Shown here: positions 1 to 64,000 of the stretch, piece after piece
How positions within the stretch are numbered: position 1 is the stretch's first letter
Layout of the letters: each line of letters opens with the position of its first letter
Assembly: GCA_030549815.1 (NCBI GenBank)
Contig: JAUQQQ010000001.1
Location: 90,873-154,872, forward strand
Length of the DNA: 64,000 bases
Reading direction: 5' to 3'
Source: a bacterium
GTDB taxonomy: Bacteria > DRYD01
Program-made: the position numbers and the translations under genes
Notes under the pieces: generated by a model
Database searches by the model: none
What the model saw: the letters and a program-made list of their open reading frames with translations, nothing else
What the model was told of the DNA's origin: nothing

Positions 1-757
1 TTGTAAAGGATTCCCAATTACTCAATACTTTAACTATATTTCCATTTCTGACTCTTATTTCTATCCCACATGCAACCGGACAAGAAAAACAAAATGAATT
101 TATTTTTTCTGTTTCCCATGATCTTCCCAAATACATTGAATATTTATCAATAAAAGTACCCGTTGGGCATACCTGAACACACAAACCACAAGATACACAC
201 GAAGATTTACCCAATGGAATCCCACCATCAGCAACTATCAATGAGCTTATTCCTTTATTGATTTCAGATAAAACAAAATGTCCCCCAACTTCTGAGCATA
301 CTCTTATACAACGAGAACATAAAACACACCGATTATTATCAAACAATATAAATTCATGTGAATTATCAAGCTCAAAGATATTCTTAAAAGTTGGGAAATG
401 AAAATGGTCTAAGCCAACATAATATCCCAAATTTTGGAACTCACAGTCATTCGTAACAGCACAATACATACAATAATGATTTCTTTCACCAAATAAGAAT
501 TGAAGAATCCATCTTCTTGCTTCTATTAAATCTGGTGTGTGTGTTTCAATATCCATTCCATCCTCTATTAGCGTAGCACAAGAATTTTTATATCTCCCCC
601 TATCCTTTATAATACAAATCCTACAAGATCCAACAGGCCTTAAATAAGGATGATAACACAAAGTAGGAACATATATACCTATATTTTTAAGAAATTCATA
701 AACCGTTGTTTCTTTCTCAACAAAATACTCTTTACCATTAATTTTTATCTTTTTCAT
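1..757 (-). CDS. Partial (N-terminal part present; 3' end off window) NuoG/FdhA-like iron-sulfur molybdopterin-oxidoreductase subunit
   Basis: Reverse-strand translation from ATG at 757 gives MKKIKINGKEYFV. It then shows a 2Fe-2S motif (LCYHP...GSCRIC), a His-ligated cluster (HYCMYCAVTNDCEFQ), two CxxCxxCxxxCP ferredoxin motifs and a molybdopterin-type Fe4S4 motif (SFCFSCPVACGIEIRV). GAGAGG lies 8 nt upstream as a likely SD. The ORF runs to the window edge. Confidence 0.7.
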   Translation of the reverse strand, partial: MKKIKINGKEYFVEKETTVYEFLKNIGIYVPTLCYHPYLRPVGSCRICIIKDRGRYKNSCATLIEDGMDIETHTPDLIEARRWILQFLFGERNHYCMYCAVTNDCEFQNLGYYVGLDHFHFPTFKNIFELDNSHEFILFDNNRCVLCSRCIRVCSEVGGHFVLSEINKGISSLIVADGGIPLGKSSCVSCGLCVQVCPTGTFIDKYSMYLGRSWETEKINSFCFSCPVACGIEIRVRNGNIVKVLSNWESFT

Positions 758-885
758 CTTGGTAACCTCTCTTATAATTTTTCCACAAAAAAAAACAATA
801 TCCTTATTCAAACAGCAAATAAAGGGAAAAAAGAAATATTGTTAAATTAATATAATTGAAGGAAGGATTAAGGGGGTTAATTTTT

Positions 886-1056
886 ATGGCACAAAAAAAG
901 AAAGCAAGTATAAAAAAACCAGGACCTGCTAAATGTAGATACTGCAGAGGATTATTAGAAGGTACAAGATGGGTTAAAATCGGAGGAAAAAAATGGCATA
1001 GAGAATGTGCTCTTAAAGCAGGCAAAAAAATCCCAAGGGAATACTTAGAAGTTTAA
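886..1056 (+). CDS. Small zinc-ribbon (CxxC...HxxC) protein, hypothetical
   Basis: ATG at 886 is preceded by AAGGGGG (871-877). The 56-aa basic protein carries CRYC...HREC. The longer track ORF (856) lacks an SD. Confidence 0.45.
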   Translation: MAQKKKASIKKPGPAKCRYCRGLLEGTRWVKIGGKKWHRECALKAGKKIPREYLEV

Positions 1057-1091
1057 AAAAATAAAAAATAAACTTTAAATAAGGAGGAACT

Positions 1092-3101
1092 ATGACAATA
1101 AAAAATATTTGTTTAACAGGGCATACATCAAGTGGAAAAACATCGCTCATCGAAACAATAGCATACCTACACAAATTAACAAATTCCTTCGGAACAACAT
1201 CATTGTTAGATACCGACGAAGAAGAAAAGAAAAGAAAAACAACAACTTTCTTAAAAGTATTCCCCATAAAAACAAAAAACTACAAAATTAACCTCATAGA
1301 TACCCCAGGCTTCTCCGATTTCATCGGAGAAATATTAGGAGGCATCCATGCTTCAGAAAATATTGGGATAGTTATAAATTCACAAAACCCCATAGAAGTT
1401 GGAGCCGAAAGATCATGGTTCTTAGCAACAGAAAAAACTAAATCACCAATTTTCTTCATCGTAAATCATTTCGATAAAGAAAACCTTAATTTCGAAAACA
1501 TAATTAACCAACTCAACGAAAACTTTAGTCCAAGAATTATACCCCTGACAATACCAATATACGAAAACAACAATTTCAAAGGTATAGTAGACGTAGTTGC
1601 TAAAAAAGCATACCTCTTTGAAAAAGGAGAACTAAAAGAAACAAACAACCCACATGAAAACCTAACAAACACCTATTACGAAAAAATTACAGAAACAGTA
1701 GCAGAAACAAATGAAGAATTGCTAAATAAATACTTGGAACAAGGAGAACTACCACAAGACGAGATAATCAAAAATCTAAAAGAAGCATACAAACAAAAAT
1801 TACTGTTCCCACTATTCGTCACGAGTGCCAAAATCCCTGAATCAGTTAAAATCCTATTAAAATATCTTGAATCAATAGCAATAAACGCAGATGAATTAGA
1901 TTCGATAAAACCAAATGACAAAGATTTAGTTGCGCTGGTCTTCAAAACAATATCCGATCCATATAAAGGAAGAGTTTCTTTCATCAGAGTCTTTAGTGGA
2001 AAAATAACTAAAGATTCAACAATAACAAATACAACAAAAAATGCTAAAGAAAAAGTAACCGTTTTAGTGGAAATCGCAGGAGACCAACATAACCCAATAA
2101 ACGAATGTCTACCAGGAGATATTTGTGCAACTTATAAATTGGAACAAACATTATCAGGAGATATTTTATCATCTTTAGATAATCCACCGATAAAACCTAT
2201 AGAATATCCTGAACCATTGTTTGAAAAAGGAGTTGAACCTAAAACTAAAGCAGACGAAGAAAAATTATCCTCCGCTATAAACAGAATATTAGAAGAAGAC
2301 CCTACCTTCAAAGCATACAGAGATCACGACGTTAAACAATTTGTTATTTCAACCATAGGAGATGTCCATCTTGACTACATCGTATCAAAATTAAAAAATA
2401 AATACAAAGTTAATATTGAAATAACACCAAGAAAAATACCTTACTTAGAAACAATAAAAGGTAAAGCACAAGCCATAGGAAAGTATGTAAAGCAATCAGG
2501 CGGTAGAGGACAATTCGGAATAGCACACATAGAATTAGAACCATTACCAAGAGGACAAGGTTTTGAATTTGTTGATAGAATTGTTGGTGGAGTTATACCT
2601 AAGAACTTCATACCATCTGTCGAAAAAGGAATAAGAAATGCAATGGAAGAAGGTGTATTATCAGGAAATAGAGTTGTCGATGTAAGAGCAATACTCTTTG
2701 ATGGAAAGTATCACGAAGTAGACTCAAGTGATTTAGCATTCCAAATAGCAGGAGCAATGGCATTCAGAGAAGCAATGTCTAAAGCAAACCCAATAATCCT
2801 TGAGCCTATAATGAGTTTACAAATAATGGTACCCGATAGTATGTTGGGAGATGTCATAGGATTACTTAATACAAAAAGAGCCAGAATAATGGGAATGGAA
2901 ACATCAGAAAGAAAAGGATGGCAGTTAATAAAAGCTGAAGCACCATGGATGGAAATCACTGACCTACCAGTTGAACTTAAATCAGCAACACAAGGTAAAG
3001 CAATATTCTACATGAAATTATCACACTACGAAGAAGCACCATCCAACATATCACAACAAATAATATCCGAAAGTAAGAAAAACCAAGAAGAAAAAGTTTA
3101 G
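1092..3101 (+). CDS. Translational GTPase of the EF-G family (EF-G paralog)
   Basis: Strong SD AAGGAGG is present before the ATG. G1 is GHTSSGKTS, G3 is DTPGFSDF and an NxxD-like G4 (NHFD) is present. The 669-aa length and the domain IV/V region are EF-G-like. Confidence 0.85.
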   Translation: MTIKNICLTGHTSSGKTSLIETIAYLHKLTNSFGTTSLLDTDEEEKKRKTTTFLKVFPIKTKNYKINLIDTPGFSDFIGEILGGIHASENIGIVINSQNPIEVGAERSWFLATEKTKSPIFFIVNHFDKENLNFENIINQLNENFSPRIIPLTIPIYENNNFKGIVDVVAKKAYLFEKGELKETNNPHENLTNTYYEKITETVAETNEELLNKYLEQGELPQDEIIKNLKEAYKQKLLFPLFVTSAKIPESVKILLKYLESIAINADELDSIKPNDKDLVALVFKTISDPYKGRVSFIRVFSGKITKDSTITNTTKNAKEKVTVLVEIAGDQHNPINECLPGDICATYKLEQTLSGDILSSLDNPPIKPIEYPEPLFEKGVEPKTKADEEKLSSAINRILEEDPTFKAYRDHDVKQFVISTIGDVHLDYIVSKLKNKYKVNIEITPRKIPYLETIKGKAQAIGKYVKQSGGRGQFGIAHIELEPLPRGQGFEFVDRIVGGVIPKNFIPSVEKGIRNAMEEGVLSGNRVVDVRAILFDGKYHEVDSSDLAFQIAGAMAFREAMSKANPIILEPIMSLQIMVPDSMLGDVIGLLNTKRARIMGMETSERKGWQLIKAEAPWMEITDLPVELKSATQGKAIFYMKLSHYEEAPSNISQQIISESKKNQEEKV

Positions 3102-3475
3102 TAAAATAAATAAGCAAATAGAATCATTTATTTTACAACAAGTAAATAAAAATAAATTAGATGTAAAGAATCTAAAAGGGGCGCCTGTATTATTACAAAA
3201 ACATTAGAAAAATACTTAATGTTAATGTTATTGATAAACGTGGGAATACTTCGTTTCTATTTCTAAATATCATCTTCTTCTATTACCTTCTTTATCGTCA
3301 AAATCAAACACATATCGTCTACACTATATCTTCCATATTCGGTATTTAATTTTCTTACTTGGCTTTTAAATTTATTTCATTTAACTGATTTAATCTCCAC
3401 TTCTACAGAAGAAGTTCACACTCTACAAAAACTACTTTTTTTACAAAAAACTATTTTTTCTACAAACGGGACCCC

Positions 3476-3517
3476 TTACCCCACAAAACTACTTATTGCC
3501 ATTGGTAATTTATTCAT
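3476..3517 (-). pseudogene. N-terminal remnant (MNKLPMAISSFVG*) of a third AAA-ATPase-like/PD-(D/E)XK paralog, truncated by a GC-rich mini-insertion
   Basis: Reverse translation matches the conserved N-terminus MK(R/K)LP.GISSF of the two downstream paralogs. It stops inside the gggaccccttacccca element. Confidence 0.4.
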
Positions 3518-3556
3518 CCATAGACTTCTTTTTTACTATTCCAACTTACAATCCTT

Positions 3557-5071
3557 TCATAATTTCTCCCACCGATAATTCATTTTTCTTTTTTTCATAT
3601 CAAAATTCATCCCACATATTATTACTTCACCTTCCAACGCATACTTCCCATAATATTCCCTATCCCTTATTTGTTCTATCGCTTTTTCCTCATCCTTCCC
3701 TACCTTTACTTCAAATATGTATATCTTCCTGTTTGGTGTTCTTACCATTATATCAATTCTTCCTAATTTAGTATGCAATTCTGCATTACATTCAAAACCC
3801 GTTGAATATAAATACACATACAAAAACGACTTTATACTCTTTTCATCACTCCCATATAAATCATATGGTATATTCTCCAACAATCTGTTTATCATGTATT
3901 CTATCTCTTCTAAATCAACATTTTCCAATGCTTTCCTTATTGGATTTATCTCACTATCTTCTCCTCTCCACTCTCTTACAAATTCTCTTAACACATTCTC
4001 ATTAAAACTTATCTGTACTTCCTTATTTGGATATCTCAATTTATAAAAATTCCTATCATACTCTTCTTTTACTTTGTCTATTGTTAAGTATCCCGTTTGG
4101 AACATTAATGCTTCTATACTTATTTTCTCTACATCCACTCTATTCAAATCTTCTTCTGACATCATTAACTCCACATTTGGCATCTCATATTTTTTCTCTC
4201 TTATCAGTTTTATCAATACCTCTGGATTACCTGTCTCATACCAATAACTGCTTTTTTTTCTCTCCTGAAAATACAATAACACATCGAATGGATTGTATAT
4301 TTTACTTCCCAACCACCAATACCCATTATACCACTCTCTTATTTCTAACAACTCTTTTTCACTTTCTATTATTTCCCCAAACACTTCCTCCAATTCCCTT
4401 TCTGTATACCCACATATATCTCCATATTCTTTACTCAAGCTTATATCTCTTAATTGATTTAGTCCACTAAAGAGTGATACTTTTGCAAATTTACTTATCC
4501 CTGTTATAAATACAAAACGTAAATACTGGTCTAAACCCTTTATCGTCTGATAAAATCCTTTCAACACTTCTCTTATTTCTTCCGCTATTCCACTCTTCTC
4601 TATATTATCCAATATCGGCTTATCATATTCATCTATTAACAACACTACTTTTTTTCCTGTCTTTTTGTTTATCTTATAAATTAATTCTGACAGCATTGAA
4701 TAATATAGCTCTTCCTCTATTTCTACTTCATAATTCTTACTCCAAAATTTTATTATCGATTTAATATACCTCTTCATTTCTTCTTTGTTTTCTACCTTCC
4801 CTCCATCAAATGAAAACCTTACCACTGGATACTTTTCTCCCCAATTCCACTTCTTTTCCAAATACAATCCTTCAAATAATTCTTTTTTCCCTTCGAATGC
4901 ACATCGCAATGTATCTACAAACAAGCTTTTCCCGAACCTTCGAGGACGTGATAAAAAATAATATTCTCCTCCTTCTACTAATTTTTTTACAAAACTCGTC
5001 TTATCTACATAATAATATCCCCCTGTCCTTATCTTTTCAAAACTACTTATTCCTATTGGCAATCTCTTCAT
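3557..5071 (-). CDS. AAA-ATPase-like domain protein with C-terminal PD-(D/E)XK nuclease-like domain (PF09820-like + PDDEXK)
   Basis: Family hallmarks are the N-terminal MKRLPIGISSFEKIR..YYVDKT motif and FLSRPRRFGKS. The C-terminal GRIDIMV...IFEVK motif is PD-(D/E)XK-like. The preferred start is ATG 5071, with GAAGGGG 8 nt upstream. Confidence 0.8.
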   Translation of the reverse strand: MKRLPIGISSFEKIRTGGYYYVDKTSFVKKLVEGGEYYFLSRPRRFGKSLFVDTLRCAFEGKKELFEGLYLEKKWNWGEKYPVVRFSFDGGKVENKEEMKRYIKSIIKFWSKNYEVEIEEELYYSMLSELIYKINKKTGKKVVLLIDEYDKPILDNIEKSGIAEEIREVLKGFYQTIKGLDQYLRFVFITGISKFAKVSLFSGLNQLRDISLSKEYGDICGYTERELEEVFGEIIESEKELLEIREWYNGYWWLGSKIYNPFDVLLYFQERKKSSYWYETGNPEVLIKLIREKKYEMPNVELMMSEEDLNRVDVEKISIEALMFQTGYLTIDKVKEEYDRNFYKLRYPNKEVQISFNENVLREFVREWRGEDSEINPIRKALENVDLEEIEYMINRLLENIPYDLYGSDEKSIKSFLYVYLYSTGFECNAELHTKLGRIDIMVRTPNRKIYIFEVKVGKDEEKAIEQIRDREYYGKYALEGEVIICGMNFDMKKRKMNYRWEKL

Positions 5072-5088
5072 CCTACACACCCCTTCTC

Positions 5089-5409
5089 TTACCTATATCT
5101 CTCTACTTCCATCTTTTTCACTCTCCTTCCCCTACTATCTATAACTATTCCCACTAAATATATCTCTTCTCTATCCTTATACTTCTCATGATATCTCTTC
5201 TCTTTTATTTGTTCTATTGCTTCCTCCCTATCCACCTTCATCTCTATTATATACACCTTACCCCTATTTATCACCGTTAAATCTATTCTCCCTATACTTG
5301 TCACATCTTCCACTATTACTTCTAATCCACTTGACACCAACAACACATAAAACAATGCACAATAAAAACTCTCATATCTACCCACATCTCTATACCACAT
5401 ATTTGGCAC
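5089..5409 (-). pseudogene. Detached C-terminal PD-(D/E)XK nuclease-like fragment of the second paralog
   Basis: GRIDLTVINRGKVYIIEMKV...EAIEQI parallels the C-terminus of the 3557-5071 gene. It is separated from the N-terminal part (5477-6622) by a frame break. Confidence 0.55.
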
Positions 5410-5476
5410 ACTTCCATATTTAATACATTTTCCAATTCTAACAATTTACCATCAACAAATATCTTCCTTACTTCTC

Positions 5477-6622
5477 TTACCCCCAACTTTTTCCTGACCA
5501 AATACTACTTCCTATATAACTATTTAATGCTACTTTTACCTCTTTGTTCGGATAGCACAATCTATACTCTAACCAATCTTCTTCTATCATCTCTTTTATT
5601 GTCAAATATCCTGTTTGAAATAATAACGCTTCTATCCTTATTTCTTCTATATCAAACATATCTAATACATTATCATCTACTACTACTTCTTCTAAATTCG
5701 GTATATAGTACCCCTTCTCCCTCATAACTTTTACTAAAAATTCTGGGGTGGGGTCCCCTTCCCCTGGATTACCCGTTTTAAACCAATACGACCTATATAC
5801 TCTATTTTCCATATACAACAACACATCAAATGGATTATATATCCTTGAACCTAACCAATAATACCCATTGTACCACTCCCTTATTTTCTCTAATTCTTCC
5901 TTCCCTTCTATTAACTCTCCAAATACCTTTAATAATTCTTCCTCTGTATACCCACATATATCTCCATATTCTTTACTCAAGCTTATATCTCTTAATTGAT
6001 TTAGTCCACTAAAGAGTGATACTTTTGCAAATTTACTTATCCCTGTTATAAATACAAAACGTAAATACTGGTCTAAACCCTTTATCGTCTGATAAAATCC
6101 TTTCAACACTTCTCTTATTTCTTCCGCTATTCCACTCTTCTCTATATTATCCAATATCGGCTTATCATATTCATCTATTAACAACACTACTTTTTTTCCT
6201 GTCTTTTTGTTTATCTTATAAATTAATTCTGACAGCATTGAATAATATAGCTCTTCCTCTATTTCTACTTCATAATTCTTACTCCAAAATTTTATTATCG
6301 ATTTAATATACCTCTTCATTTCTTCTTTGTTTTCTACCTTCCCTCCATCAAATGAAAACCTTACCACTGGATACTTTTCTCCCCAATTCCACTTCTTTTC
6401 CAAATACAATCCTTCAAATAATTCTTTTTTCCCTTCGAATGCACATCGCAATGTATCTACAAACAAGCTTTTCCCGAACCTTCGAGGACGTGATAAAAAG
6501 TAATACTTACCTTCTTCCTCCAACTTTTTTACAAAATGTGTCTTTGGGGTAGGGGTCCCCCAATTTTCTACATAATAATATCCTCCTGTTCTTATCTCCA
6601 TAGAGGGACCCCTACCCCACAA
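5477..6622 (-). pseudogene. Disrupted paralog of the AAA-ATPase-like/PD-(D/E)XK gene (N-terminal ATPase-like part), carrying GC-rich mini-insertions
   Basis: Near-identical to the 3557-5071 protein over its FLSRPRRFGKS...YNGY region. The ancestral ATG (~6673) reads into a stop after an inserted GGGGTAGGGGTCCC element. Further in-frame insertions encode NWGTPTP and GEGDPTP. Confidence 0.6.
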
Positions 6623-6828
6623 AACTACTTATCCCTACAAACGGGACCCCTACCCCATGGCAATTTCTTCATTCCACACACCTCGTTTTCTATTACTAAT
6701 ATATTAAAACTACTACCAAATATTAGTTCCTTATTTTAGATCCCTTTTTATTATTTCTTCAGCCAACAGCGATTACCTATATTTTATTTGAAAGTGCAAC
6801 AGTTTACTACTGATTCCAAAATAAAAAA

Positions 6829-6853
6829 TAAAGGGAGCTTTGAGAGCTCCCTT
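6829..6853 (-). terminator. Rho-independent terminator hairpin downstream of the 6883-9699 gene
   Basis: aaagggagctttgagagctcccttt is a perfect 8-10-bp GC-containing stem. It is followed on the minus strand by a T-run (plus strand aaaataaaaaataa). Confidence 0.55.
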
Positions 6854-6882
6854 TGAAAGCAACAATTAATTACCTTCTTAAT

Positions 6883-9699
6883 TTATCTTCTTAAAGTATC
6901 ATATATCCTATATTCATAGCCTCTATACCTTATAGATGCGCTTTGGAGGAAACTAATGTTGAAAAGTGAAGGATCATAGAAGAAATCTACTTTACTCGTG
7001 CCCTTTATCCCAACATTACCCTTAGTTACAACCATTCCACTAAACCATAATCGATTGTTATTACCCGTTATTGCTTTCAGATTCCCACCAACCATTATTA
7101 AACCATTTAATTTAACATCGGTCCCTAATATTTGCTCGTTAGCCTTCCCCCTCTTTTTCTTTTCTTTTTCCATTTGCTGCTGCCCCTGTTGCTGATCCTG
7201 CTGCGTAGTAGATTGATCACTATTTTCTGTAACAAGCCCAGATATAAAATTTAAAGCAGAAGCAAAATCAGAATCAGTAATACTACTGTTAATACTACTA
7301 TATGAACTTGAAACATCAACAGCTATAGTACCTTCATCCGTCGAAGCATTTCCAGTATTAGACAAATTTCCTACATGCAAGTTGACAGAAGGAATATTAA
7401 TATTAACATACAGAATTTTTACTTTACTTTCGCTATCATCATTAACTTCTTCCACTTCCAATTTTATTGTATTAACACTATCATAAAATAAAAGAATAAA
7501 GTCATTAAGCCCATCTCCATCCTGAATATCTATTTTTGAAAAAGTCATACTACCACTATTATTTTTAAGATATTCATAAACAGTGTTAAAAACAGTGTTA
7601 AATTCATTTGTGTTTGACCCACTACCTCCACTTGTTCCACCACCACTTGTTCCTCCACTTGTTCCACCACCACTTGTTCCTCCACTTGTTCCACCGCCAC
7701 CTGCAAAACCTTCACTAAGTGGGTTAATGTATAGGTTATTATCGGCTAAGATAGCGACGTTTTGGTAGCCCTGATAAACTTGGCTAAACCTTGCAATTAT
7801 ATCCCCCTGTTTAACCTGCCCACCTACAGCACTATAATCTTTTGTTTTTAAAGTTCCACTTTTACTATCATAATTATATGATTGCCAATAATTAGTAACA
7901 TTATTATCATAATAAACTGGGGCAATATAGTTAGTTACGTTTAAAGAATCGTTAGAAGAGTCCTTAGTAGCTACTAAAGCTCCTCCACCTTCCTCATCAG
8001 TCTTAACTATTCCATCAATAACAATCGCTCCTTTGTCATACCACAAAACCGAACCATTATCTATCTTAACCCCTACATCAATCTTTCCAAACCTATAATC
8101 ATCTACACTACCATCACTTCTATATTGAGCTTTCCAGGAAGTAATATGGATAAACTTTCCCTGATCATTTTTTTGACCATCTATTTGATCACCTATTTTG
8201 GTATCCTTTTTAACAACGAGGTTCCATTTTTCGGCATATATTTCATTTCCCACAATGCTTGTATTGTATATTTGGACTCCACCTGGTGTTATCTTTGCTT
8301 TGCTTGTGTCTATAGTTCCATCACTTTTAACAACTTGCTTTAGATAGTTATCAATTTGAGTATAACTAACATCTGGTGGGAAATATACAACAGTATTTTC
8401 ATTTACAAAAACATAATATCCTGCATTTAACTGTGCATATGATCCAGGAGTAAATTTAGAGTTAATTTCGTTAATCAATGCTTTTCGCGAGCTATCAAAA
8501 CCGGATTCTATTGTTTTATTTACAAACTCTGCACCAATAAAGTCTTTTATTTGGTTGTATTTATTTTGATCATATTTAATAGCATTAGGATCTGTTCCAT
8601 CTATCATCGTATAAATTGTCTTACCATATTTGAAACTATTACCACTATTAGTTTTAGCAATCACTTCTCCTCTAAGCCCGCCATATTCAGCTTGAAAATT
8701 TCCATTACTATCTTGCTTAACAGTGTAAAATTTTGTAGTTTTGTGATCAGCATTAAGTTTTATATCAAACGTATTAGAATAGAATCTATTATTAACTCTA
8801 TTACTATCATAGGTTCCGACTTCTAAATTAGAATCGATAATAGTGGATCCTTCAGAAACCAGGGATCCACCTAGGGAAAACCCTGCATTAGCAAAAGATT
8901 GATTAATATAGGTTATAACATATCTTTGTGAAGCTGGAACTTTTGAGTATCCAAGAGCCATTATCATCAATGTATTCTGCCCAACTTTTCTACTACCATT
9001 AACATTAATTTCTTGATCTGCAAATGAGCGGTTGTATGAAGAGTACAAAGGCAATCTTCCATTCGTAGCAGACAAAGATAGTTGATTATTATCAAAATCT
9101 ACAAATATTGTGTTAGCTTCATCACCATAATAGGCGTTATTAGAATTGGTTGAATTACCAAAAAATATAACGCTTCCACGCTCTGTTATAGGTAAATTAG
9201 GTTTCCAAAAAACAACAACAGCTCCATTTTTACCTGCAAGATTATTAATTGAAATATCATTAGGTATTCCGGTTCCTCCTTGAACATTGCCATTAGATTG
9301 CCTAATTATCCATCCACTTTGAGTTGTATCTGCTAAATTTATTATAGCAATATTATAAGCCAGGGTGACATTACCAAAGTTGCTAAAGATTTTTCCTATT
9401 TTAGTTGAAGGATTATTTAAAGAGGGAAAAGTTATGGTATTTATGCTACTTGTGCCGCTTCCCGAACCTGTTATAGATTGGCTTGGTGTATTAAGCATAA
9501 AAGATTCAGGAGAGTGACTTATAAGAAAAGTAAGGATTTGAATAGCATCTTCCGCATTATTCATTGCTTCCTGACGAGCAAAGTAATCTTTATTAGTTTT
9601 AAAATTATTTTGTGTTAATCCAAATAGAGCGACTGACATCATTATGAGAACCACTATAAAGAATAATGTGCTTAGTAATAGGACACCTTTTTTATTCAT
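6883..9699 (-). CDS. Large (938 aa) membrane-anchored surface protein with PilX_N-like N-terminus and Gly/Thr/Ser repeat linker
   Basis: N-terminal TM helix followed by TQNNF...ARQEAMNNAEDAI, which resembles the PilX_N pattern of A..AE.G. after a TM segment. An internal GGTSGG tandem repeat is present and the body is Asn/Ser/Thr-rich. Confidence 0.45.
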   Translation of the reverse strand: MNKKGVLLLSTLFFIVVLIMMSVALFGLTQNNFKTNKDYFARQEAMNNAEDAIQILTFLISHSPESFMLNTPSQSITGSGSGTSSINTITFPSLNNPSTKIGKIFSNFGNVTLAYNIAIINLADTTQSGWIIRQSNGNVQGGTGIPNDISINNLAGKNGAVVVFWKPNLPITERGSVIFFGNSTNSNNAYYGDEANTIFVDFDNNQLSLSATNGRLPLYSSYNRSFADQEINVNGSRKVGQNTLMIMALGYSKVPASQRYVITYINQSFANAGFSLGGSLVSEGSTIIDSNLEVGTYDSNRVNNRFYSNTFDIKLNADHKTTKFYTVKQDSNGNFQAEYGGLRGEVIAKTNSGNSFKYGKTIYTMIDGTDPNAIKYDQNKYNQIKDFIGAEFVNKTIESGFDSSRKALINEINSKFTPGSYAQLNAGYYVFVNENTVVYFPPDVSYTQIDNYLKQVVKSDGTIDTSKAKITPGGVQIYNTSIVGNEIYAEKWNLVVKKDTKIGDQIDGQKNDQGKFIHITSWKAQYRSDGSVDDYRFGKIDVGVKIDNGSVLWYDKGAIVIDGIVKTDEEGGGALVATKDSSNDSLNVTNYIAPVYYDNNVTNYWQSYNYDSKSGTLKTKDYSAVGGQVKQGDIIARFSQVYQGYQNVAILADNNLYINPLSEGFAGGGGTSGGTSGGGTSGGTSGGGTSGGSGSNTNEFNTVFNTVYEYLKNNSGSMTFSKIDIQDGDGLNDFILLFYDSVNTIKLEVEEVNDDSESKVKILYVNINIPSVNLHVGNLSNTGNASTDEGTIAVDVSSSYSSINSSITDSDFASALNFISGLVTENSDQSTTQQDQQQGQQQMEKEKKKRGKANEQILGTDVKLNGLIMVGGNLKAITGNNNRLWFSGMVVTKGNVGIKGTSKVDFFYDPSLFNISFLQSASIRYRGYEYRIYDTLRR

Positions 9700-9912
9700 T
9701 CATTATCACCTCCAATATATATATATAACACATTTTTTCAAAAAGTCAAGTGGAGTAATTGTTAAAAAAATGTTAAAATTGCCTTAAAATTGTTAAAAAT
9801 GTTATAAAAGTTTCATATTTTAATCAGGAGCGATCTAAAGAAAGAAGGGTAAACAAAAAGGATAAAGAAGTATAAAAATAGAGTATTAAACTTTAAAACA
9901 TAAGGAACATTT

Positions 9913-11763
9913 ATGTCAAAAACAAATCTTCCAAAGGGATTTTCTTCTCCAGATGAAATAAAAACAATCATAGCCACCGATTGTGGTTCAACTACTACCA
10001 AAGCAATATTAATCGAAAAACAACCAAATGGAGAATACCGATTAACAACCAGAGGAGAAGCACCTACTACAGTTGAAGCTCCATTAGAAGACGTAACAAT
10101 AGGAGTATTAAACGCTTTCAGAGAAGTACAAGAATTAAGAAACAAGAAAATTTTAACAGATGATTACAAAAATTTAATAAAGCCGGATAATGGTAAAGAA
10201 GGGGTTGATATATACGTTTCTACATCGTCAGCAGGTGGCGGTTTACAAATGGTCGTTGCAGGAGTCGTCAAAGAAATGTCTGCAGAAAGTGCCCAAAGAG
10301 CAGCATTAGGTGGAGGAGCAATCGTCCTCGATACCTTCGCAGTTAATGATGGTAGAAAACCATTCGAAAGAATAGAAAAAATAAGAGAACTTAGACCAGA
10401 TATTATCTTACTAAGTGGAGGAACAGATGGTGGCACAGTTAAACACGTTGTTGAAATGGCTCAATTAATAGCAGCAGCAAAACCTCAACCAAGACTAGGC
10501 CTAACCTACCAACTACCCGTCATTTTCGCAGGAAATAAAAAAGCAACAGACGAAGTATCAAGAATACTATCGAAAGTCGTTGAACTTAGGATAACAGAAA
10601 ACTTACGGCCTACCTTAGATGAGGAAAACCTTCAACCCACAAGGTTAATAATCCAAGATTTATTCTTAGAGCACGTAATGGCACAAGCACCAGGATATAA
10701 AAAACTAATGGAAATGGTAGATGTAGAAATAATGCCAACTCCAGCAGCAGTAGGACTTATAATGCAAAAAATATCACGAAAAAACAATATAAACTTAGTT
10801 GGAGTAGATATAGGAGGGGCAACCACAGACGTTTTCTCCGTAATTAAACAAGACGAAGAATGGGTATTCAATAGGAGCGTCAGCGCAAACTACGGAATGA
10901 GTTATTCAATAGCACAAGTCCTCAAAGACGCAGGAATAGAAAACGTATTACGATGGATACCATTTAACACAAATATCGTCCAACTAAGGAATGCCATAAA
11001 AAACAAAATGATAAGGCCAACAACAATACCCTACTTACTTAAGGATTTAATGATAGAACAAGCAATATGTCGAGAAGCCCTGCGACTATCTTTTGATCAA
11101 CACAAATTACTCGCTGTCGGATTAAAAGGAAAACAAAAAGAAAGGAGTATTTCTGACGCCTTTAGTCAAACAGAAAGTGGAGAAACAATAATAGATATGT
11201 TTGAATTAGATATGATAGTTGGAAGTGGAGGAGTTTTATCACATGCACCAAGACGAAATCAAAGCGCAATGATGATGATAGACGCATTCGAACCTTATGG
11301 ATTTACATTATTAACAGTCGATAGCATATTTATGATGCCACATTTAGGAGTGTTATCAACAGTTCATGAAAAAGCAGCAACCGAAGTATTCGAAAAAGAT
11401 TGTTTAGTATACTTAGGCACATGTATAGCACCAGTCGGAAAAGAAAAAGATGGCATAAAAATAATGGAAGCAGAAGTTATTGATCTCGATACAAATCAAA
11501 AATACGATGTCGAATTATTAGCAGGGGAAATAAAAGTAGTACCAATAAGAGGAAATGCAAAGATAAATATAAAATACTTGCATAAAAAATTTAAACTATC
11601 AAAAGAAGGAAAAGTAGAATCAAAAGAGGTAAGGGGCGGAGTTGTAGGGTTGATATTTGACGGAAGAGGAAGACCCTTAGAATTACCTAAAAATGACTCC
11701 GAAAGAAAAGAAAAATTAAATCAATGGTTCAAAAGTATAAACATGTATCCAGAAAATAAATAG
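9913..11763 (+). CDS. ASKHA (actin-like ATPase) superfamily protein, hydantoinase/oxoprolinase-like or GlmL/MutL-like
   Basis: Two phosphate-binding motifs are present, DCGSTTTKAIL near the N-terminus and VGVDIGGATTDVF near residue 298, with a Gly-rich adenosine motif near the C-terminus. Confidence 0.4.
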   Translation: MSKTNLPKGFSSPDEIKTIIATDCGSTTTKAILIEKQPNGEYRLTTRGEAPTTVEAPLEDVTIGVLNAFREVQELRNKKILTDDYKNLIKPDNGKEGVDIYVSTSSAGGGLQMVVAGVVKEMSAESAQRAALGGGAIVLDTFAVNDGRKPFERIEKIRELRPDIILLSGGTDGGTVKHVVEMAQLIAAAKPQPRLGLTYQLPVIFAGNKKATDEVSRILSKVVELRITENLRPTLDEENLQPTRLIIQDLFLEHVMAQAPGYKKLMEMVDVEIMPTPAAVGLIMQKISRKNNINLVGVDIGGATTDVFSVIKQDEEWVFNRSVSANYGMSYSIAQVLKDAGIENVLRWIPFNTNIVQLRNAIKNKMIRPTTIPYLLKDLMIEQAICREALRLSFDQHKLLAVGLKGKQKERSISDAFSQTESGETIIDMFELDMIVGSGGVLSHAPRRNQSAMMMIDAFEPYGFTLLTVDSIFMMPHLGVLSTVHEKAATEVFEKDCLVYLGTCIAPVGKEKDGIKIMEAEVIDLDTNQKYDVELLAGEIKVVPIRGNAKINIKYLHKKFKLSKEGKVESKEVRGGVVGLIFDGRGRPLELPKNDSERKEKLNQWFKSINMYPENK

Positions 11764-11777
11764 TGTCGAGGTGTAAA

Positions 11778-13364
11778 ATGAATAGAAGAAAAAATCAAAT
11801 CATCGATTCTTTACAAAATCAGGAAATCCCTCAAGCTATTGAAATTAAAGAATCGAATAAAATTGAATTGATTATTAGGGAATCAATGGAATTGCAAAAA
11901 GAAAGGGAAGTTCCTGAGTTAGAATTTTTTGGGGTCTGGGATTATTCTAAAGCACCTGAAGATAAATCATTTATTAAAATAAAAGAAAGCTACGATCTTT
12001 TTATTGGTGGTAATTTTGTAAAACCATCTTCAAATAGATACTTTCCCACAATTAATCCTGCAAACGAAGAAGTTTTAACTCATGTGGCTTATGCGACAGA
12101 AGAAGATATTAATAAAGCCGTAGAAGCTGCAAAAACAGCATATGAAAAATATTGGTCCAAAATGAAACCTAAAGACAGAGCAAAATATATATACAAAATC
12201 GCAAGAATAATCCAAGAAAGATCAAGGGAATTGGCAATAATAGAAACCTTAGATAATGGGAAACCGATAAAAGAGACAAGAGATTTCGATATACCTCAAG
12301 CTGCACAACATTTTTTCTATTATGCAGGATGGGCAGATAAATTGGAATACGCTTTCGTAAATAGGAAAGCAAGACCGATAGGAGTAGTCGGACAAATAAT
12401 CCCGTGGAATTTTCCTTTATTAATGGCAGCGTGGAAAATAGCACCTGCCTTAGCTTGCGGTAATACTGTTGTTTTAAAACCTGCTGAAACCACTCCCCTA
12501 TCCGCACTATTCTTAGCAGAAATAATCCAAGAATCAGGGTTACCCGATGGAGTCGTGAATATAGTAACAGGTGATGGATACACAGGATCACTAATAGTTC
12601 AACATCCAGATATAAAGAAAATAGCATTTACAGGCTCTACAGAAGTAGGTAAAATAATCTTGAAAACTGCAAAAAATAAAAAAGTCACGTTAGAGTTAGG
12701 GGGGAAAGGACCACATATAATCCTTGAGGATGCACCAATAGATCAGGCCGTTGAAGCAATAATTAGAGGAATTTACTTCAATCAAGGACATGTCTGCTGC
12801 GCAGGATCACGATTGCTAGTTCAAGAATCCATCGTAGAAACAATCATAAAAAAATTAAAGGACAGGATGAAAACAATAAGAATAGGAGATCCCTTAGATA
12901 AAAATACCGATATGGGAGCAATAAACTCCTCAATGCAACTTGAGAAAATCAAACAATATGTTGAAATAGGATTAAAAGAGGGTTGCGAATTTTACCAAAA
13001 GAAATGCAACTTACCTTCTAAAGGATACTGGTTTGCTCCATCTTTCTTTACAAATGTAACACAATCTTGCACGATAGCAAAAGATGAAATATTTGGACCG
13101 GTATTAGCGATAATGACTTTCAGGACTCCTGAAGAAGCAATAGAAAGGGCAAATAATACATTTTATGGGTTATCTGCAGGGATATGGACAAATAATCCTG
13201 CAAGATTATTAGAAATGTCAAAACAAATAAGAGCAGGAGTTATATGGGCAAACACGTATAACCAATTTGACCCTGCATCTCCATTTGGAGGATACAAGGA
13301 AAGTGGATTTGGTAGAGAAGGCGGATGGCACGGACTGTTACCATACGTAGAACTCGAGGAGTGA
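11778..13364 (+). CDS. Aldehyde dehydrogenase family protein
   Basis: ALDH signatures FTGSTEVGK, ELGGKGP (Glu active-site box) and FNQGHVCCAGSRLLV (Cys box). ATG 11778 has GAGGTG 5 nt upstream. Confidence 0.85.
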   Translation: MNRRKNQIIDSLQNQEIPQAIEIKESNKIELIIRESMELQKEREVPELEFFGVWDYSKAPEDKSFIKIKESYDLFIGGNFVKPSSNRYFPTINPANEEVLTHVAYATEEDINKAVEAAKTAYEKYWSKMKPKDRAKYIYKIARIIQERSRELAIIETLDNGKPIKETRDFDIPQAAQHFFYYAGWADKLEYAFVNRKARPIGVVGQIIPWNFPLLMAAWKIAPALACGNTVVLKPAETTPLSALFLAEIIQESGLPDGVVNIVTGDGYTGSLIVQHPDIKKIAFTGSTEVGKIILKTAKNKKVTLELGGKGPHIILEDAPIDQAVEAIIRGIYFNQGHVCCAGSRLLVQESIVETIIKKLKDRMKTIRIGDPLDKNTDMGAINSSMQLEKIKQYVEIGLKEGCEFYQKKCNLPSKGYWFAPSFFTNVTQSCTIAKDEIFGPVLAIMTFRTPEEAIERANNTFYGLSAGIWTNNPARLLEMSKQIRAGVIWANTYNQFDPASPFGGYKESGFGREGGWHGLLPYVELEE

Positions 13365-13370
13365 TATAAA

Positions 13371-14210
13371 ATGACTAAAATACAAACTTCAAGCATAAAA
13401 GTTTATTCCTCATCAGCCGAAGCTACACTACTAACACAAATATTTGACAACATAGAATTAATAATAACAGAAACAAAAAATAACATTTTCACGATATCTG
13501 AAGAAAAATTGAACAAATTAAAATTAAACCCCAATAAATACCCATTTTGTGTTAACGAAAGTCTTTTCCTCTGGGACACTAAAATAATTATCAATCAAAG
13601 AAACAAAAGGATCTTTATTATAACTGAAAATGACCTTCTGCAAGAGTTTTCAAATTACAAAAAAACAGAAAATATTCCCCCACTTGAAGATTTAGCAAAA
13701 TCTGAAAATTTTAATATCATTTTTAATGAATACAAAAACAATTATCAAACAGTATTACAAAGAGTTAAATTGCAGAGTTTTATAAGAGAAAGTTTTATTG
13801 ATCATATTGTAGGGAAAAATTTCAGAGGCTCTGTTATAAACTTTAATAATACAATGTGGGTATATGTTTATTCGATTAAACAAAAAATAGAAGCAGAAGA
13901 GATAATAGATTATTATCAAGATCTTTTCAATGTAAATCAAAATATTATTTTAAAAGAAGAGGAGAACATTACGTTATTTGATTTTGCTGAATTTGTGCCA
14001 ACTACTGAAAACATTTCATTTCTTGGATATCAAAACGGTATTTATAACCCTTATAAATTTACAGAACTCGATTTTAGGATAGAGTTTTATGAAGGTATAA
14101 AGGAGAATTTGGTTTACGCTCCTTATAAATTGTTAGAAATCAAAGAAAAATTTGTTTTTGATTTATTTAAAATAGAGAAAGAAATTTCTAAGATTTCAAG
14201 AATAATATAA
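13371..14210 (+). CDS. Hypothetical protein
   Basis: Long ORF tightly spaced with neighbours. No recognisable motif. Confidence 0.5.
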   Translation: MTKIQTSSIKVYSSSAEATLLTQIFDNIELIITETKNNIFTISEEKLNKLKLNPNKYPFCVNESLFLWDTKIIINQRNKRIFIITENDLLQEFSNYKKTENIPPLEDLAKSENFNIIFNEYKNNYQTVLQRVKLQSFIRESFIDHIVGKNFRGSVINFNNTMWVYVYSIKQKIEAEEIIDYYQDLFNVNQNIILKEEENITLFDFAEFVPTTENISFLGYQNGIYNPYKFTELDFRIEFYEGIKENLVYAPYKLLEIKEKFVFDLFKIEKEISKISRII

Positions 14211-14218
14211 ACACACGA

Positions 14219-15616
14219 ATGATCCTATATTTAGAGAAGTTAAAGGAAGTAAAGATACCGCCAGATAATTCAGTTTTATTAATAAATTTAGCAGGTAATC
14301 CTGATGAAAATTCGATTACATCCCATCAACCCATCATTTTTACACCAGGTGTTCTTTCAAAGTTTTTATTTAATGAAAACTTAAAGGATGGTCATTTATC
14401 AAAGACAATAGTTTATAATGATTCAGATAAAGCGGAATTCAAAATTTTTTCAAGTATGCTTTCTTTATTTCCCAAGACCCTTGAAAACCTTAATACAGAA
14501 GATATAGAACAGCTAAAAGGATTTATTAGAGAATGTTATGAGAAATATTCAGAGTTTCTGAGTCAAAAAAATAAAGAAAACTATTTGAAATTTTTGGATA
14601 TAATAAACCGTAAAAAATTTGGTGATTTTTCTAATTTTTCTGAATTTTGGCACTCGATATTATCTGAATACCTTGAATCTTTTGGATACAAAGTGAATTT
14701 TACAGTAAATTATGTTTCCCAAATATCGGAAACACCAGAATTCAAAGATTTCTTCGATTTTATTTGCAGTAATTATGAATCTTTTTTTGAGTTATACAAC
14801 GAAGGAGTGGAAATATTTAGAAAAAACATAGGATTTTATCCAATAAAAAAACTTGAAAAAGGTGAATTACCATTTTGGGGCATAAATAAAAATGAAAGAA
14901 AAACGATGCATTTAGATAATATTTCAAAAGATTTTCAAATAAGACCTAAGGCAGTTGCTTGGGCAATATATAGAAGATACTTTTTATATAACCAAAAAAC
15001 CGATATATTAGGTATAGGAAGCACTTACTACAACTTTGTTTGCGACTACGTTGCAACAAATCTACTCAAATTACCCATCCCTAAAACAACAGTAATAAGC
15101 ATAACAATACCATTAAATAAAACCACAAATATGGAAGAAGATAACATAAAAACCAAAATAGAAAAACTTGATAAAATAAAAAGTATCCTTAATGCTTTTA
15201 AATATTCTATCTACCAAAATCCTGAAAGATTAAATAAAATAATCAATAATCTACTAAAAGAAGCAGAAGAAAAAATAACATTGATAAATCTTCAAGATCT
15301 TAAAAAATTAACAAACAAGATTGACCTAATAATAGATAAAAATTTGGTAAAACAAAAAGAAAAATTATTAGAACAGATAAACGATAAAAATAACCGAAAA
15401 ATAAAGAAAGAATTGACTCAAAAAATAAATCAAATAAATCAGCAAATTATTGAACCTATAAAAGAATACCTTGAAGAACTAAACAGAAATGTAGAAATAA
15501 TTGAATTGCACGTAGAGAAATTAATAGAAAATTACAAAGAAGTGGATACAAGAGATTATCCTTATTTTCTTATATCTCCTCAAGAAATACTTGATAAGAT
15601 CTACCAAAAAACATGA
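14219..15616 (+). CDS. Hypothetical protein with C-terminal coiled-coil-like region
   Basis: 465-aa ORF whose stop overlaps the next gene's start (ATGA). The C-terminal third is K/E-rich with heptad-like periodicity. Confidence 0.5.
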   Translation: MILYLEKLKEVKIPPDNSVLLINLAGNPDENSITSHQPIIFTPGVLSKFLFNENLKDGHLSKTIVYNDSDKAEFKIFSSMLSLFPKTLENLNTEDIEQLKGFIRECYEKYSEFLSQKNKENYLKFLDIINRKKFGDFSNFSEFWHSILSEYLESFGYKVNFTVNYVSQISETPEFKDFFDFICSNYESFFELYNEGVEIFRKNIGFYPIKKLEKGELPFWGINKNERKTMHLDNISKDFQIRPKAVAWAIYRRYFLYNQKTDILGIGSTYYNFVCDYVATNLLKLPIPKTTVISITIPLNKTTNMEEDNIKTKIEKLDKIKSILNAFKYSIYQNPERLNKIINNLLKEAEEKITLINLQDLKKLTNKIDLIIDKNLVKQKEKLLEQINDKNNRKIKKELTQKINQINQQIIEPIKEYLEELNRNVEIIELHVEKLIENYKEVDTRDYPYFLISPQEILDKIYQKT

Positions 15617-17577
15617 GAGATAAAAGGAAGATAAAAATAGAGGATTTACTATTAATAAAGGAAGTAGGTAATATTTCAATAAGCCCAGATGGTAGAAAAT
15701 GTGTATTTACAGTAAAATCAATCAACAAAGAAAAAAATAAATATTTTTCACACTTGCACATACTTGACTTAAACACGAGAGAATATTTTCAATTTACATA
15801 TGGAGAAGTTTTCGACTCTTTTCCCAAATGGTCAAAAGATGGGAAAAATATTTTTTTTATTAGAAATAAGGAAAACGATATACAAATATGGAAAATAAGA
15901 GTAGATGGAGGAGAAGCACAACAAATAACAAATTTACCCGAAGGTAAAATCGGAGAATTCGACGTTCTTGATAAAATAGTTTTCACTTTTAGACCTAAAG
16001 GAAACGAATGGACTAAAGAAGCAGTAGAAGAAAGAAAAAAAACAGGAAAATCAGATCCACCAAGAATAATAACAAAAATATACTACAAATTAGATGGATA
16101 CGGCTTTTTGGATAACTACCAAAAGTTATGGATAGCAGAAGAAAATGGCAACACTTATCAATTAACAGATGGGGAATACGATGATTATTCACCTGTATTC
16201 ATAGAAAACGGAAATAAAGTTGCATTCTTTTCAAACAGAAGTAATGACCCAGAAAATACTCCTTATCTCGTCGATTTATGGACCATATCAATAGAAGATA
16301 AAAAACTTGAAAAGATAAATACATTTCCTGGGTATAAACACCAACTGTCCTCTTTTAAAGATAAGTTAATATTCGTTGGGTATGAAAGTGAAGAAGATCC
16401 TTGGATACCAAAAAATAACAAATTATGGATGATAGATTTAAGCAATAATAAAATCGAATGTTTGACGAAAAATTTAGATAGGAATGTCGGTAATGTAACT
16501 CTTTCAGATACACGAGAAATAAATGATACTCCTAAATTTAGCAAAGACGGGAAAGAAATATACTTTTTGGTAAGCGATAAAGGTAACTGTCACATTTACA
16601 AATGTAATGTAGAAAATAAAGAAATTTTGCAAGTGACAAAAGGAAGTATCGATATAAGTAGTTTCGACGTAGGTAAAGAATTCTTAGTTTTAAGCATAAA
16701 CACTCCTACTTATCCAACCGAAATATACATTGATAAACTAGAGGAATTTAATTCTTTAGAGAAAATAACAAGTTTCAACAAGTGGATAGAAGAAATTGAT
16801 TTAAGTTATCCTGAAGAGGTATGGTATGATAGTTTTGATGGAGAAAGAATACAGGGGTGGATTTTAAAACCACCTGACTTTGAGGAAACAAAGAAATATC
16901 CTCTTCTTCTTTACATTCATGGGGGGCCACACGCTCAATATGGAAACACTTTCTTTCATGAATTCCATGTTCATAGCGCCAATGGATTTGTAGTTTTTTA
17001 CACCAATCCACGAGGAAGTGAAGGTAGAGAAGAAAAATTTGCATCCATTATCAGAGGAGATTGGGGAAATATAGATTACAAGGATATAATGAGTGGGGTA
17101 GAATTCATCATAAGTAAAGATTTTATAGATAGGGAAAGATTGGTAGTAGCAGGTGGTAGCTACGGAGGATATATGACGAATTGGATTATTGGAAAAACAA
17201 ATATCTTCAAGAGAGCAGTAACGGATAGAAGCGTTGTAGATTTAGTTAGTATGGCATCAACAACAGATTTTCCATTTATGGAAGATGGATATTGGGAAGG
17301 CAATTTTTGGGATAATACAGAGAAACTCGTTTTGCAATCCCCACTTTATTATGCAAGAAATATTGTTACTCCGCTTCTTATAATTCACAGTGAAGGAGAT
17401 TTGAGATGTCCTATTTCACAAGCAGAACAATTATATATAACACTAAAGAGGTTAAAGAAAGAGGTAGTTTTTGTAAGATACCCTGCAAGTACAAGTCATG
17501 GAATGAGTAGGAACGGCCCACCAGATTTAAGAATTGATAGATTACAAAGAATAGTAGAATGGATCAGCAAAGTTTAG
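15613..17577 (+). CDS. S9 family serine peptidase (prolyl oligopeptidase/acylaminoacyl-peptidase type) with N-terminal beta-propeller
   Basis: GGSYGGYMT is the nucleophile elbow GxSxGG. The N-terminal half is TolB/WD-like repeats, with C-terminal Asp/His regions (DLRCP, STSHG). Confidence 0.85.
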   Translation: MRDKRKIKIEDLLLIKEVGNISISPDGRKCVFTVKSINKEKNKYFSHLHILDLNTREYFQFTYGEVFDSFPKWSKDGKNIFFIRNKENDIQIWKIRVDGGEAQQITNLPEGKIGEFDVLDKIVFTFRPKGNEWTKEAVEERKKTGKSDPPRIITKIYYKLDGYGFLDNYQKLWIAEENGNTYQLTDGEYDDYSPVFIENGNKVAFFSNRSNDPENTPYLVDLWTISIEDKKLEKINTFPGYKHQLSSFKDKLIFVGYESEEDPWIPKNNKLWMIDLSNNKIECLTKNLDRNVGNVTLSDTREINDTPKFSKDGKEIYFLVSDKGNCHIYKCNVENKEILQVTKGSIDISSFDVGKEFLVLSINTPTYPTEIYIDKLEEFNSLEKITSFNKWIEEIDLSYPEEVWYDSFDGERIQGWILKPPDFEETKKYPLLLYIHGGPHAQYGNTFFHEFHVHSANGFVVFYTNPRGSEGREEKFASIIRGDWGNIDYKDIMSGVEFIISKDFIDRERLVVAGGSYGGYMTNWIIGKTNIFKRAVTDRSVVDLVSMASTTDFPFMEDGYWEGNFWDNTEKLVLQSPLYYARNIVTPLLIIHSEGDLRCPISQAEQLYITLKRLKKEVVFVRYPASTSHGMSRNGPPDLRIDRLQRIVEWISKV

Positions 17578-19094
17578 AAAATAAAAGTTTTCTTCAAAAT
17601 AGAATAGTTATTATAATAATAGTAGCATCGTTTTTTCTTATTTTTCTATTATCAACTTACTTTCTTTTTCCCGAAAAACAATCAATAAAAATAGCAGAAT
17701 TAAAAGATGATTTAAGTGATAATTATTTAAACTACATAGATAAGCCATCATGGATGACAAGCCAAGCTTTGAAACTAATAATCCCTCCCTTAATAGATTA
17801 CCAATATGATTGCTATCCAACATCAAAATTATTGAAATCTATACCAACAAAAGATAACAAACAAATGTTTTTAGAGGATGGTAAAACAGTTATAATTTTT
17901 CCCAAAAGCAATTTCATCAACATAGATCCTAACAATATAATTCCAACCATTCAATTACTTAACATGGATAATATTTCTAATAAATGGGTGTATGTTAATT
18001 TAGTAGAAACCATAGACAAAATAGAGATGCTTAACAATGGAGATGTAAAAGTAAAATACAAAACATGTTATTCTTTACCTTATTTTCCATGCCCCGTAAT
18101 ATTTGATAATCCGGAAAAATTTCAGGATCAAATAGTAAATTACACATTTAAAGAAATAAAGAATTTTACGCAATTTCCCAAATACTCTGATTACGTTGTA
18201 AAAAAAGCAGAAACTAACAATTTTATTTTATCTAAAAATAACAAAGAAATTAGATTTATCACCTTTACAAATGTTGAAAAACTAAAAAAAGAAGTAAATA
18301 AATTTGATCTAATAAAGATACCTTCAAATTTGAAGGATTACTTTAGTAAAGGTTTAAGCACAGAATATCAAGTTATAACTTTACCAAACCGAGAAATTTT
18401 CTTCATCTTTTTCAATCCCAATTTATCTAAACAAGAAAGGGTTACGATTTATGAAAAATTGGTTAGTAAAATTTTGAAATATAGCTTGAAAGACTATCAA
18501 ATAAACAAGACATATATTTTGCCTTATCACTTCGCTTGCTTACAACAAGAAGATGAATCAAAGGATAAAGAAAATATAAATACTTCCAAAATAAACAGAA
18601 AAATCAAAGTTTTAATCGCATACAAAGATGAGAAAAGTAAGTTATTTTCAAATCTTCTGGAAGATATAATAACAAAGGACTTACAAGCAGAAGTATTAAA
18701 GGCAAATATAGAAAGGGATTTACCAAAGAAAGAGATATTTGGTGGTTTAATAGAGCCCCCAGAGCCTTCAATAAAAGATTCTGTAAATCCACTAAACTTC
18801 GATTTTATTATTACAAGTATAACTTTCCTACCTTATATGGATTATTACTCTGTTTATTCAAAAAACGGTAAATATAATGTTTACAGTGTTTCAAATAAAA
18901 AGATAGAGGAGCTAATTGATAATATCATGCAAGGTCTTTCATTTGAACAAAAAGATTTACTGATAGAGTTACAAAAAGAGCTAAATGATGAGTTTTTAAT
19001 AGTTCCGTTTGCCATAGATACCCAAAGTTTTATAATAAAAAAGGATAAGATGAATGTTTTAAAAATCAATAGTTTAGGTATCAATTTTGATTAG
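17559..19094 (+). CDS. Hypothetical membrane-anchored (N-terminal TM) extracytoplasmic protein
   Basis: N-terminal hydrophobic helix IVIIIIVASFFLIFLLSTYFLF. The rest is a 480-aa hydrophilic domain, possibly substrate-binding-like; family not assignable. Confidence 0.45.
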   Translation: MDQQSLENKSFLQNRIVIIIIVASFFLIFLLSTYFLFPEKQSIKIAELKDDLSDNYLNYIDKPSWMTSQALKLIIPPLIDYQYDCYPTSKLLKSIPTKDNKQMFLEDGKTVIIFPKSNFINIDPNNIIPTIQLLNMDNISNKWVYVNLVETIDKIEMLNNGDVKVKYKTCYSLPYFPCPVIFDNPEKFQDQIVNYTFKEIKNFTQFPKYSDYVVKKAETNNFILSKNNKEIRFITFTNVEKLKKEVNKFDLIKIPSNLKDYFSKGLSTEYQVITLPNREIFFIFFNPNLSKQERVTIYEKLVSKILKYSLKDYQINKTYILPYHFACLQQEDESKDKENINTSKINRKIKVLIAYKDEKSKLFSNLLEDIITKDLQAEVLKANIERDLPKKEIFGGLIEPPEPSIKDSVNPLNFDFIITSITFLPYMDYYSVYSKNGKYNVYSVSNKKIEELIDNIMQGLSFEQKDLLIELQKELNDEFLIVPFAIDTQSFIIKKDKMNVLKINSLGINFD

Positions 19095-19100
19095 GGTTTA

Positions 19101-20153
19101 ATGATTTACATTTGCCCAAGAGCTTCCAATTGCTTGCTAAAAATTGTAAAACAATTAGAAAAGTTTGAAAGAATTACAATATATTTTCCTGCAAATATCT
19201 GCTATACCTTCCCATTAAGTGTAATTTATTCAGAAGCAAAGATAAAATTTTATGATATAGATTTTGAAACGCTTTACCCTGATTTTAAAACAGTAGAAAA
19301 AGATAACAATTTTCCCATTTTTGTTTGTGTTATTCCTTATGGTGATTGGGATAAAGAGGAAGTAGAAAAAATTAGGGAAAAAATAAGGATGTTTTGGCAA
19401 GACAAAGTTTTCATATTATGGGATTGTGCATTAACATTTCCTACTTATGAAGTATTAGATTACGTTTTGGTGAATATTAAGGAGAGTGAAGGTTTTGTAT
19501 TTAGTTTTTCTTATGCTAAACCATTAGAGTTAGGTTTTGGCGCTGCTCTATTTACAAAAATGAAAATAGAACATAAATTTCCTTTTTGTATTAGTAAAGA
19601 TGAATCTTCCTTTTTGGTCAATAGAGTAGATAAAATTTTCAAAACTTATTTAAATTTACAAAAAGTTAGTCTCAAAAATCAATCTTTCCTGTGTTATAAT
19701 TCTGAACTACATAAAAATGATATTAATTACATAGATAAAATAGTTGAAAAAATTTTAAATAAAGAAGATTTTGAGGTAACACTTAGAAATGGGCAAAAAC
19801 TTACGTTCTTTGAAATAATGGAAAAAAAGAAAGCTAATAACAAATATTTCAGGGAAAATATAGGTTTATCAACAAAATCCAAAATAAAAATTTTAAGCAG
19901 AAGTGATCTTTGTTGGAGATTTAACATAAGAGTAGATGAGGGAGTAAGAGATAGGATAATTGAAAGAATATTTTTGAATGGTGCCTTTGCAAGCAGGCTT
20001 TTCCCCAATTTAACAAGATATTTAAAAACTTCTTCCAAATTTCCCAATACTTCCAAACATTGGAAACACGTAATAAACATTTTTAATAACCAAAATGAGG
20101 ATTACAATAAAAAAATAATAAAATCGATAGAAGAAATGAAGGAAATCTTATAA
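19101..20153 (+). CDS. Divergent DegT/DnrJ/EryC1-like (PLP-dependent sugar aminotransferase fold) protein
   Basis: YFPANICYTFPLSVIYSEAKIKFYDIDFETL parallels the DegT segment IVPSFTFVATA..GAKPVFVDID. IPYGDW matches the DegT HLYG(Q/N) position and SFSYAKPL the PLP-Lys position SF..TKNL. Confidence 0.4.
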   Translation: MIYICPRASNCLLKIVKQLEKFERITIYFPANICYTFPLSVIYSEAKIKFYDIDFETLYPDFKTVEKDNNFPIFVCVIPYGDWDKEEVEKIREKIRMFWQDKVFILWDCALTFPTYEVLDYVLVNIKESEGFVFSFSYAKPLELGFGAALFTKMKIEHKFPFCISKDESSFLVNRVDKIFKTYLNLQKVSLKNQSFLCYNSELHKNDINYIDKIVEKILNKEDFEVTLRNGQKLTFFEIMEKKKANNKYFRENIGLSTKSKIKILSRSDLCWRFNIRVDEGVRDRIIERIFLNGAFASRLFPNLTRYLKTSSKFPNTSKHWKHVINIFNNQNEDYNKKIIKSIEEMKEIL

Positions 20154-20171
20154 AAAATATTGAAATAAAAA

Positions 20172-21380
20172 ATGGTTATGAGTAAAGTAAATAATGTTAA
20201 TAACGCTATTAATTCAACAAAAATTGGTGGAAATCTAAACGTTCAAACAGAGGTAAATTTTCCGAAAGATAAAATCTTGAATGCCCAACTTTTGGAAAGA
20301 AAACCAAACGGTGAAGCAATGATAAGAATAGGTAATCATAACGTCAAAGCTAAAATGCCAAATAATGTATATATCAGACCAGGTGATAGTTTTAGATTAC
20401 AAGTTATAGGGAAAGAAAATGATATATGGAATTTCAGGTTCATATCAATAAATCGCTCTTCTATATTCTACAAAATTTCCCCGGATATTGTTAATTCTCA
20501 TTTACTTAGTTTAAAATTGCCGGTCACTGACAATTCAGTGGAAATAGCAAAAGCTTTGTTTAAATATAATCTTCCTTTAAACGCAGAGAATTATAAATCA
20601 CTTTTGCCTTTTGCTTCCACGAATTCTAAAGTATTCTTAGAATCTGCAGCTTTTCTTAAATCAATGAACATACCTTTAAATAATTATAACGTCAAAATAA
20701 TCGCAGAATTCCTTAACAACAATCAATTTTTAGCCAATATACTCTACTCAATACATTCTTATTTAACTTTAAACCAAACCAATGCTAATCCCGTTGTTTT
20801 AGGTATAATTCAAACATTGGTATCCAACATACTAAAAGGACAAGATAAGAAAGACAGTGAAAGAATAAGAAACTTAAATGAAATAACATCAAAAAATTTA
20901 AAAGGATTGATATCCAGGATAGACAAGGCAGTATCAATGTTACAAGATAGCCCATTGAAAAATAATTTAGAAAAATTAGGATTTATTTTGAAAGGTATGG
21001 GAATAATAAACGGCAGTTTAAATGAGGAGAAAGTTTTCTTTAATATAGTTCCTGCTATTATAAACGGATATCCGACAACTGTAGAAATGAAAATATTTTA
21101 TTATGTTGATAAAGAGTTGAAGACAATAGAAAGGAATAGATTTAGTTTTGAGATAACGGTAAATGCTCCTAAAATTGGCCCTGTTACAATTTCTGCCTCT
21201 GTTGTTGAAAATAATGTATCGGCACATATAAAAAAATCTTTGTTACCAGAAGAAATATTTGTAAATAAAAAAGAAACATTAGAAAAGTTAGTAAAAGAAG
21301 CAGGATATAATTTAGGGAATCTAATAGTAAAATATGTTTATGATCCTTACATTGATGAAGGTGTCAATTTTATAACTTAA
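20172..21380 (+). CDS. Hypothetical protein (weak FliK/hook-length-control-like N-terminal motif)
   Basis: The segment GEAMIRIGNHNVKAKMPNNVYIRPGDSFRLQVIG resembles the G.V.A.....L..G..L.LQV pattern of FliK-like proteins. No flagellar neighbours. Confidence 0.3.
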   Translation: MVMSKVNNVNNAINSTKIGGNLNVQTEVNFPKDKILNAQLLERKPNGEAMIRIGNHNVKAKMPNNVYIRPGDSFRLQVIGKENDIWNFRFISINRSSIFYKISPDIVNSHLLSLKLPVTDNSVEIAKALFKYNLPLNAENYKSLLPFASTNSKVFLESAAFLKSMNIPLNNYNVKIIAEFLNNNQFLANILYSIHSYLTLNQTNANPVVLGIIQTLVSNILKGQDKKDSERIRNLNEITSKNLKGLISRIDKAVSMLQDSPLKNNLEKLGFILKGMGIINGSLNEEKVFFNIVPAIINGYPTTVEMKIFYYVDKELKTIERNRFSFEITVNAPKIGPVTISASVVENNVSAHIKKSLLPEEIFVNKKETLEKLVKEAGYNLGNLIVKYVYDPYIDEGVNFIT

Positions 21381-21592
21381 TATAGTTTTAGTAAACTACC
21401 AACTATCTGGAAGTAGATGATGGTATAGTCCTTGTTTTTAGAATCTCTTTTGACAGCGTTATATGTAGCTTTCTTTAGCTTTATCATCTGCCAGTTGTGC
21501 CTTATAATATCCTGATTTTTATTAATTGTAGATGATTCTGATTTAATTAAAAATAAGGAGGTTGAAATAAGAAAAAAGATAATAGTTATAAT

Positions 21593-23659
21593 ATGAGAAA
21601 ATATTTAATAATTTTGATTGCTTTGTTATTAATATTAACCTGTAAAACAGCTTTTTCCAAAAACTTACATAATCCTCATAGGTTAATAGCAAATGATACA
21701 AAACAAAGTGAAATAAAAAATGAAATATACCAAAATTCAAATAATCGAGAAAAAGAACAAACAAATAAAGAAATTTATGAAATAGCAGTAGAAAAAATTA
21801 TTATTAAGGGTAATAAAAATATACCAACAAGCACAATATTAGAAAACATCAACATAAAAGAAAATACAAAAATAAGCGTAGAAGAAATAAAAAATGCAAT
21901 CAATAGGATCTACGAAACTGGCTATTTTTCAGATATCGAAGTAAATTTTGAACCAGTAGATAAAGAAAAAGTCAATTTAGTTTTTTATCTTTTAGAAAAT
22001 CCTCAAGTTAAAACAATCCAATTCATCGGTAACAAAATACTTTCATCTCTCGATTTAATTGAAATAATAAACACAAGACCCGGTAAGGTTCTAAACTATA
22101 ATGTCATAAGAGAAGACATTATTTTAATCAACGAAGAATACAATAAATTAGGGTTTGTTGGTGTTAAAAATCACGTATCAGATTTACAAATAAAAGATGA
22201 TGGAACACTAATATTTTACATTCAAGAAGCATTCTACCCTAAAAAAATAAACATAATCGGCAATAAAGTGATAAAAACAGAAAAACTACAAAAATTAGTA
22301 GAAATTAAACCTAATGAACCATTAAAGAAAGAACAATTAGAAAACACTCTTAACAAGATATATGAATACTACCAAGAAGAAGGATATATGTTAGCAGATA
22401 TTAGATCAGACATAGATTATGAAAATAATATATTAAATATAGAAATCTTTGAGGCAATATTAGAAGATATAGAAGTTGAAGGAAATACAAAAACCAAAAA
22501 ATATGTTATTGAAAAAATGTTAGAATTAGAAAAAGGTAAAGTAATAAATTCATACAAGTTAAAGAGAGCACTTAGGAAAATGCAATTGGGAGGATACTTT
22601 AAAAATGTTGAGCCTGATTTTAGAGGAGGAAGTGAACCTGGTAAAGTCATACTCGTTATCAAAGTAGAAGAACAACAAACAGGACAATTAGTCCTGGGAG
22701 TCGGCTTCGGAGGACTACCTGGAAGCAATCGAGGAGGATTGGCAGGAAGTTTATCAGTGTCAGAAATAAACTACAAAGGCAAAGGACAACAAATATACAC
22801 AAGCTGGGAAAGAGGTACTTTAATAAATAGCATATCACTATCTTTTTCGGATCCTTATACTTTACCAAACAATAGATTTTATGGGTTTAATATACAATCT
22901 ACTGAATTGTTCCAACAAAGAGCCCTTGTTAATACAAATCCTCAAACTATTGCTTTATACAAAGATTATAGAAGAAACTATGGTTTCTTTTTTGGTAAAA
23001 GATTAATAGATAGAAACATGACTTACAACTTTAATCTTTCATTTTTAACTTTTAAAACATCTCCTACTCCAACACAGGAAAATCCTTACGTTTTACCATC
23101 AACAAAAGGTGATTATATTTCGTTAGGTACCTCTTTAACAAAAGATAACAGAGATGATGAATTTTATCCAACAAGAGGAGTATTATATACCTTATCAACA
23201 GACCATGCAATAAAAAACCAAGGAAATTTAAGTAGTTTTTCAAGAATTTCAGGAGAATACAGGAAATACTTCAATTTCAAAAAAGAAAGAGTATTGGCTA
23301 TAAGGGGATTTTTTGGTTTAGCAACAGATAAAACGCCTTTTGTATATCAATATACCTTGGGAGGATCAGATACATTGAGAGGATATGATTTCAATAGATT
23401 CATAGGAAATAAAGCATTCCTTATAAACTTAGAATATAGATTTCCAATAAGTAAGAAGTTAGAAAACTTCTATGGAGCAGCATTTATAGATTGGGGAGGA
23501 GCATTCTTACCAAACCAAAAAATAAGCTTAGATAAAATGGGATTTAATTACGGTGTTGGTATAAGATTCATACTACCTCAAATCGGTTCTATAAGATTAG
23601 ATTACGCTATATCCAATGAAAAATCAAAAATATCAGTCGGTATAGGACAAATGTTCTAA
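21593..23659 (+). CDS. bamA: Outer membrane protein assembly factor BamA/Omp85 family
   Basis: Signal peptide, then repeated POTRA-like modules (..IKNAINRIYETGYFSDIEVNFEP...) and a C-terminal beta-barrel ending in aromatic-rich strands (GIGQMF). Confidence 0.8.
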   Translation: MRKYLIILIALLLILTCKTAFSKNLHNPHRLIANDTKQSEIKNEIYQNSNNREKEQTNKEIYEIAVEKIIIKGNKNIPTSTILENINIKENTKISVEEIKNAINRIYETGYFSDIEVNFEPVDKEKVNLVFYLLENPQVKTIQFIGNKILSSLDLIEIINTRPGKVLNYNVIREDIILINEEYNKLGFVGVKNHVSDLQIKDDGTLIFYIQEAFYPKKINIIGNKVIKTEKLQKLVEIKPNEPLKKEQLENTLNKIYEYYQEEGYMLADIRSDIDYENNILNIEIFEAILEDIEVEGNTKTKKYVIEKMLELEKGKVINSYKLKRALRKMQLGGYFKNVEPDFRGGSEPGKVILVIKVEEQQTGQLVLGVGFGGLPGSNRGGLAGSLSVSEINYKGKGQQIYTSWERGTLINSISLSFSDPYTLPNNRFYGFNIQSTELFQQRALVNTNPQTIALYKDYRRNYGFFFGKRLIDRNMTYNFNLSFLTFKTSPTPTQENPYVLPSTKGDYISLGTSLTKDNRDDEFYPTRGVLYTLSTDHAIKNQGNLSSFSRISGEYRKYFNFKKERVLAIRGFFGLATDKTPFVYQYTLGGSDTLRGYDFNRFIGNKAFLINLEYRFPISKKLENFYGAAFIDWGGAFLPNQKISLDKMGFNYGVGIRFILPQIGSIRLDYAISNEKSKISVGIGQMF

Positions 23660-23671
23660 ATTAAGGTAATA

Positions 23672-24493
23672 ATGAATGTAAAAATTCTTCGCTTTAAAAT
23701 AGAACCTTACTTTTTTACAAAAAAGCTTATATCTTTTTTTATCCTCGAAGGCTCAAAAAATTTAGAAATAATAGAAATCAGTCCAAATTATGTAATCTTT
23801 CAATGTGAATTGTTTATAAGAGATACAAAAGAGATAATAGATAGATTCAAGAAAAATTTTCCGACCATAGAATTAGTATCAGAAAAAGAATTATCTATGG
23901 AAGAGTGGAAAAGATTAAGATTATCTAAGTTAGAAGTAGGTAAGTTCAAGTTTAAACCAATATTCGAAAAACAAGAAAATGAAGAACGTTTTATTTATTT
24001 GGATACTCTTTTTGGGGCATTCGGTATAGATAACCACCCAACAACAATCATTTGTTTAGAATTTATAGATAGAATAGAAAAAAATTACGAAACAGCTGTA
24101 GATTTCGGCGCTGGTAATGGTATCCTCTCTTTAGCTTTATCTATGATCAATATAAAAAAAATAATAGCAATAGATATATTCTTCAATTACTGCTTGGAAA
24201 TAAGGCAAAATTGTAAAATAAACAAAATAAGTAATATTTTTATACTCAATGGTAATTCGATGAAAATCGTAAAGGAGGTCGACCTTTTAGTTTCAAACGT
24301 CCCTTTATCTGCCTTTAAAGATAAAAATAATAGCATACTACAAAGCAAATTCAAAGAATGTATTCTTTCTGGCGTAAAAATAGAAAATAAAGATGAATTT
24401 TTAGAGATTATAAAAACTAACCAAATAGAAATAAAAGAATTTGCAGAAAAAGAAGGGTGGTTAGGAATAAAGGGAGTAAAAACTTTGTCATAG
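23672..24493 (+). CDS. prmA: Ribosomal protein L11 methyltransferase
   Basis: HPTTIICLEFID aligns with the PrmA HPTT.LCLE motif. DFGAGNGILSLA is SAM-binding motif I. Confidence 0.75.
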   Translation: MNVKILRFKIEPYFFTKKLISFFILEGSKNLEIIEISPNYVIFQCELFIRDTKEIIDRFKKNFPTIELVSEKELSMEEWKRLRLSKLEVGKFKFKPIFEKQENEERFIYLDTLFGAFGIDNHPTTIICLEFIDRIEKNYETAVDFGAGNGILSLALSMINIKKIIAIDIFFNYCLEIRQNCKINKISNIFILNGNSMKIVKEVDLLVSNVPLSAFKDKNNSILQSKFKECILSGVKIENKDEFLEIIKTNQIEIKEFAEKEGWLGIKGVKTLS

Positions 24494-24560
24494 TTAGTAA
24501 AAAATTAAACAAAGATAGTTTAAACAGGTTAAACTTTGATTTTGTAGTAATTTATATATT

Positions 24561-25835
24561 ATGGTAGAAAGGCCAAAAGGAACAAACGATTACATCCACC
24601 CAGAAAGTAGTTTAAGAAAAATAATCGTAGAAAAAATATCCAACTTTTTTGAAATCTTAGGTTACAAACCTATAGAAACTCCCATTTTTGAAAGTGTAGA
24701 TCTTTTCAAGAGATCGGCTGGGGTGGTTAGTGATATCGTTAGTAAAGAAATGTATGAATTCCAGGATAAGAAGGGAAGACATTTAGCATTAAGGCCTGAA
24801 ATAACAGCACCAGTTGTAAGAGCAATCATCCAAAACAATTTGCTCCAACAACAAATTATAAAACTCTATTATGTAGGAAGTATATTCAGGTATGAGAAAC
24901 CTCAAAAGGATAGATACAGACAAGCCACGCAATTTGGAGTAGAATATCTCGGAATAGAAAATTATATTGCAGATTTTGAGCTTATTTTCTCAATCTATAA
25001 ACTATACCAGTCATTCAATTTAGATGTAGAAATTCATGTAAACAGCATAGGTTGTAAGGATTGCCGTCCTCAATACAGACAAAAACTTTATGAATACTTT
25101 TCCAAGCACAAAGAAAATTTATGTAATGACTGCCAGAGGAGATTAGAAGAAAATCCATTAAGAATCTTAGATTGCAAAAACCCTAATTGTAAACTAATCT
25201 CAAAAGAAGCACCAAAATCTATAGAATACCTTTGTCAAAATTGTGATAAACACCACAAAGAATTAACTAATATTTTGAAATTTTATAATGTACCACTAAT
25301 AGAAAACCATTATTTAGTTAGAGGCTTGGATTATTATAATAGGACAGTTTTTGAAGTTAAATTTGAAGGTGTTGATTTAGCAGGTGGGGGTAGATACGAT
25401 TACTTGGTTAATCAGATAAGTGAAGGTAAATACGATATGCCAGCTATAGGATTTGCAGGTGGCCTTGAAAGATTAACCAATATACTAAAAGAAAAACAAA
25501 ACATCAACAAATTTTTAGGTGAAAACATCAAGATTAACCTGGTTTCCCTAACAAATGAAGCAGATAAAATAATAACAGGTATATATACAAGAATAATTAA
25601 TAAAATAGCTGGCAAGAAAAATTCAATAGAAGTAAACTTGATGAAATTTGAAAAATTGTCAAAAGCTCTGAAAATTGCCGATAAAATGAAAGCAAATTAT
25701 ACCTTGTTTATGGGAGAAGAAGAAATAAAAGAAGATGAAATAACGATAAAAAATATGGAAACAGGAAAACAAGAAAAAATAAAAGTAGAAAACTTCATGA
25801 TAAAATTTTTCGAAGAAATAATTAATATTGAATAA
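24561..25835 (+). CDS. hisS: Histidine--tRNA ligase
   Basis: Class II motifs LRPEITAPVVR and GGGRYD are present, with an HisRS-type anticodon-binding C-terminus. An unusual 8-Cys insertion is also present. Confidence 0.85.
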   Translation: MVERPKGTNDYIHPESSLRKIIVEKISNFFEILGYKPIETPIFESVDLFKRSAGVVSDIVSKEMYEFQDKKGRHLALRPEITAPVVRAIIQNNLLQQQIIKLYYVGSIFRYEKPQKDRYRQATQFGVEYLGIENYIADFELIFSIYKLYQSFNLDVEIHVNSIGCKDCRPQYRQKLYEYFSKHKENLCNDCQRRLEENPLRILDCKNPNCKLISKEAPKSIEYLCQNCDKHHKELTNILKFYNVPLIENHYLVRGLDYYNRTVFEVKFEGVDLAGGGRYDYLVNQISEGKYDMPAIGFAGGLERLTNILKEKQNINKFLGENIKINLVSLTNEADKIITGIYTRIINKIAGKKNSIEVNLMKFEKLSKALKIADKMKANYTLFMGEEEIKEDEITIKNMETGKQEKIKVENFMIKFFEEIINIE

Positions 25836-26130
25836 TTATCTTTAACATATGGAAAAATTCTTTTTAATATATTAATATTTAGAAATAACAAATCTTCAAC
25901 CTACTTCCACTAGATTTAAACTCTTTCTGAACCCCAAAAAATTATTTTTAAATGAAAATCTTCAAAATCTTTTCAGAATATTCAGAGCATTCATATTTTC
26001 TTCTATCTTTACTTGAACAAGGATAGACCTTCCAAAATCGGATCCTAAAAATTTTTTAAAGTAAGAATTTCTACTACAAGAAAAATTTAACGAGAATTTA
26101 AGGAGAATTTAGGAAAAATTTAAGAAAAAT

Positions 26131-27723
26131 CTATTTGTTTCTGTATATAACGACTCGCCTGTAAGGTTCCTCTCCTTCACTTTTCGAAAACAATCCATAT
26201 TTTTCCACTAACTCATGTTGTATTTTTCTTATCTCCTGGCTTTGAGGTTCTAACTCTATTTTTTCCAAATTTTGCTCATACATAATCTTAATCTTTTCTT
26301 CAATTTCTTGGACTATTTGGTTTATATCATAATTACTTCCTTCAAAATATCTATCCAATATCTTTGATATTTGAGCAAAAGTATTACTTCTAACTATCAT
26401 TATATTTTTAAGCAATTGTTGAAGTGAAGGATTTTTATGAATTCTTTTCTCTATTTCTTGCTTTTTAGATTTAAGAGTAATGATAAAATCTGCCTGATGG
26501 AGGTCAAAGACTATATCTATGGGTAAATCGAGATCTGAAATTGCCCGTTGTAATCTATCAACACTTATGGCAAAAGGATATATCTTATATCTTTTCTCTT
26601 CAAGTTTCTCAAATTTTTCTTCCTTTTCAACTTTTTCTTTTCTATCATTTTTTAAATCAATCGTTATTTTTTTTTCAAAAGATTCTTTTCGTTCTTCCTT
26701 ACCATACATATATTCTTTTTGTATAACTTTATACCCATTGTTTTCCCTAACCCTTATTTCAGGTTTAATAGGGTATCCTTTAAGTATAAGATCTACAGCC
26801 AATGCAACATTGGAATATATAGCAAACATGTCTCTATCAACTATTTCTACAAGGATATCAAACGTTGGAGGATTTTTTCTTTCCAATACTGTTTTTTGAG
26901 TTCCTCTTCTTCTTGCTTCTTCGTCACTTAAAATAACGGCCTGGATACCTCCAACTAAATCAGAAAGAGTTGGATTAAGAATAAGATTTTCCAAGTTCCT
27001 ACCATGTGCAGTAGCTATCAACTGTACTCCTCTTTCGGCGATAGTTCTTGCTGCATAGGCTTCCTCCTGTGTTCCCATTTCATCTATTATTATCACTTCT
27101 GGCATATGGTTTTCCACAGCTTCTATCATTACTTTATGCTGAAGTTCGGGTGTAGTAACCTGCATCCTCCTTGCTCTACCTATAGCAGGATGTGGTATGT
27201 CTCCATCCCCACCAATCTCATTAGATGTATCAACAATAACAACTCTTTTTTTCAATTCATCATTTATTATTCTTGCTGTTTCTCTAAGGATAGTAGTTTT
27301 ACCAACTCCGGGTTTTCCAAGTAAAAGTAAGCTTTTACCTGTTTTTATGTAATCAAGGATTACATCTGCAGCACCATAAACTGCCCTACCAACTCTACAT
27401 GTTAGTCCAACAATAACTCCATTTCGATTTCTTATGGCAGATATCCTATGTAAAGTTCTGGGAATACCCGCCCTATTATCTTTTCCAAACTCCCCTATCC
27501 TCTTGACAACATACTCTATATCGTCATACATTATTTCTCTTGAAGAGATTATTTCAAAATCGTCTGGAAATCTAATTTCAGGAGTCCTTCCCACATCCAT
27601 TACTATTTCTATGATTTCTGAAATTCTTGGATGCTTCTCTATTTTTGATGAGATGAATGGGGGCAAAACTTGCACCATCAGCAATATTTCTTCAATGTTT
27701 TTATTTTCCATCTTATTTTCCAT
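26131..27723 (-). CDS. R3H domain-containing P-loop ATPase (Ycf45/SpoIIIAA-like)
   Basis: Walker A GKPGVGKTT and Walker B VVIVDTSNEIGGDGD. The C-terminal R3H-like nucleic-acid-binding module is ...YRRVVIYRNK. Confidence 0.7.
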   Translation of the reverse strand: MENKMENKNIEEILLMVQVLPPFISSKIEKHPRISEIIEIVMDVGRTPEIRFPDDFEIISSREIMYDDIEYVVKRIGEFGKDNRAGIPRTLHRISAIRNRNGVIVGLTCRVGRAVYGAADVILDYIKTGKSLLLLGKPGVGKTTILRETARIINDELKKRVVIVDTSNEIGGDGDIPHPAIGRARRMQVTTPELQHKVMIEAVENHMPEVIIIDEMGTQEEAYAARTIAERGVQLIATAHGRNLENLILNPTLSDLVGGIQAVILSDEEARRRGTQKTVLERKNPPTFDILVEIVDRDMFAIYSNVALAVDLILKGYPIKPEIRVRENNGYKVIQKEYMYGKEERKESFEKKITIDLKNDRKEKVEKEEKFEKLEEKRYKIYPFAISVDRLQRAISDLDLPIDIVFDLHQADFIITLKSKKQEIEKRIHKNPSLQQLLKNIMIVRSNTFAQISKILDRYFEGSNYDINQIVQEIEEKIKIMYEQNLEKIELEPQSQEIRKIQHELVEKYGLFSKSEGEEPYRRVVIYRNK

Positions 27724-27727
27724 ACTT

Positions 27728-28975
27728 TTACTCCATCCTTATTAATACTTTATTTATTCTATTTTTCTTTATTTCAAGTATTTTTAAAACTATATTATCA
27801 ATATTAATAATTTCGCCTTCCTGAGGTATCCTTCCTAATTTTGTGTATATAAGCCCTGATAATGTAGTATATTCTCTTTCATCTTTATCAGGGAATTCAA
27901 ATCCCAAAAATTCTTCCAAAGTATAAATATCTATCTTAGGATTAACAATATACTCAAAATCAGAAATTTTTTGAATATTTTCTTCTTCTATTTCCTTATC
28001 ATGTTCATCATGAATTTTACCCAATAATTCCTGTATTAGATCAGTAATAGTAACTATTCCGCTTGTTCCGCCATATTCATCAACAACAATAGCAATAGAA
28101 GATCTATTTTGTTTCATTATTTCCAATAATTCATATACATTTTTTGATTCAGGTACAATCAAAGGAATTCTGGCAATATCTTTTAGCCTTATATATCCTT
28201 GGTTAGTCAATACGTATTTAAGAATATCCTTAAGGAAGACAACTCCAATAATATTATCAATGCTTTCTTCATAAACAGGATATTTAGAATATCCATATTT
28301 CATAACCACACTGCTTATCTCAGAAATTGTCTTATTAGATTCAAGAGCGACAATATCAACCCTTGGAACCATTATTTCTCTTACCAAAGTATCATCAATA
28401 GATAGGAATTTTTCGATTATCTCCATTCTATAGTCATCCCAATTAAAATCATCTAAGAAAACAATCGCCTCAGCAAAGTATTTCTTACTTAAATCTATAT
28501 CTTGTTCAAAAATTCTCAAAATGAGATTAACAAAATTTCCTAAAATTTTTGATAATGGGATAAGAAAAGAAAAGATTTTCATAAATCCGAACACCACGTC
28601 CAAAAATCTTAAAAACCTATTAATACGAATAAACAAAATATCCTTAACAACAGTATCGATAAAAACCCAAGCAGCCAAATAACCGAATATTAATAAAAAA
28701 GCAACTACAATTTTATTACTAAAAAAATACAATGAAGAAGAAAAAAACACTAATAAGAATAAAATAAATAATAGTAGAACAACATAAATATATTCTTGTC
28801 TCTTTTGAAGAAAAATGTTTACTGTTTCGGTATCATCAACTAAATGAGAATAACTTTTCAATATATACGGAGAGCAGAAGACAAAGTAATAGTATATAGT
28901 TCTAAAAAGCAAAGACAGAATGCCTATTATTACTGTAAAAATGATTATTATACTCTGGTTTTCTATTTCACCCAT
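27728..28975 (-). CDS. CNNM/DUF21-CBS-CorC_HlyC family membrane protein (hemolysin-like family)
   Basis: N-terminal TM DUF21 region, CBS pair and C-terminal transporter-associated domain (...LEEFLGFEFPD...TLSGLIY). Confidence 0.8.
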   Translation of the reverse strand: MGEIENQSIIIIFTVIIGILSLLFRTIYYYFVFCSPYILKSYSHLVDDTETVNIFLQKRQEYIYVVLLLFILFLLVFFSSSLYFFSNKIVVAFLLIFGYLAAWVFIDTVVKDILFIRINRFLRFLDVVFGFMKIFSFLIPLSKILGNFVNLILRIFEQDIDLSKKYFAEAIVFLDDFNWDDYRMEIIEKFLSIDDTLVREIMVPRVDIVALESNKTISEISSVVMKYGYSKYPVYEESIDNIIGVVFLKDILKYVLTNQGYIRLKDIARIPLIVPESKNVYELLEIMKQNRSSIAIVVDEYGGTSGIVTITDLIQELLGKIHDEHDKEIEEENIQKISDFEYIVNPKIDIYTLEEFLGFEFPDKDEREYTTLSGLIYTKLGRIPQEGEIINIDNIVLKILEIKKNRINKVLIRME

Positions 28976-30262
28976 TTATTTTGTATAAATTTTAATATAC
29001 TTTACTGCATTTCCTTTTACTTCCAATATCTTTATTTTATACCCCTTATATGTTATAATTTCATCCTTTTTAGGTTTTTTCCCTTTCATAATATCATATA
29101 TAAAAGAAGAAATCAATGAATTTTTTTGATCAAAAACATCTCTTATTTCTTCAGGTAATTCATATACATAAGCATCAGTAGAAATGACGTATCCGTCTTT
29201 AACTTTCATTATTTTTGTCTTATCAAGGTCAAATTCATCAAGTATTGTCCCAGTTACTTTACCAAGTATATCATCAAAAGTAATCACTCCTTTATTTCCA
29301 CCAAACTCATCAACCACAACAGCCATTAAAACATGTTCTTTTTTCATTTGATTCAAAGCAGAAAATAAATCCGAATTCTCAGGAATAAAAAGAACCTTTC
29401 TGTTAATTAAACTTATGATTTCTCCAACTGTAAAAACTTTCTTTCTTATTGCTAAAAAAACATCCTTAATATGTAATATTCCAACAACATTATCCACATT
29501 GTCTTTATAAACAGGATACCTACTGTGTAAAGTATTAACAACAACATCGATAACATTTTCAATCCTGTCGTTATAATTAAGAAATATCACATCAGTTCGA
29601 TGGACCATAACATCTTTAACTTTATAATTACCAAGTTCAAGTACTGAATTAACAAAATTGTATAAATTTTCATTCATCTGTCCCGAATCTTTAATTCCCT
29701 TGATAATATCCTTTATTTCATCAATCGTATACTTTATTTCTTTATGCTCAGACGTATCAACCCCAAAAAGAAGAGCAACTTTATTTTGAACAACTTTAAC
29801 AACAAATGTTATAGGCAAAAACAGAAAACTAAAAAATTCAAGCATTAAAGAAGAAAATATTATTACTCTTTCGGAGTTATAAACACCGATCAATTTTGGC
29901 ACCTGCTCACCCAATATTAAATGTAAAAAAGTTATTAAAATAAACGCAAAAACAATAGCTAAAAAATGAGAAGAAAAGAATGCAATACTTTCTACTTTTA
30001 AGATATTAATAAAAATTTTTTCAAGGACATCGGCAAAAGTAGGCTCAGCCAACCAACCTAATATTAAACTAGCTAAAGTAATACCCACTTGACAAGTTGC
30101 TAAATAGTGGTCCATTTTTAAATACTGATTATACGGCAACGAAAACCTAATTTTTTTTAGCTTCAAAGGATTTGAAGAAACAAGTGCAAATTCAGTTAAA
30201 ACAAAAAAACCATTCAAAAATATCAATAAAAACGTAAAAACTAAATTTTTAAAAAACTCCAT
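28976..30262 (-). CDS. CNNM/DUF21-CBS-CorC_HlyC family membrane protein (paralog)
   Basis: Same architecture as the adjacent gene, with a start/stop junction. Confidence 0.8.
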   Translation of the reverse strand: MEFFKNLVFTFLLIFLNGFFVLTEFALVSSNPLKLKKIRFSLPYNQYLKMDHYLATCQVGITLASLILGWLAEPTFADVLEKIFINILKVESIAFFSSHFLAIVFAFILITFLHLILGEQVPKLIGVYNSERVIIFSSLMLEFFSFLFLPITFVVKVVQNKVALLFGVDTSEHKEIKYTIDEIKDIIKGIKDSGQMNENLYNFVNSVLELGNYKVKDVMVHRTDVIFLNYNDRIENVIDVVVNTLHSRYPVYKDNVDNVVGILHIKDVFLAIRKKVFTVGEIISLINRKVLFIPENSDLFSALNQMKKEHVLMAVVVDEFGGNKGVITFDDILGKVTGTILDEFDLDKTKIMKVKDGYVISTDAYVYELPEEIRDVFDQKNSLISSFIYDIMKGKKPKKDEIITYKGYKIKILEVKGNAVKYIKIYTK

Positions 30263-31012
30263 TTACCCTCCAAACAATCTAATTAAATTAATCAACACAT
30301 AAGTAATAATAATCCCGAATATAGCACCATTAATAATCTCTTGCAAAGTATGGATTTTTGCTTCTAATCTACTTTGAGCAACAAGAAGTGCCAAAACCAA
30401 AGACATAAAGATAGAAACGTAGTCATTCCAATTATGAATAGCTATAAACGTAAAAGTAGAGAAAGCTAAAGCAGAATGAACACTTATTATCCCACCCTGG
30501 ATATTATCTCCCCTACCCTTAATCCTCATATATAATATCTTAACAAACATCGAAGAAAGTAAAACAAAGACAAAAACGAATAAATATACATATTCAGGTA
30601 AAGCAGAAATCTTCTGGATCAACAACGGAGTATTAGAAGAAATTTTCTTAGAAAATATAATAATACCAACAATTACAGAAAGGACAGCAGAAATAAGGAC
30701 AGCAGCAGCAGATATGTCCTTCACCATCTTTATTCTTTCATCTTTATTACTTTCAACCTTATCAGACAATATCTCAATTGAAGTATTAAACAACTCAGTT
30801 ATAAAAACAAGAGCAACAACGATTAATATAATAACTAATTCCCAAGTAGTTAAACTTAAAAAAAATGTAGATAAAATAACGAATAAAGCAAAAATCAGAT
30901 GTATCCTCAAGTTTCTTTCTTGATAAAAAGCTTCAAACAAACCATTAACAGCATTAGAAAAACTTTCTAATAAACTTGAACTAAGTTTATTTCTTCTAAA
31001 TTTATCCGACAT
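30263..31012 (-). CDS. dgkA: Diacylglycerol kinase (DgkA) fused to PAP2-type phosphatase domain
   Basis: DgkA motifs TELFNTSIE and KDISAAAVL. The PAP2 C-terminus has SVHSALAFS (PSGHS-like) and SRLEAKIHTLQEIINGAIFG (SR..G.H...D..G). Confidence 0.75.
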   Translation of the reverse strand: MSDKFRRNKLSSSLLESFSNAVNGLFEAFYQERNLRIHLIFALFVILSTFFLSLTTWELVIILIVVALVFITELFNTSIEILSDKVESNKDERIKMVKDISAAAVLISAVLSVIVGIIIFSKKISSNTPLLIQKISALPEYVYLFVFVFVLLSSMFVKILYMRIKGRGDNIQGGIISVHSALAFSTFTFIAIHNWNDYVSIFMSLVLALLVAQSRLEAKIHTLQEIINGAIFGIIITYVLINLIRLFGG

Positions 31013-31014
31013 AT

Positions 31015-31404
31015 TTACTTTTCTCCATAGAAATCATTAAAAATCATATCTTGAATTTTTTTAGCCTCACTTTCATCTTTACCAACAGCATGAAGTAAAG
31101 AATGGATTAATACAAGTGACAATTCTTTATAGAATGGATGCTTTATCTTTTTTGCATTTTGTCTAATAATATCCAAACACAAATATATTTGCACAGAATC
31201 ATCATAAATCAATGTTATAGTGTCTGTAAACACATTAATACCCCATATTTGTTTTTTTAATCTTCTTATAGTTCGTGGTTCAACAAAGTCAATTATAACT
31301 ATTTTTTGAATAGGAAAGTAATTCTTAAAAAATCTAAAAACCTTACTACAAATACTTTTTATTTTTGAGTTTTTTGTATTAACTATAAGCTGTTTTTTTG
31401 GCAT
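31015..31404 (-). CDS. ybeY: rRNA maturation endoribonuclease YbeY
   Basis: The H..LH..G.D motif is HSLLHAVGKDE. The position between the 7TM-HD gene and dgkA matches the conserved Firmicutes/Thermotogae arrangement. Confidence 0.75.
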   Translation of the reverse strand: MPKKQLIVNTKNSKIKSICSKVFRFFKNYFPIQKIVIIDFVEPRTIRRLKKQIWGINVFTDTITLIYDDSVQIYLCLDIIRQNAKKIKHPFYKELSLVLIHSLLHAVGKDESEAKKIQDMIFNDFYGEK

Positions 31405-33493
31405 ACTTAGGGTAATTAATTCTGGTATGATAAGATATATAAAGATTCTTTATTAATGTGTCCTTTATAATACTTAATTCTTTAAAAGTAAGATCAACAT
31501 CAGAGAATTGTCCCTCTTGTTGTAGCCTACTAATAATATTTTCAGTTAATTTTTCAATAGAAGAAAAAGAGTATTCAGATAGAGTTCTAGATGCAGCTTC
31601 AACACTATCACAAATCATAAGAATAACCATTTCTTTAGTATATGGTTTTGGCCCAGGATATTTAAAATCCTCCTCTCTTACATCAAACGAATATTTTTTA
31701 GCAGTATTTTGTAATTTTTTTGCTTTGACAAAGAAATAGAGAATAGTAGTAGTTCCATGATGAGTTTTTATAAATTCTGATATTATAGGTGGTAAATTGT
31801 ATCTTTGGGCAATTTTTACTCCTTCAGAAACATGAGCCTTGATTATCGAAGCACTTAGAAAAGGTTCTTTTTCATCATGGGGATTTTTTTCTCCCTCAAC
31901 CAAATTTTCGACAAAATATTTTGGTCTTAACATTTTTCCTATATCGTGATATAGAGCACCAATTTTAACAAGTATAGGATTAGCCCCGATCGCCAAAGCA
32001 CATGATTCAGATAATTCTGACACTCTTAAACTGTGATTAAAAGTTCCAGGTGCAGCTTTAGAAAATTCAGATAAAAGGGGATTATTCAAATCTAACAACC
32101 ACCTCATCCTATTTATTCCTATACCTTCAATACCAACACCCGCTAATAATACAAAAAAGTAAGTAAGAATAAACGAAAACATAACTGAGACAATAGAGAA
32201 AGAAAAATAAACTACAAAATTATCTATTAACTTAAGTAAAAACATAAATGAAAACTCCACAATAAAAAATATTATTACCCACAACATAAAACCAATATCC
32301 AACCTATTCAAAAGAATACCTAACCTATTATTTTCATTTTTATAAACAAAATAAAAGAAGAATAAAAAAGTGATAACAAAAAATAAAAGTAGATCATAAG
32401 AAAGTATATTACCAAAAATTTGATAATAAGCAATATTATATAAAATTAGGGAACATATAAAAACTATAGAATATAAAACAAAACCACCCACAAAGAAAGC
32501 AAAGAAAAAAGTTGTCCAAAAAGGAATTAAATAAAAAAATGGCTTATCAATCAAAACAATAAAAATTAAACTAAAAAACAGCAAAAAACTAAGATAGTAA
32601 ATCTCTATATTGCTTACTTTTATCTTAATCGAATAAATAAACGATAAAAATAAGAAGAAGAAAATAGAAACAAAAATAGAAGATAAAAGAAACTTTTGTC
32701 TATAATAATCCTTTGTTTTAGTTTCATTTATTATCTTGAAAGCTTCATCACTAATATTTTGTCCCTTTTTAACTATAACAGATCCCTTTTTTAAACTATA
32801 AATCCTGGGTATCTTATTAATCATTTCAATATGTTTTTCTAAAGTTTTTGTAATATTTACAAATTTATTTGGTAATATTAACTTTGCTAAGTTAAGAATA
32901 ACTGCTTCTTTGTATTTTTGCAAGTATTTACTATTTTTTGCTTCTTTTAGATATATATCCAATTGTTCTTCAATTTTTGATAAAATAAAAGGGATTTCAG
33001 ACAAAGTAATTCCTTTTTTATATTCTATTTCCAACATTTCTAATACTATCCTTCGAATTAATTCTATATCTTCCACATTAATTTCTTTCAATAGTTTTAA
33101 GTCCCCTACATTTTGATTATTTTCCAATATTTTAACTTTTTGATTACTCTTTACTTTTTTTAACAATTCAATTTGGAAATCAAAAAAATTATTTACATCA
33201 TAAATAACTTTTTCTGCGATATTATTATCAATATCGTACTCCTTTATTTTATAAACATCTTGAATCTTTTCTAAATATTGCTTTTCATCTATAACTCCCT
33301 CATAATCTTTGAATAATACAATATTAAATTTGGCTATAGAATTAGGTTTTATATCAAAGAAAAGAAGAAGGTAAAAATAGTAAATAATTCCAGAAATAAA
33401 TGAAATTAAAATAATATTTCTTAATATAGGGAGTTTAGCTTTATAAATAGCTATACGATTCTTAATTTTAGAAAATAAATTGAGAAAATACAT
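31379..33493 (-). CDS. 7TM receptor with intracellular HD hydrolase (PgpH/YqfF-like)
   Basis: An N-terminal extracellular region is followed by a 7TM block and a C-terminal HD domain (LYHDIGKM). Synteny with ybeY and dgkA. Confidence 0.8.
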   Translation of the reverse strand: MYFLNLFSKIKNRIAIYKAKLPILRNIILISFISGIIYYFYLLLFFDIKPNSIAKFNIVLFKDYEGVIDEKQYLEKIQDVYKIKEYDIDNNIAEKVIYDVNNFFDFQIELLKKVKSNQKVKILENNQNVGDLKLLKEINVEDIELIRRIVLEMLEIEYKKGITLSEIPFILSKIEEQLDIYLKEAKNSKYLQKYKEAVILNLAKLILPNKFVNITKTLEKHIEMINKIPRIYSLKKGSVIVKKGQNISDEAFKIINETKTKDYYRQKFLLSSIFVSIFFFLFLSFIYSIKIKVSNIEIYYLSFLLFFSLIFIVLIDKPFFYLIPFWTTFFFAFFVGGFVLYSIVFICSLILYNIAYYQIFGNILSYDLLLFFVITFLFFFYFVYKNENNRLGILLNRLDIGFMLWVIIFFIVEFSFMFLLKLIDNFVVYFSFSIVSVMFSFILTYFFVLLAGVGIEGIGINRMRWLLDLNNPLLSEFSKAAPGTFNHSLRVSELSESCALAIGANPILVKIGALYHDIGKMLRPKYFVENLVEGEKNPHDEKEPFLSASIIKAHVSEGVKIAQRYNLPPIISEFIKTHHGTTTILYFFVKAKKLQNTAKKYSFDVREEDFKYPGPKPYTKEMVILMICDSVEAASRTLSEYSFSSIEKLTENIISRLQQEGQFSDVDLTFKELSIIKDTLIKNLYISYHTRINYPKYAKKTAYS

Positions 33494-33501
33494 TCAATTA
33501 A

Positions 33502-34380
33502 CTATTTCAAAGCCTCTACTCCAGCAGAAATTTCTAACAATTCCTTAGTTATCGATTCTTGTCTTTGTTTAAAGAATAGCAATTTCAAATCTTTTATTAA
33601 TTTTTCGGCATTATCTGTTGCAGTATTCATTGCAGAAAACCGAGCACTAAACTCAGACAGTTTTGCCTCAACCAATAACTTGTATATCAAACTATCAACA
33701 TATAACTCTATTATATAATTTCCTATTACTTCTAAAGAAGGTTCAAATAAAAAATGATCAACAGTTTTCTCGATTTTCTCTTTATCATCACTTTTAAGAT
33801 TCAAAAGGGGTAAAACTTTTTCTACATCAGGTTGATAACGAATAGAATTAATAAACTTTGTATACACAACTTCAACAGAATTAGCATCCTTATTATCCTT
33901 ATAAGCACTGATAACAAATTCATTTATTTTCCTACAAAATTCAAAAGTAGGCACATCAGGTATCTTCTCAAAATTACCCAATATAGTATAATTTCTTTTA
34001 GAAAAGTAAAAATAAGCTTTTTTACCAACCGTTATTAGCTTTACTTTATTCTTATTATACTTTTTTTCAAAGAAATTAAAAAGATTAGTATTATAAGCAC
34101 CACATAATCCTTTGTCAGATGAAATAATCACAACGATTGTTTTATCTGCATTTCTCTCTTTAAAATATTCTAAACTATTCATCATTATCAGAAAATCATG
34201 GTTTCTTAGTAATAGGTTCAATATTTCTTTAATAGAACTAAGGTAGGTTTTAAAAGGGAAAAAAGTTTTTTGAATTTTTTTCAATTTTATACTGGCGATT
34301 AATTTCATTGCTTTTGTAATTTGACGAATATTGTTAGCAGCCTTTATTCTATTTTTTATTTCTTTCAAAGCCATTGACAT
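33502..34380 (-). CDS. atpG: F-type ATP synthase gamma subunit
   Basis: The N-terminus LKEIKNRIKAANNIRQITKAMKLIASIKL and the C-terminus SAMNTATDNAEKLI...ITKELLEISAGVEAL align with AtpG. Confidence 0.85.
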   Translation of the reverse strand: MSMALKEIKNRIKAANNIRQITKAMKLIASIKLKKIQKTFFPFKTYLSSIKEILNLLLRNHDFLIMMNSLEYFKERNADKTIVVIISSDKGLCGAYNTNLFNFFEKKYNKNKVKLITVGKKAYFYFSKRNYTILGNFEKIPDVPTFEFCRKINEFVISAYKDNKDANSVEVVYTKFINSIRYQPDVEKVLPLLNLKSDDKEKIEKTVDHFLFEPSLEVIGNYIIELYVDSLIYKLLVEAKLSEFSARFSAMNTATDNAEKLIKDLKLLFFKQRQESITKELLEISAGVEALK

Positions 34381-34383
34381 AAA

Positions 34384-34896
34384 TCAATCACCTGCTTCCT
34401 TTATTTCTTTTGCTTTATCAATTATTAATACACCCTGGGTATGGTCATATTCATGCTGAAAAACAATAGCTCTTAATTGATCCAACTCTTCAATAATTTC
34501 ATTTCCATAAACATCCAAATATTTAACTTTTATTCTTTTACTTCTTTCAACTAAGCATTCTATGTTAGGAATACTCAAACATCCCTCCCATCCCTCTTCC
34601 TTTTCTTGTGAATAATCCAATATTTGAGGATTAATATACACAATAACTTCACTTAGAGAATCATTCTTATCAAAACCTTCTTTTTCAAAGTCTTTTTTTA
34701 TTATAAAAACTTTCTTAGGTACTCCGAGTTGAATAGCTGACAATCCTATACCATCATAGTCATCCATTACTTTAGCCATAATCTTCAAAAATTCGATAAA
34801 TTCTTTCTTTTTAATTTCAGAAATCTTTACTTCTTTAGATTTCTGTCTTAGTAAAGGATTGGGAACTGTTATTAAATCAATTTTATTCCTAACCAT
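34384..34896 (-). CDS. def: Peptide deformylase
   Basis: Motifs GIGLSAIQLG, EGCLSIP and QHEYDH. Confidence 0.9.
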   Translation of the reverse strand: MVRNKIDLITVPNPLLRQKSKEVKISEIKKKEFIEFLKIMAKVMDDYDGIGLSAIQLGVPKKVFIIKKDFEKEGFDKNDSLSEVIVYINPQILDYSQEKEEGWEGCLSIPNIECLVERSKRIKVKYLDVYGNEIIEELDQLRAIVFQHEYDHTQGVLIIDKAKEIKEAGD

Positions 34897-35660
34897 TTGT
34901 TTATGAGGATATCAAACATTTGGATTGCCAATGATATTCTTGCCATAACAGTATATCCAAAAGCCACACCAAAAGCTATCATTAAAAACATAATACCTAT
35001 TCTCACTATATAATTCACGCCTCCCTTAAACTCAGTAGAAAAATAGAAATACAATAAACTACTCAAAACTCCTATTATTATTAGCAAATCAGATATAGTT
35101 GTCCACCAATCCAAACCTTTTTCGTTGAAATAAATAAACGGTGCTATCGTAGAGCTTATTTGCTTAATGACATCGGCAATACCTATGGAATAAATTGTAA
35201 TACCAGCAGTAACTCCAACCATAAAAGCAATAGGTATTCTACTTACCCAACCTATTGAAGGAACCAATTTAAGTAAAACCATAATTCCTAGTAGTGCAGG
35301 TATTAGAATATTTAATATACTAAAAATATTAACGTTAGCAAATCCAAATTCCAGAGATTTACTAACTGCAAAAGGTAAATCAACATTAAAAATAACCAAT
35401 GGATTTACCTGATTACTTATCATTTCACTACGTATAGAATTAGAAATAATTATATTGGAAAAAGCTTGGAAAACATTAGGGTATATGAAGCTCCAATAAG
35501 TAAGAACAAACCAATATCCTGCAGAAACTCCTACAAACAGATGCTCCGCTATTTTATAGTAAAAATTATCTCTATAAAGAAAACTATAAATCGCAAGTAT
35601 TAAAAGAGAAGAAACCCATACTAATATATCATTCGATATATTAAAAATTATACCCATCAA
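34872..35660 (-). CDS. Hypothetical polytopic membrane protein
   Basis: Six or more predicted TM helices. No catalytic motif recognised. Confidence 0.5.
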   Translation of the reverse strand: MMGIIFNISNDILVWVSSLLILAIYSFLYRDNFYYKIAEHLFVGVSAGYWFVLTYWSFIYPNVFQAFSNIIISNSIRSEMISNQVNPLVIFNVDLPFAVSKSLEFGFANVNIFSILNILIPALLGIMVLLKLVPSIGWVSRIPIAFMVGVTAGITIYSIGIADVIKQISSTIAPFIYFNEKGLDWWTTISDLLIIIGVLSSLLYFYFSTEFKGGVNYIVRIGIMFLMIAFGVAFGYTVMARISLAIQMFDILINKWLGIKLI

Positions 35661-35705
35661 TTATACTATTTAACATTATTAACCAAAACCCTGTTTATTT
35701 TAAGA

Positions 35706-37445
35706 TCAAGATTTGGATTGTAATAAAGACTTATCTTGCTCTATAATTTTTCCGTCCTGGATAGTAAATACCCTATCAACTTCTTTTATCACATCTATTG
35801 TGTGAGAAATTATTATAACTGTTTTATCCTTAAAATAAGTAAATATAGATTTAACTATTTTTTCCGTATTGATTTTATCGAGAGCAGATGTAGGTTCATC
35901 AAGAATAACAATGGGAGAATCTTTTAGGAAAAGTCGAGCCAAAGCTATCCTTTGTCTTTGTCCTCCTGACAAACCTTTCCCATCTTCCATAACAACATAG
36001 TTATATCCCTCTTTTTTTGACATTATTTCGTCATGTATTTCAGCTTTCTTGCAAGCTTCAACAATTTCATCCATAGAAGCTCCCTGCTTAGAATATTCTA
36101 TATTTTTAAAAATACTATCATTAAAAAGATAGATTTCCTGTGTTAAAATAGAAATATTTTTTCTAAGAATATTTGGGTTTATTTTTTCTATATCAATATC
36201 ATCGATATATATTTTACCTTCAATAGGTTTATAGAATTTTACGAGCAAAGAAATAAGAGTGCTTTTACCTATGCCACTTTTACCAATAATAGCAACCTTT
36301 TGCCCAGGATAAATAGTAAAACTAACTTTATCCAGAATTTTATTTTCATCATATCCAAAACTAACAGAATCAAATGTTATCTTTCCCCTAAAAACTATGT
36401 CCTGATTGTATTCATAAAGTGAATTATCAAATTCATTAATATTCAAAGAAGATAATGTTTTCATAAACTCCTTTATATATCCAAAAATAACACGAGTATT
36501 AAAAAGAGAAGCAGAAAGGTTAGTAATAGGAGAAACAGAGATAGCAACATATCCCCAGTAAGCTATAACATCAAAAGGTTTTAAAACACCCTTTATAACA
36601 AGATACCCACTATACCATGTTATAACAATCAAAGACAAAGATGCAACGAATTCTGCAGCAGGTTTTTGCAACATTGAAATCCTGGCTAACCTCAATTGTA
36701 GATTTTTATACTCATCAATTAGTTTAAAAACTCTTTGTTTTTCAAACTCTTCTCGATTAAACACTTTTACCACTCTCATATACCTAAATACTTCATTCAT
36801 TCCAGTAATAAGATGAGAAATCTTTTGTTGAATTAATTCAGCTATATTTTCAACTTTTTTAAAAAAGTGTTTTAAAACAAAAGTTAAAGCGGGTAATGTA
36901 AAAATAGTCATAAAGCCAAGTGTTACATCTTTATAGAAAATCCAAGATAGAGAAAAAATAAGGGTTATAATACTATTAATATAACCAATTATCAATCCAG
37001 GTAAATCAGAAACAATAGCAGCAATATTAGAAATAACAACAGACACTAAATGTCCACTATGATTTCTTTCAAGAACATAAACAGGTTGTTTAAAAACGAT
37101 TTCTATAAATTCCTTTCTTTTTTCTGTCAATACCTCCTGAGAAGCTTTTGCCAATAAATAACCTTGAAAATACTGGGAAACACCTCTTATTAGAAACAAA
37201 AGAATACCTCCCAAAACAATTAAATTCAGAAGCCAAATACTTTTTTCAGAATTTATCAATTCAAATAATTTAGCCAGAATTAAAGGCTGAATAACAGTGG
37301 TAAAATTGAATAATAAAGTAAAGAATAAAATGAGCCAGATATACTTCCATGGTGGTTTTATTTTTTTTACAAAATTTTTTACATCTTCATCGAAACCAAG
37401 ATCTTGCAGAAATTTTTTCCAAAACGGATTAACCTTTTTTAGCAT
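35706..37445 (-). CDS. ABC transporter permease/ATP-binding protein (MsbA-like exporter)
   Basis: N-terminal 6-TM domain. Walker A GKSGIGKST, ABC signature LSGGQRQRIALARL and Walker B ILDEPTSALD. Confidence 0.9.
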   Translation of the reverse strand: MLKKVNPFWKKFLQDLGFDEDVKNFVKKIKPPWKYIWLILFFTLLFNFTTVIQPLILAKLFELINSEKSIWLLNLIVLGGILLFLIRGVSQYFQGYLLAKASQEVLTEKRKEFIEIVFKQPVYVLERNHSGHLVSVVISNIAAIVSDLPGLIIGYINSIITLIFSLSWIFYKDVTLGFMTIFTLPALTFVLKHFFKKVENIAELIQQKISHLITGMNEVFRYMRVVKVFNREEFEKQRVFKLIDEYKNLQLRLARISMLQKPAAEFVASLSLIVITWYSGYLVIKGVLKPFDVIAYWGYVAISVSPITNLSASLFNTRVIFGYIKEFMKTLSSLNINEFDNSLYEYNQDIVFRGKITFDSVSFGYDENKILDKVSFTIYPGQKVAIIGKSGIGKSTLISLLVKFYKPIEGKIYIDDIDIEKINPNILRKNISILTQEIYLFNDSIFKNIEYSKQGASMDEIVEACKKAEIHDEIMSKKEGYNYVVMEDGKGLSGGQRQRIALARLFLKDSPIVILDEPTSALDKINTEKIVKSIFTYFKDKTVIIISHTIDVIKEVDRVFTIQDGKIIEQDKSLLQSKS

Positions 37446-37516
37446 TTTATTCTTGAGAGTTTCTCCTTATATAATTTTAAGATTTTATACTTTAACCTTT
37501 CAAAATTAATAAAAAA

Positions 37517-37547
37517 ATAAAGGGGAGGTAATCCTCCCCTTCAGATT
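37517..37547 (-). terminator. Rho-independent terminator downstream of hup
   Basis: aaaggggaggtaatcctcccctt is a perfect 7-bp G/C stem. It is followed (minus strand) by a T-run. Confidence 0.7.
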
Positions 37548-37569
37548 CATCGTAAATAAAAAGTAACCG

Positions 37570-37887
37570 TTATACAGATTCTTTCATTCTTTTACCAACT
37601 TTGAAAACAGGGACTTTTCTTGCTGGTATGTTTATTTCTTGTCCAGTTCTTGGGTTTCTTCCTTTTCTTGAAGATCTTTGTCTAACTTCCCAGCTTCCAT
37701 ATGGAACCAATTGAACTTTGTGTCCTTTTTTGAGGAATTCGACTACAGTTTCTAAGAAAGCTTTTAATAAGGTTTCTGTTTCTTTCTTAGTTACTTGCAT
37801 TCCCTTATTCTTTTCGACCCACTTAACCATTGCTTCTACTAATTCCTTCTTGCTGACGACTTTTGGAGCTGTCTTTCCTTTTGGCAT
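37570..37887 (-). CDS. hup: DNA-binding protein HU (with short N-terminal Lys-rich extension)
   Basis: KKELVEAM...VQLVPYGSWEVRQRSSRKGRNPRTGQEINIPARKVPVFKVGKRMKE matches the HU arm/body consensus (GFGSFEVR..ARKGRNPQTGE.I.IPA..VP.FK.GK). Confidence 0.9.
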   Translation of the reverse strand: MPKGKTAPKVVSKKELVEAMVKWVEKNKGMQVTKKETETLLKAFLETVVEFLKKGHKVQLVPYGSWEVRQRSSRKGRNPRTGQEINIPARKVPVFKVGKRMKESV

Positions 37888-38246
37888 CTACCTTTCACCT
37901 CCTATATAGTAGTACTTTACTTACAATATAAGTATTAAATAAACTATCTTTTACTCCTTCTTTTAAAAATCTAAAAATTCAAAAAATTAAGAAAGAAATT
38001 TTAGAAAACTCCAGATTTCCTAAAATATACCTTCCATTAATTTAGTATTTTCAATATTTCGTGAAAACAAAATTTTATCAAAAAAATCAATGTAAAAAAA
38101 TATCATTAAAAATATTGCTCTTTATCAATAATTTTTCCTATATAAAAATTTTATTCCCCTTAATCAAAAATATTCTTTTTATGAAGGAATTTTACAATAA
38201 ATCCAAAAAACTACTATTGAATAGATAGTAAAAGGAGAAAACAAAA

Positions 38247-38702
38247 ATGTCAGAAAAAAGGACTTCTATAACAGAACATTTTTCTAACATACTTCATTAC
38301 CTTCAAAAAGTAGATGAAGAAATAAAAAACAATCAAAAAATAGAGGAAATAAGAGAAAAATACAAACTAAAAGAATTAGAAGAAGGAATTAGAACAGATA
38401 TAGAACAAATAGAAGAAATGCTACAAGAGACTTTAGAAAAAAAAGAAGATGATGAAAACAATGAAAATTTGAGTGAAGAAGTAAAAAATGTCATATTAGC
38501 AATGGATGAAGCTGCTATCGACATACATGAACATTTTCTTAACATAGCACAACTTTTTTTAGAATATATCAATAATTTTAATAGTGAAATCTTAGAATCG
38601 ATAAAAGAAAAAATTAATGAAGGAGTAATAAAATTAGAAGAAATGCAAGAAATAAACAAAAAGTTAGAAGAAATTATCAATTACAAAAAATATGAAGCAT
38701 AA
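38247..38702 (+). CDS. Hypothetical acidic coiled-coil protein
   Basis: 151 aa, E/K-rich and helical. Overlaps the ruvC start by 11 nt. Confidence 0.4.
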   Translation: MSEKRTSITEHFSNILHYLQKVDEEIKNNQKIEEIREKYKLKELEEGIRTDIEQIEEMLQETLEKKEDDENNENLSEEVKNVILAMDEAAIDIHEHFLNIAQLFLEYINNFNSEILESIKEKINEGVIKLEEMQEINKKLEEIINYKKYEA

Positions 38703-39201
38703 AGAAGAAATAGTAATAGGTATAGATGCAGGAACAACAAGAGTAGGTTTTGCAATATTAAAAAAAACAAACAAGAAAAAGCTGGAACCTAAATTAATAG
38801 AATATGGATTGATGCCTATAAATTCAAATGAACAAAGTAAAAGAATAAAAGAAATTTATGAATATACAAAAAAACTAATAAAAAAATACAAACCACAAAC
38901 TGTAATCGTCGAAAGATTATATTACTATATGAATAAAAAAACTGCCTTTGAAGTAAGTCAAGCAATAGGAGTAATAAATTTGGCTTGCACTCAAAATAAA
39001 ATTCCATTATTCCTCATAAATCCCAGTCAAGTAAAAAAAATAATAACTAATAAAGGAAATGCTAACAAAAAGGAAATACAAGAAGAAATTTTGAATTTTT
39101 TTAATGGACAAATAAAAATGGAAAAGAAAACAATAATAGACGATATAACAGATGCAATCGCTATAGCTTTATCTTTCTTAAAAATAAACAAAAATGCTTA
39201 A
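38692..39201 (+). CDS. ruvC: Crossover junction endodeoxyribonuclease RuvC
   Basis: IVIGIDAGTTRVGFAIL is the RuvC N-terminal Asp motif. DDITDAIAIALSF is the C-terminal catalytic Asp motif. Confidence 0.8.
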   Translation: MKHKEEIVIGIDAGTTRVGFAILKKTNKKKLEPKLIEYGLMPINSNEQSKRIKEIYEYTKKLIKKYKPQTVIVERLYYYMNKKTAFEVSQAIGVINLACTQNKIPLFLINPSQVKKIITNKGNANKKEIQEEILNFFNGQIKMEKKTIIDDITDAIAIALSFLKINKNA

Positions 39202-40537
39202 CTGTAATTTAAGAATCCCTACCCTATTCATCTTATTTATATTATCCTTATCATTTTGTAAAATAACTCCAATAAACCCATCTCAACCAAATATCTTACC
39301 ATCAATTACAAAAAAAATAGACAAAAAAGTAATTAAAGTAATCGTATTAGAAATATCCGGTCCTATAACACCTGCAACTACTTGGTATTTAAACAATAAA
39401 TTCGAAAAATGCAAAAATAAAGACATTGATTTTTACTTAATAACAATAGACAGTGAAGGTGGATTATTGTCATCAATGACAGAAATAATAAAACTTTTTT
39501 ATAACTCGAATCATCCTATAATAACCTATGTTTATCCAAAGGGAAGCAGAGCAGCCTCAGCGGCAATGTTTATCCTAATAGGAGGTCATGTAGCAGTAAT
39601 GTCAGAATCAACAAATACAGGAGCTTCCACACCATTGGTCCAAGATCCCACACTTCAAAATAAAGTTATTCAAGATCTATTAGCTTTTACAAGAAACTTA
39701 TGTCAAAGAAGAAATAAAAACTACGAAGCAATAAAAGAAACTATTACTAATTCAGTGAGCTATACAGAAAAAGAAGCATTGACCAAAAATATAATAGATT
39801 TTATAGCAAAGGACCCTAATGAAATATTTGAAAAAATAAAGAACAAACAAATAAACTTGGATACCCAAGTAGCAATAAAATTAGTTAATTTTGAAAGGAT
39901 AGAATACATCAAAGAGTCTACAAACATGATAGAGAAGTTCTTTCTTTTTATCTCTAATCCTTCCATTGCTTATTTTCTTTTAACTATTGGCTTTTGGGCA
40001 ATAATTATTGAATTGAACAATCCAGGGCTACTTGTTCCTCTAATTGTAGGTATAATCTGTTTAAGTTTGGGATTATTTGGTTTAGGAATTATATCAGCTA
40101 ACATACTTGGTATAATCCTGGTAATTTTCTCATTTATCGTAATGTTATTAGAGCTTAAATTTCAATCTCATGGAATTCTTTTTATAGTTGGTTTAATAAC
40201 TTTCCTTCTTGGTTCGGTCATGTTATTCAAAAAAACTGATATTTATTATCCTTTACCAATAGGAATAATAACAATAACCACATTGATGATTTTATTAATT
40301 TTTGGATATATAATTTACTCTGTGTTTTCAGTAAAAAAAGTTCAGATAAATTTTGTTTCTGATACTGGAAAAGTGGTTGATATAAAGGGTAATAGTTTAT
40401 TCATTAATGTTGATGGTGTATTATGGGAAGGAATTCCGATTAATCCCAATACAACTTTTGAAATTAATGAAGAAGTAAAAATAAAAAAAATAGAAGATTT
40501 AAGGTTAATAATTGATAAAATTGATAAAAAGGAATAA
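39194..40537 (+). CDS. NfeD-like membrane-bound ClpP-class serine protease
   Basis: A signal/TM N-terminus is followed by a ClpP/crotonase-fold region (DSEGGLLSSMTEI...GSRAASAAMFIL) and a multi-TM segment. The C-terminal domain is OB-fold-like. Confidence 0.75.
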   Translation: MLNCNLRIPTLFILFILSLSFCKITPINPSQPNILPSITKKIDKKVIKVIVLEISGPITPATTWYLNNKFEKCKNKDIDFYLITIDSEGGLLSSMTEIIKLFYNSNHPIITYVYPKGSRAASAAMFILIGGHVAVMSESTNTGASTPLVQDPTLQNKVIQDLLAFTRNLCQRRNKNYEAIKETITNSVSYTEKEALTKNIIDFIAKDPNEIFEKIKNKQINLDTQVAIKLVNFERIEYIKESTNMIEKFFLFISNPSIAYFLLTIGFWAIIIELNNPGLLVPLIVGIICLSLGLFGLGIISANILGIILVIFSFIVMLLELKFQSHGILFIVGLITFLLGSVMLFKKTDIYYPLPIGIITITTLMILLIFGYIIYSVFSVKKVQINFVSDTGKVVDIKGNSLFINVDGVLWEGIPINPNTTFEINEEVKIKKIEDLRLIIDKIDKKE

Positions 40538-40540
40538 AGA

Positions 40541-41854
40541 ATGAGATTTATAGGAAGGATAGAACATTTTGGAAGCCTTATATATGATACAGAAAGAAAA
40601 GAATACATACCGATAGATCAAGACGGAACTAACATAATTCTTAATGTATCTTCTAACGTTGACCTAGAAACACTTTATTACAAATATTTTTCACATAGAT
40701 TTAGTTATCTTAATTTTAAAAGTTTCTTACAACTAATACAGTCAATAGAAATGATAGATAAGGACTATAATTCTAACGTTGTTTTTTTAGAAAACTCTGA
40801 TTTGGAATTTTTTTTGAATAATAAATTCATTTCTGCTCCTTTAAAAGTTCATATTGCTCTTACATACGAATGTCATCTAAAATGTAGGCACTGTTTCTCT
40901 AATTCTGGTAAAAAAAGTGAAGAAGAAAAAAATTCAGAATTATCACCGGAAAAAATTATGGAATTTTTAGATGAAATAAAAGAAAATGGTGTATTTTACG
41001 TTTCATTTGGAGGAGGAGAACCATTCTTGAAAAAAGAATTCATAGAAATACTAAAAAAAGCAAATCAGAATAAAATGAATATTTCCATTTCCACATCACT
41101 AAGCAGTATAAACGCAAAGCAAATCATAGAAACAATGCAAAAAGAGAATATAAAAATTCAGGAATTCAAAATATCTGTGGAGGCAGTAAATTCAAAAGAA
41201 TACACCAATGTAAGAGGAAAAAATCTATTTGAAAATCTAAAGAACAATTTACAATTAATAATCAATTATAAAAAAGAAAATGATACTTTTATTAGATTTT
41301 CATTTGTTCTTAACAAACAAAACTATAGTTTTTTACCTAATTTTCTAAGTTTTGCAGAGCAATACAGTGCTGACGGATTAGTATTCTATCCAATTTACAA
41401 CGTAGGAAGAGCACAAGAACATCCTGAATCATTCCTTACAAACCAAGAATTAGAAAAAATTCAAAGGATGATTAATAACATGAAAGAAAGAACAAAAATA
41501 GAGATAGAATTTTTTAATATTCCCCTAAAATTCGGTAAAAACGGTTTGTATAACAATTTTGGATGTGGATGTGGTAAGACAACTATTTACTTAGATCCTT
41601 ACGGTAATATCCTACCTTCAGGAATGTTTATTAAATATGGTAGCAAATTTTCATTAGGTAATATAAAGGAAAAAAAATTCAAAGAAATATGGAAAGAAAA
41701 TGTAGAAAAAGAGCTCAACAAAATTGAAGCTGATCCTAAATGTAACAATTGTATGTATTTTGAAGAATGTAAAGGCGGATGTATGTTTAGATCTTTTGAT
41801 AAATATCAAAAATTATCTTATAAAGACCCCACTTGTACAATCAATCCCTTATAA
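40541..41854 (+). CDS. Radical SAM enzyme with C-terminal SPASM domain and N-terminal RRE-like extension (peptide-modifying maturase-like)
   Basis: CHLKCRHC is the CX3CX2C radical-SAM cluster motif, with GGGEPF (SAM glycine motif). The C-terminal CGCGK...CNNCMYFEECKGGC Cys-rich region is SPASM-type. About 100 aa precede the core and resemble PqqD/RRE (GSLIYDTERKEY...DGTNIIL). Confidence 0.75.
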   Translation: MRFIGRIEHFGSLIYDTERKEYIPIDQDGTNIILNVSSNVDLETLYYKYFSHRFSYLNFKSFLQLIQSIEMIDKDYNSNVVFLENSDLEFFLNNKFISAPLKVHIALTYECHLKCRHCFSNSGKKSEEEKNSELSPEKIMEFLDEIKENGVFYVSFGGGEPFLKKEFIEILKKANQNKMNISISTSLSSINAKQIIETMQKENIKIQEFKISVEAVNSKEYTNVRGKNLFENLKNNLQLIINYKKENDTFIRFSFVLNKQNYSFLPNFLSFAEQYSADGLVFYPIYNVGRAQEHPESFLTNQELEKIQRMINNMKERTKIEIEFFNIPLKFGKNGLYNNFGCGCGKTTIYLDPYGNILPSGMFIKYGSKFSLGNIKEKKFKEIWKENVEKELNKIEADPKCNNCMYFEECKGGCMFRSFDKYQKLSYKDPTCTINPL

Positions 41855-41857
41855 TCT

Positions 41858-42454
41858 ATGAAAGAAAATATTTATATTATTTTACAAGACATAAATTTTC
41901 TTATAGAAAAATTAGAAAATCAAGAAACTAATGAAGAATTACAAAATATAATTAAGGAAGCAAAAAGTATTATAAACCAAATAAATAAAGCGTTAGAAGA
42001 GAATAATGAAAAAGAAATCTACAAAAAACTCCTTGAATTAAAAGTTTTAGAATTTAAAATAATATTCCAAGAGGTAAAGGAAACAAATTTTTACAAATTC
42101 TGGGAAACTCTCATTAACAACATAAAAAAAAATATGGTAACCAGTGAAGAGCTTTATGAATTTTATAAGAACGAAATGAATAAACTCTTAATAAATGCTG
42201 AAATAATTTCTAACATATTAATCTTAGAAGATGAAGATATTGTATTTAGGACTATATTAGACATAATGTTTGGTGAAGCATTTAAAAGTTACTATCAAGT
42301 ACTTCAAAAATTACATGAATATATATTCAAAAATAATCCCTCGCTTTTAGATGAAATAAAGGAAGATTTGCCATTGGTAATCTTCTATTTTTTACAAATA
42401 CAAAAGCTAATCCCTGAAGAATATTCAGAAAACGTGGAAAGGTTATTAGAATAG
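41858..42454 (+). CDS. Hypothetical acidic helical protein (co-oriented with rSAM gene)
   Basis: The ORF starts 4 nt after the rSAM stop. No motif found. Confidence 0.45.
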   Translation: MKENIYIILQDINFLIEKLENQETNEELQNIIKEAKSIINQINKALEENNEKEIYKKLLELKVLEFKIIFQEVKETNFYKFWETLINNIKKNMVTSEELYEFYKNEMNKLLINAEIISNILILEDEDIVFRTILDIMFGEAFKSYYQVLQKLHEYIFKNNPSLLDEIKEDLPLVIFYFLQIQKLIPEEYSENVERLLE

Positions 42455-42455
42455 T

Positions 42456-43298
42456 ATGAAAAAAGTAGTAGGATTCATTGGGTTATGTAAAAATGTTGGA
42501 AAAACAACCTTTCTTAATAAATACATAAAAGAAAAAGAAAAGTATTTAATAACGAGTATAGGATGGGATGGAGAAGCAATTGATCATATTTTTGGAATAA
42601 AAAAACCATCCATATTCGTAAAAGAAGGTTCATCTGTTTGTACTTATAGCAATCTAAAACCTACAAAATCAGAAAAAATATCAGAGTTACCTATAGAAAA
42701 TCAGTTTTTAGGTAAATTGGAGATATACCGAATGAAAGAAAACGATATAGTTCAGGTAGCAGGTCCTTCTTCAATTACACAACTTAAAACTTTTCTAAAA
42801 TTTGCCGAAAATTTAGAAATCAGCGAAATAATAATTGACGGAGCTGCCGATAGAAGAATAACCCTTTCAGTTTCAAACGAAATTTTTTATATATGTGGGC
42901 CAACATATTCACAAAATGAACAAAAATTAATTAGAACAATAATTGGAATCATCGAAATGTTTAATATACCTATTATGGAACATGGTCAACAATTTATAGA
43001 AATAAAATCAATCAACAAAACAAATATCAACACATTGGATGAAAACCAAAAATATTTAATTGAAGATTTTAGTAAAATAGTTATGGATTATGAATTAATA
43101 CCAAAAGTTTTAAAAAAATTCAAGATATTTGTAAAAAAGAAACCTGAAAAGTTAAACATTGTAATCAATTCGTTTAATGCAGACCTTATGAAACACACTT
43201 TAAATACATTAAAAATAAAAGAGGAAGTAGGCCAGTTAATTGGTAGCACTAATATCATAGAGATTATAGAGCTTAATGTTAACACCTCTACACTGTAA
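42456..43298 (+). CDS. P-loop NTPase, possibly dethiobiotin-synthetase/CobQ-like fold
   Basis: GLCKNVGKTT is a Walker A near the N-terminus. IIIDGAADRR around residue 125 resembles the DTBS VEGAGG segment. It starts 2 nt after the previous stop. Confidence 0.4.
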   Translation: MKKVVGFIGLCKNVGKTTFLNKYIKEKEKYLITSIGWDGEAIDHIFGIKKPSIFVKEGSSVCTYSNLKPTKSEKISELPIENQFLGKLEIYRMKENDIVQVAGPSSITQLKTFLKFAENLEISEIIIDGAADRRITLSVSNEIFYICGPTYSQNEQKLIRTIIGIIEMFNIPIMEHGQQFIEIKSINKTNINTLDENQKYLIEDFSKIVMDYELIPKVLKKFKIFVKKKPEKLNIVINSFNADLMKHTLNTLKIKEEVGQLIGSTNIIEIIELNVNTSTL

Positions 43299-43346
43299 TA
43301 CATGGATTTTTGTTCTTCACCGAAGCAAACATATTTTTTCTTCTTC

Positions 43347-43371
43347 AAAGGGAGGGCATGCCCACCCTTTC
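43347..43371. terminator. Bidirectional terminator hairpin between convergent genes
   Basis: aaagggagggcatgcccaccctttc is a near-perfect GC-rich palindrome centred on gcatgc, flanked by A/T runs. It lies between convergent stops at 43298 and 43412. Confidence 0.5.
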
Positions 43372-43411
43372 TTATTGCTCATTAAAGCAATTATATTACC
43401 CTGTAAGTAAA

Positions 43412-43942
43412 TTAAACCAAAGTACTTCCACCTCGGTAAAGGGGTGATGACCAACTACCTCCACCTCGGTATGCCAAAACTGTCATTTCAGAATAATCAC
43501 TATGGAAATATCCCCAACTATCACCAAAATTACTTACGAAGTTAGAAAAGCTCATTGAAAAATTTGAAGCAAAGTTCATGGTAGATTGATAAAATCCACT
43601 CATGTTAGAAACAAGGGAATTAAATGAGTTATTTAAGAAGTTTGCTCCAAAAGAAAAAGATGATATAGCGTTAAAACCAGCATTCGCAATATTATTAACA
43701 TTCAAATTATTAACTATATTGTTGAAATTAAAAGAATTAAAAGATGCTTGCATTATGTTTGAAAAGCTGCTGTTAGAAATATGCATGCTATTAAAATTAA
43801 TGTTCTTAAAATTGAAATTATTGCTGCTAACAAACTTATCTTTTATTTTTTGCTTAAACGAGAAATGGACATTATTCTTGTTCATCTTAAAATGCGTCTT
43901 CATTGCACACATGTTATGTCCTAATCCTTTTATCTTGCACAT
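43412..43942 (-). CDS. Asn/Ser/Phe-rich low-complexity repeat protein (candidate RiPP precursor or structural protein)
   Basis: Strong SD AGGAGGTG lies 8 nt upstream of ATG 43942. 176 aa with a basic N-terminus (MCKIKGLGHNMCAMKTHFKMNKNN..) followed by dozens of F-x-S/F-x-N/N-F-N triads. No signal peptide. C-terminus YRGGGSWSSPLYRGGSTLV. Confidence 0.6.
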   Translation of the reverse strand: MCKIKGLGHNMCAMKTHFKMNKNNVHFSFKQKIKDKFVSSNNFNFKNINFNSMHISNSSFSNIMQASFNSFNFNNIVNNLNVNNIANAGFNAISSFSFGANFLNNSFNSLVSNMSGFYQSTMNFASNFSMSFSNFVSNFGDSWGYFHSDYSEMTVLAYRGGGSWSSPLYRGGSTLV

Positions 43943-44134
43943 ATAAATCACCTCCTATTAATAATATAAAAAAATAGTTTAGAAAAGGTATAAAACTTCG
44001 AATTGTTTTACAAAATTTTTACATGCTTTCCTGAGCTTTTTTTACATTATTTTTAACATTTTTTTTACATTTTATTTTTATCTTTTCTAACTTTTTTAGC
44101 ATTTACGTTATTTTGTCAAAAAATTAACAAGAAA

Positions 44135-46392
44135 CTAAAAACTCCAGTTTAATCCCAGAAAAATACTCTTTTTATAGCCAGGATACCTTGTCATAGGACG
44201 AGATAAATCTAAACTAAGTGGACAATCATATTTTGTATTAAATAAGTTATTAACGTAAAGAGTAAAATATTTATTTTGGTCGATATAATAACGTAAGGTT
44301 AAATTTGCGAGCCAATATGATTTTATTTTTTTCTCTGGTTCTGGAAAAACACCTTGACTTACCAACCAAGCCCAACCATCACTATTTATTAACCTCCTGT
44401 AATCATCAACTAAAACATCTGAAGTATATTTTAATTCAAAAGCAACAGATAAATTATTTGTAATATTTTGTCCATATTTTGCAAGTAGCAATAATTTAGG
44501 GGAATTTGGCAAGTATTCAAATATACCAGGAATTCCCTTAGTTACTCTAACGTTAGAATATGAAGCAGAAAATCTAATAAATTTTCTATGAGAAAACTGA
44601 TAAACATAATCTAAAAAAGCCCCTGTACTTTCTAAATTTCCATAACTTTTAAATACAAGCACACTTTCATCATAAGAAGCATCACCTGTAGTATCCGCTA
44701 AAGCACTATACTCATTTATTAGATTAGTTATCTTTGTAGAAAATACAGAAAAAGTAAAATAACTATTAACGTTTCTTTTTTTATATTCAGAATAGTATAT
44801 TAACTCCAGTGTTCTATGTCTTTCCGGAAATATTGATATGTCTTCGTTGGGTGCAAGATAATAACTCCACGTTCCATTTTCAATAACTTCATTGAAAAAT
44901 GGGAATCTTATATTTTGGGAATATATCAACTTTATAGCTTTATTATCCTTAATTTTCTTAATTATACCTATATTTGGAATAACTGCTGGTTTCGCATAGA
45001 TATTTTTTATTTGAAAAACATATCCTGTGCTAGTTACCTGGGAAAAGTTTTTATACATATTGGAATAATCATCATATCTTGCCCCTAAAGCTAAAATTAA
45101 ATCGTCCTTCAAATAATAATCCATATGAAAATACAAGGAAAAAAGGTTAAAGTATCTTTTCCCATTTACAAATTCAATTACAATATTCCTTTCTAAAGGG
45201 TTCAAATCTGAGTATAAAGATTCATAGGTATTAAATGAAAAACTCGATCTTTTCCATTCTAAACCCATCAACAATTCCCCTTTTTTAAATTTATAATAAA
45301 AATCATTTTCTACGGAAAAAATGTTATTTTTAAGCGAAGACACTGCCATACCCCAGTAACCAAGAATCATATTTGAAAAATTCGGTTCATAAACAGCTTC
45401 CTGATGTACACCATAAGAATAATAAGATAACTTTGTTATTATTTTTGAATTAGATGAAAGGTTAAACTTTCTTTCATAAAAAATAAACCTATTTCTATCA
45501 TTCCCAAACGAATAAGGGCTATTTATAAGATAAAAATACCCGCGGGATGGAAAATGATACCTCGATTGATAATCTATATATCCAAATTTTTCCGCTTCAT
45601 TATACAAGTAAAGAGCAAAATTAGAAGAGTAAGATCTATCAGAATAGTATAATCTATCATCTATTACAAAACCAAAATTAGGCAATGTAAAATCATTTAT
45701 GATTTTTTCTCAGGAAAGAAAATTTCTCTACCTTTGTAATTAACAAAATCCCACGACAAACTAAAATAATAATTACCAATTTTTTTATTAATCATGAATC
45801 CATTGTTGTTATTGATTTTATTATCATAGAAACTAAAATAACTATAGGTTTTGAAAACAGTATCCTTATAATAATCATCTTTATAGTACTTAAAGGATGG
45901 TATTAGATTTATTGTAGCAAGTAATGAATTGCTTCCAAAGTACACATTTGAATATCCATGGACTATCTCCAAAGCATGTACATAATTAGAAGGAATATTA
46001 ATAGGATATCCAGAGAAATAATTGTTTATTTGGTATCCATCAAATAAGAATAAAGATCTGGAGTTTATTGAGCCCGGTATTTGTATACCTCTATTTCCCA
46101 GGGACCAGTAAGTACCGTTATCTATAACATACAAACCTGGAGAAAAGTTTAGCAACGTTTTTAAATCAGGGTAATAAAAAAATCTTAGCTCCAAAGGCTG
46201 AACTAAAGATATAGTAGCAGCTGACTCTAATACACTCTTTGTGTATTTTGTAGAACTTTGAACAGTATTTATAAATTCTGTCTCCTCCATTATATATTCC
46301 TTATCATCTATCTCAGAAAAAGAGCTTTTTATACATATAAGAAAAAACGATAAAATAAAAATTAATGTTCTCAACTTTATAACCAACTTCAA
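44135..46392 (-). pseudogene. TonB-dependent receptor (plug + beta-barrel) interrupted by a frameshift in an A7 homopolymer
   Basis: The 45697-46392 ORF has a signal peptide and plug domain (NIPSNYVHALEIVHGYSNVYFGSNSLLATINLIP). The 44135-45685 ORF is the barrel, ending ...LGLNWSF. The frames overlap at the gagaaaaaatca tract (45703-45709) and ±1 nt fuses them. Confidence 0.65.
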
Positions 46393-46404
46393 TCCCTCCC
46401 AAAA

Positions 46405-47316
46405 TTATCTTTGATAATTCTTTTCAATGATAACAAACTTTTCTGGAAAAACATTTTCATACTTTATCTTCTTTAGTCCATAATTTTTAATAAAATCAAT
46501 AACTTCAAAAGCTAAATTCCCATAATCAAGAGCATAAACTATATCAACTCCATAGTTTAACAGAATTTTCTGAGTTGAAATTAACAATTTGTCTTTTCTT
46601 TTACAATAATAAATTAGTTTCAAAAGATTGTCTTCGTCAAGTACAAATACATCAGGTAGTAAAAATATAACATCAAATTTATCCAAAATTTCATCTATCT
46701 TATCCACATTGTAATTATTAACATTTATAGGATAAACGTTCAGTCCTTCTTTTTTACCAACATCCACCGCATACTTAACACTATACCCTCCTAAGTTGTA
46801 TATTATACCAACATTATTTTTATCAGGATATCTATTTTTTATGTCTCTAAACACTAATAGAAAATCTGGATAAGGGTAAAATACCACTACTCCTGAAGGT
46901 ACACCGATAACCTCGGGAGATAAAACCAAACACCATATATTTAAAGCTTTCCTATTAAAATTTTCCTTTGATAGATTAGCACCTTCACTCGCTATAGAAA
47001 TAACAACATCATATTTCATTAAATCATATTTTCTAATATCTTTAATACCAATAACATCACAATCATTTTTTCCGTAATAATTTACAAAATTGTCAACAAA
47101 AGATTTTACAACCTGATTTTCCTGCCCCATTAAAAGAGCGACCTTATATGTTTTTTGATCCCTAACTACAGACTGTGAAATATATATTTCATTTTTTGAA
47201 AATTCAAAAAGACTGCTAATAAAAGAATAGTAATCATCTTCATAATCATCTTCAGCAAAAACAGTAAAAGATAAAAAAAAGAATAATGTTAATAAAAAAA
47301 ATAAACTTCTATTCAT
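46405..47316 (-). CDS. Secreted/periplasmic substrate-binding-like protein (possibly ABC_sub_bind-type)
   Basis: Signal peptide MNRSLFFLLTLFFFLSFTVFA. An alpha/beta periplasmic-binding-like pattern is seen; family assignment tentative. Confidence 0.4.
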   Translation of the reverse strand: MNRSLFFLLTLFFFLSFTVFAEDDYEDDYYSFISSLFEFSKNEIYISQSVVRDQKTYKVALLMGQENQVVKSFVDNFVNYYGKNDCDVIGIKDIRKYDLMKYDVVISIASEGANLSKENFNRKALNIWCLVLSPEVIGVPSGVVVFYPYPDFLLVFRDIKNRYPDKNNVGIIYNLGGYSVKYAVDVGKKEGLNVYPINVNNYNVDKIDEILDKFDVIFLLPDVFVLDEDNLLKLIYYCKRKDKLLISTQKILLNYGVDIVYALDYGNLAFEVIDFIKNYGLKKIKYENVFPEKFVIIEKNYQR

Positions 47317-47335
47317 TTTTAGCCCCCTGTTTCAT

Positions 47336-47656
47336 TTATATATTATCTTCCAGAAATTTAATTAATTCTTTTTTAGATATAAAGCCAACAATATTATTAA
47401 CAACTTTTCCATTTTTGAAAAGTAGTAAGGTTGGTATTCCACTTATGTAATATCTTTGTGCTATTTCTATATTATCGTCGGTATTAATTTTGACGAATTT
47501 CACTTTTCCTTGATATTCTTTAGCAACTTCTTCGAAGATTGGTTCAAGCATTTTACAGGGCATACACCATGGAGCCCAAAAATCGACCAATACAGGAACA
47601 GGACTATTTAAAACTTCATTTTCAAAAGTATTCTGTCCTACATGAATTACAGCCAT
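47336..47656 (-). CDS. trxA: Thioredoxin (variant CMPC active site)
   Basis: VLVDFWAPWCMPCKML with typical Trx fold length (106 aa) and cis-Pro region GIPTLLLF. Confidence 0.8.
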   Translation of the reverse strand: MAVIHVGQNTFENEVLNSPVPVLVDFWAPWCMPCKMLEPIFEEVAKEYQGKVKFVKINTDDNIEIAQRYYISGIPTLLLFKNGKVVNNIVGFISKKELIKFLEDNI

Positions 47657-47748
47657 AAACTTCCCCCTATTACATTAAATATTTCAATTATTTTTTTCTA
47701 TAAAACCATTAACTACCCTTCTAATAGAAATGAACTTATTAAGGACCT

Positions 47749-48267
47749 CTATTTCTTTTTTTCAGCCATTTGCATAATTTTATCTTTAACAATATTATAT
47801 ATACCTCCTCCTATTGTGGCTCCTAATATTCCGCCTATAGGACCCCCTAACATAGCTCCAGCAGTTGTCAATAATGCAATATTAAAGAAATCTATAACAC
47901 CATGTTTTACTCCATCCAATCCCTTAAGAACTCCACCCAAACAAGCTACTTTCATTCTATTTTCTTTGTCAACGCCAACATCCTTAGCTGCAAGGTAACT
48001 ATTTATAGCTCCACTAAAAGCACCATATCCCATAACTAAAAATGGATAATAAATGCCCGACGCCAAGGTAAGAGTTCCTTTTAACATACCCTTTGCAAAA
48101 GAATCAAGAGTGCTTCTTTCATATCTATCCGCCTCAATACTTACTTCTTTTTTACCTTTCGGCCCTTTAATAAGCATGCTTTTCTCTTTTATCTCAACAA
48201 AATCATTTAAACCTTTTTTCTCTACAGATAATATTTCAAATTTTTGATTGATTTTATTAACTTCCAT
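47749..48267 (-). CDS. Hypothetical protein with C-terminal glycine-zipper membrane segment
   Basis: The C-terminal GAMLGGPIGGILGATIGGGIY is a GxxxG repeat. The N-terminal domain is soluble. Confidence 0.45.
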   Translation of the reverse strand: MEVNKINQKFEILSVEKKGLNDFVEIKEKSMLIKGPKGKKEVSIEADRYERSTLDSFAKGMLKGTLTLASGIYYPFLVMGYGAFSGAINSYLAAKDVGVDKENRMKVACLGGVLKGLDGVKHGVIDFFNIALLTTAGAMLGGPIGGILGATIGGGIYNIVKDKIMQMAEKKK

Positions 48268-48469
48268 CTAAAAGCACCTCCTTTTGTTTTAATCTCATCT
48301 TTGTTTGTAACCTTAAAAACAATAAAAATACAATAATAATTTAAAAAAAAAATGTTAAATTCAGCAATTATTTAATTATTATTCACAAAACAATAAAAAG
48401 ATTAAAAAATTTTGGAAAGGTAATTTTTGAAAATTATAAAAATAGAAAATGTAAAGGGAGGAAAAAAAT

Positions 48470-49921
48470 ATGGAAAACTATAGAGAAAAACATTTGGAAA
48501 GCTTAAAAAATCTTAATATTAATCCATTCGGATACCCTCTCAAAATTAGACCCAATACAAGCGTAGATCAACTAAAAAACAAATACAAAGATGTTTCGGA
48601 ATTACCTTCCGATAACTACATCGTAGGAGGAAGAGTATTAAATACAAGACACCACGGTAAAAGCATATTCGCAGACCTCTTAGGGCAAGAAGAAAAAATC
48701 CAAATATACCTGAAAAAAGACGAACTAAACGAAAAATTTGACATATTTAAAGATCTAATAGATAACGGTGACTGGATTATAGTAGAAGGATATTTATTTA
48801 GAACCAAAACAAATGAATTAACAATTCATGTAAAAAATTATCATTTCCTATCAAAGTGCTTATTAGAGCTTCCTGAAAAATGGCACGGATTAAAAAATCC
48901 AGAAATAAGATATAGACAAAGATACTTAGACCTATTCATTAATCCTCAAGTAAAACATAATTTTTTAGTAAGAAACAAGATAATAAAATTCATGAGATCA
49001 TTTTTAGATAATTTAGGGTTTATAGAAGTTGAAACCCCCATGTTAAACATAATACCCACGGGTGCATTGGCAAAACCATTTAAAACTTTTCATAACGCAT
49101 TAGGAGTTGAAATGTTTCTACGAATAGCACCAGAATTATACCTAAAAAGATTGATCGTGGGAAACTTTGAAAAAGTATATGAATTAGGAAAAGTCTTTAG
49201 AAATGAAGGAATATCAACAAGACATAATCCAGAATTTACAATCTTAGAACTATACAAAGCTTTCGCAGATTTATCTGATATGATAGATTTAACAGAAAAA
49301 ATGATATCCGAAATGGTAAAATCTTTATTCAATACCACAGTAATAGAATATCAAGGAAAAACTTTAGATTTCAATACCCCATTCAAAAGAATTTCTTTCC
49401 CAGAAGAACTATACAAAAAAGGAGTCGATATAGAAAAAATACGAAAAGATAAAGATTACTTGGAAAAAATTGCAAAAGAATTACATATAACAAATAAAGT
49501 TATTAGCCATGTTATAGATAAAGCTTTTGATGAATTAGTAAAACCAGAACTTATTAATCCTACTTTTGTTTTAGATTACCCTGTAGAGATTTCACCTTTA
49601 GCAATTTCTAAGTTCGACAACCCAATGTATGTTGAAAGGTTTGAATTATTCGTTGCCAATTTTGAAATTGCAAACGCGTTTAGTGAATTAAATGATCCAT
49701 TTGAACAAGAAAAAAGATTTTTACAACAAAGAGAATTGAAGGAAACAGGAGAAGAAGAAGCACACGAATATGATGAAGATTACATAAACGCTTTAAAATA
49801 CGGTTTACCTCCAACGGGAGGACTTGGCTTCGGAATTGACAGAATCGTTATGATCATGACAAACCAAAACTCAATAAGAGAAGTTATCCTCTTTCCAGCA
49901 ATGTTGCCAAAACATGAATAA
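48470..49921 (+). CDS. lysS: Lysine--tRNA ligase (class II)
   Basis: An N-terminal OB anticodon-binding domain (GRVLNTRHHGKSIFADL) is followed by class II motifs FRNEGISTRHNPEFT and GGLGFGIDR. Confidence 0.9.
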   Translation: MENYREKHLESLKNLNINPFGYPLKIRPNTSVDQLKNKYKDVSELPSDNYIVGGRVLNTRHHGKSIFADLLGQEEKIQIYLKKDELNEKFDIFKDLIDNGDWIIVEGYLFRTKTNELTIHVKNYHFLSKCLLELPEKWHGLKNPEIRYRQRYLDLFINPQVKHNFLVRNKIIKFMRSFLDNLGFIEVETPMLNIIPTGALAKPFKTFHNALGVEMFLRIAPELYLKRLIVGNFEKVYELGKVFRNEGISTRHNPEFTILELYKAFADLSDMIDLTEKMISEMVKSLFNTTVIEYQGKTLDFNTPFKRISFPEELYKKGVDIEKIRKDKDYLEKIAKELHITNKVISHVIDKAFDELVKPELINPTFVLDYPVEISPLAISKFDNPMYVERFELFVANFEIANAFSELNDPFEQEKRFLQQRELKETGEEEAHEYDEDYINALKYGLPPTGGLGFGIDRIVMIMTNQNSIREVILFPAMLPKHE

Positions 49922-50775
49922 TGATAAAAGACTTACCTAAATTTATCTTCAGAATAATAACCAGTTTATTATTAGGGAGCCTATTCATTTATTCAGTTAT
50001 CGGAAACAAATATCTCTTTTATTTATTAGTTATAAGTTTCCAAGTAATTTCTGTGATTGAATTAAGGAGGATATTTCCAAATATAATTGATTCAATCCTG
50101 TGGATTTCTTTAACTTTGTGGATAGATGGAATAGTTTTGATTTATCTTTATAAATATGAGTTAATATCCAATCTTTCGTACTTTAATTATTCAATAGCAT
50201 TTCCATTTATTTTAAGCATCATCATTGTAATGCTCATTATGATAATAAAAAACATAATGAATAGTAAAGAATTTAATAACGAGATAGTTTTAGACAAGAT
50301 AGTTAAAGAGTTTTTTTTATTCTTTTACTTTATAGGGGCACTAACTTTGTCTTTCATTTTGTTTGAAATTAAGAACGGTTTATTATTATTGCTGATAGTT
50401 GTTACAAATTATTCGCATGATATTTTTGCCTATTTTGTTGGTAAAACAGTAGGAAGAACTCCGTTTTTTAATAACATAAGTCCCTCTAAAACTTTTGAAG
50501 GATATTTGGGGGGAGTTTTATTTAGTATTATAATTGGTGTAATTTTAGCTGATAAACTTGATTTATTTACACTGGGTCAATACAAGATATTAGCAATAAT
50601 AATTACGATAGCTTTCCTGTGTGCATTTGGTGATCTTTTTGAATCTTTAATTAAAAGAGTTACAAATATAAAAGAGTCTGGAAAAATAATTTTAGGACAC
50701 GGCGGTGTTTTAGATAGAATAGATAGCTTAGTTTTTTCTATCTTTTTATCAACCACTATTTATTTTTTAATCTAA
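49921..50775 (+). CDS. cdsA: Phosphatidate cytidylyltransferase (CDP-diglyceride synthase)
   Basis: The C-terminal signature is KRVTNIKESGKIILGHGGVLDRIDSLVF. Polytopic membrane protein. Confidence 0.85.
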   Translation: MIKDLPKFIFRIITSLLLGSLFIYSVIGNKYLFYLLVISFQVISVIELRRIFPNIIDSILWISLTLWIDGIVLIYLYKYELISNLSYFNYSIAFPFILSIIIVMLIMIIKNIMNSKEFNNEIVLDKIVKEFFLFFYFIGALTLSFILFEIKNGLLLLLIVVTNYSHDIFAYFVGKTVGRTPFFNNISPSKTFEGYLGGVLFSIIIGVILADKLDLFTLGQYKILAIIITIAFLCAFGDLFESLIKRVTNIKESGKIILGHGGVLDRIDSLVFSIFLSTTIYFLI

Positions 50776-51151
50776 TAAAATGAATTTTCATTAAAATTGA
50801 TTGAATGGCTTTTTATTTCATAACAAGAAATGCTTGCTTTCATTGTATTTTTCACAAACCTTACTTTCAAACATTTCCACCAGCAAGTTTGCCAAACTGT
50901 AATTAAACAAATTTAAACACTCATTTACAATTTCCCTAACTAAAACCTCATTTTCAATTCCAATTCCTCGCTTTTTGTCTATTATCCTTTTACGAAGCTT
51001 TTGTTATTTTGTACTCTTATTTTTTAAACTTCTAAAAAAGATAAAAGGGTTTTGAGATTCTATGTATAATAATATAATAGATAAGATAAAAATTTCAACA
51101 CGAATTAATTTTAGATGAACTTAATTCTAACAAAGGAAGGGGCAAGTTGTT

Positions 51152-53939
<2,788 letters not shown>

Positions 53940-53943
53940 ATTT

Positions 53944-54996
53944 ATGGAAATTAATTGCAAAGTATTGAACAAAACAGAATACATAATATTAAGGTCTCTA
54001 TCTGCTTCCTCTAAAACATACTGGGATCTGTTATTAGAATCTTTTGATACAGCAGCAAATACAATAGCTGCTATAAAAAAGTTGCTACAGGAAAATGTTA
54101 TCAATTACGACGGTAAATATTTTAATCTAACAGAAGAAGGTAAAAAAATACTAAAATCAGTCCTGAAAAAAGAATATGTAGATGTTAGATGTAAAGAATG
54201 TGGAGGAAAAGGTATAAATTCAAATGCTTTTCAAGATTTAGCTAATCAATTTAAAGAAGTAATAAAAGACAGACCCGCAGCTATACCTGAATTCGATCAA
54301 GGAGTAGTTAATCTTGAAACAGTAATTAACAGGATCGCTTTTATGTATAATAAAGGTGATTTGGAAAATAAAGACATAGTCTTAATAGGAGATGACGATT
54401 TAACTTCTATAGCTTTATCTTTAAGCAACTTACCTAATAAAGTTGTAGTTCTTGAAGCAGACGAAAGATTAGTAAATTACATAAATCAAAAAGCAAGAGA
54501 TCTAAATCTGAAAAACCTCGAAGCAATAGTTTATAATGTTGAATGGAAAGTTGAAAAAGATCTTCTTAATTCATTTGATGTATTTTTAACAGACCCTGTC
54601 GAAACTGTCCAAGGAATAACACTATTCATTTCAAGGGGATGTTCAATGCTAAAAGAAAAAGGTGTCCTTTATTTCGGTCTAACACACATAGAAGCATCTT
54701 ATAGCAAATGGTATAAAATACATAGAAACTTGTATGAAATGGGATTTGTTATTACGGATATACTCGATAAATTCCAATTATATGAACTAAACCCTGATGA
54801 TATAGTTTCAAAAGGATATAGAGTATTTACAGAAGCAGGAGTTAAGTTATCTAAACCAGAAAAACCCTGGTATAACTCGGCATTCCATAGGTTAGAATTA
54901 GTTGAAAAAGCAAAACCCTTGTTTGACCCAAATCAAACATATAAATTGGAAAGGGATTTATATTATGATGAAGAAGCATATGTTACTCTCTACTAA
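53944..54996 (+). CDS. BpsA-like aminopropyltransferase (DUF43 family; branched-chain polyamine synthase-like)
   Basis: The IVLIGDDDLTSIALSL (GDDDLxS) motif is diagnostic of the DUF43/BpsA family. A methyltransferase-like Rossmann region follows an N-terminal winged-helix-like region. Confidence 0.6.
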   Translation: MEINCKVLNKTEYIILRSLSASSKTYWDLLLESFDTAANTIAAIKKLLQENVINYDGKYFNLTEEGKKILKSVLKKEYVDVRCKECGGKGINSNAFQDLANQFKEVIKDRPAAIPEFDQGVVNLETVINRIAFMYNKGDLENKDIVLIGDDDLTSIALSLSNLPNKVVVLEADERLVNYINQKARDLNLKNLEAIVYNVEWKVEKDLLNSFDVFLTDPVETVQGITLFISRGCSMLKEKGVLYFGLTHIEASYSKWYKIHRNLYEMGFVITDILDKFQLYELNPDDIVSKGYRVFTEAGVKLSKPEKPWYNSAFHRLELVEKAKPLFDPNQTYKLERDLYYDEEAYVTLY

Positions 54997-55702
54997 CGTT
55001 ATTTTATTAAAAAGAGAAAGTTTTAGCGGTATACTGAATATGAAAATAGATGAATATCTTTTTAACAATTTTGAAAGATTAGTTTCCGAAAATAGTGTAA
55101 TAGTTAGATTTTATCAGTTCTCTAATCATACTGTGACACTCGGATATTCTCAGAAAAGCGTAAGCGAAGAAATATTGAAAATTTTTGATAAATGGTTTTT
55201 CATTAGAAGGATAACAGGAGGAAAAGCAGTTTTCCATTATCCTAAAAGAGACCTAACCCTTTGCCTAATTTCATCATTAAAAAATTTCATTAATTTACCA
55301 AAAGAAAACAAATTATCGTTTATCCATTCGTTTATTAACAATCTGTTGTGGAGTTCTATAGAATTTGAAAATATAAAGGATAAAAATATAAAAACAGAAA
55401 AATCTGAAAAAATAAATTATGTTGCTATAAAGAAATTCGATTGTTTTGAAAACCCTCAAAACTTTGAAAAAACCTATAATGGTAAAAAAGTAATAGGTAC
55501 AGCAATAAAAATATCGAATAACAAGTTTATTGTTCAAGCTAATATAAAACTACAAAATATTTTCGAAGAAATAGATAATAAACTAATAGATAAAATAGAA
55601 AGTAATTTTGTAAAAAAATTATGTAAGAATTACCGTAATGAAAACATTATAGATTTTATCAAAAATTCAAAAGGTTCAACTCATTTTTCTGTTTCCTACT
55701 AA
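54965..55702 (+). CDS. Lipoate-protein ligase/octanoyltransferase family protein (BPL/LPL catalytic domain)
   Basis: IRRITGGKAVFH matches the RRxTGGGAV(Y/F)HD motif. The N-terminus is LplA-like. ATG 54965 overlaps the bpsA end. Confidence 0.6.
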   Translation: MMKKHMLLSTNVILLKRESFSGILNMKIDEYLFNNFERLVSENSVIVRFYQFSNHTVTLGYSQKSVSEEILKIFDKWFFIRRITGGKAVFHYPKRDLTLCLISSLKNFINLPKENKLSFIHSFINNLLWSSIEFENIKDKNIKTEKSEKINYVAIKKFDCFENPQNFEKTYNGKKVIGTAIKISNNKFIVQANIKLQNIFEEIDNKLIDKIESNFVKKLCKNYRNENIIDFIKNSKGSTHFSVSY

Positions 55703-55729
55703 ACATATTTTTTCTTATGAAGGTAGTTT

Positions 55730-56584
55730 ATGGATATTGAGCAAGTAGCGGTCTTTTATAATTCGATAAACGTTGATATCATCACTGTAAAGAATTTTTA
55801 TACCAAGCTGAAAAAAATTTGTAAATGCTTAAAACCTGTGGATATTACAAATAGAAGAGAAGTTTCTTTATTTTTAGAAGCAATGAAAAAAATGAAAAAC
55901 ATAAAAAATATTTTCTTGATTAATTTAGGGGGAGATGGTAGCCTTTTCTCTTCATTATCAATATTAGCAAAAACATTAGAAACTCAAAAAATACACACCA
56001 TTTCTTTCAATTTTGGTAATAAAGGTTTTTATTGTTTTTATCCCAAAAATTTATTGTTCGATTTTTTAGAAGATAAAATCAATATAATGGATATAATAAA
56101 GAATGATTATGAAGAAGAAAATTTTGTTGAGGGGTATTTTTGGTTAGCCAATGAAGAACCTTTTATAGGTGATGTTGTTATTAAGCCATACAACCAATAC
56201 AAAACAATAAGGTTAAGTTATAGAATAGAGGATAAAGAAATAGAGGAAATTTGCGATGGGATAATTGTTTTTACCACTTTTGGAGCAACAGGATATTTTC
56301 TTTCTTTGAATGGAGTATATATAGATAATGGTTTTAAGGATTTAATAGGTTTATCATTTATAGCTCCACACTCTTTAAAACATCGCCCGCACTTGTTAAA
56401 AAATAAAAAAATATCTATTACTAATAAAGACAAGAAAACTGCAATTGTAATAAACGATGGACAAGATAAGTTCCTATTAGAATCAAACAAAACAATAGAA
56501 ATATCAAGATCCGATAAAGAATTCATCCTGATAGGACAAAAAAATACATTCAAAAGATGGGTAGAGATATTTTATGACAAATAA
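55730..56584 (+). CDS. nadK: NAD(+) kinase
   Basis: LGGDGSLF is the GGDGT/S motif, ISFNFGNKGFY is NxGxLGFL-like, and DGIIVFTTFGATGYFLSLNG is the C-terminal DG..TPtGSTAYs.SAGG motif. Confidence 0.75.
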   Translation: MDIEQVAVFYNSINVDIITVKNFYTKLKKICKCLKPVDITNRREVSLFLEAMKKMKNIKNIFLINLGGDGSLFSSLSILAKTLETQKIHTISFNFGNKGFYCFYPKNLLFDFLEDKINIMDIIKNDYEEENFVEGYFWLANEEPFIGDVVIKPYNQYKTIRLSYRIEDKEIEEICDGIIVFTTFGATGYFLSLNGVYIDNGFKDLIGLSFIAPHSLKHRPHLLKNKKISITNKDKKTAIVINDGQDKFLLESNKTIEISRSDKEFILIGQKNTFKRWVEIFYDK

Positions 56585-57947
56585 AAACATAAAAAAAATC
56601 GATGATTTAGCTGAATTAAAAGCAATCCCACTAAATACAATAGTTCCTTTCGATCAAGTTATACAAAACAACACCCTTATCCTTAATTATTCCTCACCTA
56701 ACATAAGACTACTATTCAATTTTATCAACCACTTTGCTTTACAAAAAAATAAACAAAACGAAAGTATAAAAATCATTTGCATAATTCCCCATAAAATAAA
56801 ACATTATGAAGAGTATTTAATATACAACTTGCCATTTCCCATATATCAAATAACAGACTTCTTTAATTTTAACATAAATGAAAACACCGTTTTAACAAAT
56901 GAAAATAATTCGTTAGAAATAATCAATCCTTTTGCTAAATATGATGTAGCTTACATATACAAAAATGAAAATACAATAGACTACTGCATACAGAATGAAA
57001 TCACTCCCCAAGATATAAAAGATATAAGTATTAACTTAACAAACACATTAAATTTTATACCTCATAATTTACACTATTCAACAAAAGATTTTATAGTAAG
57101 TGATTTTAGGAAAGGTAGTTTATTAACCGTTTTAAAGAACGATTCCTTACAATCAAGAATATATCTATATTTACTTGAGATAAACAAAGCTCACAAAATT
57201 CTGGAAATTAAGGATAAAAACTTAATAAAATCGATCGATACAATAATTGTCGATCACAATAAAATAATTCTATCTTTACTATTACCCGACAATAATATCG
57301 TATTTAAAGAATACAATTTCAATAATGATTCTATAGATACAGTCCTTGAATTAGATTTAGAATCGAGTTTCGAAAAATTAAAAAACCTTGACCTAAAAAA
57401 AATAAGAATAGATAGTTCAAATATCGTCGTTTGGGATCACAATACAATACATATTCTAAAACATTTTAATCTAAAGAATATTGAATACTACAATAGTAGT
57501 GGTCAAAAAACCAAACAAACACCAAAACCAACAGATGGAGTATGGAAACAAACAATATGGGGAAACATAAATAATATTCATATAAAAAACAATCTTCTTT
57601 TTGTTGCGGATACAGAATATTCAATGATAAGAATTTTAAACCTTTTAACTGGTCAAAGTCAATCTATGTCATTTACTGGTTTTGAAAAAGAATATGAAAA
57701 ATTGAAAGGCAAAATTTCTTCCGTCTTTAATCACGAAAATAAAATATTTCTAATAGATCTGGATTTCAAAAAAATAAGGTTGGTAACCATTCCTGAATAT
57801 AATGTAAAGACAATATTTTTTGATGAAGATATCAACCTGTATTCCCAAGTATATTATTTACCTTCTATAAATTCTTGCATTTATAATACATTGAAAAAAA
57901 TAGTATTACTTGATCTGTATAGAATGGAAATAAGGGAGGTGGAGTGA
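56574..57947 (+). CDS. Hypothetical protein (possible C-terminal beta-propeller/NHL-like repeats)
   Basis: 457-aa ORF, translationally coupled to nadK. LFVADTEYSMIRILNLLTG resembles the NHL repeat core. Confidence 0.4.
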   Translation: MTNKNIKKIDDLAELKAIPLNTIVPFDQVIQNNTLILNYSSPNIRLLFNFINHFALQKNKQNESIKIICIIPHKIKHYEEYLIYNLPFPIYQITDFFNFNINENTVLTNENNSLEIINPFAKYDVAYIYKNENTIDYCIQNEITPQDIKDISINLTNTLNFIPHNLHYSTKDFIVSDFRKGSLLTVLKNDSLQSRIYLYLLEINKAHKILEIKDKNLIKSIDTIIVDHNKIILSLLLPDNNIVFKEYNFNNDSIDTVLELDLESSFEKLKNLDLKKIRIDSSNIVVWDHNTIHILKHFNLKNIEYYNSSGQKTKQTPKPTDGVWKQTIWGNINNIHIKNNLLFVADTEYSMIRILNLLTGQSQSMSFTGFEKEYEKLKGKISSVFNHENKIFLIDLDFKKIRLVTIPEYNVKTIFFDEDINLYSQVYYLPSINSCIYNTLKKIVLLDLYRMEIREVE

Positions 57948-60359
57948 ATGTTAATAAAAAACTCTATCGATGAAAAATTATTGGACAGTTTCTTCAAAGC
58001 TTATTGCTTTCTAAGCGTTGGAATGATATACTTAAGGGAAAATCCTTTATTAAAAGAGGAATTAGATTTTGGACATATAAAGAGTAGGTTACTTGGACAC
58101 TGGGGTGCAAGCCCAAACATAAGTTTCATCTATACACATTGTAATAGGATAGTTAAAAATTTTGAATTAGAAAACAAGGAATTAGATTGTATGATAGTAG
58201 TAGGTCCTGGGCATGGAGCACCAGGTTATATCTCTCCACTCTATTTAGAAGGAACTTTATCAAAATATTATCCTCAATTTAGTCAAGACGAGGAAGGAAT
58301 GAAAAACTTGTTTAGATCCTTTTCATATCCGGGTGGCCTTGGAAGCCATTGCACACCTGAATTACCCGGCACAATACAAGAAGGAGGAGAATTAGGATAT
58401 ACCCTTTCCCATTCCTTTGGAGCAGTTTTAGATAATCCAAACCTTCTGGTTATATCGATTGTCGGTGATGGAGAAGCAGAAACCGGACCATTAGCAACCT
58501 CATGGCATTTAAATAAGTTTATAAACCCAATAACAGACGGAGCTGTTCTTCCAATACTCTCCTTAAACGGATACAAAATTAATAACCCAACCATATTAGC
58601 CCGTATTGATAATAATGATCTAATCAATCTTTTCAAAGGATATGGTTATGACCCAATAATTGTAGAATACAACGATGAAATACATACTCAAATGATAAAA
58701 GCAATGGATTATTGCATTGAAAAAATAAAAACTATTCAAGAGGATGCAAGAAATAAAAATAAAGCATTTTTTGCAAGGTTTCCGATGATAATTTTAAAAA
58801 CCCCAAAAGGTTGGACTGCTCCTAAAAAAGTAAAAGAGCATTTCATCGAAGGCTATTGGAGATCACATCAAGTACCCCTACAAAATTGCAAAAAAGATAA
58901 AGAAGAATTAAGACTTTTAGAACAGTGGCTTAAAAGTTATGAACCACAAAATTTATTCGAAAACAACGGAAAACCCAAAGATTATTTACTATCATTAATA
59001 CCAAACAAAAAAATCGGTGAAAACATATACTCAAATGGAGGAAGAATAAGAAAACCTTTGAAATTGCCAGAAATTAAAAATTACGCAATAGATATCGATA
59101 AACCAGCAGTGAAAAAACATTCAAATACAATGGCATTAGGGACATTTTTAAAAGATGTCATAAAAGAAAATCCAAGTAATTTTTTAGTTTTTGGACCTGA
59201 TGAAACCGCATCAAACAGACTGTCAAAAGTGTTCGAATTCGGAAAAAAATGGGTACTCGAAAAATTACCACAAGACAATGATGAAGGATTCTTAAATGAA
59301 TTTGGTAGAACAATAGAATTATTATCTGAACACTCTGTAGAAGGTATGTTAGAAGGATACATTCTAACAGGAAGGCACGGATTCTTAAGCACCTACGAAG
59401 GTTTTGCACCAATCATTTCATCAATGGTTAATCAATTTGGCAAATGGATAGATATTTCCTCAGATGTCCCTTTCAGACAACCAATAAGCTCTTTAAATAT
59501 CCTCTTGACTTCTGTTGTTTGGAGACAAGATCATAATGGATTTACTCATCAAGATCCAGGATTCATCAACGCTATCGTTGATAAATGGCCAAAAATAGTA
59601 AGATTATACTTCCCCTGTGATTCAAATACCCTCATTTCATGCGTCTATCATTGCTTACAAACCACAAATAGAATAAATATAATCATTTGCGATAAACAAG
59701 TTCATACCCAATATTTACCAATCGAAGTAGCAGATAAGCACTTTATAAAAGGTATAGGGACCTTTGATTTTATTAGCGACCCCGAAGAGCCAGATGTAGT
59801 AATAGCATCTTGTGGAGATATACCAACTAAAGAAGCATTGGCAGCCTCATTCATAATTAAAGAATTATTCCAAGAAGTAAAAATTAGATTTGTCAATGTG
59901 GTAAATTTATTCAGATTAACACCAGAAAGCGAGCATCCAGATGGCTTAAAAGATGACGAATTCGACCTCTACTTTACAGTAGATAAACCCATAATCTTTA
60001 ACTTTCATGGTTACCCTTGGCTAATACATAGATTAACATATAGGAGAAACAATCACAGAAATCTACATGTAAGGGGATACAGAGAAAACAGAAAAATTGG
60101 GATAGATGCTTATCATCTTGTTCCTTTCCTAAGGGGACGAGGAGGCATTACCACTCCTATGCAATTAGCAATTATAAACCAAATAGATAGATTTAGTATA
60201 GCAATCGACACAATCAAAAGAACTGAGAAAATTAAAAACAAAGGAGCAAAATACATTGATAAACTCAAAAATTTACAAATCGATGCTTTAAAATTTGCTT
60301 ATGAAAACGGGATAGATAAAGAAGAATATGAAGATATATTCAGCCCTAAACTATGGTAG
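57948..60359 (+). CDS. xfp: Phosphoketolase (xylulose-5-P/fructose-6-P phosphoketolase)
   Basis: XFP signatures LLGHWGASPNISFIYTHCNR and GPGHGAPGY (TPP-binding). About 800 aa. Confidence 0.9.
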   Translation: MLIKNSIDEKLLDSFFKAYCFLSVGMIYLRENPLLKEELDFGHIKSRLLGHWGASPNISFIYTHCNRIVKNFELENKELDCMIVVGPGHGAPGYISPLYLEGTLSKYYPQFSQDEEGMKNLFRSFSYPGGLGSHCTPELPGTIQEGGELGYTLSHSFGAVLDNPNLLVISIVGDGEAETGPLATSWHLNKFINPITDGAVLPILSLNGYKINNPTILARIDNNDLINLFKGYGYDPIIVEYNDEIHTQMIKAMDYCIEKIKTIQEDARNKNKAFFARFPMIILKTPKGWTAPKKVKEHFIEGYWRSHQVPLQNCKKDKEELRLLEQWLKSYEPQNLFENNGKPKDYLLSLIPNKKIGENIYSNGGRIRKPLKLPEIKNYAIDIDKPAVKKHSNTMALGTFLKDVIKENPSNFLVFGPDETASNRLSKVFEFGKKWVLEKLPQDNDEGFLNEFGRTIELLSEHSVEGMLEGYILTGRHGFLSTYEGFAPIISSMVNQFGKWIDISSDVPFRQPISSLNILLTSVVWRQDHNGFTHQDPGFINAIVDKWPKIVRLYFPCDSNTLISCVYHCLQTTNRINIIICDKQVHTQYLPIEVADKHFIKGIGTFDFISDPEEPDVVIASCGDIPTKEALAASFIIKELFQEVKIRFVNVVNLFRLTPESEHPDGLKDDEFDLYFTVDKPIIFNFHGYPWLIHRLTYRRNNHRNLHVRGYRENRKIGIDAYHLVPFLRGRGGITTPMQLAIINQIDRFSIAIDTIKRTEKIKNKGAKYIDKLKNLQIDALKFAYENGIDKEEYEDIFSPKLW

Positions 60360-61392
60360 TTCCTCATTAAAAATAGCTATCTTCGCCGTAAACAAATCCC
60401 TTTATGAATTAATAAACAAAAAAAACATTACCTCATTTGACAATATTGAAAATGCAATAGAAGAAAATATTAACCTCTTCATAGACAATAAAGTAGATGT
60501 TTTTGTTCATAGAGTTGTTCATGGTTTAGACTACAAAAATCCTTTCCTTATAAATGATGAAACCATAAAAACTTTGGAATATCTTGCAAAGATTAATCCC
60601 TTACATAACGAATTAGCTTTAAAAGGTATAAAAAAGTTGAGGTCAACTTTCAAGGAAAAACTACACTATGCATTATTTGATACATATTTTCATAATTCCA
60701 TTCCTTCTTATGCCAAAGTATATGGAATAAGTTTAGATTTCTTTAGAAGTGGAGTAAAGAGGTATGGCTTTCATGGAATTTCCTATTCCTACATAGTTCG
60801 AAAAATGAAAGAGATTTTAAACAAAGAAAAAGTTGATTTAATCGTTTTACATTTGGGTGCAGGATGTAGTATATGTGCAATAAAAGAAAACAAAAGCATA
60901 GAAACATCTATGGGATTCTCACCTTTAGAAGGGCTGATAATGCAAAAAAGAAGTGGGGATATGGATATAGGGGTCGTTTTTCATCTCATCCAAAATGGCT
61001 TTAAACCTTTCGACTTTTATTCAAAATGTGGATTTACAGCAATGGCAAATGTTAAAAATTTTATAGAATTAGAAGAAAAATATAAAGCAGGTAATGATGA
61101 TGCAGTATTAACTATGAACGCTTTCGTCCATAGGTTAGTAAAATACATCGGATCATACTATGTTTTGCTTGAAAATTTAGATGGTATCGTATTTACAGGA
61201 GGAATTGGAGAAAATAGCTGGCTATTAAGAAATTTAGTTTGTGAAAAATTGAAAAAAATAGGAATTGAATTAAATGAAGAAAAAAACAAAAATAATGAAC
61301 TTTTAATCTCAACAAGTAAAAGTAAAATCAATGTTTTTGTCATAAAAACAGAGGAAGAAGAGGAAATGGTAAGGATTACTGCCCAACAGTGA
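60328..61392 (+). CDS. ackA: Acetate (or butyrate) kinase
   Basis: NYGSSSLK (phosphate 1), VHRVVHG, FDTYFHNS, RYGFHGISYSY, LHLGAGCSICAIKENKSIETSMGFSPLEG and IVFTGGIGENS. Overlaps the xfp end by 32 nt. Confidence 0.85.
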   Translation: MKIYSALNYGSSSLKIAIFAVNKSLYELINKKNITSFDNIENAIEENINLFIDNKVDVFVHRVVHGLDYKNPFLINDETIKTLEYLAKINPLHNELALKGIKKLRSTFKEKLHYALFDTYFHNSIPSYAKVYGISLDFFRSGVKRYGFHGISYSYIVRKMKEILNKEKVDLIVLHLGAGCSICAIKENKSIETSMGFSPLEGLIMQKRSGDMDIGVVFHLIQNGFKPFDFYSKCGFTAMANVKNFIELEEKYKAGNDDAVLTMNAFVHRLVKYIGSYYVLLENLDGIVFTGGIGENSWLLRNLVCEKLKKIGIELNEEKNKNNELLISTSKSKINVFVIKTEEEEEMVRITAQQ

Positions 61393-62416
61393 ATAATCCA
61401 TAACTCAGTCTTGTTTTCGAACCAACACCATAAAATCCTAAAGCTTTCTCTAATAGCTGTTTTATACTTCCTTCTTTCTCCTCTCCTTCTTTTATAAAAT
61501 CATCCACTTTCTCAACAGTTTTATGATCTATTTTCTTCCAAATTTCATCATCGCTTAGATTATTATTGGATTTATTCTTAATTTTACTTTTAATATTGTC
61601 CCACCTGTGTCGATCAAAGAAAACAACAAATCTAAATCCAATCCCTTTCTTTACAGTGATAAAAAAGATTGGATTAGGATTGTCGGATTCAACTGGATAT
61701 TCTACTTGTTCAGAGTAATATGATGGATAATGAACATTCATAACATCAATATCAAATAGATTTTGATTTATAGAAGGGAAAGCATCGAGAAACAGCAAAA
61801 GCCCCTTAAAATCTTGAGCACCAAATAGCAATTGGTAAAACTGAATCTCCAAATCACCTTCATCTTTAACCTCGCTTAATTGATCATTAAATTTTTCACT
61901 TACATTAAGACCATATTTTTCAAAGATTTTCCAAAAGGCTACACTTCTGCAAACACCTTTAATAGATGTTGATGGTATGTAAGGGATACCATAAGTTCGA
62001 TGCAAGGTTATAGAGGTTTCAAGGACACTGGAAGAGCCTAAACCACAAATTAAGCGAGTCTTGGTCTTTAATTCTTTGTCAAAAATTTTTAAATACCCCT
62101 GATTTTTTAAACCATTACAAATGTTATCTATATCCTTGTAAAATGGTAATCTATCAAAATCTTCCTTTTTAATACTCAATTTAGATATTTTTTTGAAAAA
62201 GTCTTTTTTTACTCTATTATCGAAAACAATATTTCCATCTTTTTCAGATAAAGGAATAAATTTTTCCAATAACAAAGAAAAATTTAGATTATTTCCTTTT
62301 TGTTCGCTTAAATCTTTCCAGATACCTTCAAAATGTCTATTTACAAAGATTTCTTTATTTTGGTTATGTTTATTTTCCTTACTGTGTGTTTTTCCTTTAT
62401 GATCTTTATGATTCAT
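61376..62416 (-). CDS. cmr6: Type III CRISPR-Cas RAMP subunit Cmr6-like
   Basis: RLICGLGSSSVLETSITLHRTYGIPYIPSTSIKGVCRS fits the Cmr6 GLG...G.PYIPGSSlKG..R core. The C-terminal G-rich loop is LGFYGVGSKTRLSYGLF. It is the last gene of the operon, as in III-B. Confidence 0.75.
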   Translation of the reverse strand: MNHKDHKGKTHSKENKHNQNKEIFVNRHFEGIWKDLSEQKGNNLNFSLLLEKFIPLSEKDGNIVFDNRVKKDFFKKISKLSIKKEDFDRLPFYKDIDNICNGLKNQGYLKIFDKELKTKTRLICGLGSSSVLETSITLHRTYGIPYIPSTSIKGVCRSVAFWKIFEKYGLNVSEKFNDQLSEVKDEGDLEIQFYQLLFGAQDFKGLLLFLDAFPSINQNLFDIDVMNVHYPSYYSEQVEYPVESDNPNPIFFITVKKGIGFRFVVFFDRHRWDNIKSKIKNKSNNNLSDDEIWKKIDHKTVEKVDDFIKEGEEKEGSIKQLLEKALGFYGVGSKTRLSYGLFTVGQ

Positions 62417-62417
62417 A

Positions 62418-62807
62418 TTATTCTTCCTCCCTTAATTCTACTTCAGCGATTCGTTTTAACCAGGTAGCAATAAGCAAGACCTGACTACTAACAAACCTCA
62501 AAGTATTTGCATCAATTCTAACCAAAAAATCTAATAAATCTTCATTTTCCTTGAAATTTAATAATTTTTGCTTCTTCAATAATTCTGATACAATCTTATA
62601 TACCTTTCTTTTTTCTTGTTTAGATTTGTAAAAAGCCATTGCAGAAATTAGACCGTTAGATACAATAGTAGAAGGTAATCTTCTTATAGCAGTGAGATAT
62701 TTATCTAATTTTTCATTATTACCCTTGGCATCTTTTTTGATTTCTTTTATTTCACTTAAGCACATTTCAGCAATTTCTTGATTTCTTAATCTCAATTTTG
62801 ATGTCAT
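62418..62807 (-). CDS. cmr5: Type III CRISPR-Cas small subunit Cmr5-like (Cas11 family)
   Basis: 129-aa all-helical protein. RRLPSTIVSNGLISAMAFYKSK fits the Cmr5 LP..I..NGL...AF motif. Positioned between the RAMP genes. Confidence 0.65.
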   Translation of the reverse strand: MTSKLRLRNQEIAEMCLSEIKEIKKDAKGNNEKLDKYLTAIRRLPSTIVSNGLISAMAFYKSKQEKRKVYKIVSELLKKQKLLNFKENEDLLDFLVRIDANTLRFVSSQVLLIATWLKRIAEVELREEE

Positions 62808-62813
62808 CTTTCA

Positions 62814-63641
62814 TCACTCCCCATATTTAACAATATTTTTTAATCCTTTAACTTTTTGTTGAAAATCATCCCATAAATGGTTTTCTTTAAGAACATCTTT
62901 AAATCCCCAAATTATCCAGTATTCATTTTTATTAACCAAGATTTTTTTGAGAAAAATGTAATTTACCGTTTTTCTATTCCATTTAGATTCTTTAGACTTT
63001 TTTAAACTTGATAAAAAATTTTGATGTTTATTATTTCCTAACAAATATCCACACAGATTCTTAAAAATTATTGGTGCATCTATATTTACCTTTTTATTTT
63101 CCACTACTTTTTTTATTTTATCAAGCTGATCTTTATACCACTTGATTAACTGATCCTCATTTTGAATTTCACTACCAAAGGTGAATTTAAGGTCAAAATC
63201 TTCGATAATTTGATTTGGTGCTTCTATTGGAATTAAGGAACCACAACCTATTCTTGTTTTTGCCCCAAAATTACCAATAAATAATGAACACCAAAAAGCA
63301 CATAAAAAAATCTTTATATAATCTTTTTGAAGCAAAGGGTTAAAATAAAAACAAATATCAAAGATAGTAGATAAATTTATTTTTGTTTGATTACCTATTT
63401 CAATCTTAACACTTCCTTTCCTTGATTCATTCTTGTTTGCTATACCAAATATTTTATTTTCTATATCTTTATTAGCGACTAACAATCTAAGCCAATGTCG
63501 TATAACACCGTTAAACGATTGTGTCCTTAATTCAAATTGTTTATTTGCATTATACATACATAATTTTACAACTTCTTGAATTCTAAATTTAACCGAAAAC
63601 CAAAAATTACTTGGACCAAAACAAAATTTTTCCATATTCAT
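62814..63641 (-). CDS. cmr4: Type III CRISPR-Cas RAMP (Cas7-group), Cmr4-like by sequence and position
   Basis: SFNGVIRHWLRLLVANKDIENKIFG parallels the Cmr4 S.KGVLRSYL...NKIFG segment. The G-rich loop is GNFGAKTRIGCGSL. ATGA overlap with the upstream gene. Confidence 0.55.
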   Translation of the reverse strand: MNMEKFCFGPSNFWFSVKFRIQEVVKLCMYNANKQFELRTQSFNGVIRHWLRLLVANKDIENKIFGIANKNESRKGSVKIEIGNQTKINLSTIFDICFYFNPLLQKDYIKIFLCAFWCSLFIGNFGAKTRIGCGSLIPIEAPNQIIEDFDLKFTFGSEIQNEDQLIKWYKDQLDKIKKVVENKKVNIDAPIIFKNLCGYLLGNNKHQNFLSSLKKSKESKWNRKTVNYIFLKKILVNKNEYWIIWGFKDVLKENHLWDDFQQKVKGLKNIVKYGE

Positions 63642-64000
63642 AAAACTTTGCGTATTATTTTAAATTTCTCCAAACTCTTAATAAAATTTTCAAGAGCCGT
63701 AAAATCAGGATGTTCCACATTATAATCTATAATCTTGTTTTCCTCCAAAAAATTGAACTGATGTGAACTATTAGGAATAAAAGTTAAAAATAAACCGTAA
63801 TTTTTATTATTAAATTGAACTATCTTAAAAATCAAAGGTGAAGGTCGTCTAACAGATGAAAATTCTTTGGTTTTTTTGATACTACTAAAATAAAAATTCA
63901 AAGGCAATCCGAAAATCATTCTCTCTACTTTAAAATTTTGTTTTCTTCCCAATAGTAAACCTTTAACATTATCGTAATCAGGTTTATAATAGCTTCTAAA
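63638..64000 (-). CDS. 3' end of a longer type III effector gene (Cmr3 expected by synteny), 5' part off window
   Basis: The minus-strand frame is open from the window edge to TGA at 63638-63640. The C-terminal sequence is ...FGLPLNFYF...RRPSPLIFKI.... The track's 104-aa ORF is only its terminal part (TTG pseudo-start). Confidence 0.4.
   Translation of the reverse strand, partial: FRSYYKPDYDNVKGLLLGRKQNFKVERMIFGLPLNFYFSSIKKTKEFSSVRRPSPLIFKIVQFNNKNYGLFLTFIPNSSHQFNFLEENKIIDYNVEHPDFTALENFIKSLEKFKIIRKVL

Follow-up and report, generated by a model that had tools for sequence, protein, structure and literature searches.

A 19–21-bp quasi-palindromic G/C-rich mini-insertion in dead copies of a DUF1703 nuclease family

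A short quasi-palindromic G/C block is present as 19–21-bp insertions at five or more sites (A to E) in genes of the DUF1703 nuclease family. The unit is non-coding and is probably not a dispersed transposon. We tentatively favor, at slightly less than even confidence, a reading in which it is a family-restricted mini-insertion whose existing copies would serve as local templates for new ones, with gene conversion distributing them among paralogs. The DNA analyzed, a 64-kb contig stretch referred to as the window, comes from a relative of Candidatus Calescibacterium, an uncultured hot-spring bacterium.

The window contains five copies of the motif TGGGGT(A)GGGGTCCC, all of them between positions 3464 and 6657, inside a tandem array of DUF1703 paralogs. 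The initial annotation had reported five copies, and all of them are present, either in place or shifted by a few bases. Its view that they are non-random also holds: with up to two mismatches allowed, a 14-mer gave five matches against 0.03 expected by chance in the 64-kb window, and GGGGTCCC gave five against 0.21 expected. When a 15-mer was searched with up to three mismatches, the five insertion sites were the sole matches in the window, and paired G4 tracts were found nowhere in it beyond the five copies.

The locus is an array of one intact gene and dead copies in a genome with around 29–30% G+C. The intact paralog (3557–5071, minus strand) has an AAA-ATPase_like and a PDDEXK_9 domain according to Pfam (PF09820, 3.4e-73, and PF08011, 3.3e-15), matches database protein P0001 with 100% identity, and is motif-free. 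The disrupted paralog (5089–6672, minus strand) was delimited by Pfam, alignments and segment identities, and its two ORFs each retain one of the two domains. Besides the inserts it has lesions of +2, −7 and −3 bp relative to the uninterrupted ortholog L001, and the copy previously described as disrupted is a true pseudogene. It is also a mosaic: A, B and C sit in the 5′ module, the middle matches the intact neighbor exactly, and D and these lesions belong to a 3′ part that has L001 as its ortholog. A third tandem paralog is represented by an 80-bp 5′ remnant (3437–3517, minus strand; the MNKLPMAISSF ... FVKK region), recognized by tblastn and an alignment with shuffle control. This fragment had been thought to end at its element, but gene homology restarts 3′ of the element at the YVDKTSFVKK region, with 3 of 500 shuffles scoring equally. 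A reading of the sequence downstream of the remnant as a tandem array was dropped in favor of this homology.

Paralog alignments and sequence checks defined the four insertions in the disrupted paralog. Insertion A (6639–6657, minus strand; 19 bp, TGGGGTAGGGGTCCCGTTT) consists of TGGGGTAGGGGTCCC plus the tail GTTT and is placed after codon 5 (MKKLP), where it shifts the frame. Insertion B (6601–6619, minus strand; 19 bp, TGGGGTAGGGGTCCCTCTA) has the same TGGGGTAGGGGTCCC with the tail TCTA and is placed after ISSF, where TTT GTG GGG TAG in the native frame gives a stop. Insertion C (6546–6566, plus strand; 21 bp) has the orientation opposite to A and B, reads AAATTGGGGGACCCCTACCCC in gene sense, and encodes NWGTPTP. 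This peptide had been assigned to both later N-terminal insertions, which is correct for C but not for B with its 19 bp and TAG stop. Insertion D (5744–5764, plus strand; 21 bp, TGGGGTGGGGTCCCCTTCCCC) is a near-complete palindrome that interrupts a conserved block between TGNP and EF; in gene sense it is GGGGAAGGGGACCCCACCCCA and encodes GEGDPTP, confirming the 21-bp insertion proposed there. The copy in the third-paralog remnant (3464–3483, minus strand), located by alignments, is TGGGGTAAGGGGTCCC plus GTTT and stands in place of some 28–30 bp of the gene. It has the left junction of B and the tail of A, with GTCCCGTTTGTAG common to A.

The units have a common anatomy. A G-arm, TGGGGT-A(0–2)-GGGG, is combined with a partial complementary C-arm, TCCC(C), which extends up to CCCCTACCCC in D, and with a tail of 3–5 nt. 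The sites of insertion are in stretches conserved across the family (conservation percentiles 89, 57, 82, 98 and 89), a location that fits spread by homologous exchange.

Related lineages carry the insertions as well. Two contigs from JGI metagenomes, L148 and L149, carry B, C and D exactly where the window has them, together with a new site, E, whereas A is absent. In L149, B is 21 bp (TGGGGTAGGGGTCCCCTTTTG), C is identical to that of the window at 21 of 21 positions, and D is located as in the window with three substitutions. The close relatives L142 and L143, whose EF-G shows 95% protein and 89% DNA identity, bear decayed A, B and C. The L142 ortholog of A is TGGAGTGGGAGTCATGTTT, in which four of the five differences from the motif are A/T instead of G/C; B is TGGGGTAGGGGCTCC, and a decayed C of unchanged length is found in both L142 remnants. 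These shared sites show that the insertions are old and common to related lineages. Their presence nevertheless varies, A being missing in L149, D being missing in L001, and E being new in L149. Copies at the same site had been taken as independent targeting of one codon position, but they are better fitted by common descent combined with gene conversion between paralogs.

Misassembly or sequencing error could be suspected, since the genome was assembled from a metagenome and the neighboring paralogs share an exact 557-bp repeat. However, the same insertions and sites are found in two JGI metagenomes (L148, L149), in Logan assemblies of two different runs (L142, L143), and in the NCBI contig. 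Since the insertions recur in independent data, this explanation is refuted and we give it practically no credence.

All carriers found are pseudogenes or remnants, and the intact paralogs are without inserts. The insertions are lesions, with B adding a stop and both A and E causing frameshifts. A preference for in-frame insertion had been suggested, but the lengths are 19 bp (A), 21 bp ancestrally and 19 bp in the window (B), 21 bp (C), 21 bp (D) and 20 bp (E), and the preference is unsupported because B puts a TAG in frame. Insertion B also created a start codon, in the form AGGGGT...ATG, from which the database ORF P0004 (374 aa, beginning with MEIRTGG) starts; P0004 is a truncated pseudogene product.

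The genes would still be functional if the inserts were tolerated or bypassed, like Rickettsia palindromic or mitochondrial 'byp' elements, with a hop over GGG-TAG-GGG. Such bypass would agree with C and D, which are 21 bp, stop-free and both encode x-x-G-(T/D)-P-T-P, and with the 21-bp B of L149, where the TAG lies between GGG codons. It is at odds with the lineage-specific frameshifts, which are +2, −7 and the 19-bp A in the window and +14, −1, −35 and the 20-bp E in the L149 pseudogene, and with the location of the inserts where the protein is most conserved. Moreover, no inserts were present in the other 120 DUF1703 proteins retrieved, and none of the 121 family proteins is full-length with inserts. 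We consider bypass largely refuted already and very improbable.

In about 147 kb of non-family DNA (the window plus L001, L002, L141, L142, L144, L146, L147, L148 and L149) the motif was not found, and the other parts of the window that are uncovered by ORFs of at least 150 aa (up to 5.3 kb) are motif-free. The five sites in family copies of three lineages, set against zero copies in this DNA, support confinement of the motif to the DUF1703 family within the DNA sampled. A scan of a genome collection with the 15-mer gave at least 119 single chance matches, nearly all in DNA of higher G+C and none multi-copy among the matches listed; a scan of viral contigs gave 19 single chance matches. Two of four metagenome matches, L150 and L151, were rejected as chance matches that lack homology to the family. 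No Rfam family was found at the motif, and a literature search with the motif string returned nothing relevant.

The features of a known mobile element were also sought. The annotated part of the window (to about 39 kb), L148 from 1 to 11 kb, and the first gene downstream of the L149 pseudogene yielded no transposase, recombinase or reverse transcriptase, and no RAYT gene was seen in the annotated parts of the 64-kb window. Inspection of the junctions revealed no target-site duplication at A, C, D and E; B of L149 alone has a possible 5-bp TTTTG duplication. At 19–21 bp the units are short beside the roughly 50–500 bp of IS-derived MITEs, and what lies between B and C, which make up the sole inverted pair, is native coding sequence with homology to uninterrupted genes. 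The earlier statement that ordinary IS or MITE behavior does not explain the element is thus in line with the lack of a TIR-plus-TSD architecture, the undispersed distribution within the sampled DNA and the lack of a nearby transposase in the annotated parts. CRISPR-repeat, integron attC and shufflon readings, considered in view of the GTTTGTAG tail and the inverted copies, were rejected, as there were no arrays, no R-box consensus and no nearby recombinase. Inspection of the flanks at the five junctions showed no evident shared target sequence. At most, GTTTT(R) as the left flank at B, C and E and nearby (G)ATAAG words are tentative candidates.

Exchange between paralogs is documented for the DUF1703 family (PMC6387759), and three observations agree with the link to gene conversion that had been proposed for this locus. 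First, around D the window gene is 92–99% identical to L001, which lacks D, and 64–75% identical to L149, which has it. Second, in the 60 nt upstream of D the window and L001 differ at five positions, of which four are in the last 12 nt adjoining D; three of these four match the state of L149 and the intact paralog. Because the differences from L001 cluster beside D, they indicate probable short-patch gene conversion at this single site. Third, between sites C and D a 557-bp tract (5943–6499, minus strand) is identical in alignment to positions 4401–4957 of the intact paralog and just 51–79% identical to L001, and we read it as a probable recent gene-conversion tract. It ends 46 bp short of C on one side and over 175 bp short of D on the other.

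Similar evidence might be expected from a site-specific, homing-type nano-element mobilized in trans. An enzyme from elsewhere, possibly a DUF1703 nuclease, would cut conserved family sequences, and repair from a filled copy would home the 16–21-bp unit into empty paralogs. Five sites in one family with conserved blocks favored, the occurrence of D in two genes of low identity around it but not in the closer ortholog, differences clustered beside D as in co-conversion, and cores that are identical across lineages all fit such a process. On the other hand, no candidate enzyme is near any locus in the annotated parts, a unit of 19–21 bp is too small to encode an endonuclease, and the five junctions reveal no common target. 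Furthermore, intact paralogs adjoining filled copies stay empty, including the neighbor that shares the 557-bp converted tract, and the copies decay in L142. Homing by such an enzyme is therefore unlikely in our view, although it deserves some weight.

Under the favored reading of local copying followed by conversion, new copies would arise locally with an existing copy in the same gene as template, by fold-back or template-switch repair. This would yield direct and inverted copies that bring along the tail of the donor. Each insertion could then pass to the homologous position of other paralogs by short-patch gene conversion. Both the template-switch origin and any bias in conversion are inferred. 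Tail as well as core are common to unit A (TGGGGTAGGGGTCCCGTTTG), the remnant unit and unit B of L149 (TGGGGTAGGGGTCCCCTTTTG), and C is an inverted copy of B with complementary native flanks, GTTTT and AAAAC. As to the origin of the unit, a protein search with the region around D gave only short fragments and no close relatives. The family consensus there is ETGTPTFL, and the resemblance of GGG ACC CCT ACC (GTPT) to this native motif is a weak lead.

Two findings count against the favored reading. Between the window and L149, the cores of B and C agree at 36 of 36 positions, against 87% identity in the non-insert DNA around them, a pattern that suggests maintenance by homogenization, re-copying or selection and that a purely neutral scar would lack. 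In addition, the ancestral forms of B, C and D are all exactly 21 bp.

Maintenance might be understood if the unit were a selfish element that homes between paralogs. A G/C core of about 16 nt without its own enzyme would survive only in a recombining nuclease family and would spread from filled to empty paralogs, inactivating copies. Biased (possibly GC-biased) short-patch conversion could bring this about, as could cutting at empty sites by the PD-(D/E)XK nuclease of the family itself. The perfect cores of B and C, in the face of A+T-biased decay elsewhere, would then imply continual re-copying. We regard this possibility as improbable.

A functional recombination signal has also been considered, in which the G-tract or hairpin stalls replication or starts conversion and the dead copies are silent donor cassettes for the intact paralog. 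One intact gene with dead copies in tandem, a genome of about 29–30% G+C, a fresh 557-bp tract and motif cores conserved in two lineages are compatible with such a role, and G-rich motifs occur at recombining gene families elsewhere (PMC4412290, PMC5093961). However, each motif copy has only two G4 tracts, and G4-aware folding of the A-B and A-B-C regions predicted hairpins only, contrary to the suggested G-quadruplex role. The intact would-be recipient and its flanks are motif-free, the boundaries of the converted tract lie away from C and D, and the motifs decay in L142. Since A, B and E also wreck the reading frame of the would-be donor, we hold a signal function to be rather doubtful.

If the restriction to the family holds genome-wide, few known repeated insertions would be as small as this unit (about 20 bp), and its confinement to one multigene family would be unusual, with a spread tied to gene conversion between paralogs and not to a transposase. 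If the motif is dispersed in the full genome, it would be an ordinary small repeat tolerated in dead genes. The findings are also relevant to the inactivation and exchange of DUF1703 nuclease paralogs in an uncultured phylum of thermophiles, and they hold a lesson for annotation, as a truncated pseudogene product, P0004, is present in a protein collection.

Several known repeats resemble the unit in part. The GC clusters of yeast mitochondria (e.g., GC42) and related mitochondrial hairpin elements are likewise short G/C-rich palindromic blocks in an A+T-rich genome, non-coding and polymorphic in presence or absence, and mobile GC clusters are, like the present unit, linked to recombination and gene conversion (PMC4478555). 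They differ in being complete hairpins of about 30–60 bp, mostly intergenic, with many dispersed copies and an AG target duplication, whereas the present unit is 19–21 bp, has a truncated second arm, and occurs in one gene family of a bacterial chromosome. REP and REPIN sequences, which RAYT transposases mobilize, are also short G/C-rich imperfect palindromes, and the inverted B-C pair resembles a REPIN doublet (PMC3116915). Yet REPINs are extragenic, number hundreds per genome, include the spacer as part of the element, and come with a RAYT gene. The B-C spacer is native coding sequence, and in the sampled DNA copies are located only in DUF1703 genes and no RAYT gene was seen. C and B together form a 15–20-bp inverted repeat with a predicted hairpin. 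Within a single unit, the folds of B and D gave no stable imperfect-palindrome hairpin: B with 10 nt on either side folds weakly (−5.6 kcal/mol at 37°C, rising to −0.3 at 70°C), and D folds no better than shuffled sequence (z −0.5). Rickettsia palindromic elements are likewise repeats within protein-coding genes, some of them in frame (PMC10969869). They measure about 100–150 bp and are found in many unrelated genes that are still functional, in contrast to a unit that occurs in one family where every carrier is a pseudogene.

Comparable in size are the small dispersed repeats (SDRs) of 21–27 nt that Elhai et al. reportedly described in heterocyst-forming cyanobacteria in Genome Research in 2008. 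Like the present unit, SDRs belong to the 20-nt size class, encode no enzyme and can form nested or clustered insertions; unlike it, they are genome-wide and mostly in intergenic regions or RNA genes, not in a single family.

The G4 motifs of Neisseria pilE and Plasmodium var and the Borrelia vls system share with the unit rare G-tract motifs in recombining multigene families, some of them in A+T-rich genomes, and the proximity of silent or pseudogene copies (PMC4412290, PMC5093961). Motifs of that type comprise four G-tracts or else lie on the flanks of the cassettes in donor and recipient alike, whereas the present unit has two tracts and lies inside dead copies only.

Three tandem copies of a DUF1703 family gene lie on the minus strand between the EF-G gene (1092-3101) and a large pilin-like ORF (6883-9699). 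The intact copy (3557-5071, minus strand) combines PF09820 AAA-ATPase_like with PF08011 PDDEXK_9, the 'DUF1703' architecture, the broken copy (5089-6672, minus strand) is split into two ORFs, and an 80-bp remnant of the 5' end of a third copy is found at 3437-3517 (minus strand). The best named relative of the EF-G protein is from Candidatus Calescibacterium sp. (83% identity), so the source organism is a relative of this taxon, an uncultured hot-spring lineage. Between 6.9 and 39 kb, the window contains ordinary housekeeping genes, including those for BamA, HisRS, ATP synthase gamma, peptide deformylase and RuvC, and no transposase, recombinase or reverse transcriptase was found in this part. 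The pilin-like ORF (938 aa) has a prepilin-like N-terminus, matched no Pfam or NCBIfam family, and includes a GGGTSGGTSGGGTSGG repeat, for which the underlying DNA is itself a short tandem repeat (7545-7720). In the gap between this ORF and the broken paralog, a perfect G/C-rich hairpin with a short T-run (6830-6860, AAAGGGAGCTTTGAGAGCTCCCTTT) looks like an intrinsic terminator, with Rfam matches that are sub-threshold only.

The GC-rich motif is restricted to this array, in a window with an average G+C content of about 29-30%. Across the 64 kb, GGGGTAGGGGTCCC gave five matches with at most two mismatches against 0.03 expected, GGGGTCCC gave five against 0.21 expected, and the motif 15-mer with up to three mismatches was found in the same five places only. 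All five copies are within 3464-6657, as first annotated to within a few bases, and no paired G4 (or C4) tracts at most 3 nt apart occur in the 64 kb beyond them. The non-family DNA summed from the window and nine relatives' contigs (L001, L002, L141, L142, L144, L146, L147, L148 and L149) amounts to about 147 kb and holds no copy at up to three mismatches; the family pseudogene DNA, about 4-5 kb in total, holds five insertion sites. In the DNA sampled, the motif thus shows the family preference that the initial annotation asked to check, rather than a general genomic abundance. Tolerance in junk DNA explains this pattern poorly, since up to 5.3 kb of other window DNA outside ORFs of at least 150 aa is free of the motif. 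It is present in none of four intact family genes (the window's intact paralog and those of L001, L002 and L141), and inserts occur in none of the other 120 database family proteins. The mini-insertion is real and old, tied to pseudogenised DUF1703 paralogs and, in the DNA sampled, limited to dead copies of this one gene family.

Alignment of the broken copy to the intact copy and to the uninterrupted ortholog L001 (from an ENA metagenome) delimited four insertions, the sequences of which were verified. Insertion A (6639-6657, 19 bp, TGGGGTAGGGGTCCCGTTT) follows MKKLP and insertion B (6601-6619, 19 bp, TGGGGTAGGGGTCCCTCTA) follows ISSF, introducing a stop in the native frame (TTT GTG GGG TAG). 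Insertions C (6546-6566, 21 bp) and D (5744-5764, 21 bp) have the opposite orientation; C encodes NWGTPTP after YYYV(D/E) and before KT, and D encodes GEGDPTP between TGNP and EF. Compared with L001, the broken copy has further lesions of +2, -7 and -3 bp, so that it would be a pseudogene even without the motif. The +2-bp frameshift (5476-5484, minus strand) changes GTTGGATAAG of L001 to GTTGGGGGTAAG, giving a new G5-T run like the motif start. The database protein P0004 (374 aa, MEIRTGG...), an ORF of the broken copy, takes its ATG start from insertion B and its tail (6585-6625, minus strand) and is therefore a truncated pseudogene product. This ATG is 6 nt downstream of the AGGGGT of the motif, a Shine-Dalgarno-like sequence comparable to the one preceding the intact paralog. 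In the third-copy remnant, a 20-bp unit (TGGGGTAAGGGGTCCCGTTT) follows ISSF, as originally described, but the fragment does not end there: family homology resumes past the motif in the YVDKTSFVKK region (3 of 500 shuffles score as well), so the unit stands in place of about 28-30 bp of gene sequence.

Related contigs differ in which sites are filled, a comparison already proposed in the initial annotation: A is missing in L149, E is present there, and D is missing in L001. In L142 and L143, two independent Logan assemblies (EF-G identity 95% for protein, 89% for DNA), an 840-bp non-coding stretch downstream of EF-G contains two decayed remnants of the 5' end of the family gene. The first carries A' (TGGAGTGGGAGTCATGTTT), B' (TGGGGTAGGGGCTCC) and, at site C, a fully A+T-decayed segment of equal length; the second carries C' (GTTGATCTCCTATAAC), whose mismatches to C are all A/T replacing G/C. 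A metagenome scan with the site-B-junction pattern identified the JGI contigs L148 and L149 (one sequence from two datasets, 30% G+C), with a DUF1703 pseudogene followed by a beta-propeller-repeat gene (SBBP-type Pfam matches), the same order as at the L001 gene. Just after the beta-propeller gene of L001, a G9-AATTTT-C6 hairpin followed by a T-run (3199-3225) is probably a terminator and is unrelated to the motif. The L148/L149 pseudogene lacks A and carries B (21 bp, TGGGGTAGGGGTCCCCTTTTG), C (21/21 identical to window C), D (GGGGAGGGGGCCCCTACCCCA, three substitutions) and a fifth insertion, E (L149 2652-2671, equal to L148 11823-11842; 20 bp, AGGGGTTGGGGACCCTGGTC), between KVSLF and SGLNQL. 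The core variant at E, AGGGGTTGGGGACCC (TA to TT, T to A), is close to the gene-sense reading of window D, AGGGGAAGGGGACCC. Lesions of +14, -1 and -35 bp are particular to this pseudogene. The 14-bp insertion (ATTAGGTGTTCCGC; L149 2237-2250, equal to L148 11389-11402), in the conserved RPRRFGKS block, does not correspond to the motif and adds a further complex indel to this dead gene, and no nearby template for it was found among 8-9-mers. The more distant relatives L144, L146 and L147 have no array downstream of EF-G, and the motif is absent from them and from L141, which has an intact family gene on its contig. From this distribution we infer that B, C and D came first, followed by A in the ancestor shared by the window genome and L142, and by E in the L149 lineage. 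An assembly artefact is excluded by the recurrence of the insertions in five independent datasets.

A preference of the insertions for the reading frame is not supported. Net lengths are 19 bp (A), 21 bp ancestrally and 19 bp in the window (B), 21 bp (C), 21 bp (D) and 20 bp (E); three of the five are multiples of three, which is not significant (P(≥3) ~0.2). Sites A-E are in conserved family blocks (8-residue conservation percentiles 89, 57, 82, 98 and 89), so that damage to the protein is expected. Together with the in-frame TAG of B and the further frameshifts in every motif carrier, this speaks against a preference for harmless in-frame insertion. The same frameshifts contradict translational bypass or a tolerated in-frame addition. 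It is nonetheless notable that C and D share the motif reading frame (G-T/D-P-T-P) and that the ancestral B, C and D all had exactly 21 bp.

The broken copy is a mosaic of three parts. Over the stretch with B and C, the 5' module shares 93% identity with L149, and about 75-84% in adjoining stretches. The middle part (5943-6499, 557 bp) is 100% identical to 4401-4957 of the intact neighbor, whereas the flanks of the tract are 58-91% identical between the two paralogs and the tract itself is 51-79% identical to L001; such identity between tandem neighbors with diverged flanks indicates very recent gene conversion. The 3' part is 92-99% identical to L001, and this includes the surroundings of D, even though L001 lacks D, while the D-bearing L149 is only 64-75% identical there. 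In the 60 nt upstream of D, the window and L001 differ at five positions, four of them in the last 12 nt, and three of these four have the state found in L149 and the intact paralog (GGT AAT CCA). Such clustering beside D would be the expected trace of a short conversion tract carrying D. Insertions are thus probably exchanged among pseudogenised DUF1703 paralogs by gene conversion, and conversion and descent account better for their recurrence at the same site than the independent targeting of one codon position first supposed. Frequent recombination among DUF1703 paralogs has been described in another bacterium (PMC6387759). Paralog mosaicism is also seen in intact family members of related genomes: the first ~80 residues of P0003 are an exact match to P0002, after which its sequence becomes like that of P0001 (the intact paralog).

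The B core and C unit of the window match those of L149 at 36/36 positions, against 112/129 for non-insert DNA of the same module; the chance of this at that divergence is about 0.006, for a core chosen after the data were seen. The L142 copies, in contrast, decay towards A+T. Some maintenance therefore seems to operate in the other two lineages, which speaks against a purely neutral scar. Possible sources are selection, re-copying, or the concerted evolution of several filled copies. The apparent maintenance also keeps alive the idea that a trans-acting homing system spreads the unit, but we consider this rather improbable: no enzyme gene is seen in the annotated DNA near the loci, no common target word is evident, and the intact neighbor stays empty despite the fresh 557-bp exchange. 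A role as recombination signal would likewise fit a maintained core. In its canonical form, a G4-type initiator, it is unlikely, as each copy has two tracts only, folding predicted no G4, the intact gene has no copy, and the boundaries of the 557-bp tract are separated from C by 46 bp and from D by more than 175 bp.

The anatomy of the units points to copying within the gene. Every copy opens exactly with (T/A)GGGGT, and a second G4 tract after 0-2 more bases is followed by a partial complementary arm and 3-5 variable bases. The arm is TCCC(C) in A, B, C and E and is extended to CCCCTACCCC in D, which is thereby nearly a full palindrome. Both tail and core (TGGGGTAGGGGTCCC(C/G)TTT(T)G) are common to unit A, the fragment unit and L149 unit B, and in L149 the B tail duplicates the 5 nt on the left side of B. 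That the tail travels with the core suggests that these copies derive from an existing copy and not from an external master. Insertion C is an inverted copy of B with complementary native flanks (GTTTT before B, AAAAC after C), and the two are therefore predicted to form a 15-20-bp stem; intrastrand template switching at a quasi-palindrome would yield this configuration. Given the carried tails and the inverted B/C pair, we favor a model in which a rare founding insertion would be copied locally inside the gene by fold-back or template switch, after which short-patch conversion would spread units laterally between paralogs. A weak lead on the origin of the motif is that it encodes GTPT(P) in gene sense and that D is inside the family's conserved ETG(T/N)P(T/E)F block.

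Cyanobacterial small dispersed repeats are among the nearest analogues of this unit. Also among these are the mobile GC clusters of yeast mitochondria (PMC4478555), REP/REPIN elements (PMC3116915), Rickettsia palindromic elements (PMC10969869) and G-rich motifs at recombining antigen gene families (PMC4412290, PMC5093961). The unit described here is smaller than almost all of these, has no complete hairpin and, as far as sampled, is confined to one gene family and its dead copies.

Follow-up and report, generated by a model that had tools for sequence, protein, structure and literature searches.

Which molecule does the radical SAM/SPASM enzyme encoded at this locus modify? The locus lies in the window, i.e., the whole 64,000-nucleotide stretch of DNA analysed here, taken from a genome of the Candidatus Calescibacterium type with a GC content of 28%. 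The first-pass annotation had paired the enzyme (rSAM) with a neighbouring protein rich in Asn, Ser and Phe (the NSF protein), taken to be its multi-core substrate. The ORFs that it had reported are present (Table 1). Its observations stand for the ORFs, the domains and the operon, not for the number of repeat triads; its interpretation is supported for the class of the enzyme, not for the repeat protein as substrate. The best explanation of the locus is a lineage-restricted Calescibacterota operon, the core of which consists of rSAM and p198, a protein translated immediately after it.

Table 1. Positions of the features discussed, numbered from the first nucleotide of the window.
Feature	Position	Strand	Evidence
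Upstream genes, same operon in this genus: 151-aa unknown, RuvC (38692-39201), NfeD (39194-40537)	38247-40537	+	Pfam, NCBIfam
rSAM, radical SAM/SPASM enzyme, 437 aa	40541-41854	+	Pfam, AF2, Foldseek, PDB profile search
rSAM domains: RRE-like, aa 1-~95; radical SAM core, aa ~100-320; SPASM, aa 342-432			
RRE-like (PqqD-type) winged-helix domain	40541-40825	+	AF2 topology, SuiB alignment, conservation
CX3CX2C (C111, C115, C118), binds the radical SAM [4Fe-4S] cluster	40871-40894	+	Invariant in two alignments
SPASM region cysteines C342, C344, C401, C404, C410, C414, C432	41564-41836	+	Conserved in alignments, Pfam SPASM
p198, acidic all-helical protein, 198 aa, invariant partner of rSAM	41858-42454	+	
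p198 C-terminal tail motif L-I-P-x-E-Y-S-E-N (aa 184-192)	42407-42433	+	Orthologue alignment
p280, KamB-like P-loop protein, GLCKNVGKTT at aa 9-18	42456-43298	+	NCBIfam NF052386, below cut-off
GC-rich hairpin (GGGAGGGCAUGCCCACCC + flanks) between convergent genes	43347-43370		Folding
NSF ORF, 176 aa, orphan	43412-43942	-	Composition, homology search, strain comparison
Segment deleted in strain L029	43513-46950		blastn breakpoints, junction sequence, ORFs
TonB-dependent receptor (plug + barrel), frameshifted, giving ORFs of 231 and 516 aa	44135-46392	-	Pfam Plug, TonB_dep_Rec_b-barrel

rSAM shows the full architecture of a maturase, in which an RRE precedes a CX3CX2C core and the cysteines of SPASM auxiliary clusters. 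The Pfam models Radical_SAM and SPASM both match above threshold, the former at 72 bits (cut-off 29.5) and the latter, over residues 342-404, at 30.8 bits (cut-off 21.5), and the cysteine motifs described for the core and for the C-terminus were recovered, with seven cysteines in the latter; the canonical SPASM GX4C cysteine is replaced by serine (S360). The whole protein was modelled by AlphaFold2 (AF2) with a pLDDT of 80 and a pTM of 0.83. In this model the N-terminal ~70 residues adopt a b1-b2-b3-a1-a2-a3 topology (strands 3-8, 11-16 and 21-26; helices 27-35, 42-50 and 56-68) with a pLDDT of about 90. The RRE-like nature claimed for this region is borne out by the beta3-alpha3 fold and by the PDB profile alignment with SuiB, which spans the domain (query residues 5-433, chain residues 30-458); the Pfam PqqD model does not match it. 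The RRE stretch RFIGRxEYFGSL...EYIPxD is almost invariant between phyla, and an alignment of 22 sequences, down to 22% identity, shows no variation at R6, E8, F10, G11, S12, L13, Y22, P24, D26 and T30.

In Foldseek searches the model of rSAM matched SuiB, then SkfB, PqqE and CteB, and in PDB profile searches PqqE, CteB and SuiB ranked first; anSME scored lower in both. No NCBIfam model reached its cut-off, the best being MftC, and the scores for both MftC (140 bits vs 265) and PqqE (92 bits vs 381) fall far below the family thresholds. Models of anSME are not among the best matches to curated families. The assignment to the 3-CyFE/FxsB type was not sustained, as 3-CyFE models are missing from the 25 best NCBIfam matches, and no such family appears among the best PDB-profile or Foldseek matches. 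Given the Pfam domains, the invariant cysteines, the RRE topology and the full-length matches, with SuiB ahead of SkfB, PqqE and CteB, rSAM is a genuine maturase of the peptide- or protein-modifying type belonging to an uncharacterised family, in keeping with the class (RRE-bearing, peptide-maturase type) originally proposed.

The genes encoding rSAM, p198 and p280 are separated by 3 nt and then by 1 nt, and form the tight co-oriented operon that had been described; no precursor ORF lies upstream of the rSAM gene, as had also been noted. The upstream genes overlap or sit 3 nt apart, and their order is maintained in L002, L003, L006, L027, L029 and L030, not in the clade featuring 55% identity. 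In the first tblastn survey, p198 was found beside rSAM at all 13 Calescibacterota loci for which downstream sequence is available, with gaps of at most 30 nt or overlaps in every case. These loci cover two clades (53-99% rSAM identity) and differ in the surrounding genes. The pairing is also kept in operon loci retrieved later, and is the only invariant association in the surveyed Calescibacterota loci. The P-loop of p280 (GxxKNVGKTT) is present as annotated, and we found no solved structural homologue of the protein. p280 is confined to the Calescibacterium-genus clade; since it is not found beside rSAM in the 55% clade, it is inessential to the rSAM-p198 pair.

p198 is acidic, as reported (pI 4.65), is conserved over its entire length, and is predicted to fold as an 8-helix bundle. 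Within the tail motif, I185, P186, E188, Y189 and N192 are invariant in 17/17 orthologues, and two distant homologues, P0058 and P0059, also retain P186 and E188. Model confidence drops over residues 181-198 (pLDDT of 64, then 50), and the tail is probably flexible. p198 is our best candidate for the substrate or partner of rSAM. Against a role as substrate, p198 is a folded bundle, unlike a leader-core peptide, and its gene lies downstream, not upstream, of that of the enzyme. Moreover, there is no rSAM gene near P0058 and P0059, one of which has Phe in place of the tail Tyr, and the motif may be purely structural, because P-E-E is a common helix N-cap. An 83-aa Xenobia protein matching the tail motif was discarded; the motif is not conserved in its own family.

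The NSF ORF is preceded by a strong Shine-Dalgarno sequence, as claimed (AGGAGG at 43956-43951, 8 nt ahead of the ATG at 43942). Asn, Ser and Phe make up 48% of the residues, compared with 19% in the long ORFs of the window; the basic N-terminus that had been pointed out is present, and is followed by an uncharged core. The protein was said to contain F-x-S, F-x-N and N-F-N triads by the dozen. We counted 12 F-x-[SN] and 3 NFN triads, and composition-preserving shuffles yield 8.1 +/- 2.2 of the former (p = 0.06 over the full length and 0.24 within the core). The sole enriched element is the dipeptide [SN]-F (17 vs 8.1 expected, p = 2e-4). A terminator had been placed between the operon and this gene, and a GC-rich hairpin is found there. 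On the + strand it has a dG of -16.2 kcal/mol (z -2.8) and is followed by UUUCUUAUU; on the - strand the dG is -20.1 kcal/mol (z -4.1). A U-rich tail occurs on the + strand only, and the hairpin resembles an intrinsic terminator of the operon on that strand.

A search of 5.8 billion proteins yielded only 2 clusters of relatives of the NSF protein, with identities of 84% or more and apparently of the same species, and no family matching it was found in Pfam, NCBIfam or PADLOC. A tblastn search of Calescibacterota rSAM loci matched only a 99%-identical strain. In L029, whose p198 is 98% identical, most of the ORF has been deleted and the operon is intact; the deletion joins codon ~122 of a 303-aa gene to the final 33 NSF codons. 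It falls within a larger strain-variable block (43207-47339), which is absent in L027 (92% identical p198), again with an intact operon. The block also contains the TonB-dependent receptor gene, which is whole in L038 (750 aa); in the window, a poly-A run at about 45703-45709 is one A shorter. Between near-identical strains, about 10% of NSF residues differ, ~25 C-terminal residues are replaced, and the first 150 codons carry 7 synonymous and 10 non-synonymous changes, leaving little sign of purifying selection. The NSF ORF is thus a species-restricted orphan. It shares its strain-variable block with a TonB-dependent receptor cluster, and strains that keep the operon can do without it.

These data bear directly on the proposal that the NSF protein is a multi-core precursor, the aromatic-X-(Ser/Asn) triads of which are cross-linked by rSAM into three-residue cyclophanes in a triceptide/FxsB-like manner. 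The two genes adjoin, the basic N-terminus, uncharged core, 23 Phe residues and 12 triads suit such a precursor, and rSAM shares an RRE and a SPASM domain with 3-CyFEs. The proposal is nevertheless largely refuted by the lack of co-occurrence, as the NSF ORF is missing from the other Calescibacterota rSAM loci, including that of L027, and mostly deleted in L029. A strain-specific orphan that is deleted or lacking in close relatives is very unlikely to be the substrate. Furthermore, its C-terminus is unconserved and lacks a final F-X-S-X-X-COOH, composition accounts for the number of triads, it forms a convergent transcription unit beyond the hairpin, it lacks a leader motif like that of the candidate precursors of the family, and no 3-CyFE family is among the best matches of rSAM. 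Those candidate precursors accompany rSAM family members of 27-34% identity, found in MAGs labelled Armatimonadetes or Candidatus Xenobia, in unclassified MAGs and in metagenome contigs. Many of these distant homologues are preceded on the same strand by an ORF of 50-160 aa in which a conserved motif, [D/E]-h-x-h-x-LNG-x-[G/N]-[S/T], is joined by a short core at the C-terminus; such ORFs were identified at seven distinct loci at least. Like the near-invariance of the RRE strands between phyla, they speak for a RiPP character of the family. p198 has no LNG motif, and the 64-kb window contains no LNG-type ORF, so that the true substrate could be encoded elsewhere in the genome.

A small precursor of this kind, e.g., a diverged LNG-motif relative, with p198 and p280 serving as scaffold, chaperone or immunity accessories, is a possible but rather doubtful alternative. 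It is favoured by the near-invariant RRE strands shared with the distant homologues that have LNG-motif ORFs upstream, by the folded nature of p198, and by an ORF of 25-26 aa, equipped with the Shine-Dalgarno sequence GGAGG, that lies 17-20 nt upstream of the rSAM gene in one subclade of the 55% group. However, this ORF is missing from the other loci of that clade (L001, L011 and L046) and from the entire genus clade, the window holds no homologue of it, the linked genes include neither a peptidase nor an exporter as usual in RiPP clusters, and only the rSAM-p198 pairing is invariant. Still less probable is a housekeeping enzyme of protein or cofactor maturation, comparable to anSME, tungsten-enzyme maturase or NirJ/AhbD, in which the KamB-like NTPase would be a chaperone of the reactivase kind and p198 would serve as adaptor. 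In its favour, the operon sits among housekeeping genes (RuvC, NfeD, thioredoxin and HU) and has neither transporter nor protease, positions 9913-11763 encode a member of the GlmL family, a cofactor-enzyme reactivase has a subunit to which p280 is related, and the best NCBIfam similarities of rSAM, all below cut-offs, include NirJ2, NirJ, AhbD and the tungsten-cofactor maturase besides MftC and PqqE. Yet two RRE-bearing peptide maturases, SuiB and SkfB, top the structural matches, ahead of anSME, precursor-like ORFs lie beside distant homologues, and p280 is missing from half of the family. Moreover, the cofactor enzymes NirJ and AhbD are not known to carry an RRE at the N-terminus.

We favour a modification directed at p198, with p280 as an accessory and the NSF protein uninvolved, and put the probability of this reading as a whole at roughly 50%. 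The Calescibacterota enzyme would dock onto p198 through its RRE, SAM would be reductively cleaved, and a hydrogen atom would be abstracted in or near the tail LIPxEYSEN. The outcome may be a cross-link or another side-chain modification at the Glu/Tyr pair, possibly resembling the Glu-Tyr chemistry of PqqE or the Val-Tyr chemistry of MftC. p280 would act as an NTP-dependent accessory chaperone added in the genus Calescibacterium, and the NSF protein would have no role.

The defining feature of triceptides is an aromatic-to-C-beta cross-link made on an Omega1-X2-X3 motif (PMC11499958). In formal terms the NSF ORF has triads of this kind, as does the tail of p198 (Y-S-E), and the 3-CyFEs, like rSAM, are radical SAM/SPASM enzymes; the precursor first proposed for rSAM, though, does not co-occur with the enzyme. 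p280 is homologous, its N-terminal P-loop region included, to KamB, the reactivase subunit of lysine 5,6-aminomutase (NCBIfam NF052386; E 9.5e-37). The match covers positions 2-203 of 326, leaving the last ~120 positions of the model unmatched, and at 126.7 bits it does not reach the equivalog cut-off of 210. Unlike KamB, p280 is linked to an rSAM gene and has no adjacent aminomutase genes.

SuiB, the maturase that introduces the Lys-Trp cross-link of streptide (PDB 5v1q, 5v1s and 5v1t), likewise consists of an N-terminal RRE, a radical SAM core and a SPASM domain. Among full-length structural matches it ranks first (Foldseek E 6e-18, TM about 0.66, 457-471 aligned columns), at a sequence identity of only 17-19%. 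Its substrate is the short precursor SuiA, bound in 5v1t and encoded by an adjoining gene; here, in contrast, a 198-aa helical partner takes the place of a short adjacent precursor. Judged by sequence, PqqE, the best PDB profile match (E 1.4e-23), and MftC, the best NCBIfam match (E 9e-41), are the closest characterised relatives of rSAM. We saw neither a PqqA- or MftA-like peptide nor other pqq or mft genes. Whereas PqqE and MftC use the separate RRE proteins PqqD and MftB, the RRE is fused to the enzyme here. Both act on Tyr-containing C-terminal regions, catalysing a Glu-Tyr cross-link and a Val-Tyr decarboxylation and cyclisation, respectively, and an E-E-Y sequence is present in the conserved tail of p198.

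The 437-aa radical SAM/SPASM protein (rSAM) is encoded in an AT-rich window (GC content of approximately 28%), the nearest database proteins of which are named Candidatus Calescibacterium sp. The genes RuvC-NfeD-rSAM-p198-p280, p198 and p280 being named after their 198-aa and 280-aa products, are consecutive on the plus strand, and neighbours either overlap or are 1–3 nt apart. ORF positions in the first-pass annotation are correct, as are its descriptions of p198 and p280 as part of a tight operon (gaps of 1–3 nt) and of the rSAM gene as devoid of a small upstream precursor ORF, genes being 1–3 nt apart.

Features of the rSAM operon, its flanking block and the compared loci
Feature	Sequence	Position	Strand	Remarks
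RuvC	window	38692–39201	+	operon with rSAM
NfeD	window	39194–40537	+	operon with rSAM
rSAM, 437 aa	window	40541–41854	+	Pfam Radical_SAM and SPASM
p198, 198 aa	window	41858–42454	+	directly after rSAM
p280, 280 aa	window	42456–43298	+	directly after p198
GC-rich hairpin	window	43347–43370		between operon and convergent NSF ORF
NSF ORF, 176 aa	window	43412–43942	−	convergent to operon; AGGAGG 8 nt before ATG
TonB-dependent receptor	window	44135–46392	−	split: 231-aa plug ORF and 516-aa barrel ORF
LNG ORF	L014	2522–3001
LNG ORF	L017	2208–2513
LNG ORF	L059	6–161
LNG ORF	L060	3516–3815
LNG ORF	L066	3392–3799
LNG ORF variant	L022	9418–9894
LNG ORF variant	L053	438–731
25–26-aa ORF	L004	1256–1333		just upstream of rSAM start; also in L012, L047, L054 and L067

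The rSAM protein matches the Pfam models Radical_SAM (PF04055, 72.2 bits, cut-off 29.5) and SPASM (PF13186, 30.8 bits, cut-off 21.5), in agreement with the class originally assigned. The CX3CX2C motif (C111/C115/C118) is invariant in homologue alignments, and the C-terminal region contains seven cysteines (C342, C344, C401, C404, C410, C414 and C432). Ligation of auxiliary cluster I is uncertain, because Ser360 occupies the place of the canonical GX4C cysteine. In the AlphaFold2 model (mean pLDDT 80, pTM 0.83), residues 3–68 form three strands followed by three helices (pLDDT ~90), and this predicted topology is that of a PqqD-like RiPP recognition element (RRE). A PDB profile search aligned rSAM residues 5–433 to SuiB residues 30–458, N-terminal domain included, and Foldseek ranked SuiB first for the model (E 6e-18, 457–471 aligned columns), followed by SkfB, PqqE and CteB. 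The RRE-like N-terminus noticed from the sequence is thus supported by the model and by the SuiB alignment; the Pfam PqqD HMM gave no match in rSAM.

No NCBIfam model reached its curated cut-off, all matches being far below. The best scores were obtained with MftC, NirJ2, GeoRSP, NirJ, PqqE and StsB, with SCIFF maturase and AlbA lower. The protein is neither MftC (TIGR03962, 140.1 bits, cut-off 265) nor PqqE (TIGR02109, 92.2 bits, cut-off 381), since both scores are under the curated cut-offs, Pfam and NCBIfam models identified no mft genes nearby, and the pqq context is absent. The best PDB matches are PqqE, CteB, SuiB and SkfB. A role as anaerobic sulfatase-maturating enzyme (anSME) was rejected because of the RRE and of the better scores of PqqE, CteB and SuiB; anSME is a weaker match in the PDB profile search (E 1.2e-14), and anSME models are absent among the best 25 NCBIfam families. 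Similarly, PADLOC matches to pVip, suggestive of viperin-like anti-phage defence, cover the generic radical SAM core only and are weaker (52–55 bits) than SPASM-family matches. Profile searches therefore sustain the likeness to radical SAM/SPASM peptide maturases, anSME not being the best match. The likeness to enzymes forming three-residue cyclophanes (3-CyFE) was not recovered, as none of the corresponding models (XyeB, GrrM and FxsB) occurs among the best 25 families.

Close rSAM homologues fall into only a dozen clusters (53–99% identity), all from Calescibacterota-type MAGs. Contig scans revealed full-length relatives at 27–34% identity on genome and metagenome contigs, including MAGs labelled Armatimonadetes and Candidatus Xenobia and unclassified MAGs. 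Enhygromyxa and Planctomycetota MAGs yielded two weaker genome matches (22–23%). The strands of the RRE (RxEYFGSLIYD...EYIPFD) rank among the best-conserved parts of the 27–34% relatives, which likewise reach no NCBIfam cut-off. The rSAM protein represents a family of RRE-bearing radical SAM/SPASM enzymes that is uncharacterised and of scattered phylogenetic distribution, and the locus encodes a newly recognised maturase of this kind with an unusual conserved partner.

This partner is p198. The co-occurrence comparison included 76 loci in total. In a first tblastn survey, a p198 orthologue (45–100% identity) was the next gene after rSAM in 13 of the 13 Calescibacterota loci with downstream sequence, and the same arrangement was found in the operon loci fetched subsequently. 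The gene order is RuvC-NfeD-rSAM-p198-p280-thioredoxin in one clade and gidB (divergent)/rSAM-p206/M24 peptidase in the other; rSAM and p198 are the only invariant association.

The p198 protein is acidic (pI 4.65) and is modelled by AlphaFold2 as an eight-helix bundle (pLDDT 85), with confidence dropping over the last ~15 residues. This low-confidence tail (...QKLIPEEYSENVERLLE) carries a motif, I-P-x-E-Y-[S/A]-[E/K]-N, that is invariant across orthologues, and P186 and E188 are kept even in the two distant homologues that a search of 1.84 billion representatives retrieved. The family is tiny. Fold searches retrieved generic helical bundles only, no PADLOC family was matched, and Pfam and NCBIfam gave one sub-threshold match each (E ~0.009). 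The 151-aa product of the first operon gene was rejected as a p198 paralogue (hhalign probability 12%). One distant homologue (P0058, 221 aa, tail ...LLPEEYERD...; L033 8001–9954) is encoded by a gene overlapping by 29 nt a downstream 438-aa AstE/AspA/M14-carboxypeptidase-like gene, with no rSAM gene nearby. Downstream of rSAM homologues in Xenobia-type MAGs we found an 83–109-aa protein with four cysteines (...YCENIIxCY...CxYSGISPxYPxPL...; L017 4063–4314), conserved with orthologues in L018, L020, L060 and L063. The motif IPEE[YF]SE, common to p198 and the 83–88-aa Cys-containing ORF at this position, at first suggested a substrate signature across phyla but was judged to be a chance similarity, since hhalign aligned 11 residues at 9.5% probability and the motif is lost in the L060 and L063 orthologues.

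The p280 gene is found only in the clade in which rSAM identity is at least 64%. Its product, in which the P-loop is conserved, aligns with positions 2–203 of the 326-position KamB model (NF052386; E 9.5e-37, 126.7 bits, cut-off 210), and is a homologue of KamB, a lysine 5,6-aminomutase reactivase subunit, over the N-terminal two-thirds of the latter. It was not taken as a true KamB, the score being under the cut-off, the model partly covered and kamD and kamE not adjacent. Solved structures gave no match to p280, either as single sequence or as profile, and searches of the KamB/reactivase literature returned nothing informative. In our reading, p280 has an NTP-dependent accessory role in a single genus. 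A GlmL-family protein of the glutamate-mutase accessory/reactivase type (235 bits, under cut-off), followed by an aldehyde dehydrogenase, is encoded at window positions 9913–13364, 30 kb from the KamB-like p280 gene and without B12 mutase genes in the vicinity.

The first-pass annotation had put forward as best candidate for the rSAM substrate the convergent Asn/Ser/Phe-rich ORF (NSF ORF), which would have made it a striking 176-aa multi-core triceptide precursor. Its description of the ORF, including the strong Shine-Dalgarno (SD) sequence and the basic N-terminus, is accurate except for one overstatement: in place of "dozens" of triads, we counted 12 F-x-[S/N] and 3 N-F-N. Asn, Ser and Phe account for 48% of the protein versus 19% in the long ORFs of the window, and residues 38–140 include a single charged residue. 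In composition-preserving shuffles, 8.1 ± 2.2 F-x-[S/N] triads are expected (p = 0.06), and the dipeptide [S/N]-F is the sole truly enriched motif. Family matches were not found in Pfam, NCBIfam or PADLOC. Searching 5.8 billion proteins retrieved two clusters (90% and 84% identity), the former at the same genomic position in the contigs fetched, and in tblastn over the loci the sole match was in L005, a 99%-identical strain. Compared with the window, L005 has a replaced C-terminus (~25 residues), and 7 synonymous and 10 non-synonymous differences in the first 150 codons, a pattern unlike that of a selected core peptide. The protein ends in ...YRGGSTLV in the window and in ...WPKLWGK in the strain variant; in the window, an "RGGG...YRGG" C-terminal motif was found on the NSF ORF alone.

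The interval between p280 and the thioredoxin gene is a strain-variable block, as shown by comparing window 43207–47339 with the close strains L027, L029, L005 and L038. The whole of 43207–47339 is missing in L027 (p198 92% identical). L029 (p198 98% identical) carries a clean 3.4-kb deletion of 43513–46950, which fuses codon ~122 of a 303-aa gene to the last 33 NSF ORF codons. rSAM, p198 and p280 are intact in both strains. The NSF ORF lies at the end of a cluster containing a TonB-dependent receptor and an ABC-substrate-binding-like gene; the cluster likewise differs among strains through gain, loss or damage. The receptor gene is frameshifted near 45703–45709, where a poly-A run lacks one base relative to L038–L040, strains with an intact 750-aa gene; it could be a pseudogene, a case of phase variation or an assembly error. 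L005 and L038 carry ~910 bp of additional inserted sequence, with an ORF whose end (...GIRGGGNWDYRGGNV) echoes that of the NSF ORF (...AYRGGGSWSSPLYRGGSTLV). The intergenic stretch preceding the NSF ORF, which also borders the L005 insertion, contains four TGTAAAA repeats spaced 11–23 nt (44012–44069, minus strand) that could be a regulator-binding site. Between the thioredoxin and aminoacyl-tRNA synthetase genes, a 172-aa ORF (47749–48267, minus strand), Gly-rich and hydrophobic in its C-terminal half, is found in L038 and missing in L029, and is another strain-variable orphan. An Rfam scan of the window identified no RNA families.

The comparison revealed no co-occurrence of the NSF ORF with the operon, an outcome that the first-pass annotation itself had named as refuting, and its assignment as substrate was wrong, the description of the enzyme being right. 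As a triceptide/3-CyFE precursor the ORF was rejected: it is absent from all other loci but those of the L005 strain type, is deleted or absent in close strains, and its triad count hardly exceeds that expected from composition; synteny, orphan status and the variable C-terminus also spoke against it. Nor is it an FXSXX-COOH (Fxs) precursor, as it is 176 aa long and neither strain version ends in F-X-S-X-X-COOH. The evidence shows that its link to the enzyme stems only from adjacency and low-complexity composition in an AT-rich genome. The NSF ORF is probably a real gene, because it has a strong SD and 176 open codons in a stop-rich genome, and because a second strain type keeps the frame open. 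It is nonetheless a species-level orphan, whose product is low-complexity, probably disordered and dispensable.

Precursor-like ORFs occur elsewhere in the family. Many distant rSAM homologues (27–34% identity, several phyla) are preceded by a same-strand ORF of 50–160 aa ending 90–250 nt before the enzyme gene. These LNG ORFs have in common the sequence [D/E]-h-x-h-x-L-N-G-x-[G/N]-[S/T], followed by a core of 8–27 residues (for instance ...FSDLALNGLGSKEIIYLGV; ...NDLGGLNGPGSREIHYMGAGFAS; ...FKDLGLNGPGTVQNQ...IYLLQE), and match no NCBIfam model. They are candidate precursors of a RiPP family not described so far, and their leader-core appearance supports a RiPP-type role for the rSAM family. 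If they are precursors, a new RiPP class would become accessible to genome mining. An HMM of the leader motif found nothing better than E 1.6 among all six-frame segments of the window. A 25–26-aa ORF (MLQLIPSEILFSYSVNICIKISYDL), preceded by a GGAGG SD and ending 17–20 nt before the rSAM gene, is found in one subclade only. It is missing from L001, L011, L046 and the whole genus clade that carries p280. The window contains no homologue, neither DNA nor protein comparison gave a significant match to the p198 tail, and the ORF was rejected as a precursor relevant to the window. Because no LNG ORF is found in the window and the short ORF is limited to one subclade, the Calescibacterota enzyme may act on a peptide encoded elsewhere in the genome. 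The upstream ORFs of the distant homologues favour this explanation, which we regard as possible though doubtful; p198, however, is the sole invariant neighbour of rSAM.

This invariant association, together with the invariant tail, led us to propose p198 as the target of the RRE. We infer that the fused RRE would recognise and dock p198, and that radical chemistry would take place on the conserved flexible tail, LIPxEYSEN, yielding a cross-link or another modification; the KamB-like NTPase p280 would assist the reaction. However, p198 is folded and encoded downstream of the enzyme, and distant p198 homologues have no rSAM neighbour. The tail motif may also be structural, as P-E-E is a common helix cap. 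Taken as a whole, modification of the p198 tail by rSAM with the help of p280, combined with the LNG family as an undescribed RiPP class, is unlikely (a probability of roughly 0.2). In Calescibacterota, the enzyme is tied to the helical p198 protein and, within a single genus, also to the KamB-like NTPase. Were p198 the substrate, radical chemistry of the RiPP type would also act on a folded, protein-sized substrate encoded in a housekeeping operon of a deep-branching thermophilic phylum. By analogy, the template for chemistry on the p198 tail would be the Tyr-centred reactions of PqqE and MftC, which among characterised enzymes are closest to rSAM in sequence.

Follow-up and report, generated by a model that had tools for sequence, protein, structure and literature searches.

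In the genome of a Calescibacterota-like hot-spring bacterium, an open reading frame (ORF) of 176 aa plus stop lies on the minus strand at 43412..43942 of the 64,000-nt stretch of DNA analysed here (the window), with its ATG at 43940-43942 and its stop codon at 43412-43414. The composition of the predicted product, for which an initial annotation from the sequence had considered roles as RiPP substrate, amyloid or prion-like protein, low-complexity phase-separating protein or envelope filler, raises the question of whether the ORF is a genuine gene and, if so, what kind of protein it encodes. The reading favoured here, tentatively, is that of a species-restricted orphan gene with four modules, encoding an accessory cytoplasmic protein that binds membranes or self-associates and that is not a substrate of the nearby radical SAM enzyme. 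The orphan protein is most likely a curiosity, representing neither a peptide-antibiotic precursor nor repeat DNA.

The start site is well defined at the sequence level. The strong Shine-Dalgarno (SD) sequence originally placed 8 nt before the ATG was recovered, the GGAGG core ending 8 nt upstream and the full motif AGGAGGTG (43949..43956, minus strand) being separated from the ATG by a 6-nt spacer and identical in all alleles. GGAGG occurs 80 times in the window, with 15 of these sites standing ahead of ORFs 60 aa or more in length; the ATAGGAGGTGA context is common to the orphan ORF and the HU gene (start at ~37902), and similar GGAGGTG sites also precede the p172, 803-aa and 938-aa genes. 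The ORF lies, as proposed, at the 3' end of a gene string, 192 nt downstream of the thioredoxin, SBP-like and TonB-receptor genes and in the same orientation. A scan for sigma-70-type promoters gave no match above shuffle expectation, and Rfam and tRNA scans of the whole window were empty. The only two Cys residues, C2 and C12, are both N-terminal, C12 being replaced by Tyr in one allele, and by inspection no hydrophobic core is visible at the Lys-rich N-terminus, in agreement with the reported lack of a signal peptide.

The description of the protein as roughly 60% Asn, Ser and Phe applies to its core, in which these residues account for 64.5% (residues 37-146), and not to the whole protein, for which the value is 48.3%. 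The best 60-aa stretch reaches 68%, the highest value in the window, and Asn constitutes 18% of the protein. The proposed organization into triads with an F-x-(S/N) periodicity was not borne out, the spectral power at period 3.0 being essentially zero (p 0.59-0.96) and F-x-[SN] showing no enrichment over the expectation from composition (11 observed, 8.4 expected, p=0.13). A mild enrichment was seen only for [SN]-F-[SN] (10 versus 4.3 expected, p=0.005).

Homology searches with the orphan protein confined it to its own alleles. No match was found in Pfam, NCBIfam, PHROGs, PADLOC or PDB sequences, nor in a scan of GTDB genomes, and own alleles were the sole matches when 5.8 billion clusters were searched by word index and 1.84 billion representatives were scanned in full with HMMER, so that homologs sharing the supposed periodicity, for which a search had been suggested, did not emerge from these collections. 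A LysRS scan identified the lineage, but the relatives it gave lack synteny. A metagenome scan with the KamB-like neighbour yielded 76 loci, among which the orphan gene was present on same-species contigs only, and the gene is most likely restricted to this species-level lineage. Two candidates were rejected as relatives: a weak tblastn match in metagenome locus L007, judged compositional, and a 48-aa ORF occupying the corresponding slot in L014, considered as a relative of the tail of the orphan protein, for which BLASTP gave no alignment and DNA alignment gave no real similarity.

The coding status of the ORF was assessed by comparing alleles on related metagenome contigs with that of the window. 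Four intact alleles are present, encoding 176 aa in the window, 177 aa in L094/L095, 171 aa in L001-3/L017 and 171 aa in L093; the changes in length are +3 nt and net -15 nt, and every indel comprises a multiple of 3 nt. For random codons of the same composition, a stop-free run of 45 codons in the 3' region has a P of ~0.02 per allele. Codons 1-130 differ between alleles by five synonymous and five mostly conservative nonsynonymous substitutions, and because the gene is known from one species-level lineage alone, the evidence for constraint amounts to these ~10 substitutions. Two tail types exist among the alleles, type B reading IRDGGIWPKLWGK with loss of GGG, and the tail together with the downstream intergenic DNA is the part of the locus that diverges most between strains. 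The synonymous-codon score of the ORF is 1.6 SD below expectation. Repeat DNA, the outcome that would have overturned the earlier claim of a gene, finds no counterpart in these data: TRF reported no tandem repeat of note inside the ORF, just two tiny arrays of ~2 copies each, a repeat search in the Asn/Ser/Phe-rich domain returned short two-copy direct matches only, and the alleles show no difference in repeat number within this domain. The sole notable repeat of the ORF is a 19-nt direct pair in the tail (43420-43438 and 43453-43471, minus strand; family D4, 89% identity) encoding YRGG(G)S. Taken with the strong SD, the frame kept in all four alleles and the interruption of the opposite-strand frame in L093, these comparisons suggest that the orphan ORF is probably a genuine protein-coding gene, as the initial annotation had argued.

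Four regions can be distinguished in the predicted protein. The basic N-terminal region (residues 1-46; 43805..43942, minus strand) contains 10 Lys and 1 Asp, with hydrophobic and basic residues alternating over residues 13-36 to give a beta-type moment of 0.45-0.51; an AlphaFold model places strands at 14-20 and 25-31 with pLDDT <50. The following low-complexity domain (residues 47-140; 43523..43804, minus strand) is rich in Asn, Ser and Phe and entirely free of Asp, Glu, Lys and Arg. Other uncharged runs in the window do not exceed 49 residues, and the chance probability of this 94-residue run is 1.8e-12 at the amino-acid frequencies of the window and 1.3e-8 for random codons at this base composition.

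Overlapping the end of this domain, an amphipathic alpha-helix of 50 residues is predicted at residues 97-146 (43505..43654, minus strand) from a helical moment with a period of 3.6. Its nonpolar face is rich in F/L/M/V/W/Y, and its polar face, reading SFNNNSSSGQNSNMSNSDGY, consists of S/N/G/Q with 1 Asp and no Lys, Arg or Glu. The moment of this region is 0.332, compared with 0.094 +/- 0.048 in shuffled sequences (0/5000 reaching 0.332), and the period of 3.6 in the protein has a pointwise p=0.0005 and a global p=0.02; moments of 0.33-0.36 over 50 residues are nevertheless unexceptional beside the values that charged helices reach in other proteins encoded in the window. The type-B allele, in which the substitutions F132Y and F135L leave hydrophobic positions hydrophobic, retains a moment of 0.309. 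AlphaFold also placed a helix at 97-136, at low confidence (pLDDT ~35), and AlphaFold2 on the two-allele alignment gave a model with an overall pLDDT of 33, which is unusable. The hypervariable C-terminal tail (residues 147-176; 43415..43504, minus strand), ending in ...AYRGGGSWSSPLYRGGSTLV, is characterized by Gly, Arg and aromatic residues.

The closest analogy for the predicted helix is found among ALPS (amphipathic lipid-packing sensor) motifs, which are eukaryotic, 20-40 residues in length, unfolded in solution and folded once bound to curved or loosely packed membranes. The ALPS helices of ArfGAP1, GMAP-210 and Nup133 resemble that of the orphan protein in being long and amphipathic, in the recurrence of bulky hydrophobic or aromatic side chains at intervals of 3-4 residues, and in a nearly uncharged polar face built from small polar side chains. 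Two ALPS-type features, a hydrophobic periodicity of ~3.6 residues over at least 20 residues and a nearly charge-free polar face, are both present in residues 97-146. According to published descriptions, an ALPS helix carries bulky hydrophobics on one side and very few charges on the other, where the side chains are small and uncharged (Gly/Ser/Thr) (PMC4569407). The orphan helix differs in the absence of sequence homology, in carrying Asn where ALPS has Thr, and in extending over 50 residues set in a charge-free domain of 94 residues.

From this analogy we infer, as a best guess, a peripheral membrane-binding or self-associating protein. Such a protein would stay on the cytoplasmic side, where the aromatic face of the helix may bind the membrane surface or mediate self-association, possibly assisted by the basic N-terminus and by an interfacial Arg/Trp/Tyr tail. 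Its function would be accessory and variable between strains, with the neighbouring radical SAM enzyme not acting on the protein. The tail changes rapidly between strains through in-frame indels and allele replacement.

If the protein is real and functional, two consequences follow. A deep-branching hyperthermophilic bacterium would maintain a protein in which 18% of residues are Asn and a domain of 94 residues is charge-free, a composition usually thought ill-suited to ~80 C; the host lives near this temperature, at which Asn-rich proteins are chemically labile. Additionally, the uncharged ALPS-like amphipathic helix, mainly a eukaryotic concept so far, would exist in bacteria. The importance of the gene is modest, because it is a species-restricted accessory gene without a testable link to a pathway. 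Metatranscriptomes of springs of this kind exist (PMC11696919).

The DNA surrounding the gene varies considerably between strains. An A/T-rich tandem repeat upstream (44036..44086, minus strand; unit of ~11 nt, ATGTAAAAAAA, 3.6 copies), a candidate for regulatory or curved DNA, belongs to a type that in other strains also precedes the gene of a small neighbour protein designated p94, p140 or p144 (P0016, P0017 and L093:5698-6117). Alignments with other strains reveal a deletion junction within this repeat: the window carries one copy of TGT[T/A]AAAATAATGTAAA (44041..44058, minus strand), and in other strains two copies flank a cassette of ~0.8-1 kb that is absent from the window, where the p94/p140/p144 gene is deleted and the Fur-box-like GATAAT array of the cassette has no counterpart. 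The orphan protein and the p94/p140/p144 proteins share the upstream A/T-repeat region, the strong-SD style, the strain-variable slot after the TonB receptor and a C-terminal R-G-G-G-x-W (... Y-R-G-G-x-V) tail module; they differ in their N-terminal bodies, which are unrelated and rich in Arg/Gly/Trp in the small proteins as opposed to N/S/F in the orphan protein. The complete motif, R-G-G-G-x-W ... Y-R-G-G-x-V, is common to the window protein (...YRGGGSWSSPLYRGGSTLV) and the neighbouring p140 of L093 (...IRGGGNWDYRGGNV), the p94 of L001 ending in ...CRGGGRWA, and AGA/CGA and GGA/GGG codon differences within it leave the residues unchanged. The locus offers a compact case of orphan-gene turnover, comprising the loss of a cassette between 18-nt repeats, the exchange of a tail module between adjacent genes, and in-frame indels.

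In a rival reading the ORF is young or functionless, a recent de novo or scrambled frame in a recombination-prone intergenic slot that may be untranslated and have no selected function. Such an origin would suit a protein whose only matches among 5.8 billion clustered and 1.84 billion representative proteins are its own alleles, as well as a slot, flanked by the TonB receptor and the KamB-like gene, that is empty in L015, holds an M24 peptidase in L016 and contains the unrelated ORF in L014. Recombination blocks form a mosaic across the region, the neighbouring cassette is missing from the window with no obvious consequence, and the codon statistics of the ORF are intermediate. A functionless frame is doubtful, however, given an SD that matches the strong type found at HU, the survival of the frame through several in-frame indels, 94 charge-free codons unlike AT-rich random sequence (P ~1e-8), a coherent helical amphipathicity conserved between alleles, and a tail motif that two different genes preserve at the protein level while their codons differ synonymously.

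Unlikely, too, is a self-assembling scaffold, whether amyloid-like or condensate-forming, in which Phe "stickers" in an uncharged Asn/Ser "spacer" matrix and an RGG-type tail would drive homotypic assembly, after the model of FG-nucleoporin or FUS-like low-complexity domains or of IAPP-like NFGAIL segments. The likeness to Sup35, FG-nucleoporins and the PLD and RGG regions of FUS lies in the succession of an uncharged, Asn-rich, aromatic-studded low-complexity region (64.5% N+S+F over residues 37-146, 94 residues without charge) and an RGG-type tail, in which YRGGG and YRGG stand beside Trp/Tyr. Low complexity rich in N/S/F also occurs in a bona fide SLT-domain protein of L007, from a related MAG. 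CsgA, FapC and IAPP share with the orphan protein a composition rich in Asn, Ser, Gly and aromatic residues, and segments such as SSFSFGANFLNNSFNS bear a local similarity to NNFGAILSS-type segments, which we take to be a resemblance to the IAPP amyloid core. The operational criterion for Q/N-rich prion-like domains asks for at least 30 Q+N per 80 consecutive residues and few hydrophobic residues, whereas N+Q in the orphan protein peaks at 26 per 80 and 38% of the positions between 37 and 146 are strongly hydrophobic (F/I/L/V/M/W/Y). The hydrophobic periodicity over residues 96-146 is that of a helix (3.6) and not of a beta-strand (2.0), the host is a bacterial hyperthermophile, and there is no homology to these domains. 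In contrast to CsgA, FapC and IAPP, the orphan protein has no Sec signal and its gene no imperfect sequence repeats, and dedicated curli- or Fap-type export genes are absent among the neighbours examined.

A long shot is the proposal that the diversifying C-terminal R-G-G-G-x-W ... Y-R-G-G module unites the N/S/F protein and p94/p140/p144 in an unseen family, serving either as the core of a new RiPP class, with the adjacent unclassified radical SAM/SPASM-p198-KamB-like trio as maturase and an unusually long low-complexity "leader", or as the Arg/aromatic partner in a bacterial FUS-like "sticker-spacer plus RGG" scaffold assembling at ~80 C.

Highly improbable is a role as RiPP precursor, in which the radical SAM/SPASM enzyme encoded at 40541-41854 would cross-link aromatic-x-polar triads in the manner of triceptides or darobactin, or else the R-G-G-G-x-W / Y-R-G-G tail. 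Cross-linking of Trp, Arg or Lys within short motifs is known for radical SAM enzymes (PMC11851443, PMC9055067), the unclassified gene lies 1.6 kb from the orphan gene, and its product, which has an N-terminal extension of ~100 aa, matches the MftC, PqqE, StsB, WgkB and DynA maturases of peptides and cofactors in NCBIfam, with 68/68 matches below cutoffs and MftC the best (140 bits versus a cutoff of 265). The aromatic, Asn/Ser-rich composition recalls the precursors of triceptides, darobactin/dynobactin and streptide-type peptides, and the tail motif common to two adjacent small proteins would also favour such a role. Support for the RiPP idea is poor, since relatives without the orphan gene have conserved the adjacent radical SAM operon, as the trio in L015 and in L014, where the 48-aa ORF occupies the slot of the orphan gene, and as an rSAM-p206 pair in L016. 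The two genes are moreover convergent and belong to different operons, the aromatic-x-polar triad is neither enriched nor periodic, 176 aa far exceeds typical precursor length, a PqqD/RRE domain did not turn up at E<0.01, and the tail, the supposed core, is hypervariable and the least conserved part, losing GGG in type B.

The preferred reading of a minus-strand gene also had to be weighed against the L/K-rich "shadow" ORF of 114 aa on the plus strand (43602..43946), judged a non-gene. Its composition is closer to that typical of the genome, codon log-likelihoods are equally intermediate for both strands, and because third codon positions are common to the two frames the few substitutions look equally synonymous either way. 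Neither codon usage nor the substitutions distinguishing the window from L001, taken alone, separate the strands. The minus strand was chosen because a stop in L093 splits the plus-strand ORF into 44 + 63 aa. That the plus-strand ORF is the true gene and the minus-strand ORF the artefact is scarcely credible, since it has by inspection no SD, spans residues 1-113 only, while the N/S/F composition, helix and conserved frame of the minus strand run 190 nt further, and behaves as the frame geometry derived here predicts, plus-strand stops falling opposite Tyr, or opposite His/Gln codons after a T-ending codon: the plus-strand ORF starts just past Tyr118, where the minus-strand ORF has its first Tyr, and its stop in L093 is created by S70Y of the minus-strand protein.

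Downstream of the orphan gene, the DNA between the convergent genes contains a GC-rich palindrome, AAAGGGAGGGCATGCCCACCCTTT (43347..43370, no strand assigned), which has no aligned counterpart in L001, a contig on which 36 nt separate the two stop codons. The palindrome is present in L094 and forms a hairpin in the MFE fold, which suggests that it is likely a bidirectional terminator.

The Asn/Ser/Phe-rich orphan is encoded on the minus strand at 43412-43942 (ATG at 43940-43942, stop at 43412-43414, 176 aa), behind the Shine-Dalgarno sequence AGGAGGTG (43949-43956, minus), which leaves a 6-nt spacer to the ATG and has its GGAGG core 8 nt away, as originally described. Of the 80 GGAGG sites in the window, 15 stand before an ORF of 60 aa or more. 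The start context ATAGGAGGTGA exactly matches that of the HU gene, and GGAGGTG sites of a similar kind are found ahead of the genes for the 172-aa protein p172 and for proteins of 803 and 938 aa. The initial annotation had also correctly placed the gene at the 3' end of the thioredoxin/SBP/TonB-receptor unit, since the p172, thioredoxin, SBP-like and TonB-receptor genes lie upstream on the same strand with a gap of 192 nt. It converges with an operon encoding p151, RuvC, NfeD, a radical SAM-SPASM protein, p198 and a KamB-like protein, with a GC-rich palindrome (43347-43370) in the stretch between them.

No match to the protein was found in Pfam, NCBIfam, PHROGs, PADLOC or the PDB, and its own alleles were all that came back from a search of 5.8 billion clustered proteins and from a complete HMMER scan of 1.84 billion representatives. 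Judged by sequence, it belongs to no known family, and the family it forms is new. The allele is 171 aa long in the related loci L001-L003 and L017 (JGI, ENA, Logan), a second 171-aa version carrying C12Y, A13S, V25I and S70Y is found in L093 (ENA), and a 177-aa version in L094/L095 (Logan, NCBI GCA_041640495.1) is identical to the window at residues 1-157 and carries the tail AYHRGGGTWSSPLYRGGSALV. None of the four alleles is disrupted, despite an extremely divergent 3' end, where the tail types differ from codon 131 onward by 19-20 non-synonymous and 3 synonymous changes and by 6-7 gapped codons; the length of every indel is divisible by three, and 45 random codons of this composition would be stop-free with P about 0.02. 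Codons 1-130 differ by 5 synonymous and 5 non-synonymous changes, the latter mostly conservative. The reading frame, whose conservation in relatives had been named as a point to check, is kept in these four alleles.

On the opposite strand, a 114-aa shadow ORF (43602-43946, plus) shares its third codon positions with the minus-strand ORF, because of which substitutions look equally benign on both strands, and two codon-usage tests did not separate the two frames. This candidate was rejected as the real gene, since it has no Shine-Dalgarno sequence, is confined to the stretch opposite the Tyr-free part of the minus-strand ORF, and is split in L093 by a stop arising from the same mutation that reads as S70Y on the minus strand. 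We consider it quite probable that this minus-strand ORF is translated as a genuine gene.

The composition is, as first noticed, unlike that of the rest of the window: the best 60-aa stretch contains 68% Asn+Ser+Phe, the highest value of any ORF in the window, where proteins typically contain 7.1% Asn, 6.2% Ser and 6.2% Phe. The share of roughly 60% initially reported holds for the core (64.5% of residues 37-146) and fails for the whole protein (48.3%). The proposed N/S/F triads were not borne out, as Fourier analysis gave no power at period 3.0 in Phe or hydrophobic positions (p 0.59-0.96), and 11 instances of F-x-[S/N] were counted where composition predicts 8.4 (p=0.13). Because Tandem Repeats Finder detected no meaningful tandem array within the ORF, and the sole notable DNA repeat is a 19-nt pair in the tail coding YRGG(G)S twice, the domain is low-complexity protein sequence rather than expanded repeat DNA. 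Its most non-random feature, absent from the initial annotation, is a run of 94 residues (47-140) with zero Asp, Glu, Lys or Arg, twice the length of the next-longest uncharged run in the window (49 residues, in a membrane protein); the chance of such a run is 1.8e-12 given the amino-acid frequencies of the window and 1.3e-8 if codons are drawn at random from the same base composition.

Next in N/S/F content among the ORFs of the window is one at 38333-38680 (minus), which lies antisense to the Glu/Lys-rich p151 gene as its shadow; shadows of such genes are Ser/Phe/Leu-rich in this genome, which calls for caution in composition-based calls. In a related MAG, the N-terminus of a 328-aa protein (L007:12954-13940, minus) is rich in N/S/F (MMNFNYSNFSFNFTNTSFNFSSISISNF...) and is accompanied by two Gly/Leu-rich hydrophobic segments, GGFPNM repeats and C-terminal motifs of a putative lytic-transglycosylase (SLT) domain; low complexity of the N/S/F type is therefore found in genuine proteins of this lineage.

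Residues 1-46 are basic (10 Lys), with hydrophobic/basic alternation at residues 13-36 (beta-type moment 0.45-0.51), and hydrophobics recur at a 3.6-residue period in residues 97-146 (pointwise p=0.0005, global p=0.02). Over all 50 of these residues the helical moment is 0.332 against 0.094 +/- 0.048, a value reached by none of 5000 shuffles; the predicted helix has the nonpolar face GALSFLMFYTFAFFFVFSWF and the polar face SFNNNSSSGQNSNMSNSDGY, and the allele with the other tail (type B) retains a moment of 0.309, with F132Y and F135L staying hydrophobic. An AlphaFold helix at 97-136 (pLDDT about 35) was given no weight. ALPS lipid-packing-sensor motifs are amphipathic helices with bulky hydrophobics and an almost charge-free polar face of small residues (PMC4569407); the likeness is one of physical chemistry, and both sequence features examined are present. 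As the protein also has a polybasic N-terminus and an Arg/Trp/Tyr tail but lacks a signal peptide, it would, by analogy, be read most economically as an accessory protein that binds membranes peripherally or otherwise associates with itself.

The main functional rival is an amyloid or condensate scaffold; the protein differs from secreted amyloids in the tests applied and falls outside the operational definition of a Q/N-rich prion domain (26 per 80 residues; 38% hydrophobic). A young ORF without selected function is the main null. A RiPP precursor, as initially suggested, is very improbable, because the neighbouring operon is conserved in relatives lacking the gene, the two are convergent, triads are lacking, the protein is 176 aa long and its putative core is unstable; it likewise differed from RiPP precursors in the tests applied. 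Its kind is already known, namely a low-complexity orphan of restricted taxonomic range that has an amphipathic helix and sits in a recombination-prone slot. What stands out is such a composition in a host that lives near 80 C, together with the extremely long charge-free run and a shared tail module that evolves fast; the importance of the finding is modest.

The radical SAM-p198-KamB-like set (40541-43298, plus) recurs at 55-73% identity in L014:8001-10727, L015:8001-10753 and L016:8001-9964, and as an orphan system it may be of greater interest than the target itself. The radical SAM/SPASM protein is unclassified, has an N-terminal extension of ~100 aa and matches MftC best in NCBIfam (140 bits against a cutoff of 265), with all remaining matches below cutoffs; it is followed by the acidic 198-aa protein and the KamB-like P-loop protein (126.7 bits against a cutoff of 210). 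Thioredoxin directly follows the operon in L015, leaving no room for a target-like gene, and an M24 peptidase occupies the slot in L016. In L014, the closest other species, the slot between TonB receptor and KamB-like gene contains an unrelated 48-aa Gly/Ser/Ala-rich ORF (10773-10919, minus), which looks bacteriocin-like (MVGSVEGVISSSLGDSLSIMAGGSVGMAIGTASNILCMASSYRQGTRF).

In other strains, a cassette of ~0.8-1 kb, absent from the window, lies between the TonB receptor and the target and encodes an Arg/Gly/Trp-rich small protein of 94 aa (L001:9156-9440), 140 aa (L093:5698-6117, minus) or 144 aa (L094:3583-4017), the versions varying by in-frame insertions and a Tyr-to-stop change. Its edges are two copies of TGT[T/A]AAAATAATGTAAA (18-nt direct repeats); one copy is retained in the window (44041-44058) without the cassette, a junction which indicates loss through deletion between the repeats. 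The cassette protein and the target share an upstream A/T-repeat region and a C-terminal module, RGGGxW(...YRGG), with tails ending in YRGGGSWSSPLYRGGSTLV (window target), IRDGGIWPKLWGK (type-B target), IRGGGNWDYRGGNV (the 140-aa protein) and RGGGRWA (the 94- and 144-aa proteins). AGA/CGA and GGA/GGG differences among these tails leave the residues unchanged, which speaks for translation of the tail, and the pattern suggests that the module has been exchanged or diversified between the two genes. Inside the cassette, three tandem GATAATTTATT copies (L001:9626-9658, L094:4203-4235; two in L093) are arranged downstream of the TonB-receptor operon as a GATAAT array resembling a Fur box; it is absent from the window, where no related GATAAT-type pattern rose above chance.

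The LysRS of the window (29% GC) is 84% identical to that of a Candidatus Calescibacterium sp. MAG and 75-83% identical to those of other MAGs. Calescibacterota (Calescamantes, EM19) are flagellated and occur in circumneutral Yellowstone streamer communities at ~80 C (PMC4791363; PMC11696919). From 53148 down to ~47450, the window and L001 are near-identical, with 0-4 differences per 300 nt across LysRS, CdsA, PFOR, p172 and Trx; past this point, the SBP-like, TonB-receptor, target and KamB-like genes diverge by 3-7%, least in the first 390 nt of the target and ~190 nt upstream, and most in its tail and the downstream spacer. This sharp mosaic boundary near 47450, in the alignment of 42318-53148, implies recent recombination of the receptor block. 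The receptor gene itself (44135-46392, minus) is split in the window into ORFs of 231 and 516 aa by a 1-nt deletion in a homopolymer (45703-45708), which reads A6 here; L001 and L094 have A7 and an intact gene of 750 aa. The split may mark a pseudogene or a phase-variable frameshift, or it may be an error of assembly. The first gene of the string, p172 (47749-48267, minus), has no family match, a strong Shine-Dalgarno sequence, glycine-zipper-like C-terminal segments (GGPIGGILGATIGGGIYN) and 100% conservation between strains.

Elsewhere in the window, two tandem paralogous genes (3557-5080 and 5477-6622, minus), the second apparently truncated or degenerate, are presumably of an AAA-ATPase plus PD-(D/E)XK type and coincide with the strongest GC-skew excursion (-0.67 at 4001-6000). 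At 6883-9699 (minus), a probable large secreted or pilus-associated protein (938 aa) combines a hydrophobic, pilin-like N-terminus with a Gly/Ser/Thr repeat, (GGTSGG)n.

Follow-up and report, generated by a model that had tools for sequence, protein, structure and literature searches.

TonB-dependent outer-membrane transporters such as FepA, PirA, FrpB and BtuB (Pfam families PF00593 and PF07715) have in common a signal peptide, an N-terminal plug, a large beta-barrel and a C-terminal phenylalanine. In Neisseria the reading frame of some surface receptors (hmbR and hpuAB) is set by the length of a poly-G tract inside the open reading frame (ORF); the tracts of the phase-variable haemoglobin receptors hmbR and hpuA range from G4 to G19, mostly G9-G13, and some 35-40% of the isolates are OFF (PMC3786947). 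Also known are the homopolymer frameshift pseudogenes of AT-rich bacteria, where one base is lost from an A/T run of a dispensable gene that stays intact in relatives. The receptor gene described here shares with the Neisseria genes a frame that depends on the length of a homopolymer within the ORF, and with the frameshift pseudogenes the one-base loss from an A/T run, the intact relatives and the dispensability. Nevertheless, the Neisseria tracts are long and vary between isolates, whilst the run in question is an A7, invariant in eight other assemblies and not conserved in orthologs.

The gene lies in a 64-kb stretch of bacterial DNA, 29.2% in G+C (hereafter, the window), where a single TonB-dependent transporter of 750 amino acids (aa) is spread over two ORFs of the minus strand that lie in different frames, at 45697-46392 and 44135-45709. 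An earlier note on this DNA had proposed exactly this, a single receptor split by a homopolymer frameshift, and both the Pfam matches and the 95% identity of the repaired protein to an intact 750-aa ortholog bear it out, as they do its estimate of about 750 aa for the fused product. Three-frame translation places the overlap of the frames at 45697-45712 (minus strand), as had been claimed. The upstream frame is closed by a TAA at 45697-45699, two codons past an adenine run, so the plug ORF does end at 45697 (...GREIFFPEKKS-TAA); the downstream frame is bounded on its 5′ side by a TGA at 45710-45712, and its first start codon is indeed at 45685 (ORF 44135-45685, minus strand). The two frames share CCTGAGAAAAAATCATAA, with the codons reading CCT GAG AAA AAA TCA TAA. 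Where the earlier note erred is the length of the run, given as A7/T7 at 45703-45709: the plus strand has T at 45703-45708 only and C at 45709, which makes six bases (A6 on the coding strand), and the very string quoted in that note, 'gagaaaaaatca', has six a's. The downstream frame is −1 relative to the upstream one, and, when all homopolymers were edited by +1 and −1, the frame was regained by adding one A (i.e., A7) and not by removing one, although a loss of two would also do; the contention that adding or removing one A fuses the frames is therefore right in its first half only. The run codes for Lys227-Lys228, and in its intact form it also provides the first base of Ile229. The repaired product runs from a TTG at 46386 to a C-terminus ...LNWSF. 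This TTG (46384-46386), which aligns with the GTG of the orthologs and is preceded by GGGAGGG, is the likely start; between 46384 and 46392 a 1-nt indel and the TTG in place of GTG set the window apart from its relatives, the GGGAGGG ribosome-binding site being kept in both. In the annotation of the source genome the 3′ fragment appears as a 516-aa protein (P0018).

The assignment of the repaired protein to the TonB-dependent transporters is sound. Residues 252-717 match the barrel family (TonB_dep_Rec_b-barrel, PF00593) at 7.4e-16. The match of the window allele to the Plug family (PF07715) is weak (2.2e-4, 22.1 bits against a Pfam cut-off of 23.9); this family is precomputed on most homologs and absent from the closest ortholog (P0001), and the structure alignments between the ortholog's model and the Protein Data Bank (PDB) span the full length, plug included. 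In the AlphaFold model of this 95%-identical ortholog (pLDDT 68, pTM 0.74) the plug occupies about residues 58-162 and a strand-rich barrel residues 177 to 749, and all of its top 50 PDB matches by Foldseek (50/50) are TonB-dependent transporters, with E-values down to 8e-25 and TM-scores of about 0.6, among them PirA, Fiu, FepA, PfeA, FrpB and BtuB. Compared to the solved transporters the receptor is very divergent, at 12-16% identity, and, unlike them, its gene is interrupted in the window genome. Its N-terminus is a signal peptide (LVIKLRTLIFILSFFLICIKSSFS) and its C-terminus, ...LGLNWSF, ends in an aromatic residue. Between the signal peptide and the plug lies a motif, E-x-x-F-I-x-T-V (EETEFINTV), with E35 and F38 invariant in 14 homologs, that resembles a TonB box. 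The break at Lys227-Lys228 falls in a low-confidence loop of the model (residues 218-250), past about the third barrel strand, leaving to the 5′ fragment the signal peptide, the TonB-box-like motif, the plug and about the first three strands, and to the 3′ fragment the remaining 19 or so, with no signal peptide of its own. Two halves acting as a working split receptor were considered and rejected, with the break coming after about the third strand and the 3′ ORF having no signal peptide. No NCBIfam subfamily reaches its cut-off for the receptor, and since scans of the window for Rfam families and tRNAs returned no matches, there is no riboswitch to hint at the substrate. Genes for TonB, ExbB and ExbD are absent from the window ORFs scanned; that the organism has an outer membrane follows from BamA, encoded at 21593-23659.

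The receptor is preceded on the minus strand by a 172-aa ORF with no assigned function (47749-48267), a thioredoxin of 106 aa without signal peptide (47336-47656; PF00085 at 4.8e-33) and a secreted protein of 303 aa (46405-47316), and is followed by a 179-aa, low-complexity ORF rich in N, S and F (43412-43951). It does not, then, head the unit as the earlier note had it, although the same note was right about the CMPC motif of the thioredoxin (WCMPC), about the secreted binding-like protein and about the position of the receptor upstream of the N/S/F-rich gene. This last ORF matches no family, but its 85% aa identity in relatives (176 aa in one of them, L008) makes it likely to be a real gene. 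The 303-aa protein has a signal peptide and, in its model, a type-I periplasmic-binding-protein fold; Pfam and NCBIfam return no match for the window protein itself, whilst its homolog P0061 matches PF04392 (ABC_sub_bind) with an E-value of 7.5e-6, and the best PDB matches of the model, which is of moderate confidence (pLDDT 68), are 3lkv, 6hni and 3lft. It would thus resemble PF04392 proteins such as CD0873 of C. difficile and those of S. pneumoniae (3LFT) and V. cholerae (3LKV), which are likewise secreted and of this fold, but differs from them in being paired with an outer-membrane receptor. In two distant metagenome-assembled genomes (MAGs; L002 and L003), homologs of 40-45% identity immediately precede the receptor ortholog, and, judging from this conserved order, the 303-aa protein is the conserved upstream partner of the receptor. 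The thioredoxin is adjacent to this pair in the window; the co-occurrence in the two distant MAGs covers the pair only. Promoter and terminator scans gave 44 sites against 34 expected and are uninformative in DNA so rich in AT.

Other parts of the window hold some further observations. A radical-SAM/SPASM protein (437 aa) followed by two ORFs (198 and 280 aa) lies on the plus strand at 40541-43298, converging on the receptor locus; these could form a peptide-modification cluster. At 3557-6622 (minus strand) are tandem paralogs with AAA-ATPase_like and PDDEXK_9 domains, of which one copy (3557-5080) is intact at 507 aa and the other (5477-6622) stops at 381 aa, with its C-terminal part in another frame (5089-5409) and stops between. 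The copies are 100% identical over residues 57-227, which could be due to gene conversion or to assembly collapse. A RAMP-domain gene of CRISPR-Cas type (61376-62416, minus strand) at the end of the window has an indel at about 61759, where relatives carry 15 additional bases, an in-frame duplication of GATTTTGATT-like sequence.

A comparison with related genomes, as advised in the earlier note, is what places the break in time. A search with the repaired protein found the intact 750-aa P0001, at 95% identity over 100% of the query, whose DNA reads CCC GAG AAA AAA ATC ATA, with seven adenines (A7) against the six of the window; with one A added, the junction of the window, GREIFFPEKKIINDFTLPNFGFV, is identical to that of this ortholog. 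Contigs of the same species, gathered through the neighbouring thioredoxin and PorA, are 98.1-98.3% identical to the window in nucleotides over 9.6 kb. The species also occurs in SRR277300xx and ERR14373512. The site is covered by eight further assemblies of the species, every one of them with A7 and an intact gene, which leaves A6 to the window alone: at DNA level (L001/L009, L008, L010, L011 and L015, from JGI 3300022541, SRR28170336, ERZ27245615, JGI 3300009585 and GCA_041640495.1) they read CCCGAGAAAAAAATCAT where the window reads CCTGAG-AAAAAATCAT, and three more (P0021, P0022 and P0023) are known as 750-aa proteins. The intact genes of the species encode ...FFPEKKIINDF..., which is what the window encodes after the addition of one A. 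Within the 90% protein cluster, P0021 to P0023 are intact and the only fragment is the window's own P0018, and only one assembly showed the window-type allele around the break. A metagenome pattern scan permitting A6 to A8 returned a single contig (15,883 bp, already in the comparison), which has A7. Orthologs at 45-50% identity (L002 and L003) have KER or NER at the site and no homopolymer. Representative genomes gave no match in a contig scan with a single ortholog, and only distant relatives in a profile scan, including uncultured MAGs and one 'Candidatus Calescibacterium sp.', so the window's species is not among them. Relatives that also carry a split gene, which the earlier note took for the mark of a fixed pseudogene, were not found: those covering the site are intact. 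This speaks against an old fixed pseudogene; the lesion is young and confined to one strain, unless it is an error.

The substitutions in the gene tell the same story. The receptor genes of the window and L008 give a dN/dS of 0.145, or 0.12 for the part before the break and 0.16 for the part after it, and a ratio of about 0.14 on both sides of the break means that the lesion is recent or an artefact. Out of 33 amino acid differences beyond residue 30, polarised with 13 outgroups, 9 are derived in the window, 11 in the ortholog and 13 are ambiguous. Once repaired, the gene has no second lesion, and no sign of relaxed constraint (more lesions, raised dN/dS or a lineage-specific excess) was found in it. 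Judging from these sequence comparisons, the receptor gene was under purifying selection until very recently and, if a pseudogene, it is a very young one, which sets it apart from the frameshift pseudogenes mentioned above.

The region around the receptor is anything but stable. From 43.0 to 47.0 kb the window differs from its relatives by 15-46 SNPs per 500 bp (3-9%), against 0-6 (0-1%) in the flanks, and dS is 0.12-0.17 in the binding-protein and receptor genes, which form a divergent allele, against 0-0.03 in the flanking lysS, cdsA and porA. P0021 and P0022, from other samples, are mosaics of two receptor allele types. This hypervariable island (43000-47000) suggests recombination or diversifying selection on a surface module. 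Furthermore, two independent samples of the same species, L020 (SRR23854658) and L025 (SRR17794512), share an identical and clean deletion of 3436 bp (43514-46949 of the window, mapped against L020 5437 and L025 4365), with the junction GGAAATATCC|TATTAAAA and a TCC microhomology, which takes away the receptor entirely, along with the 5′ part of the N/S/F-rich ORF on one side of it and, on the other, 60% of the 303-aa gene at its 3′ end. An identical 3.4-kb deletion in two samples implies that the species tolerates the loss of the receptor module; within the population, the receptor gene varies and can be dispensed with. L020 additionally lacks 47738-48403, with the 172-aa ORF, and just downstream of the receptor the relatives have about 930 bp more than the window (window 44041-44055 versus L008 9617-10545), a segment that holds an ORF of 94-123 aa.

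The interpretation we favour, and consider probable, is a loss of function in this TonB-dependent outer-membrane transporter gene, recent and specific to the strain from which the window comes. Slippage during replication would have dropped one A from an ordinary A7 (AAA-AAA-A, Lys-Lys-Ile), and translation would now end two codons past the run, yielding a product of 229 aa with the signal peptide, the plug and about three strands, and leaving a remainder of about 19 strands without an obvious export route. Since some three strands make no barrel and the remainder would not be exported, the receptor should be off in this genome, with neither fragment likely to be functional. The receptor and the secreted binding protein would form a pair within a hypervariable and dispensable island of surface proteins, where loss of the receptor may be tolerated or even favoured, for example under phage or bacteriocin pressure via the receptor. 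The closest competitor to this interpretation is a sequencing or assembly artefact, with a true A7 and an intact gene, the base having been lost in the consensus or the assembly having followed a minor or erroneous path through a strain-heterogeneous region. Much of the above would fit it: what is missing is a single base in a homopolymer, whose restoration gives a perfect match at the junction and leaves no other defect; the low dN/dS, the symmetric substitutions and the lack of a second lesion are as expected of a working gene; the A6 allele is seen in one assembly only; and hypervariable, multi-strain loci are where metagenome assemblers err. We nevertheless consider an artefact unlikely, given how indels are distributed. 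Over 38-62 kb, nearly all indels relative to the relatives are outside coding sequence, mostly in A/T runs. Two exceptions leave their genes unbroken: an indel of 15 bp that keeps the frame, and a change in the 280-aa gene, at its 3′ end. Where at least two relatives cover the coding sequence, which amounts to about 17 kb, no indel other than that of the receptor breaks a frame. When one-base edits were applied to all homopolymers in the 64 kb, in search of non-neighbour long ORFs that they would join, no other gene split by a single indel was found. Random homopolymer errors would mostly strike coding sequence, which makes up about 94% of the window, so the assembly is not error-prone and has no general homopolymer problem; the distribution is the one expected of real mutations filtered by selection, rather than of a noisy assembly. 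Besides, the source contig, of about 200 kb, would be more typical of a short-read metagenome bin, and in such bins consensus errors at an A7 are rare. Together with the demonstrable dispensability of the gene in the species, this points to a biological deletion rather than a consensus error.

A switch is another reading of the same deletion, and the earlier note had offered 'pseudogene or phase-variable switch' as its alternatives. Of these it is the pseudogene that the evidence favours, and evolved phase variation, with the A-run as a contingency tract whose frequent changes in length switch the receptor between on (A7) and off (A6/A8), seems improbable. It is true that this is a homopolymer frameshift in a surface receptor gene, reversible by one slippage event, at a locus clearly under diversifying or loss pressure, and that a switch too would leave the gene otherwise pristine, without a second lesion or a rise in dN/dS. 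The tract, however, is quite ordinary: the 64 kb contain 117 A/T runs of at least 7 (about 1.8 per kb), the receptor gene alone has about eight runs of 6 and five of 7, the four other than this one lying at gene offsets 204, 600, 1605 and 2055, and the tract, no longer than this background, is simply Lys-Lys-Ile in a gene of AAA-biased usage (38 AAA against 11 AAG). Moreover, its length is invariant in the eight other assemblies, and orthologs of 45-50% identity have no run at the site. That length variability would be visible in such a comparison is shown by an intergenic run 2.6 kb away (48343-48352), which serves as an internal positive control, as it varies in the same loci: A10 in the window, A9 in most relatives, and A8, TA8 or TA7 in others. 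This run, between lysS and the divergent cluster of the 172-aa ORF and the thioredoxin, likely lies in the promoter region of the cluster that contains the receptor. A working contingency tract in which an A7 slips often enough in a deep-branching, AT-rich hot-spring lineage, and of which the window is the OFF state, is more doubtful still; such a lineage may lack efficient mismatch repair, and the receptor may be a target of phages or bacteriocins. Hardly credible, in turn, is recoding, by which the A6 allele would still give some full-length receptor through −1 slippage on G-AAA-AAA or the gain of an A during transcription. A-runs are known slippage sites in AT-rich genomes, and, reasoning from the sequence, the ...EKKIIN... 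of the ortholog would be recreated if the ribosome slipped by −1 on the second AAA or if the mRNA gained an A. Against this, G-AAA-AAA is not a canonical X-XXY-YYZ heptamer and a run of six adenines is short for the polymerase to slip on efficiently; no structure lies downstream (fold z-score −0.55), the only hairpin being a weak AU stem that overlaps the run; and all relatives read through in frame, so that no ortholog needs a shift. A programmed −1 ribosomal frameshift was rejected on all these grounds, i.e., heptamer, stimulatory RNA structure and conservation in relatives.

The host of this putative loss-of-function allele is probably an uncultured hot-spring bacterium. Its G+C content and relatives would be compatible, and this is a guess, with populations of the 'Pyropristinus type 2 / Thermoproauctor' or Calescibacterium type; for the former, from Octopus Spring, 27-29% G+C is reported, on Illumina MAGs (PMC4791363; PMC11696919). 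On the side of annotation, two ORFs of this genome, one of them deposited as a 516-aa protein, are to be read as a single frameshifted receptor gene. If mixed tract lengths were to be found after all, the biology of contingency loci would extend to an uncultured, free-living (hyper)thermophile, although the present evidence points away from it. What the locus does offer is a binding-protein/receptor module of which intact, mosaic, frameshifted and deleted alleles occur in one hot-spring species that is otherwise near-clonal, and such a mix of alleles is characteristic of a surface receptor on which selection fluctuates or acts antagonistically.
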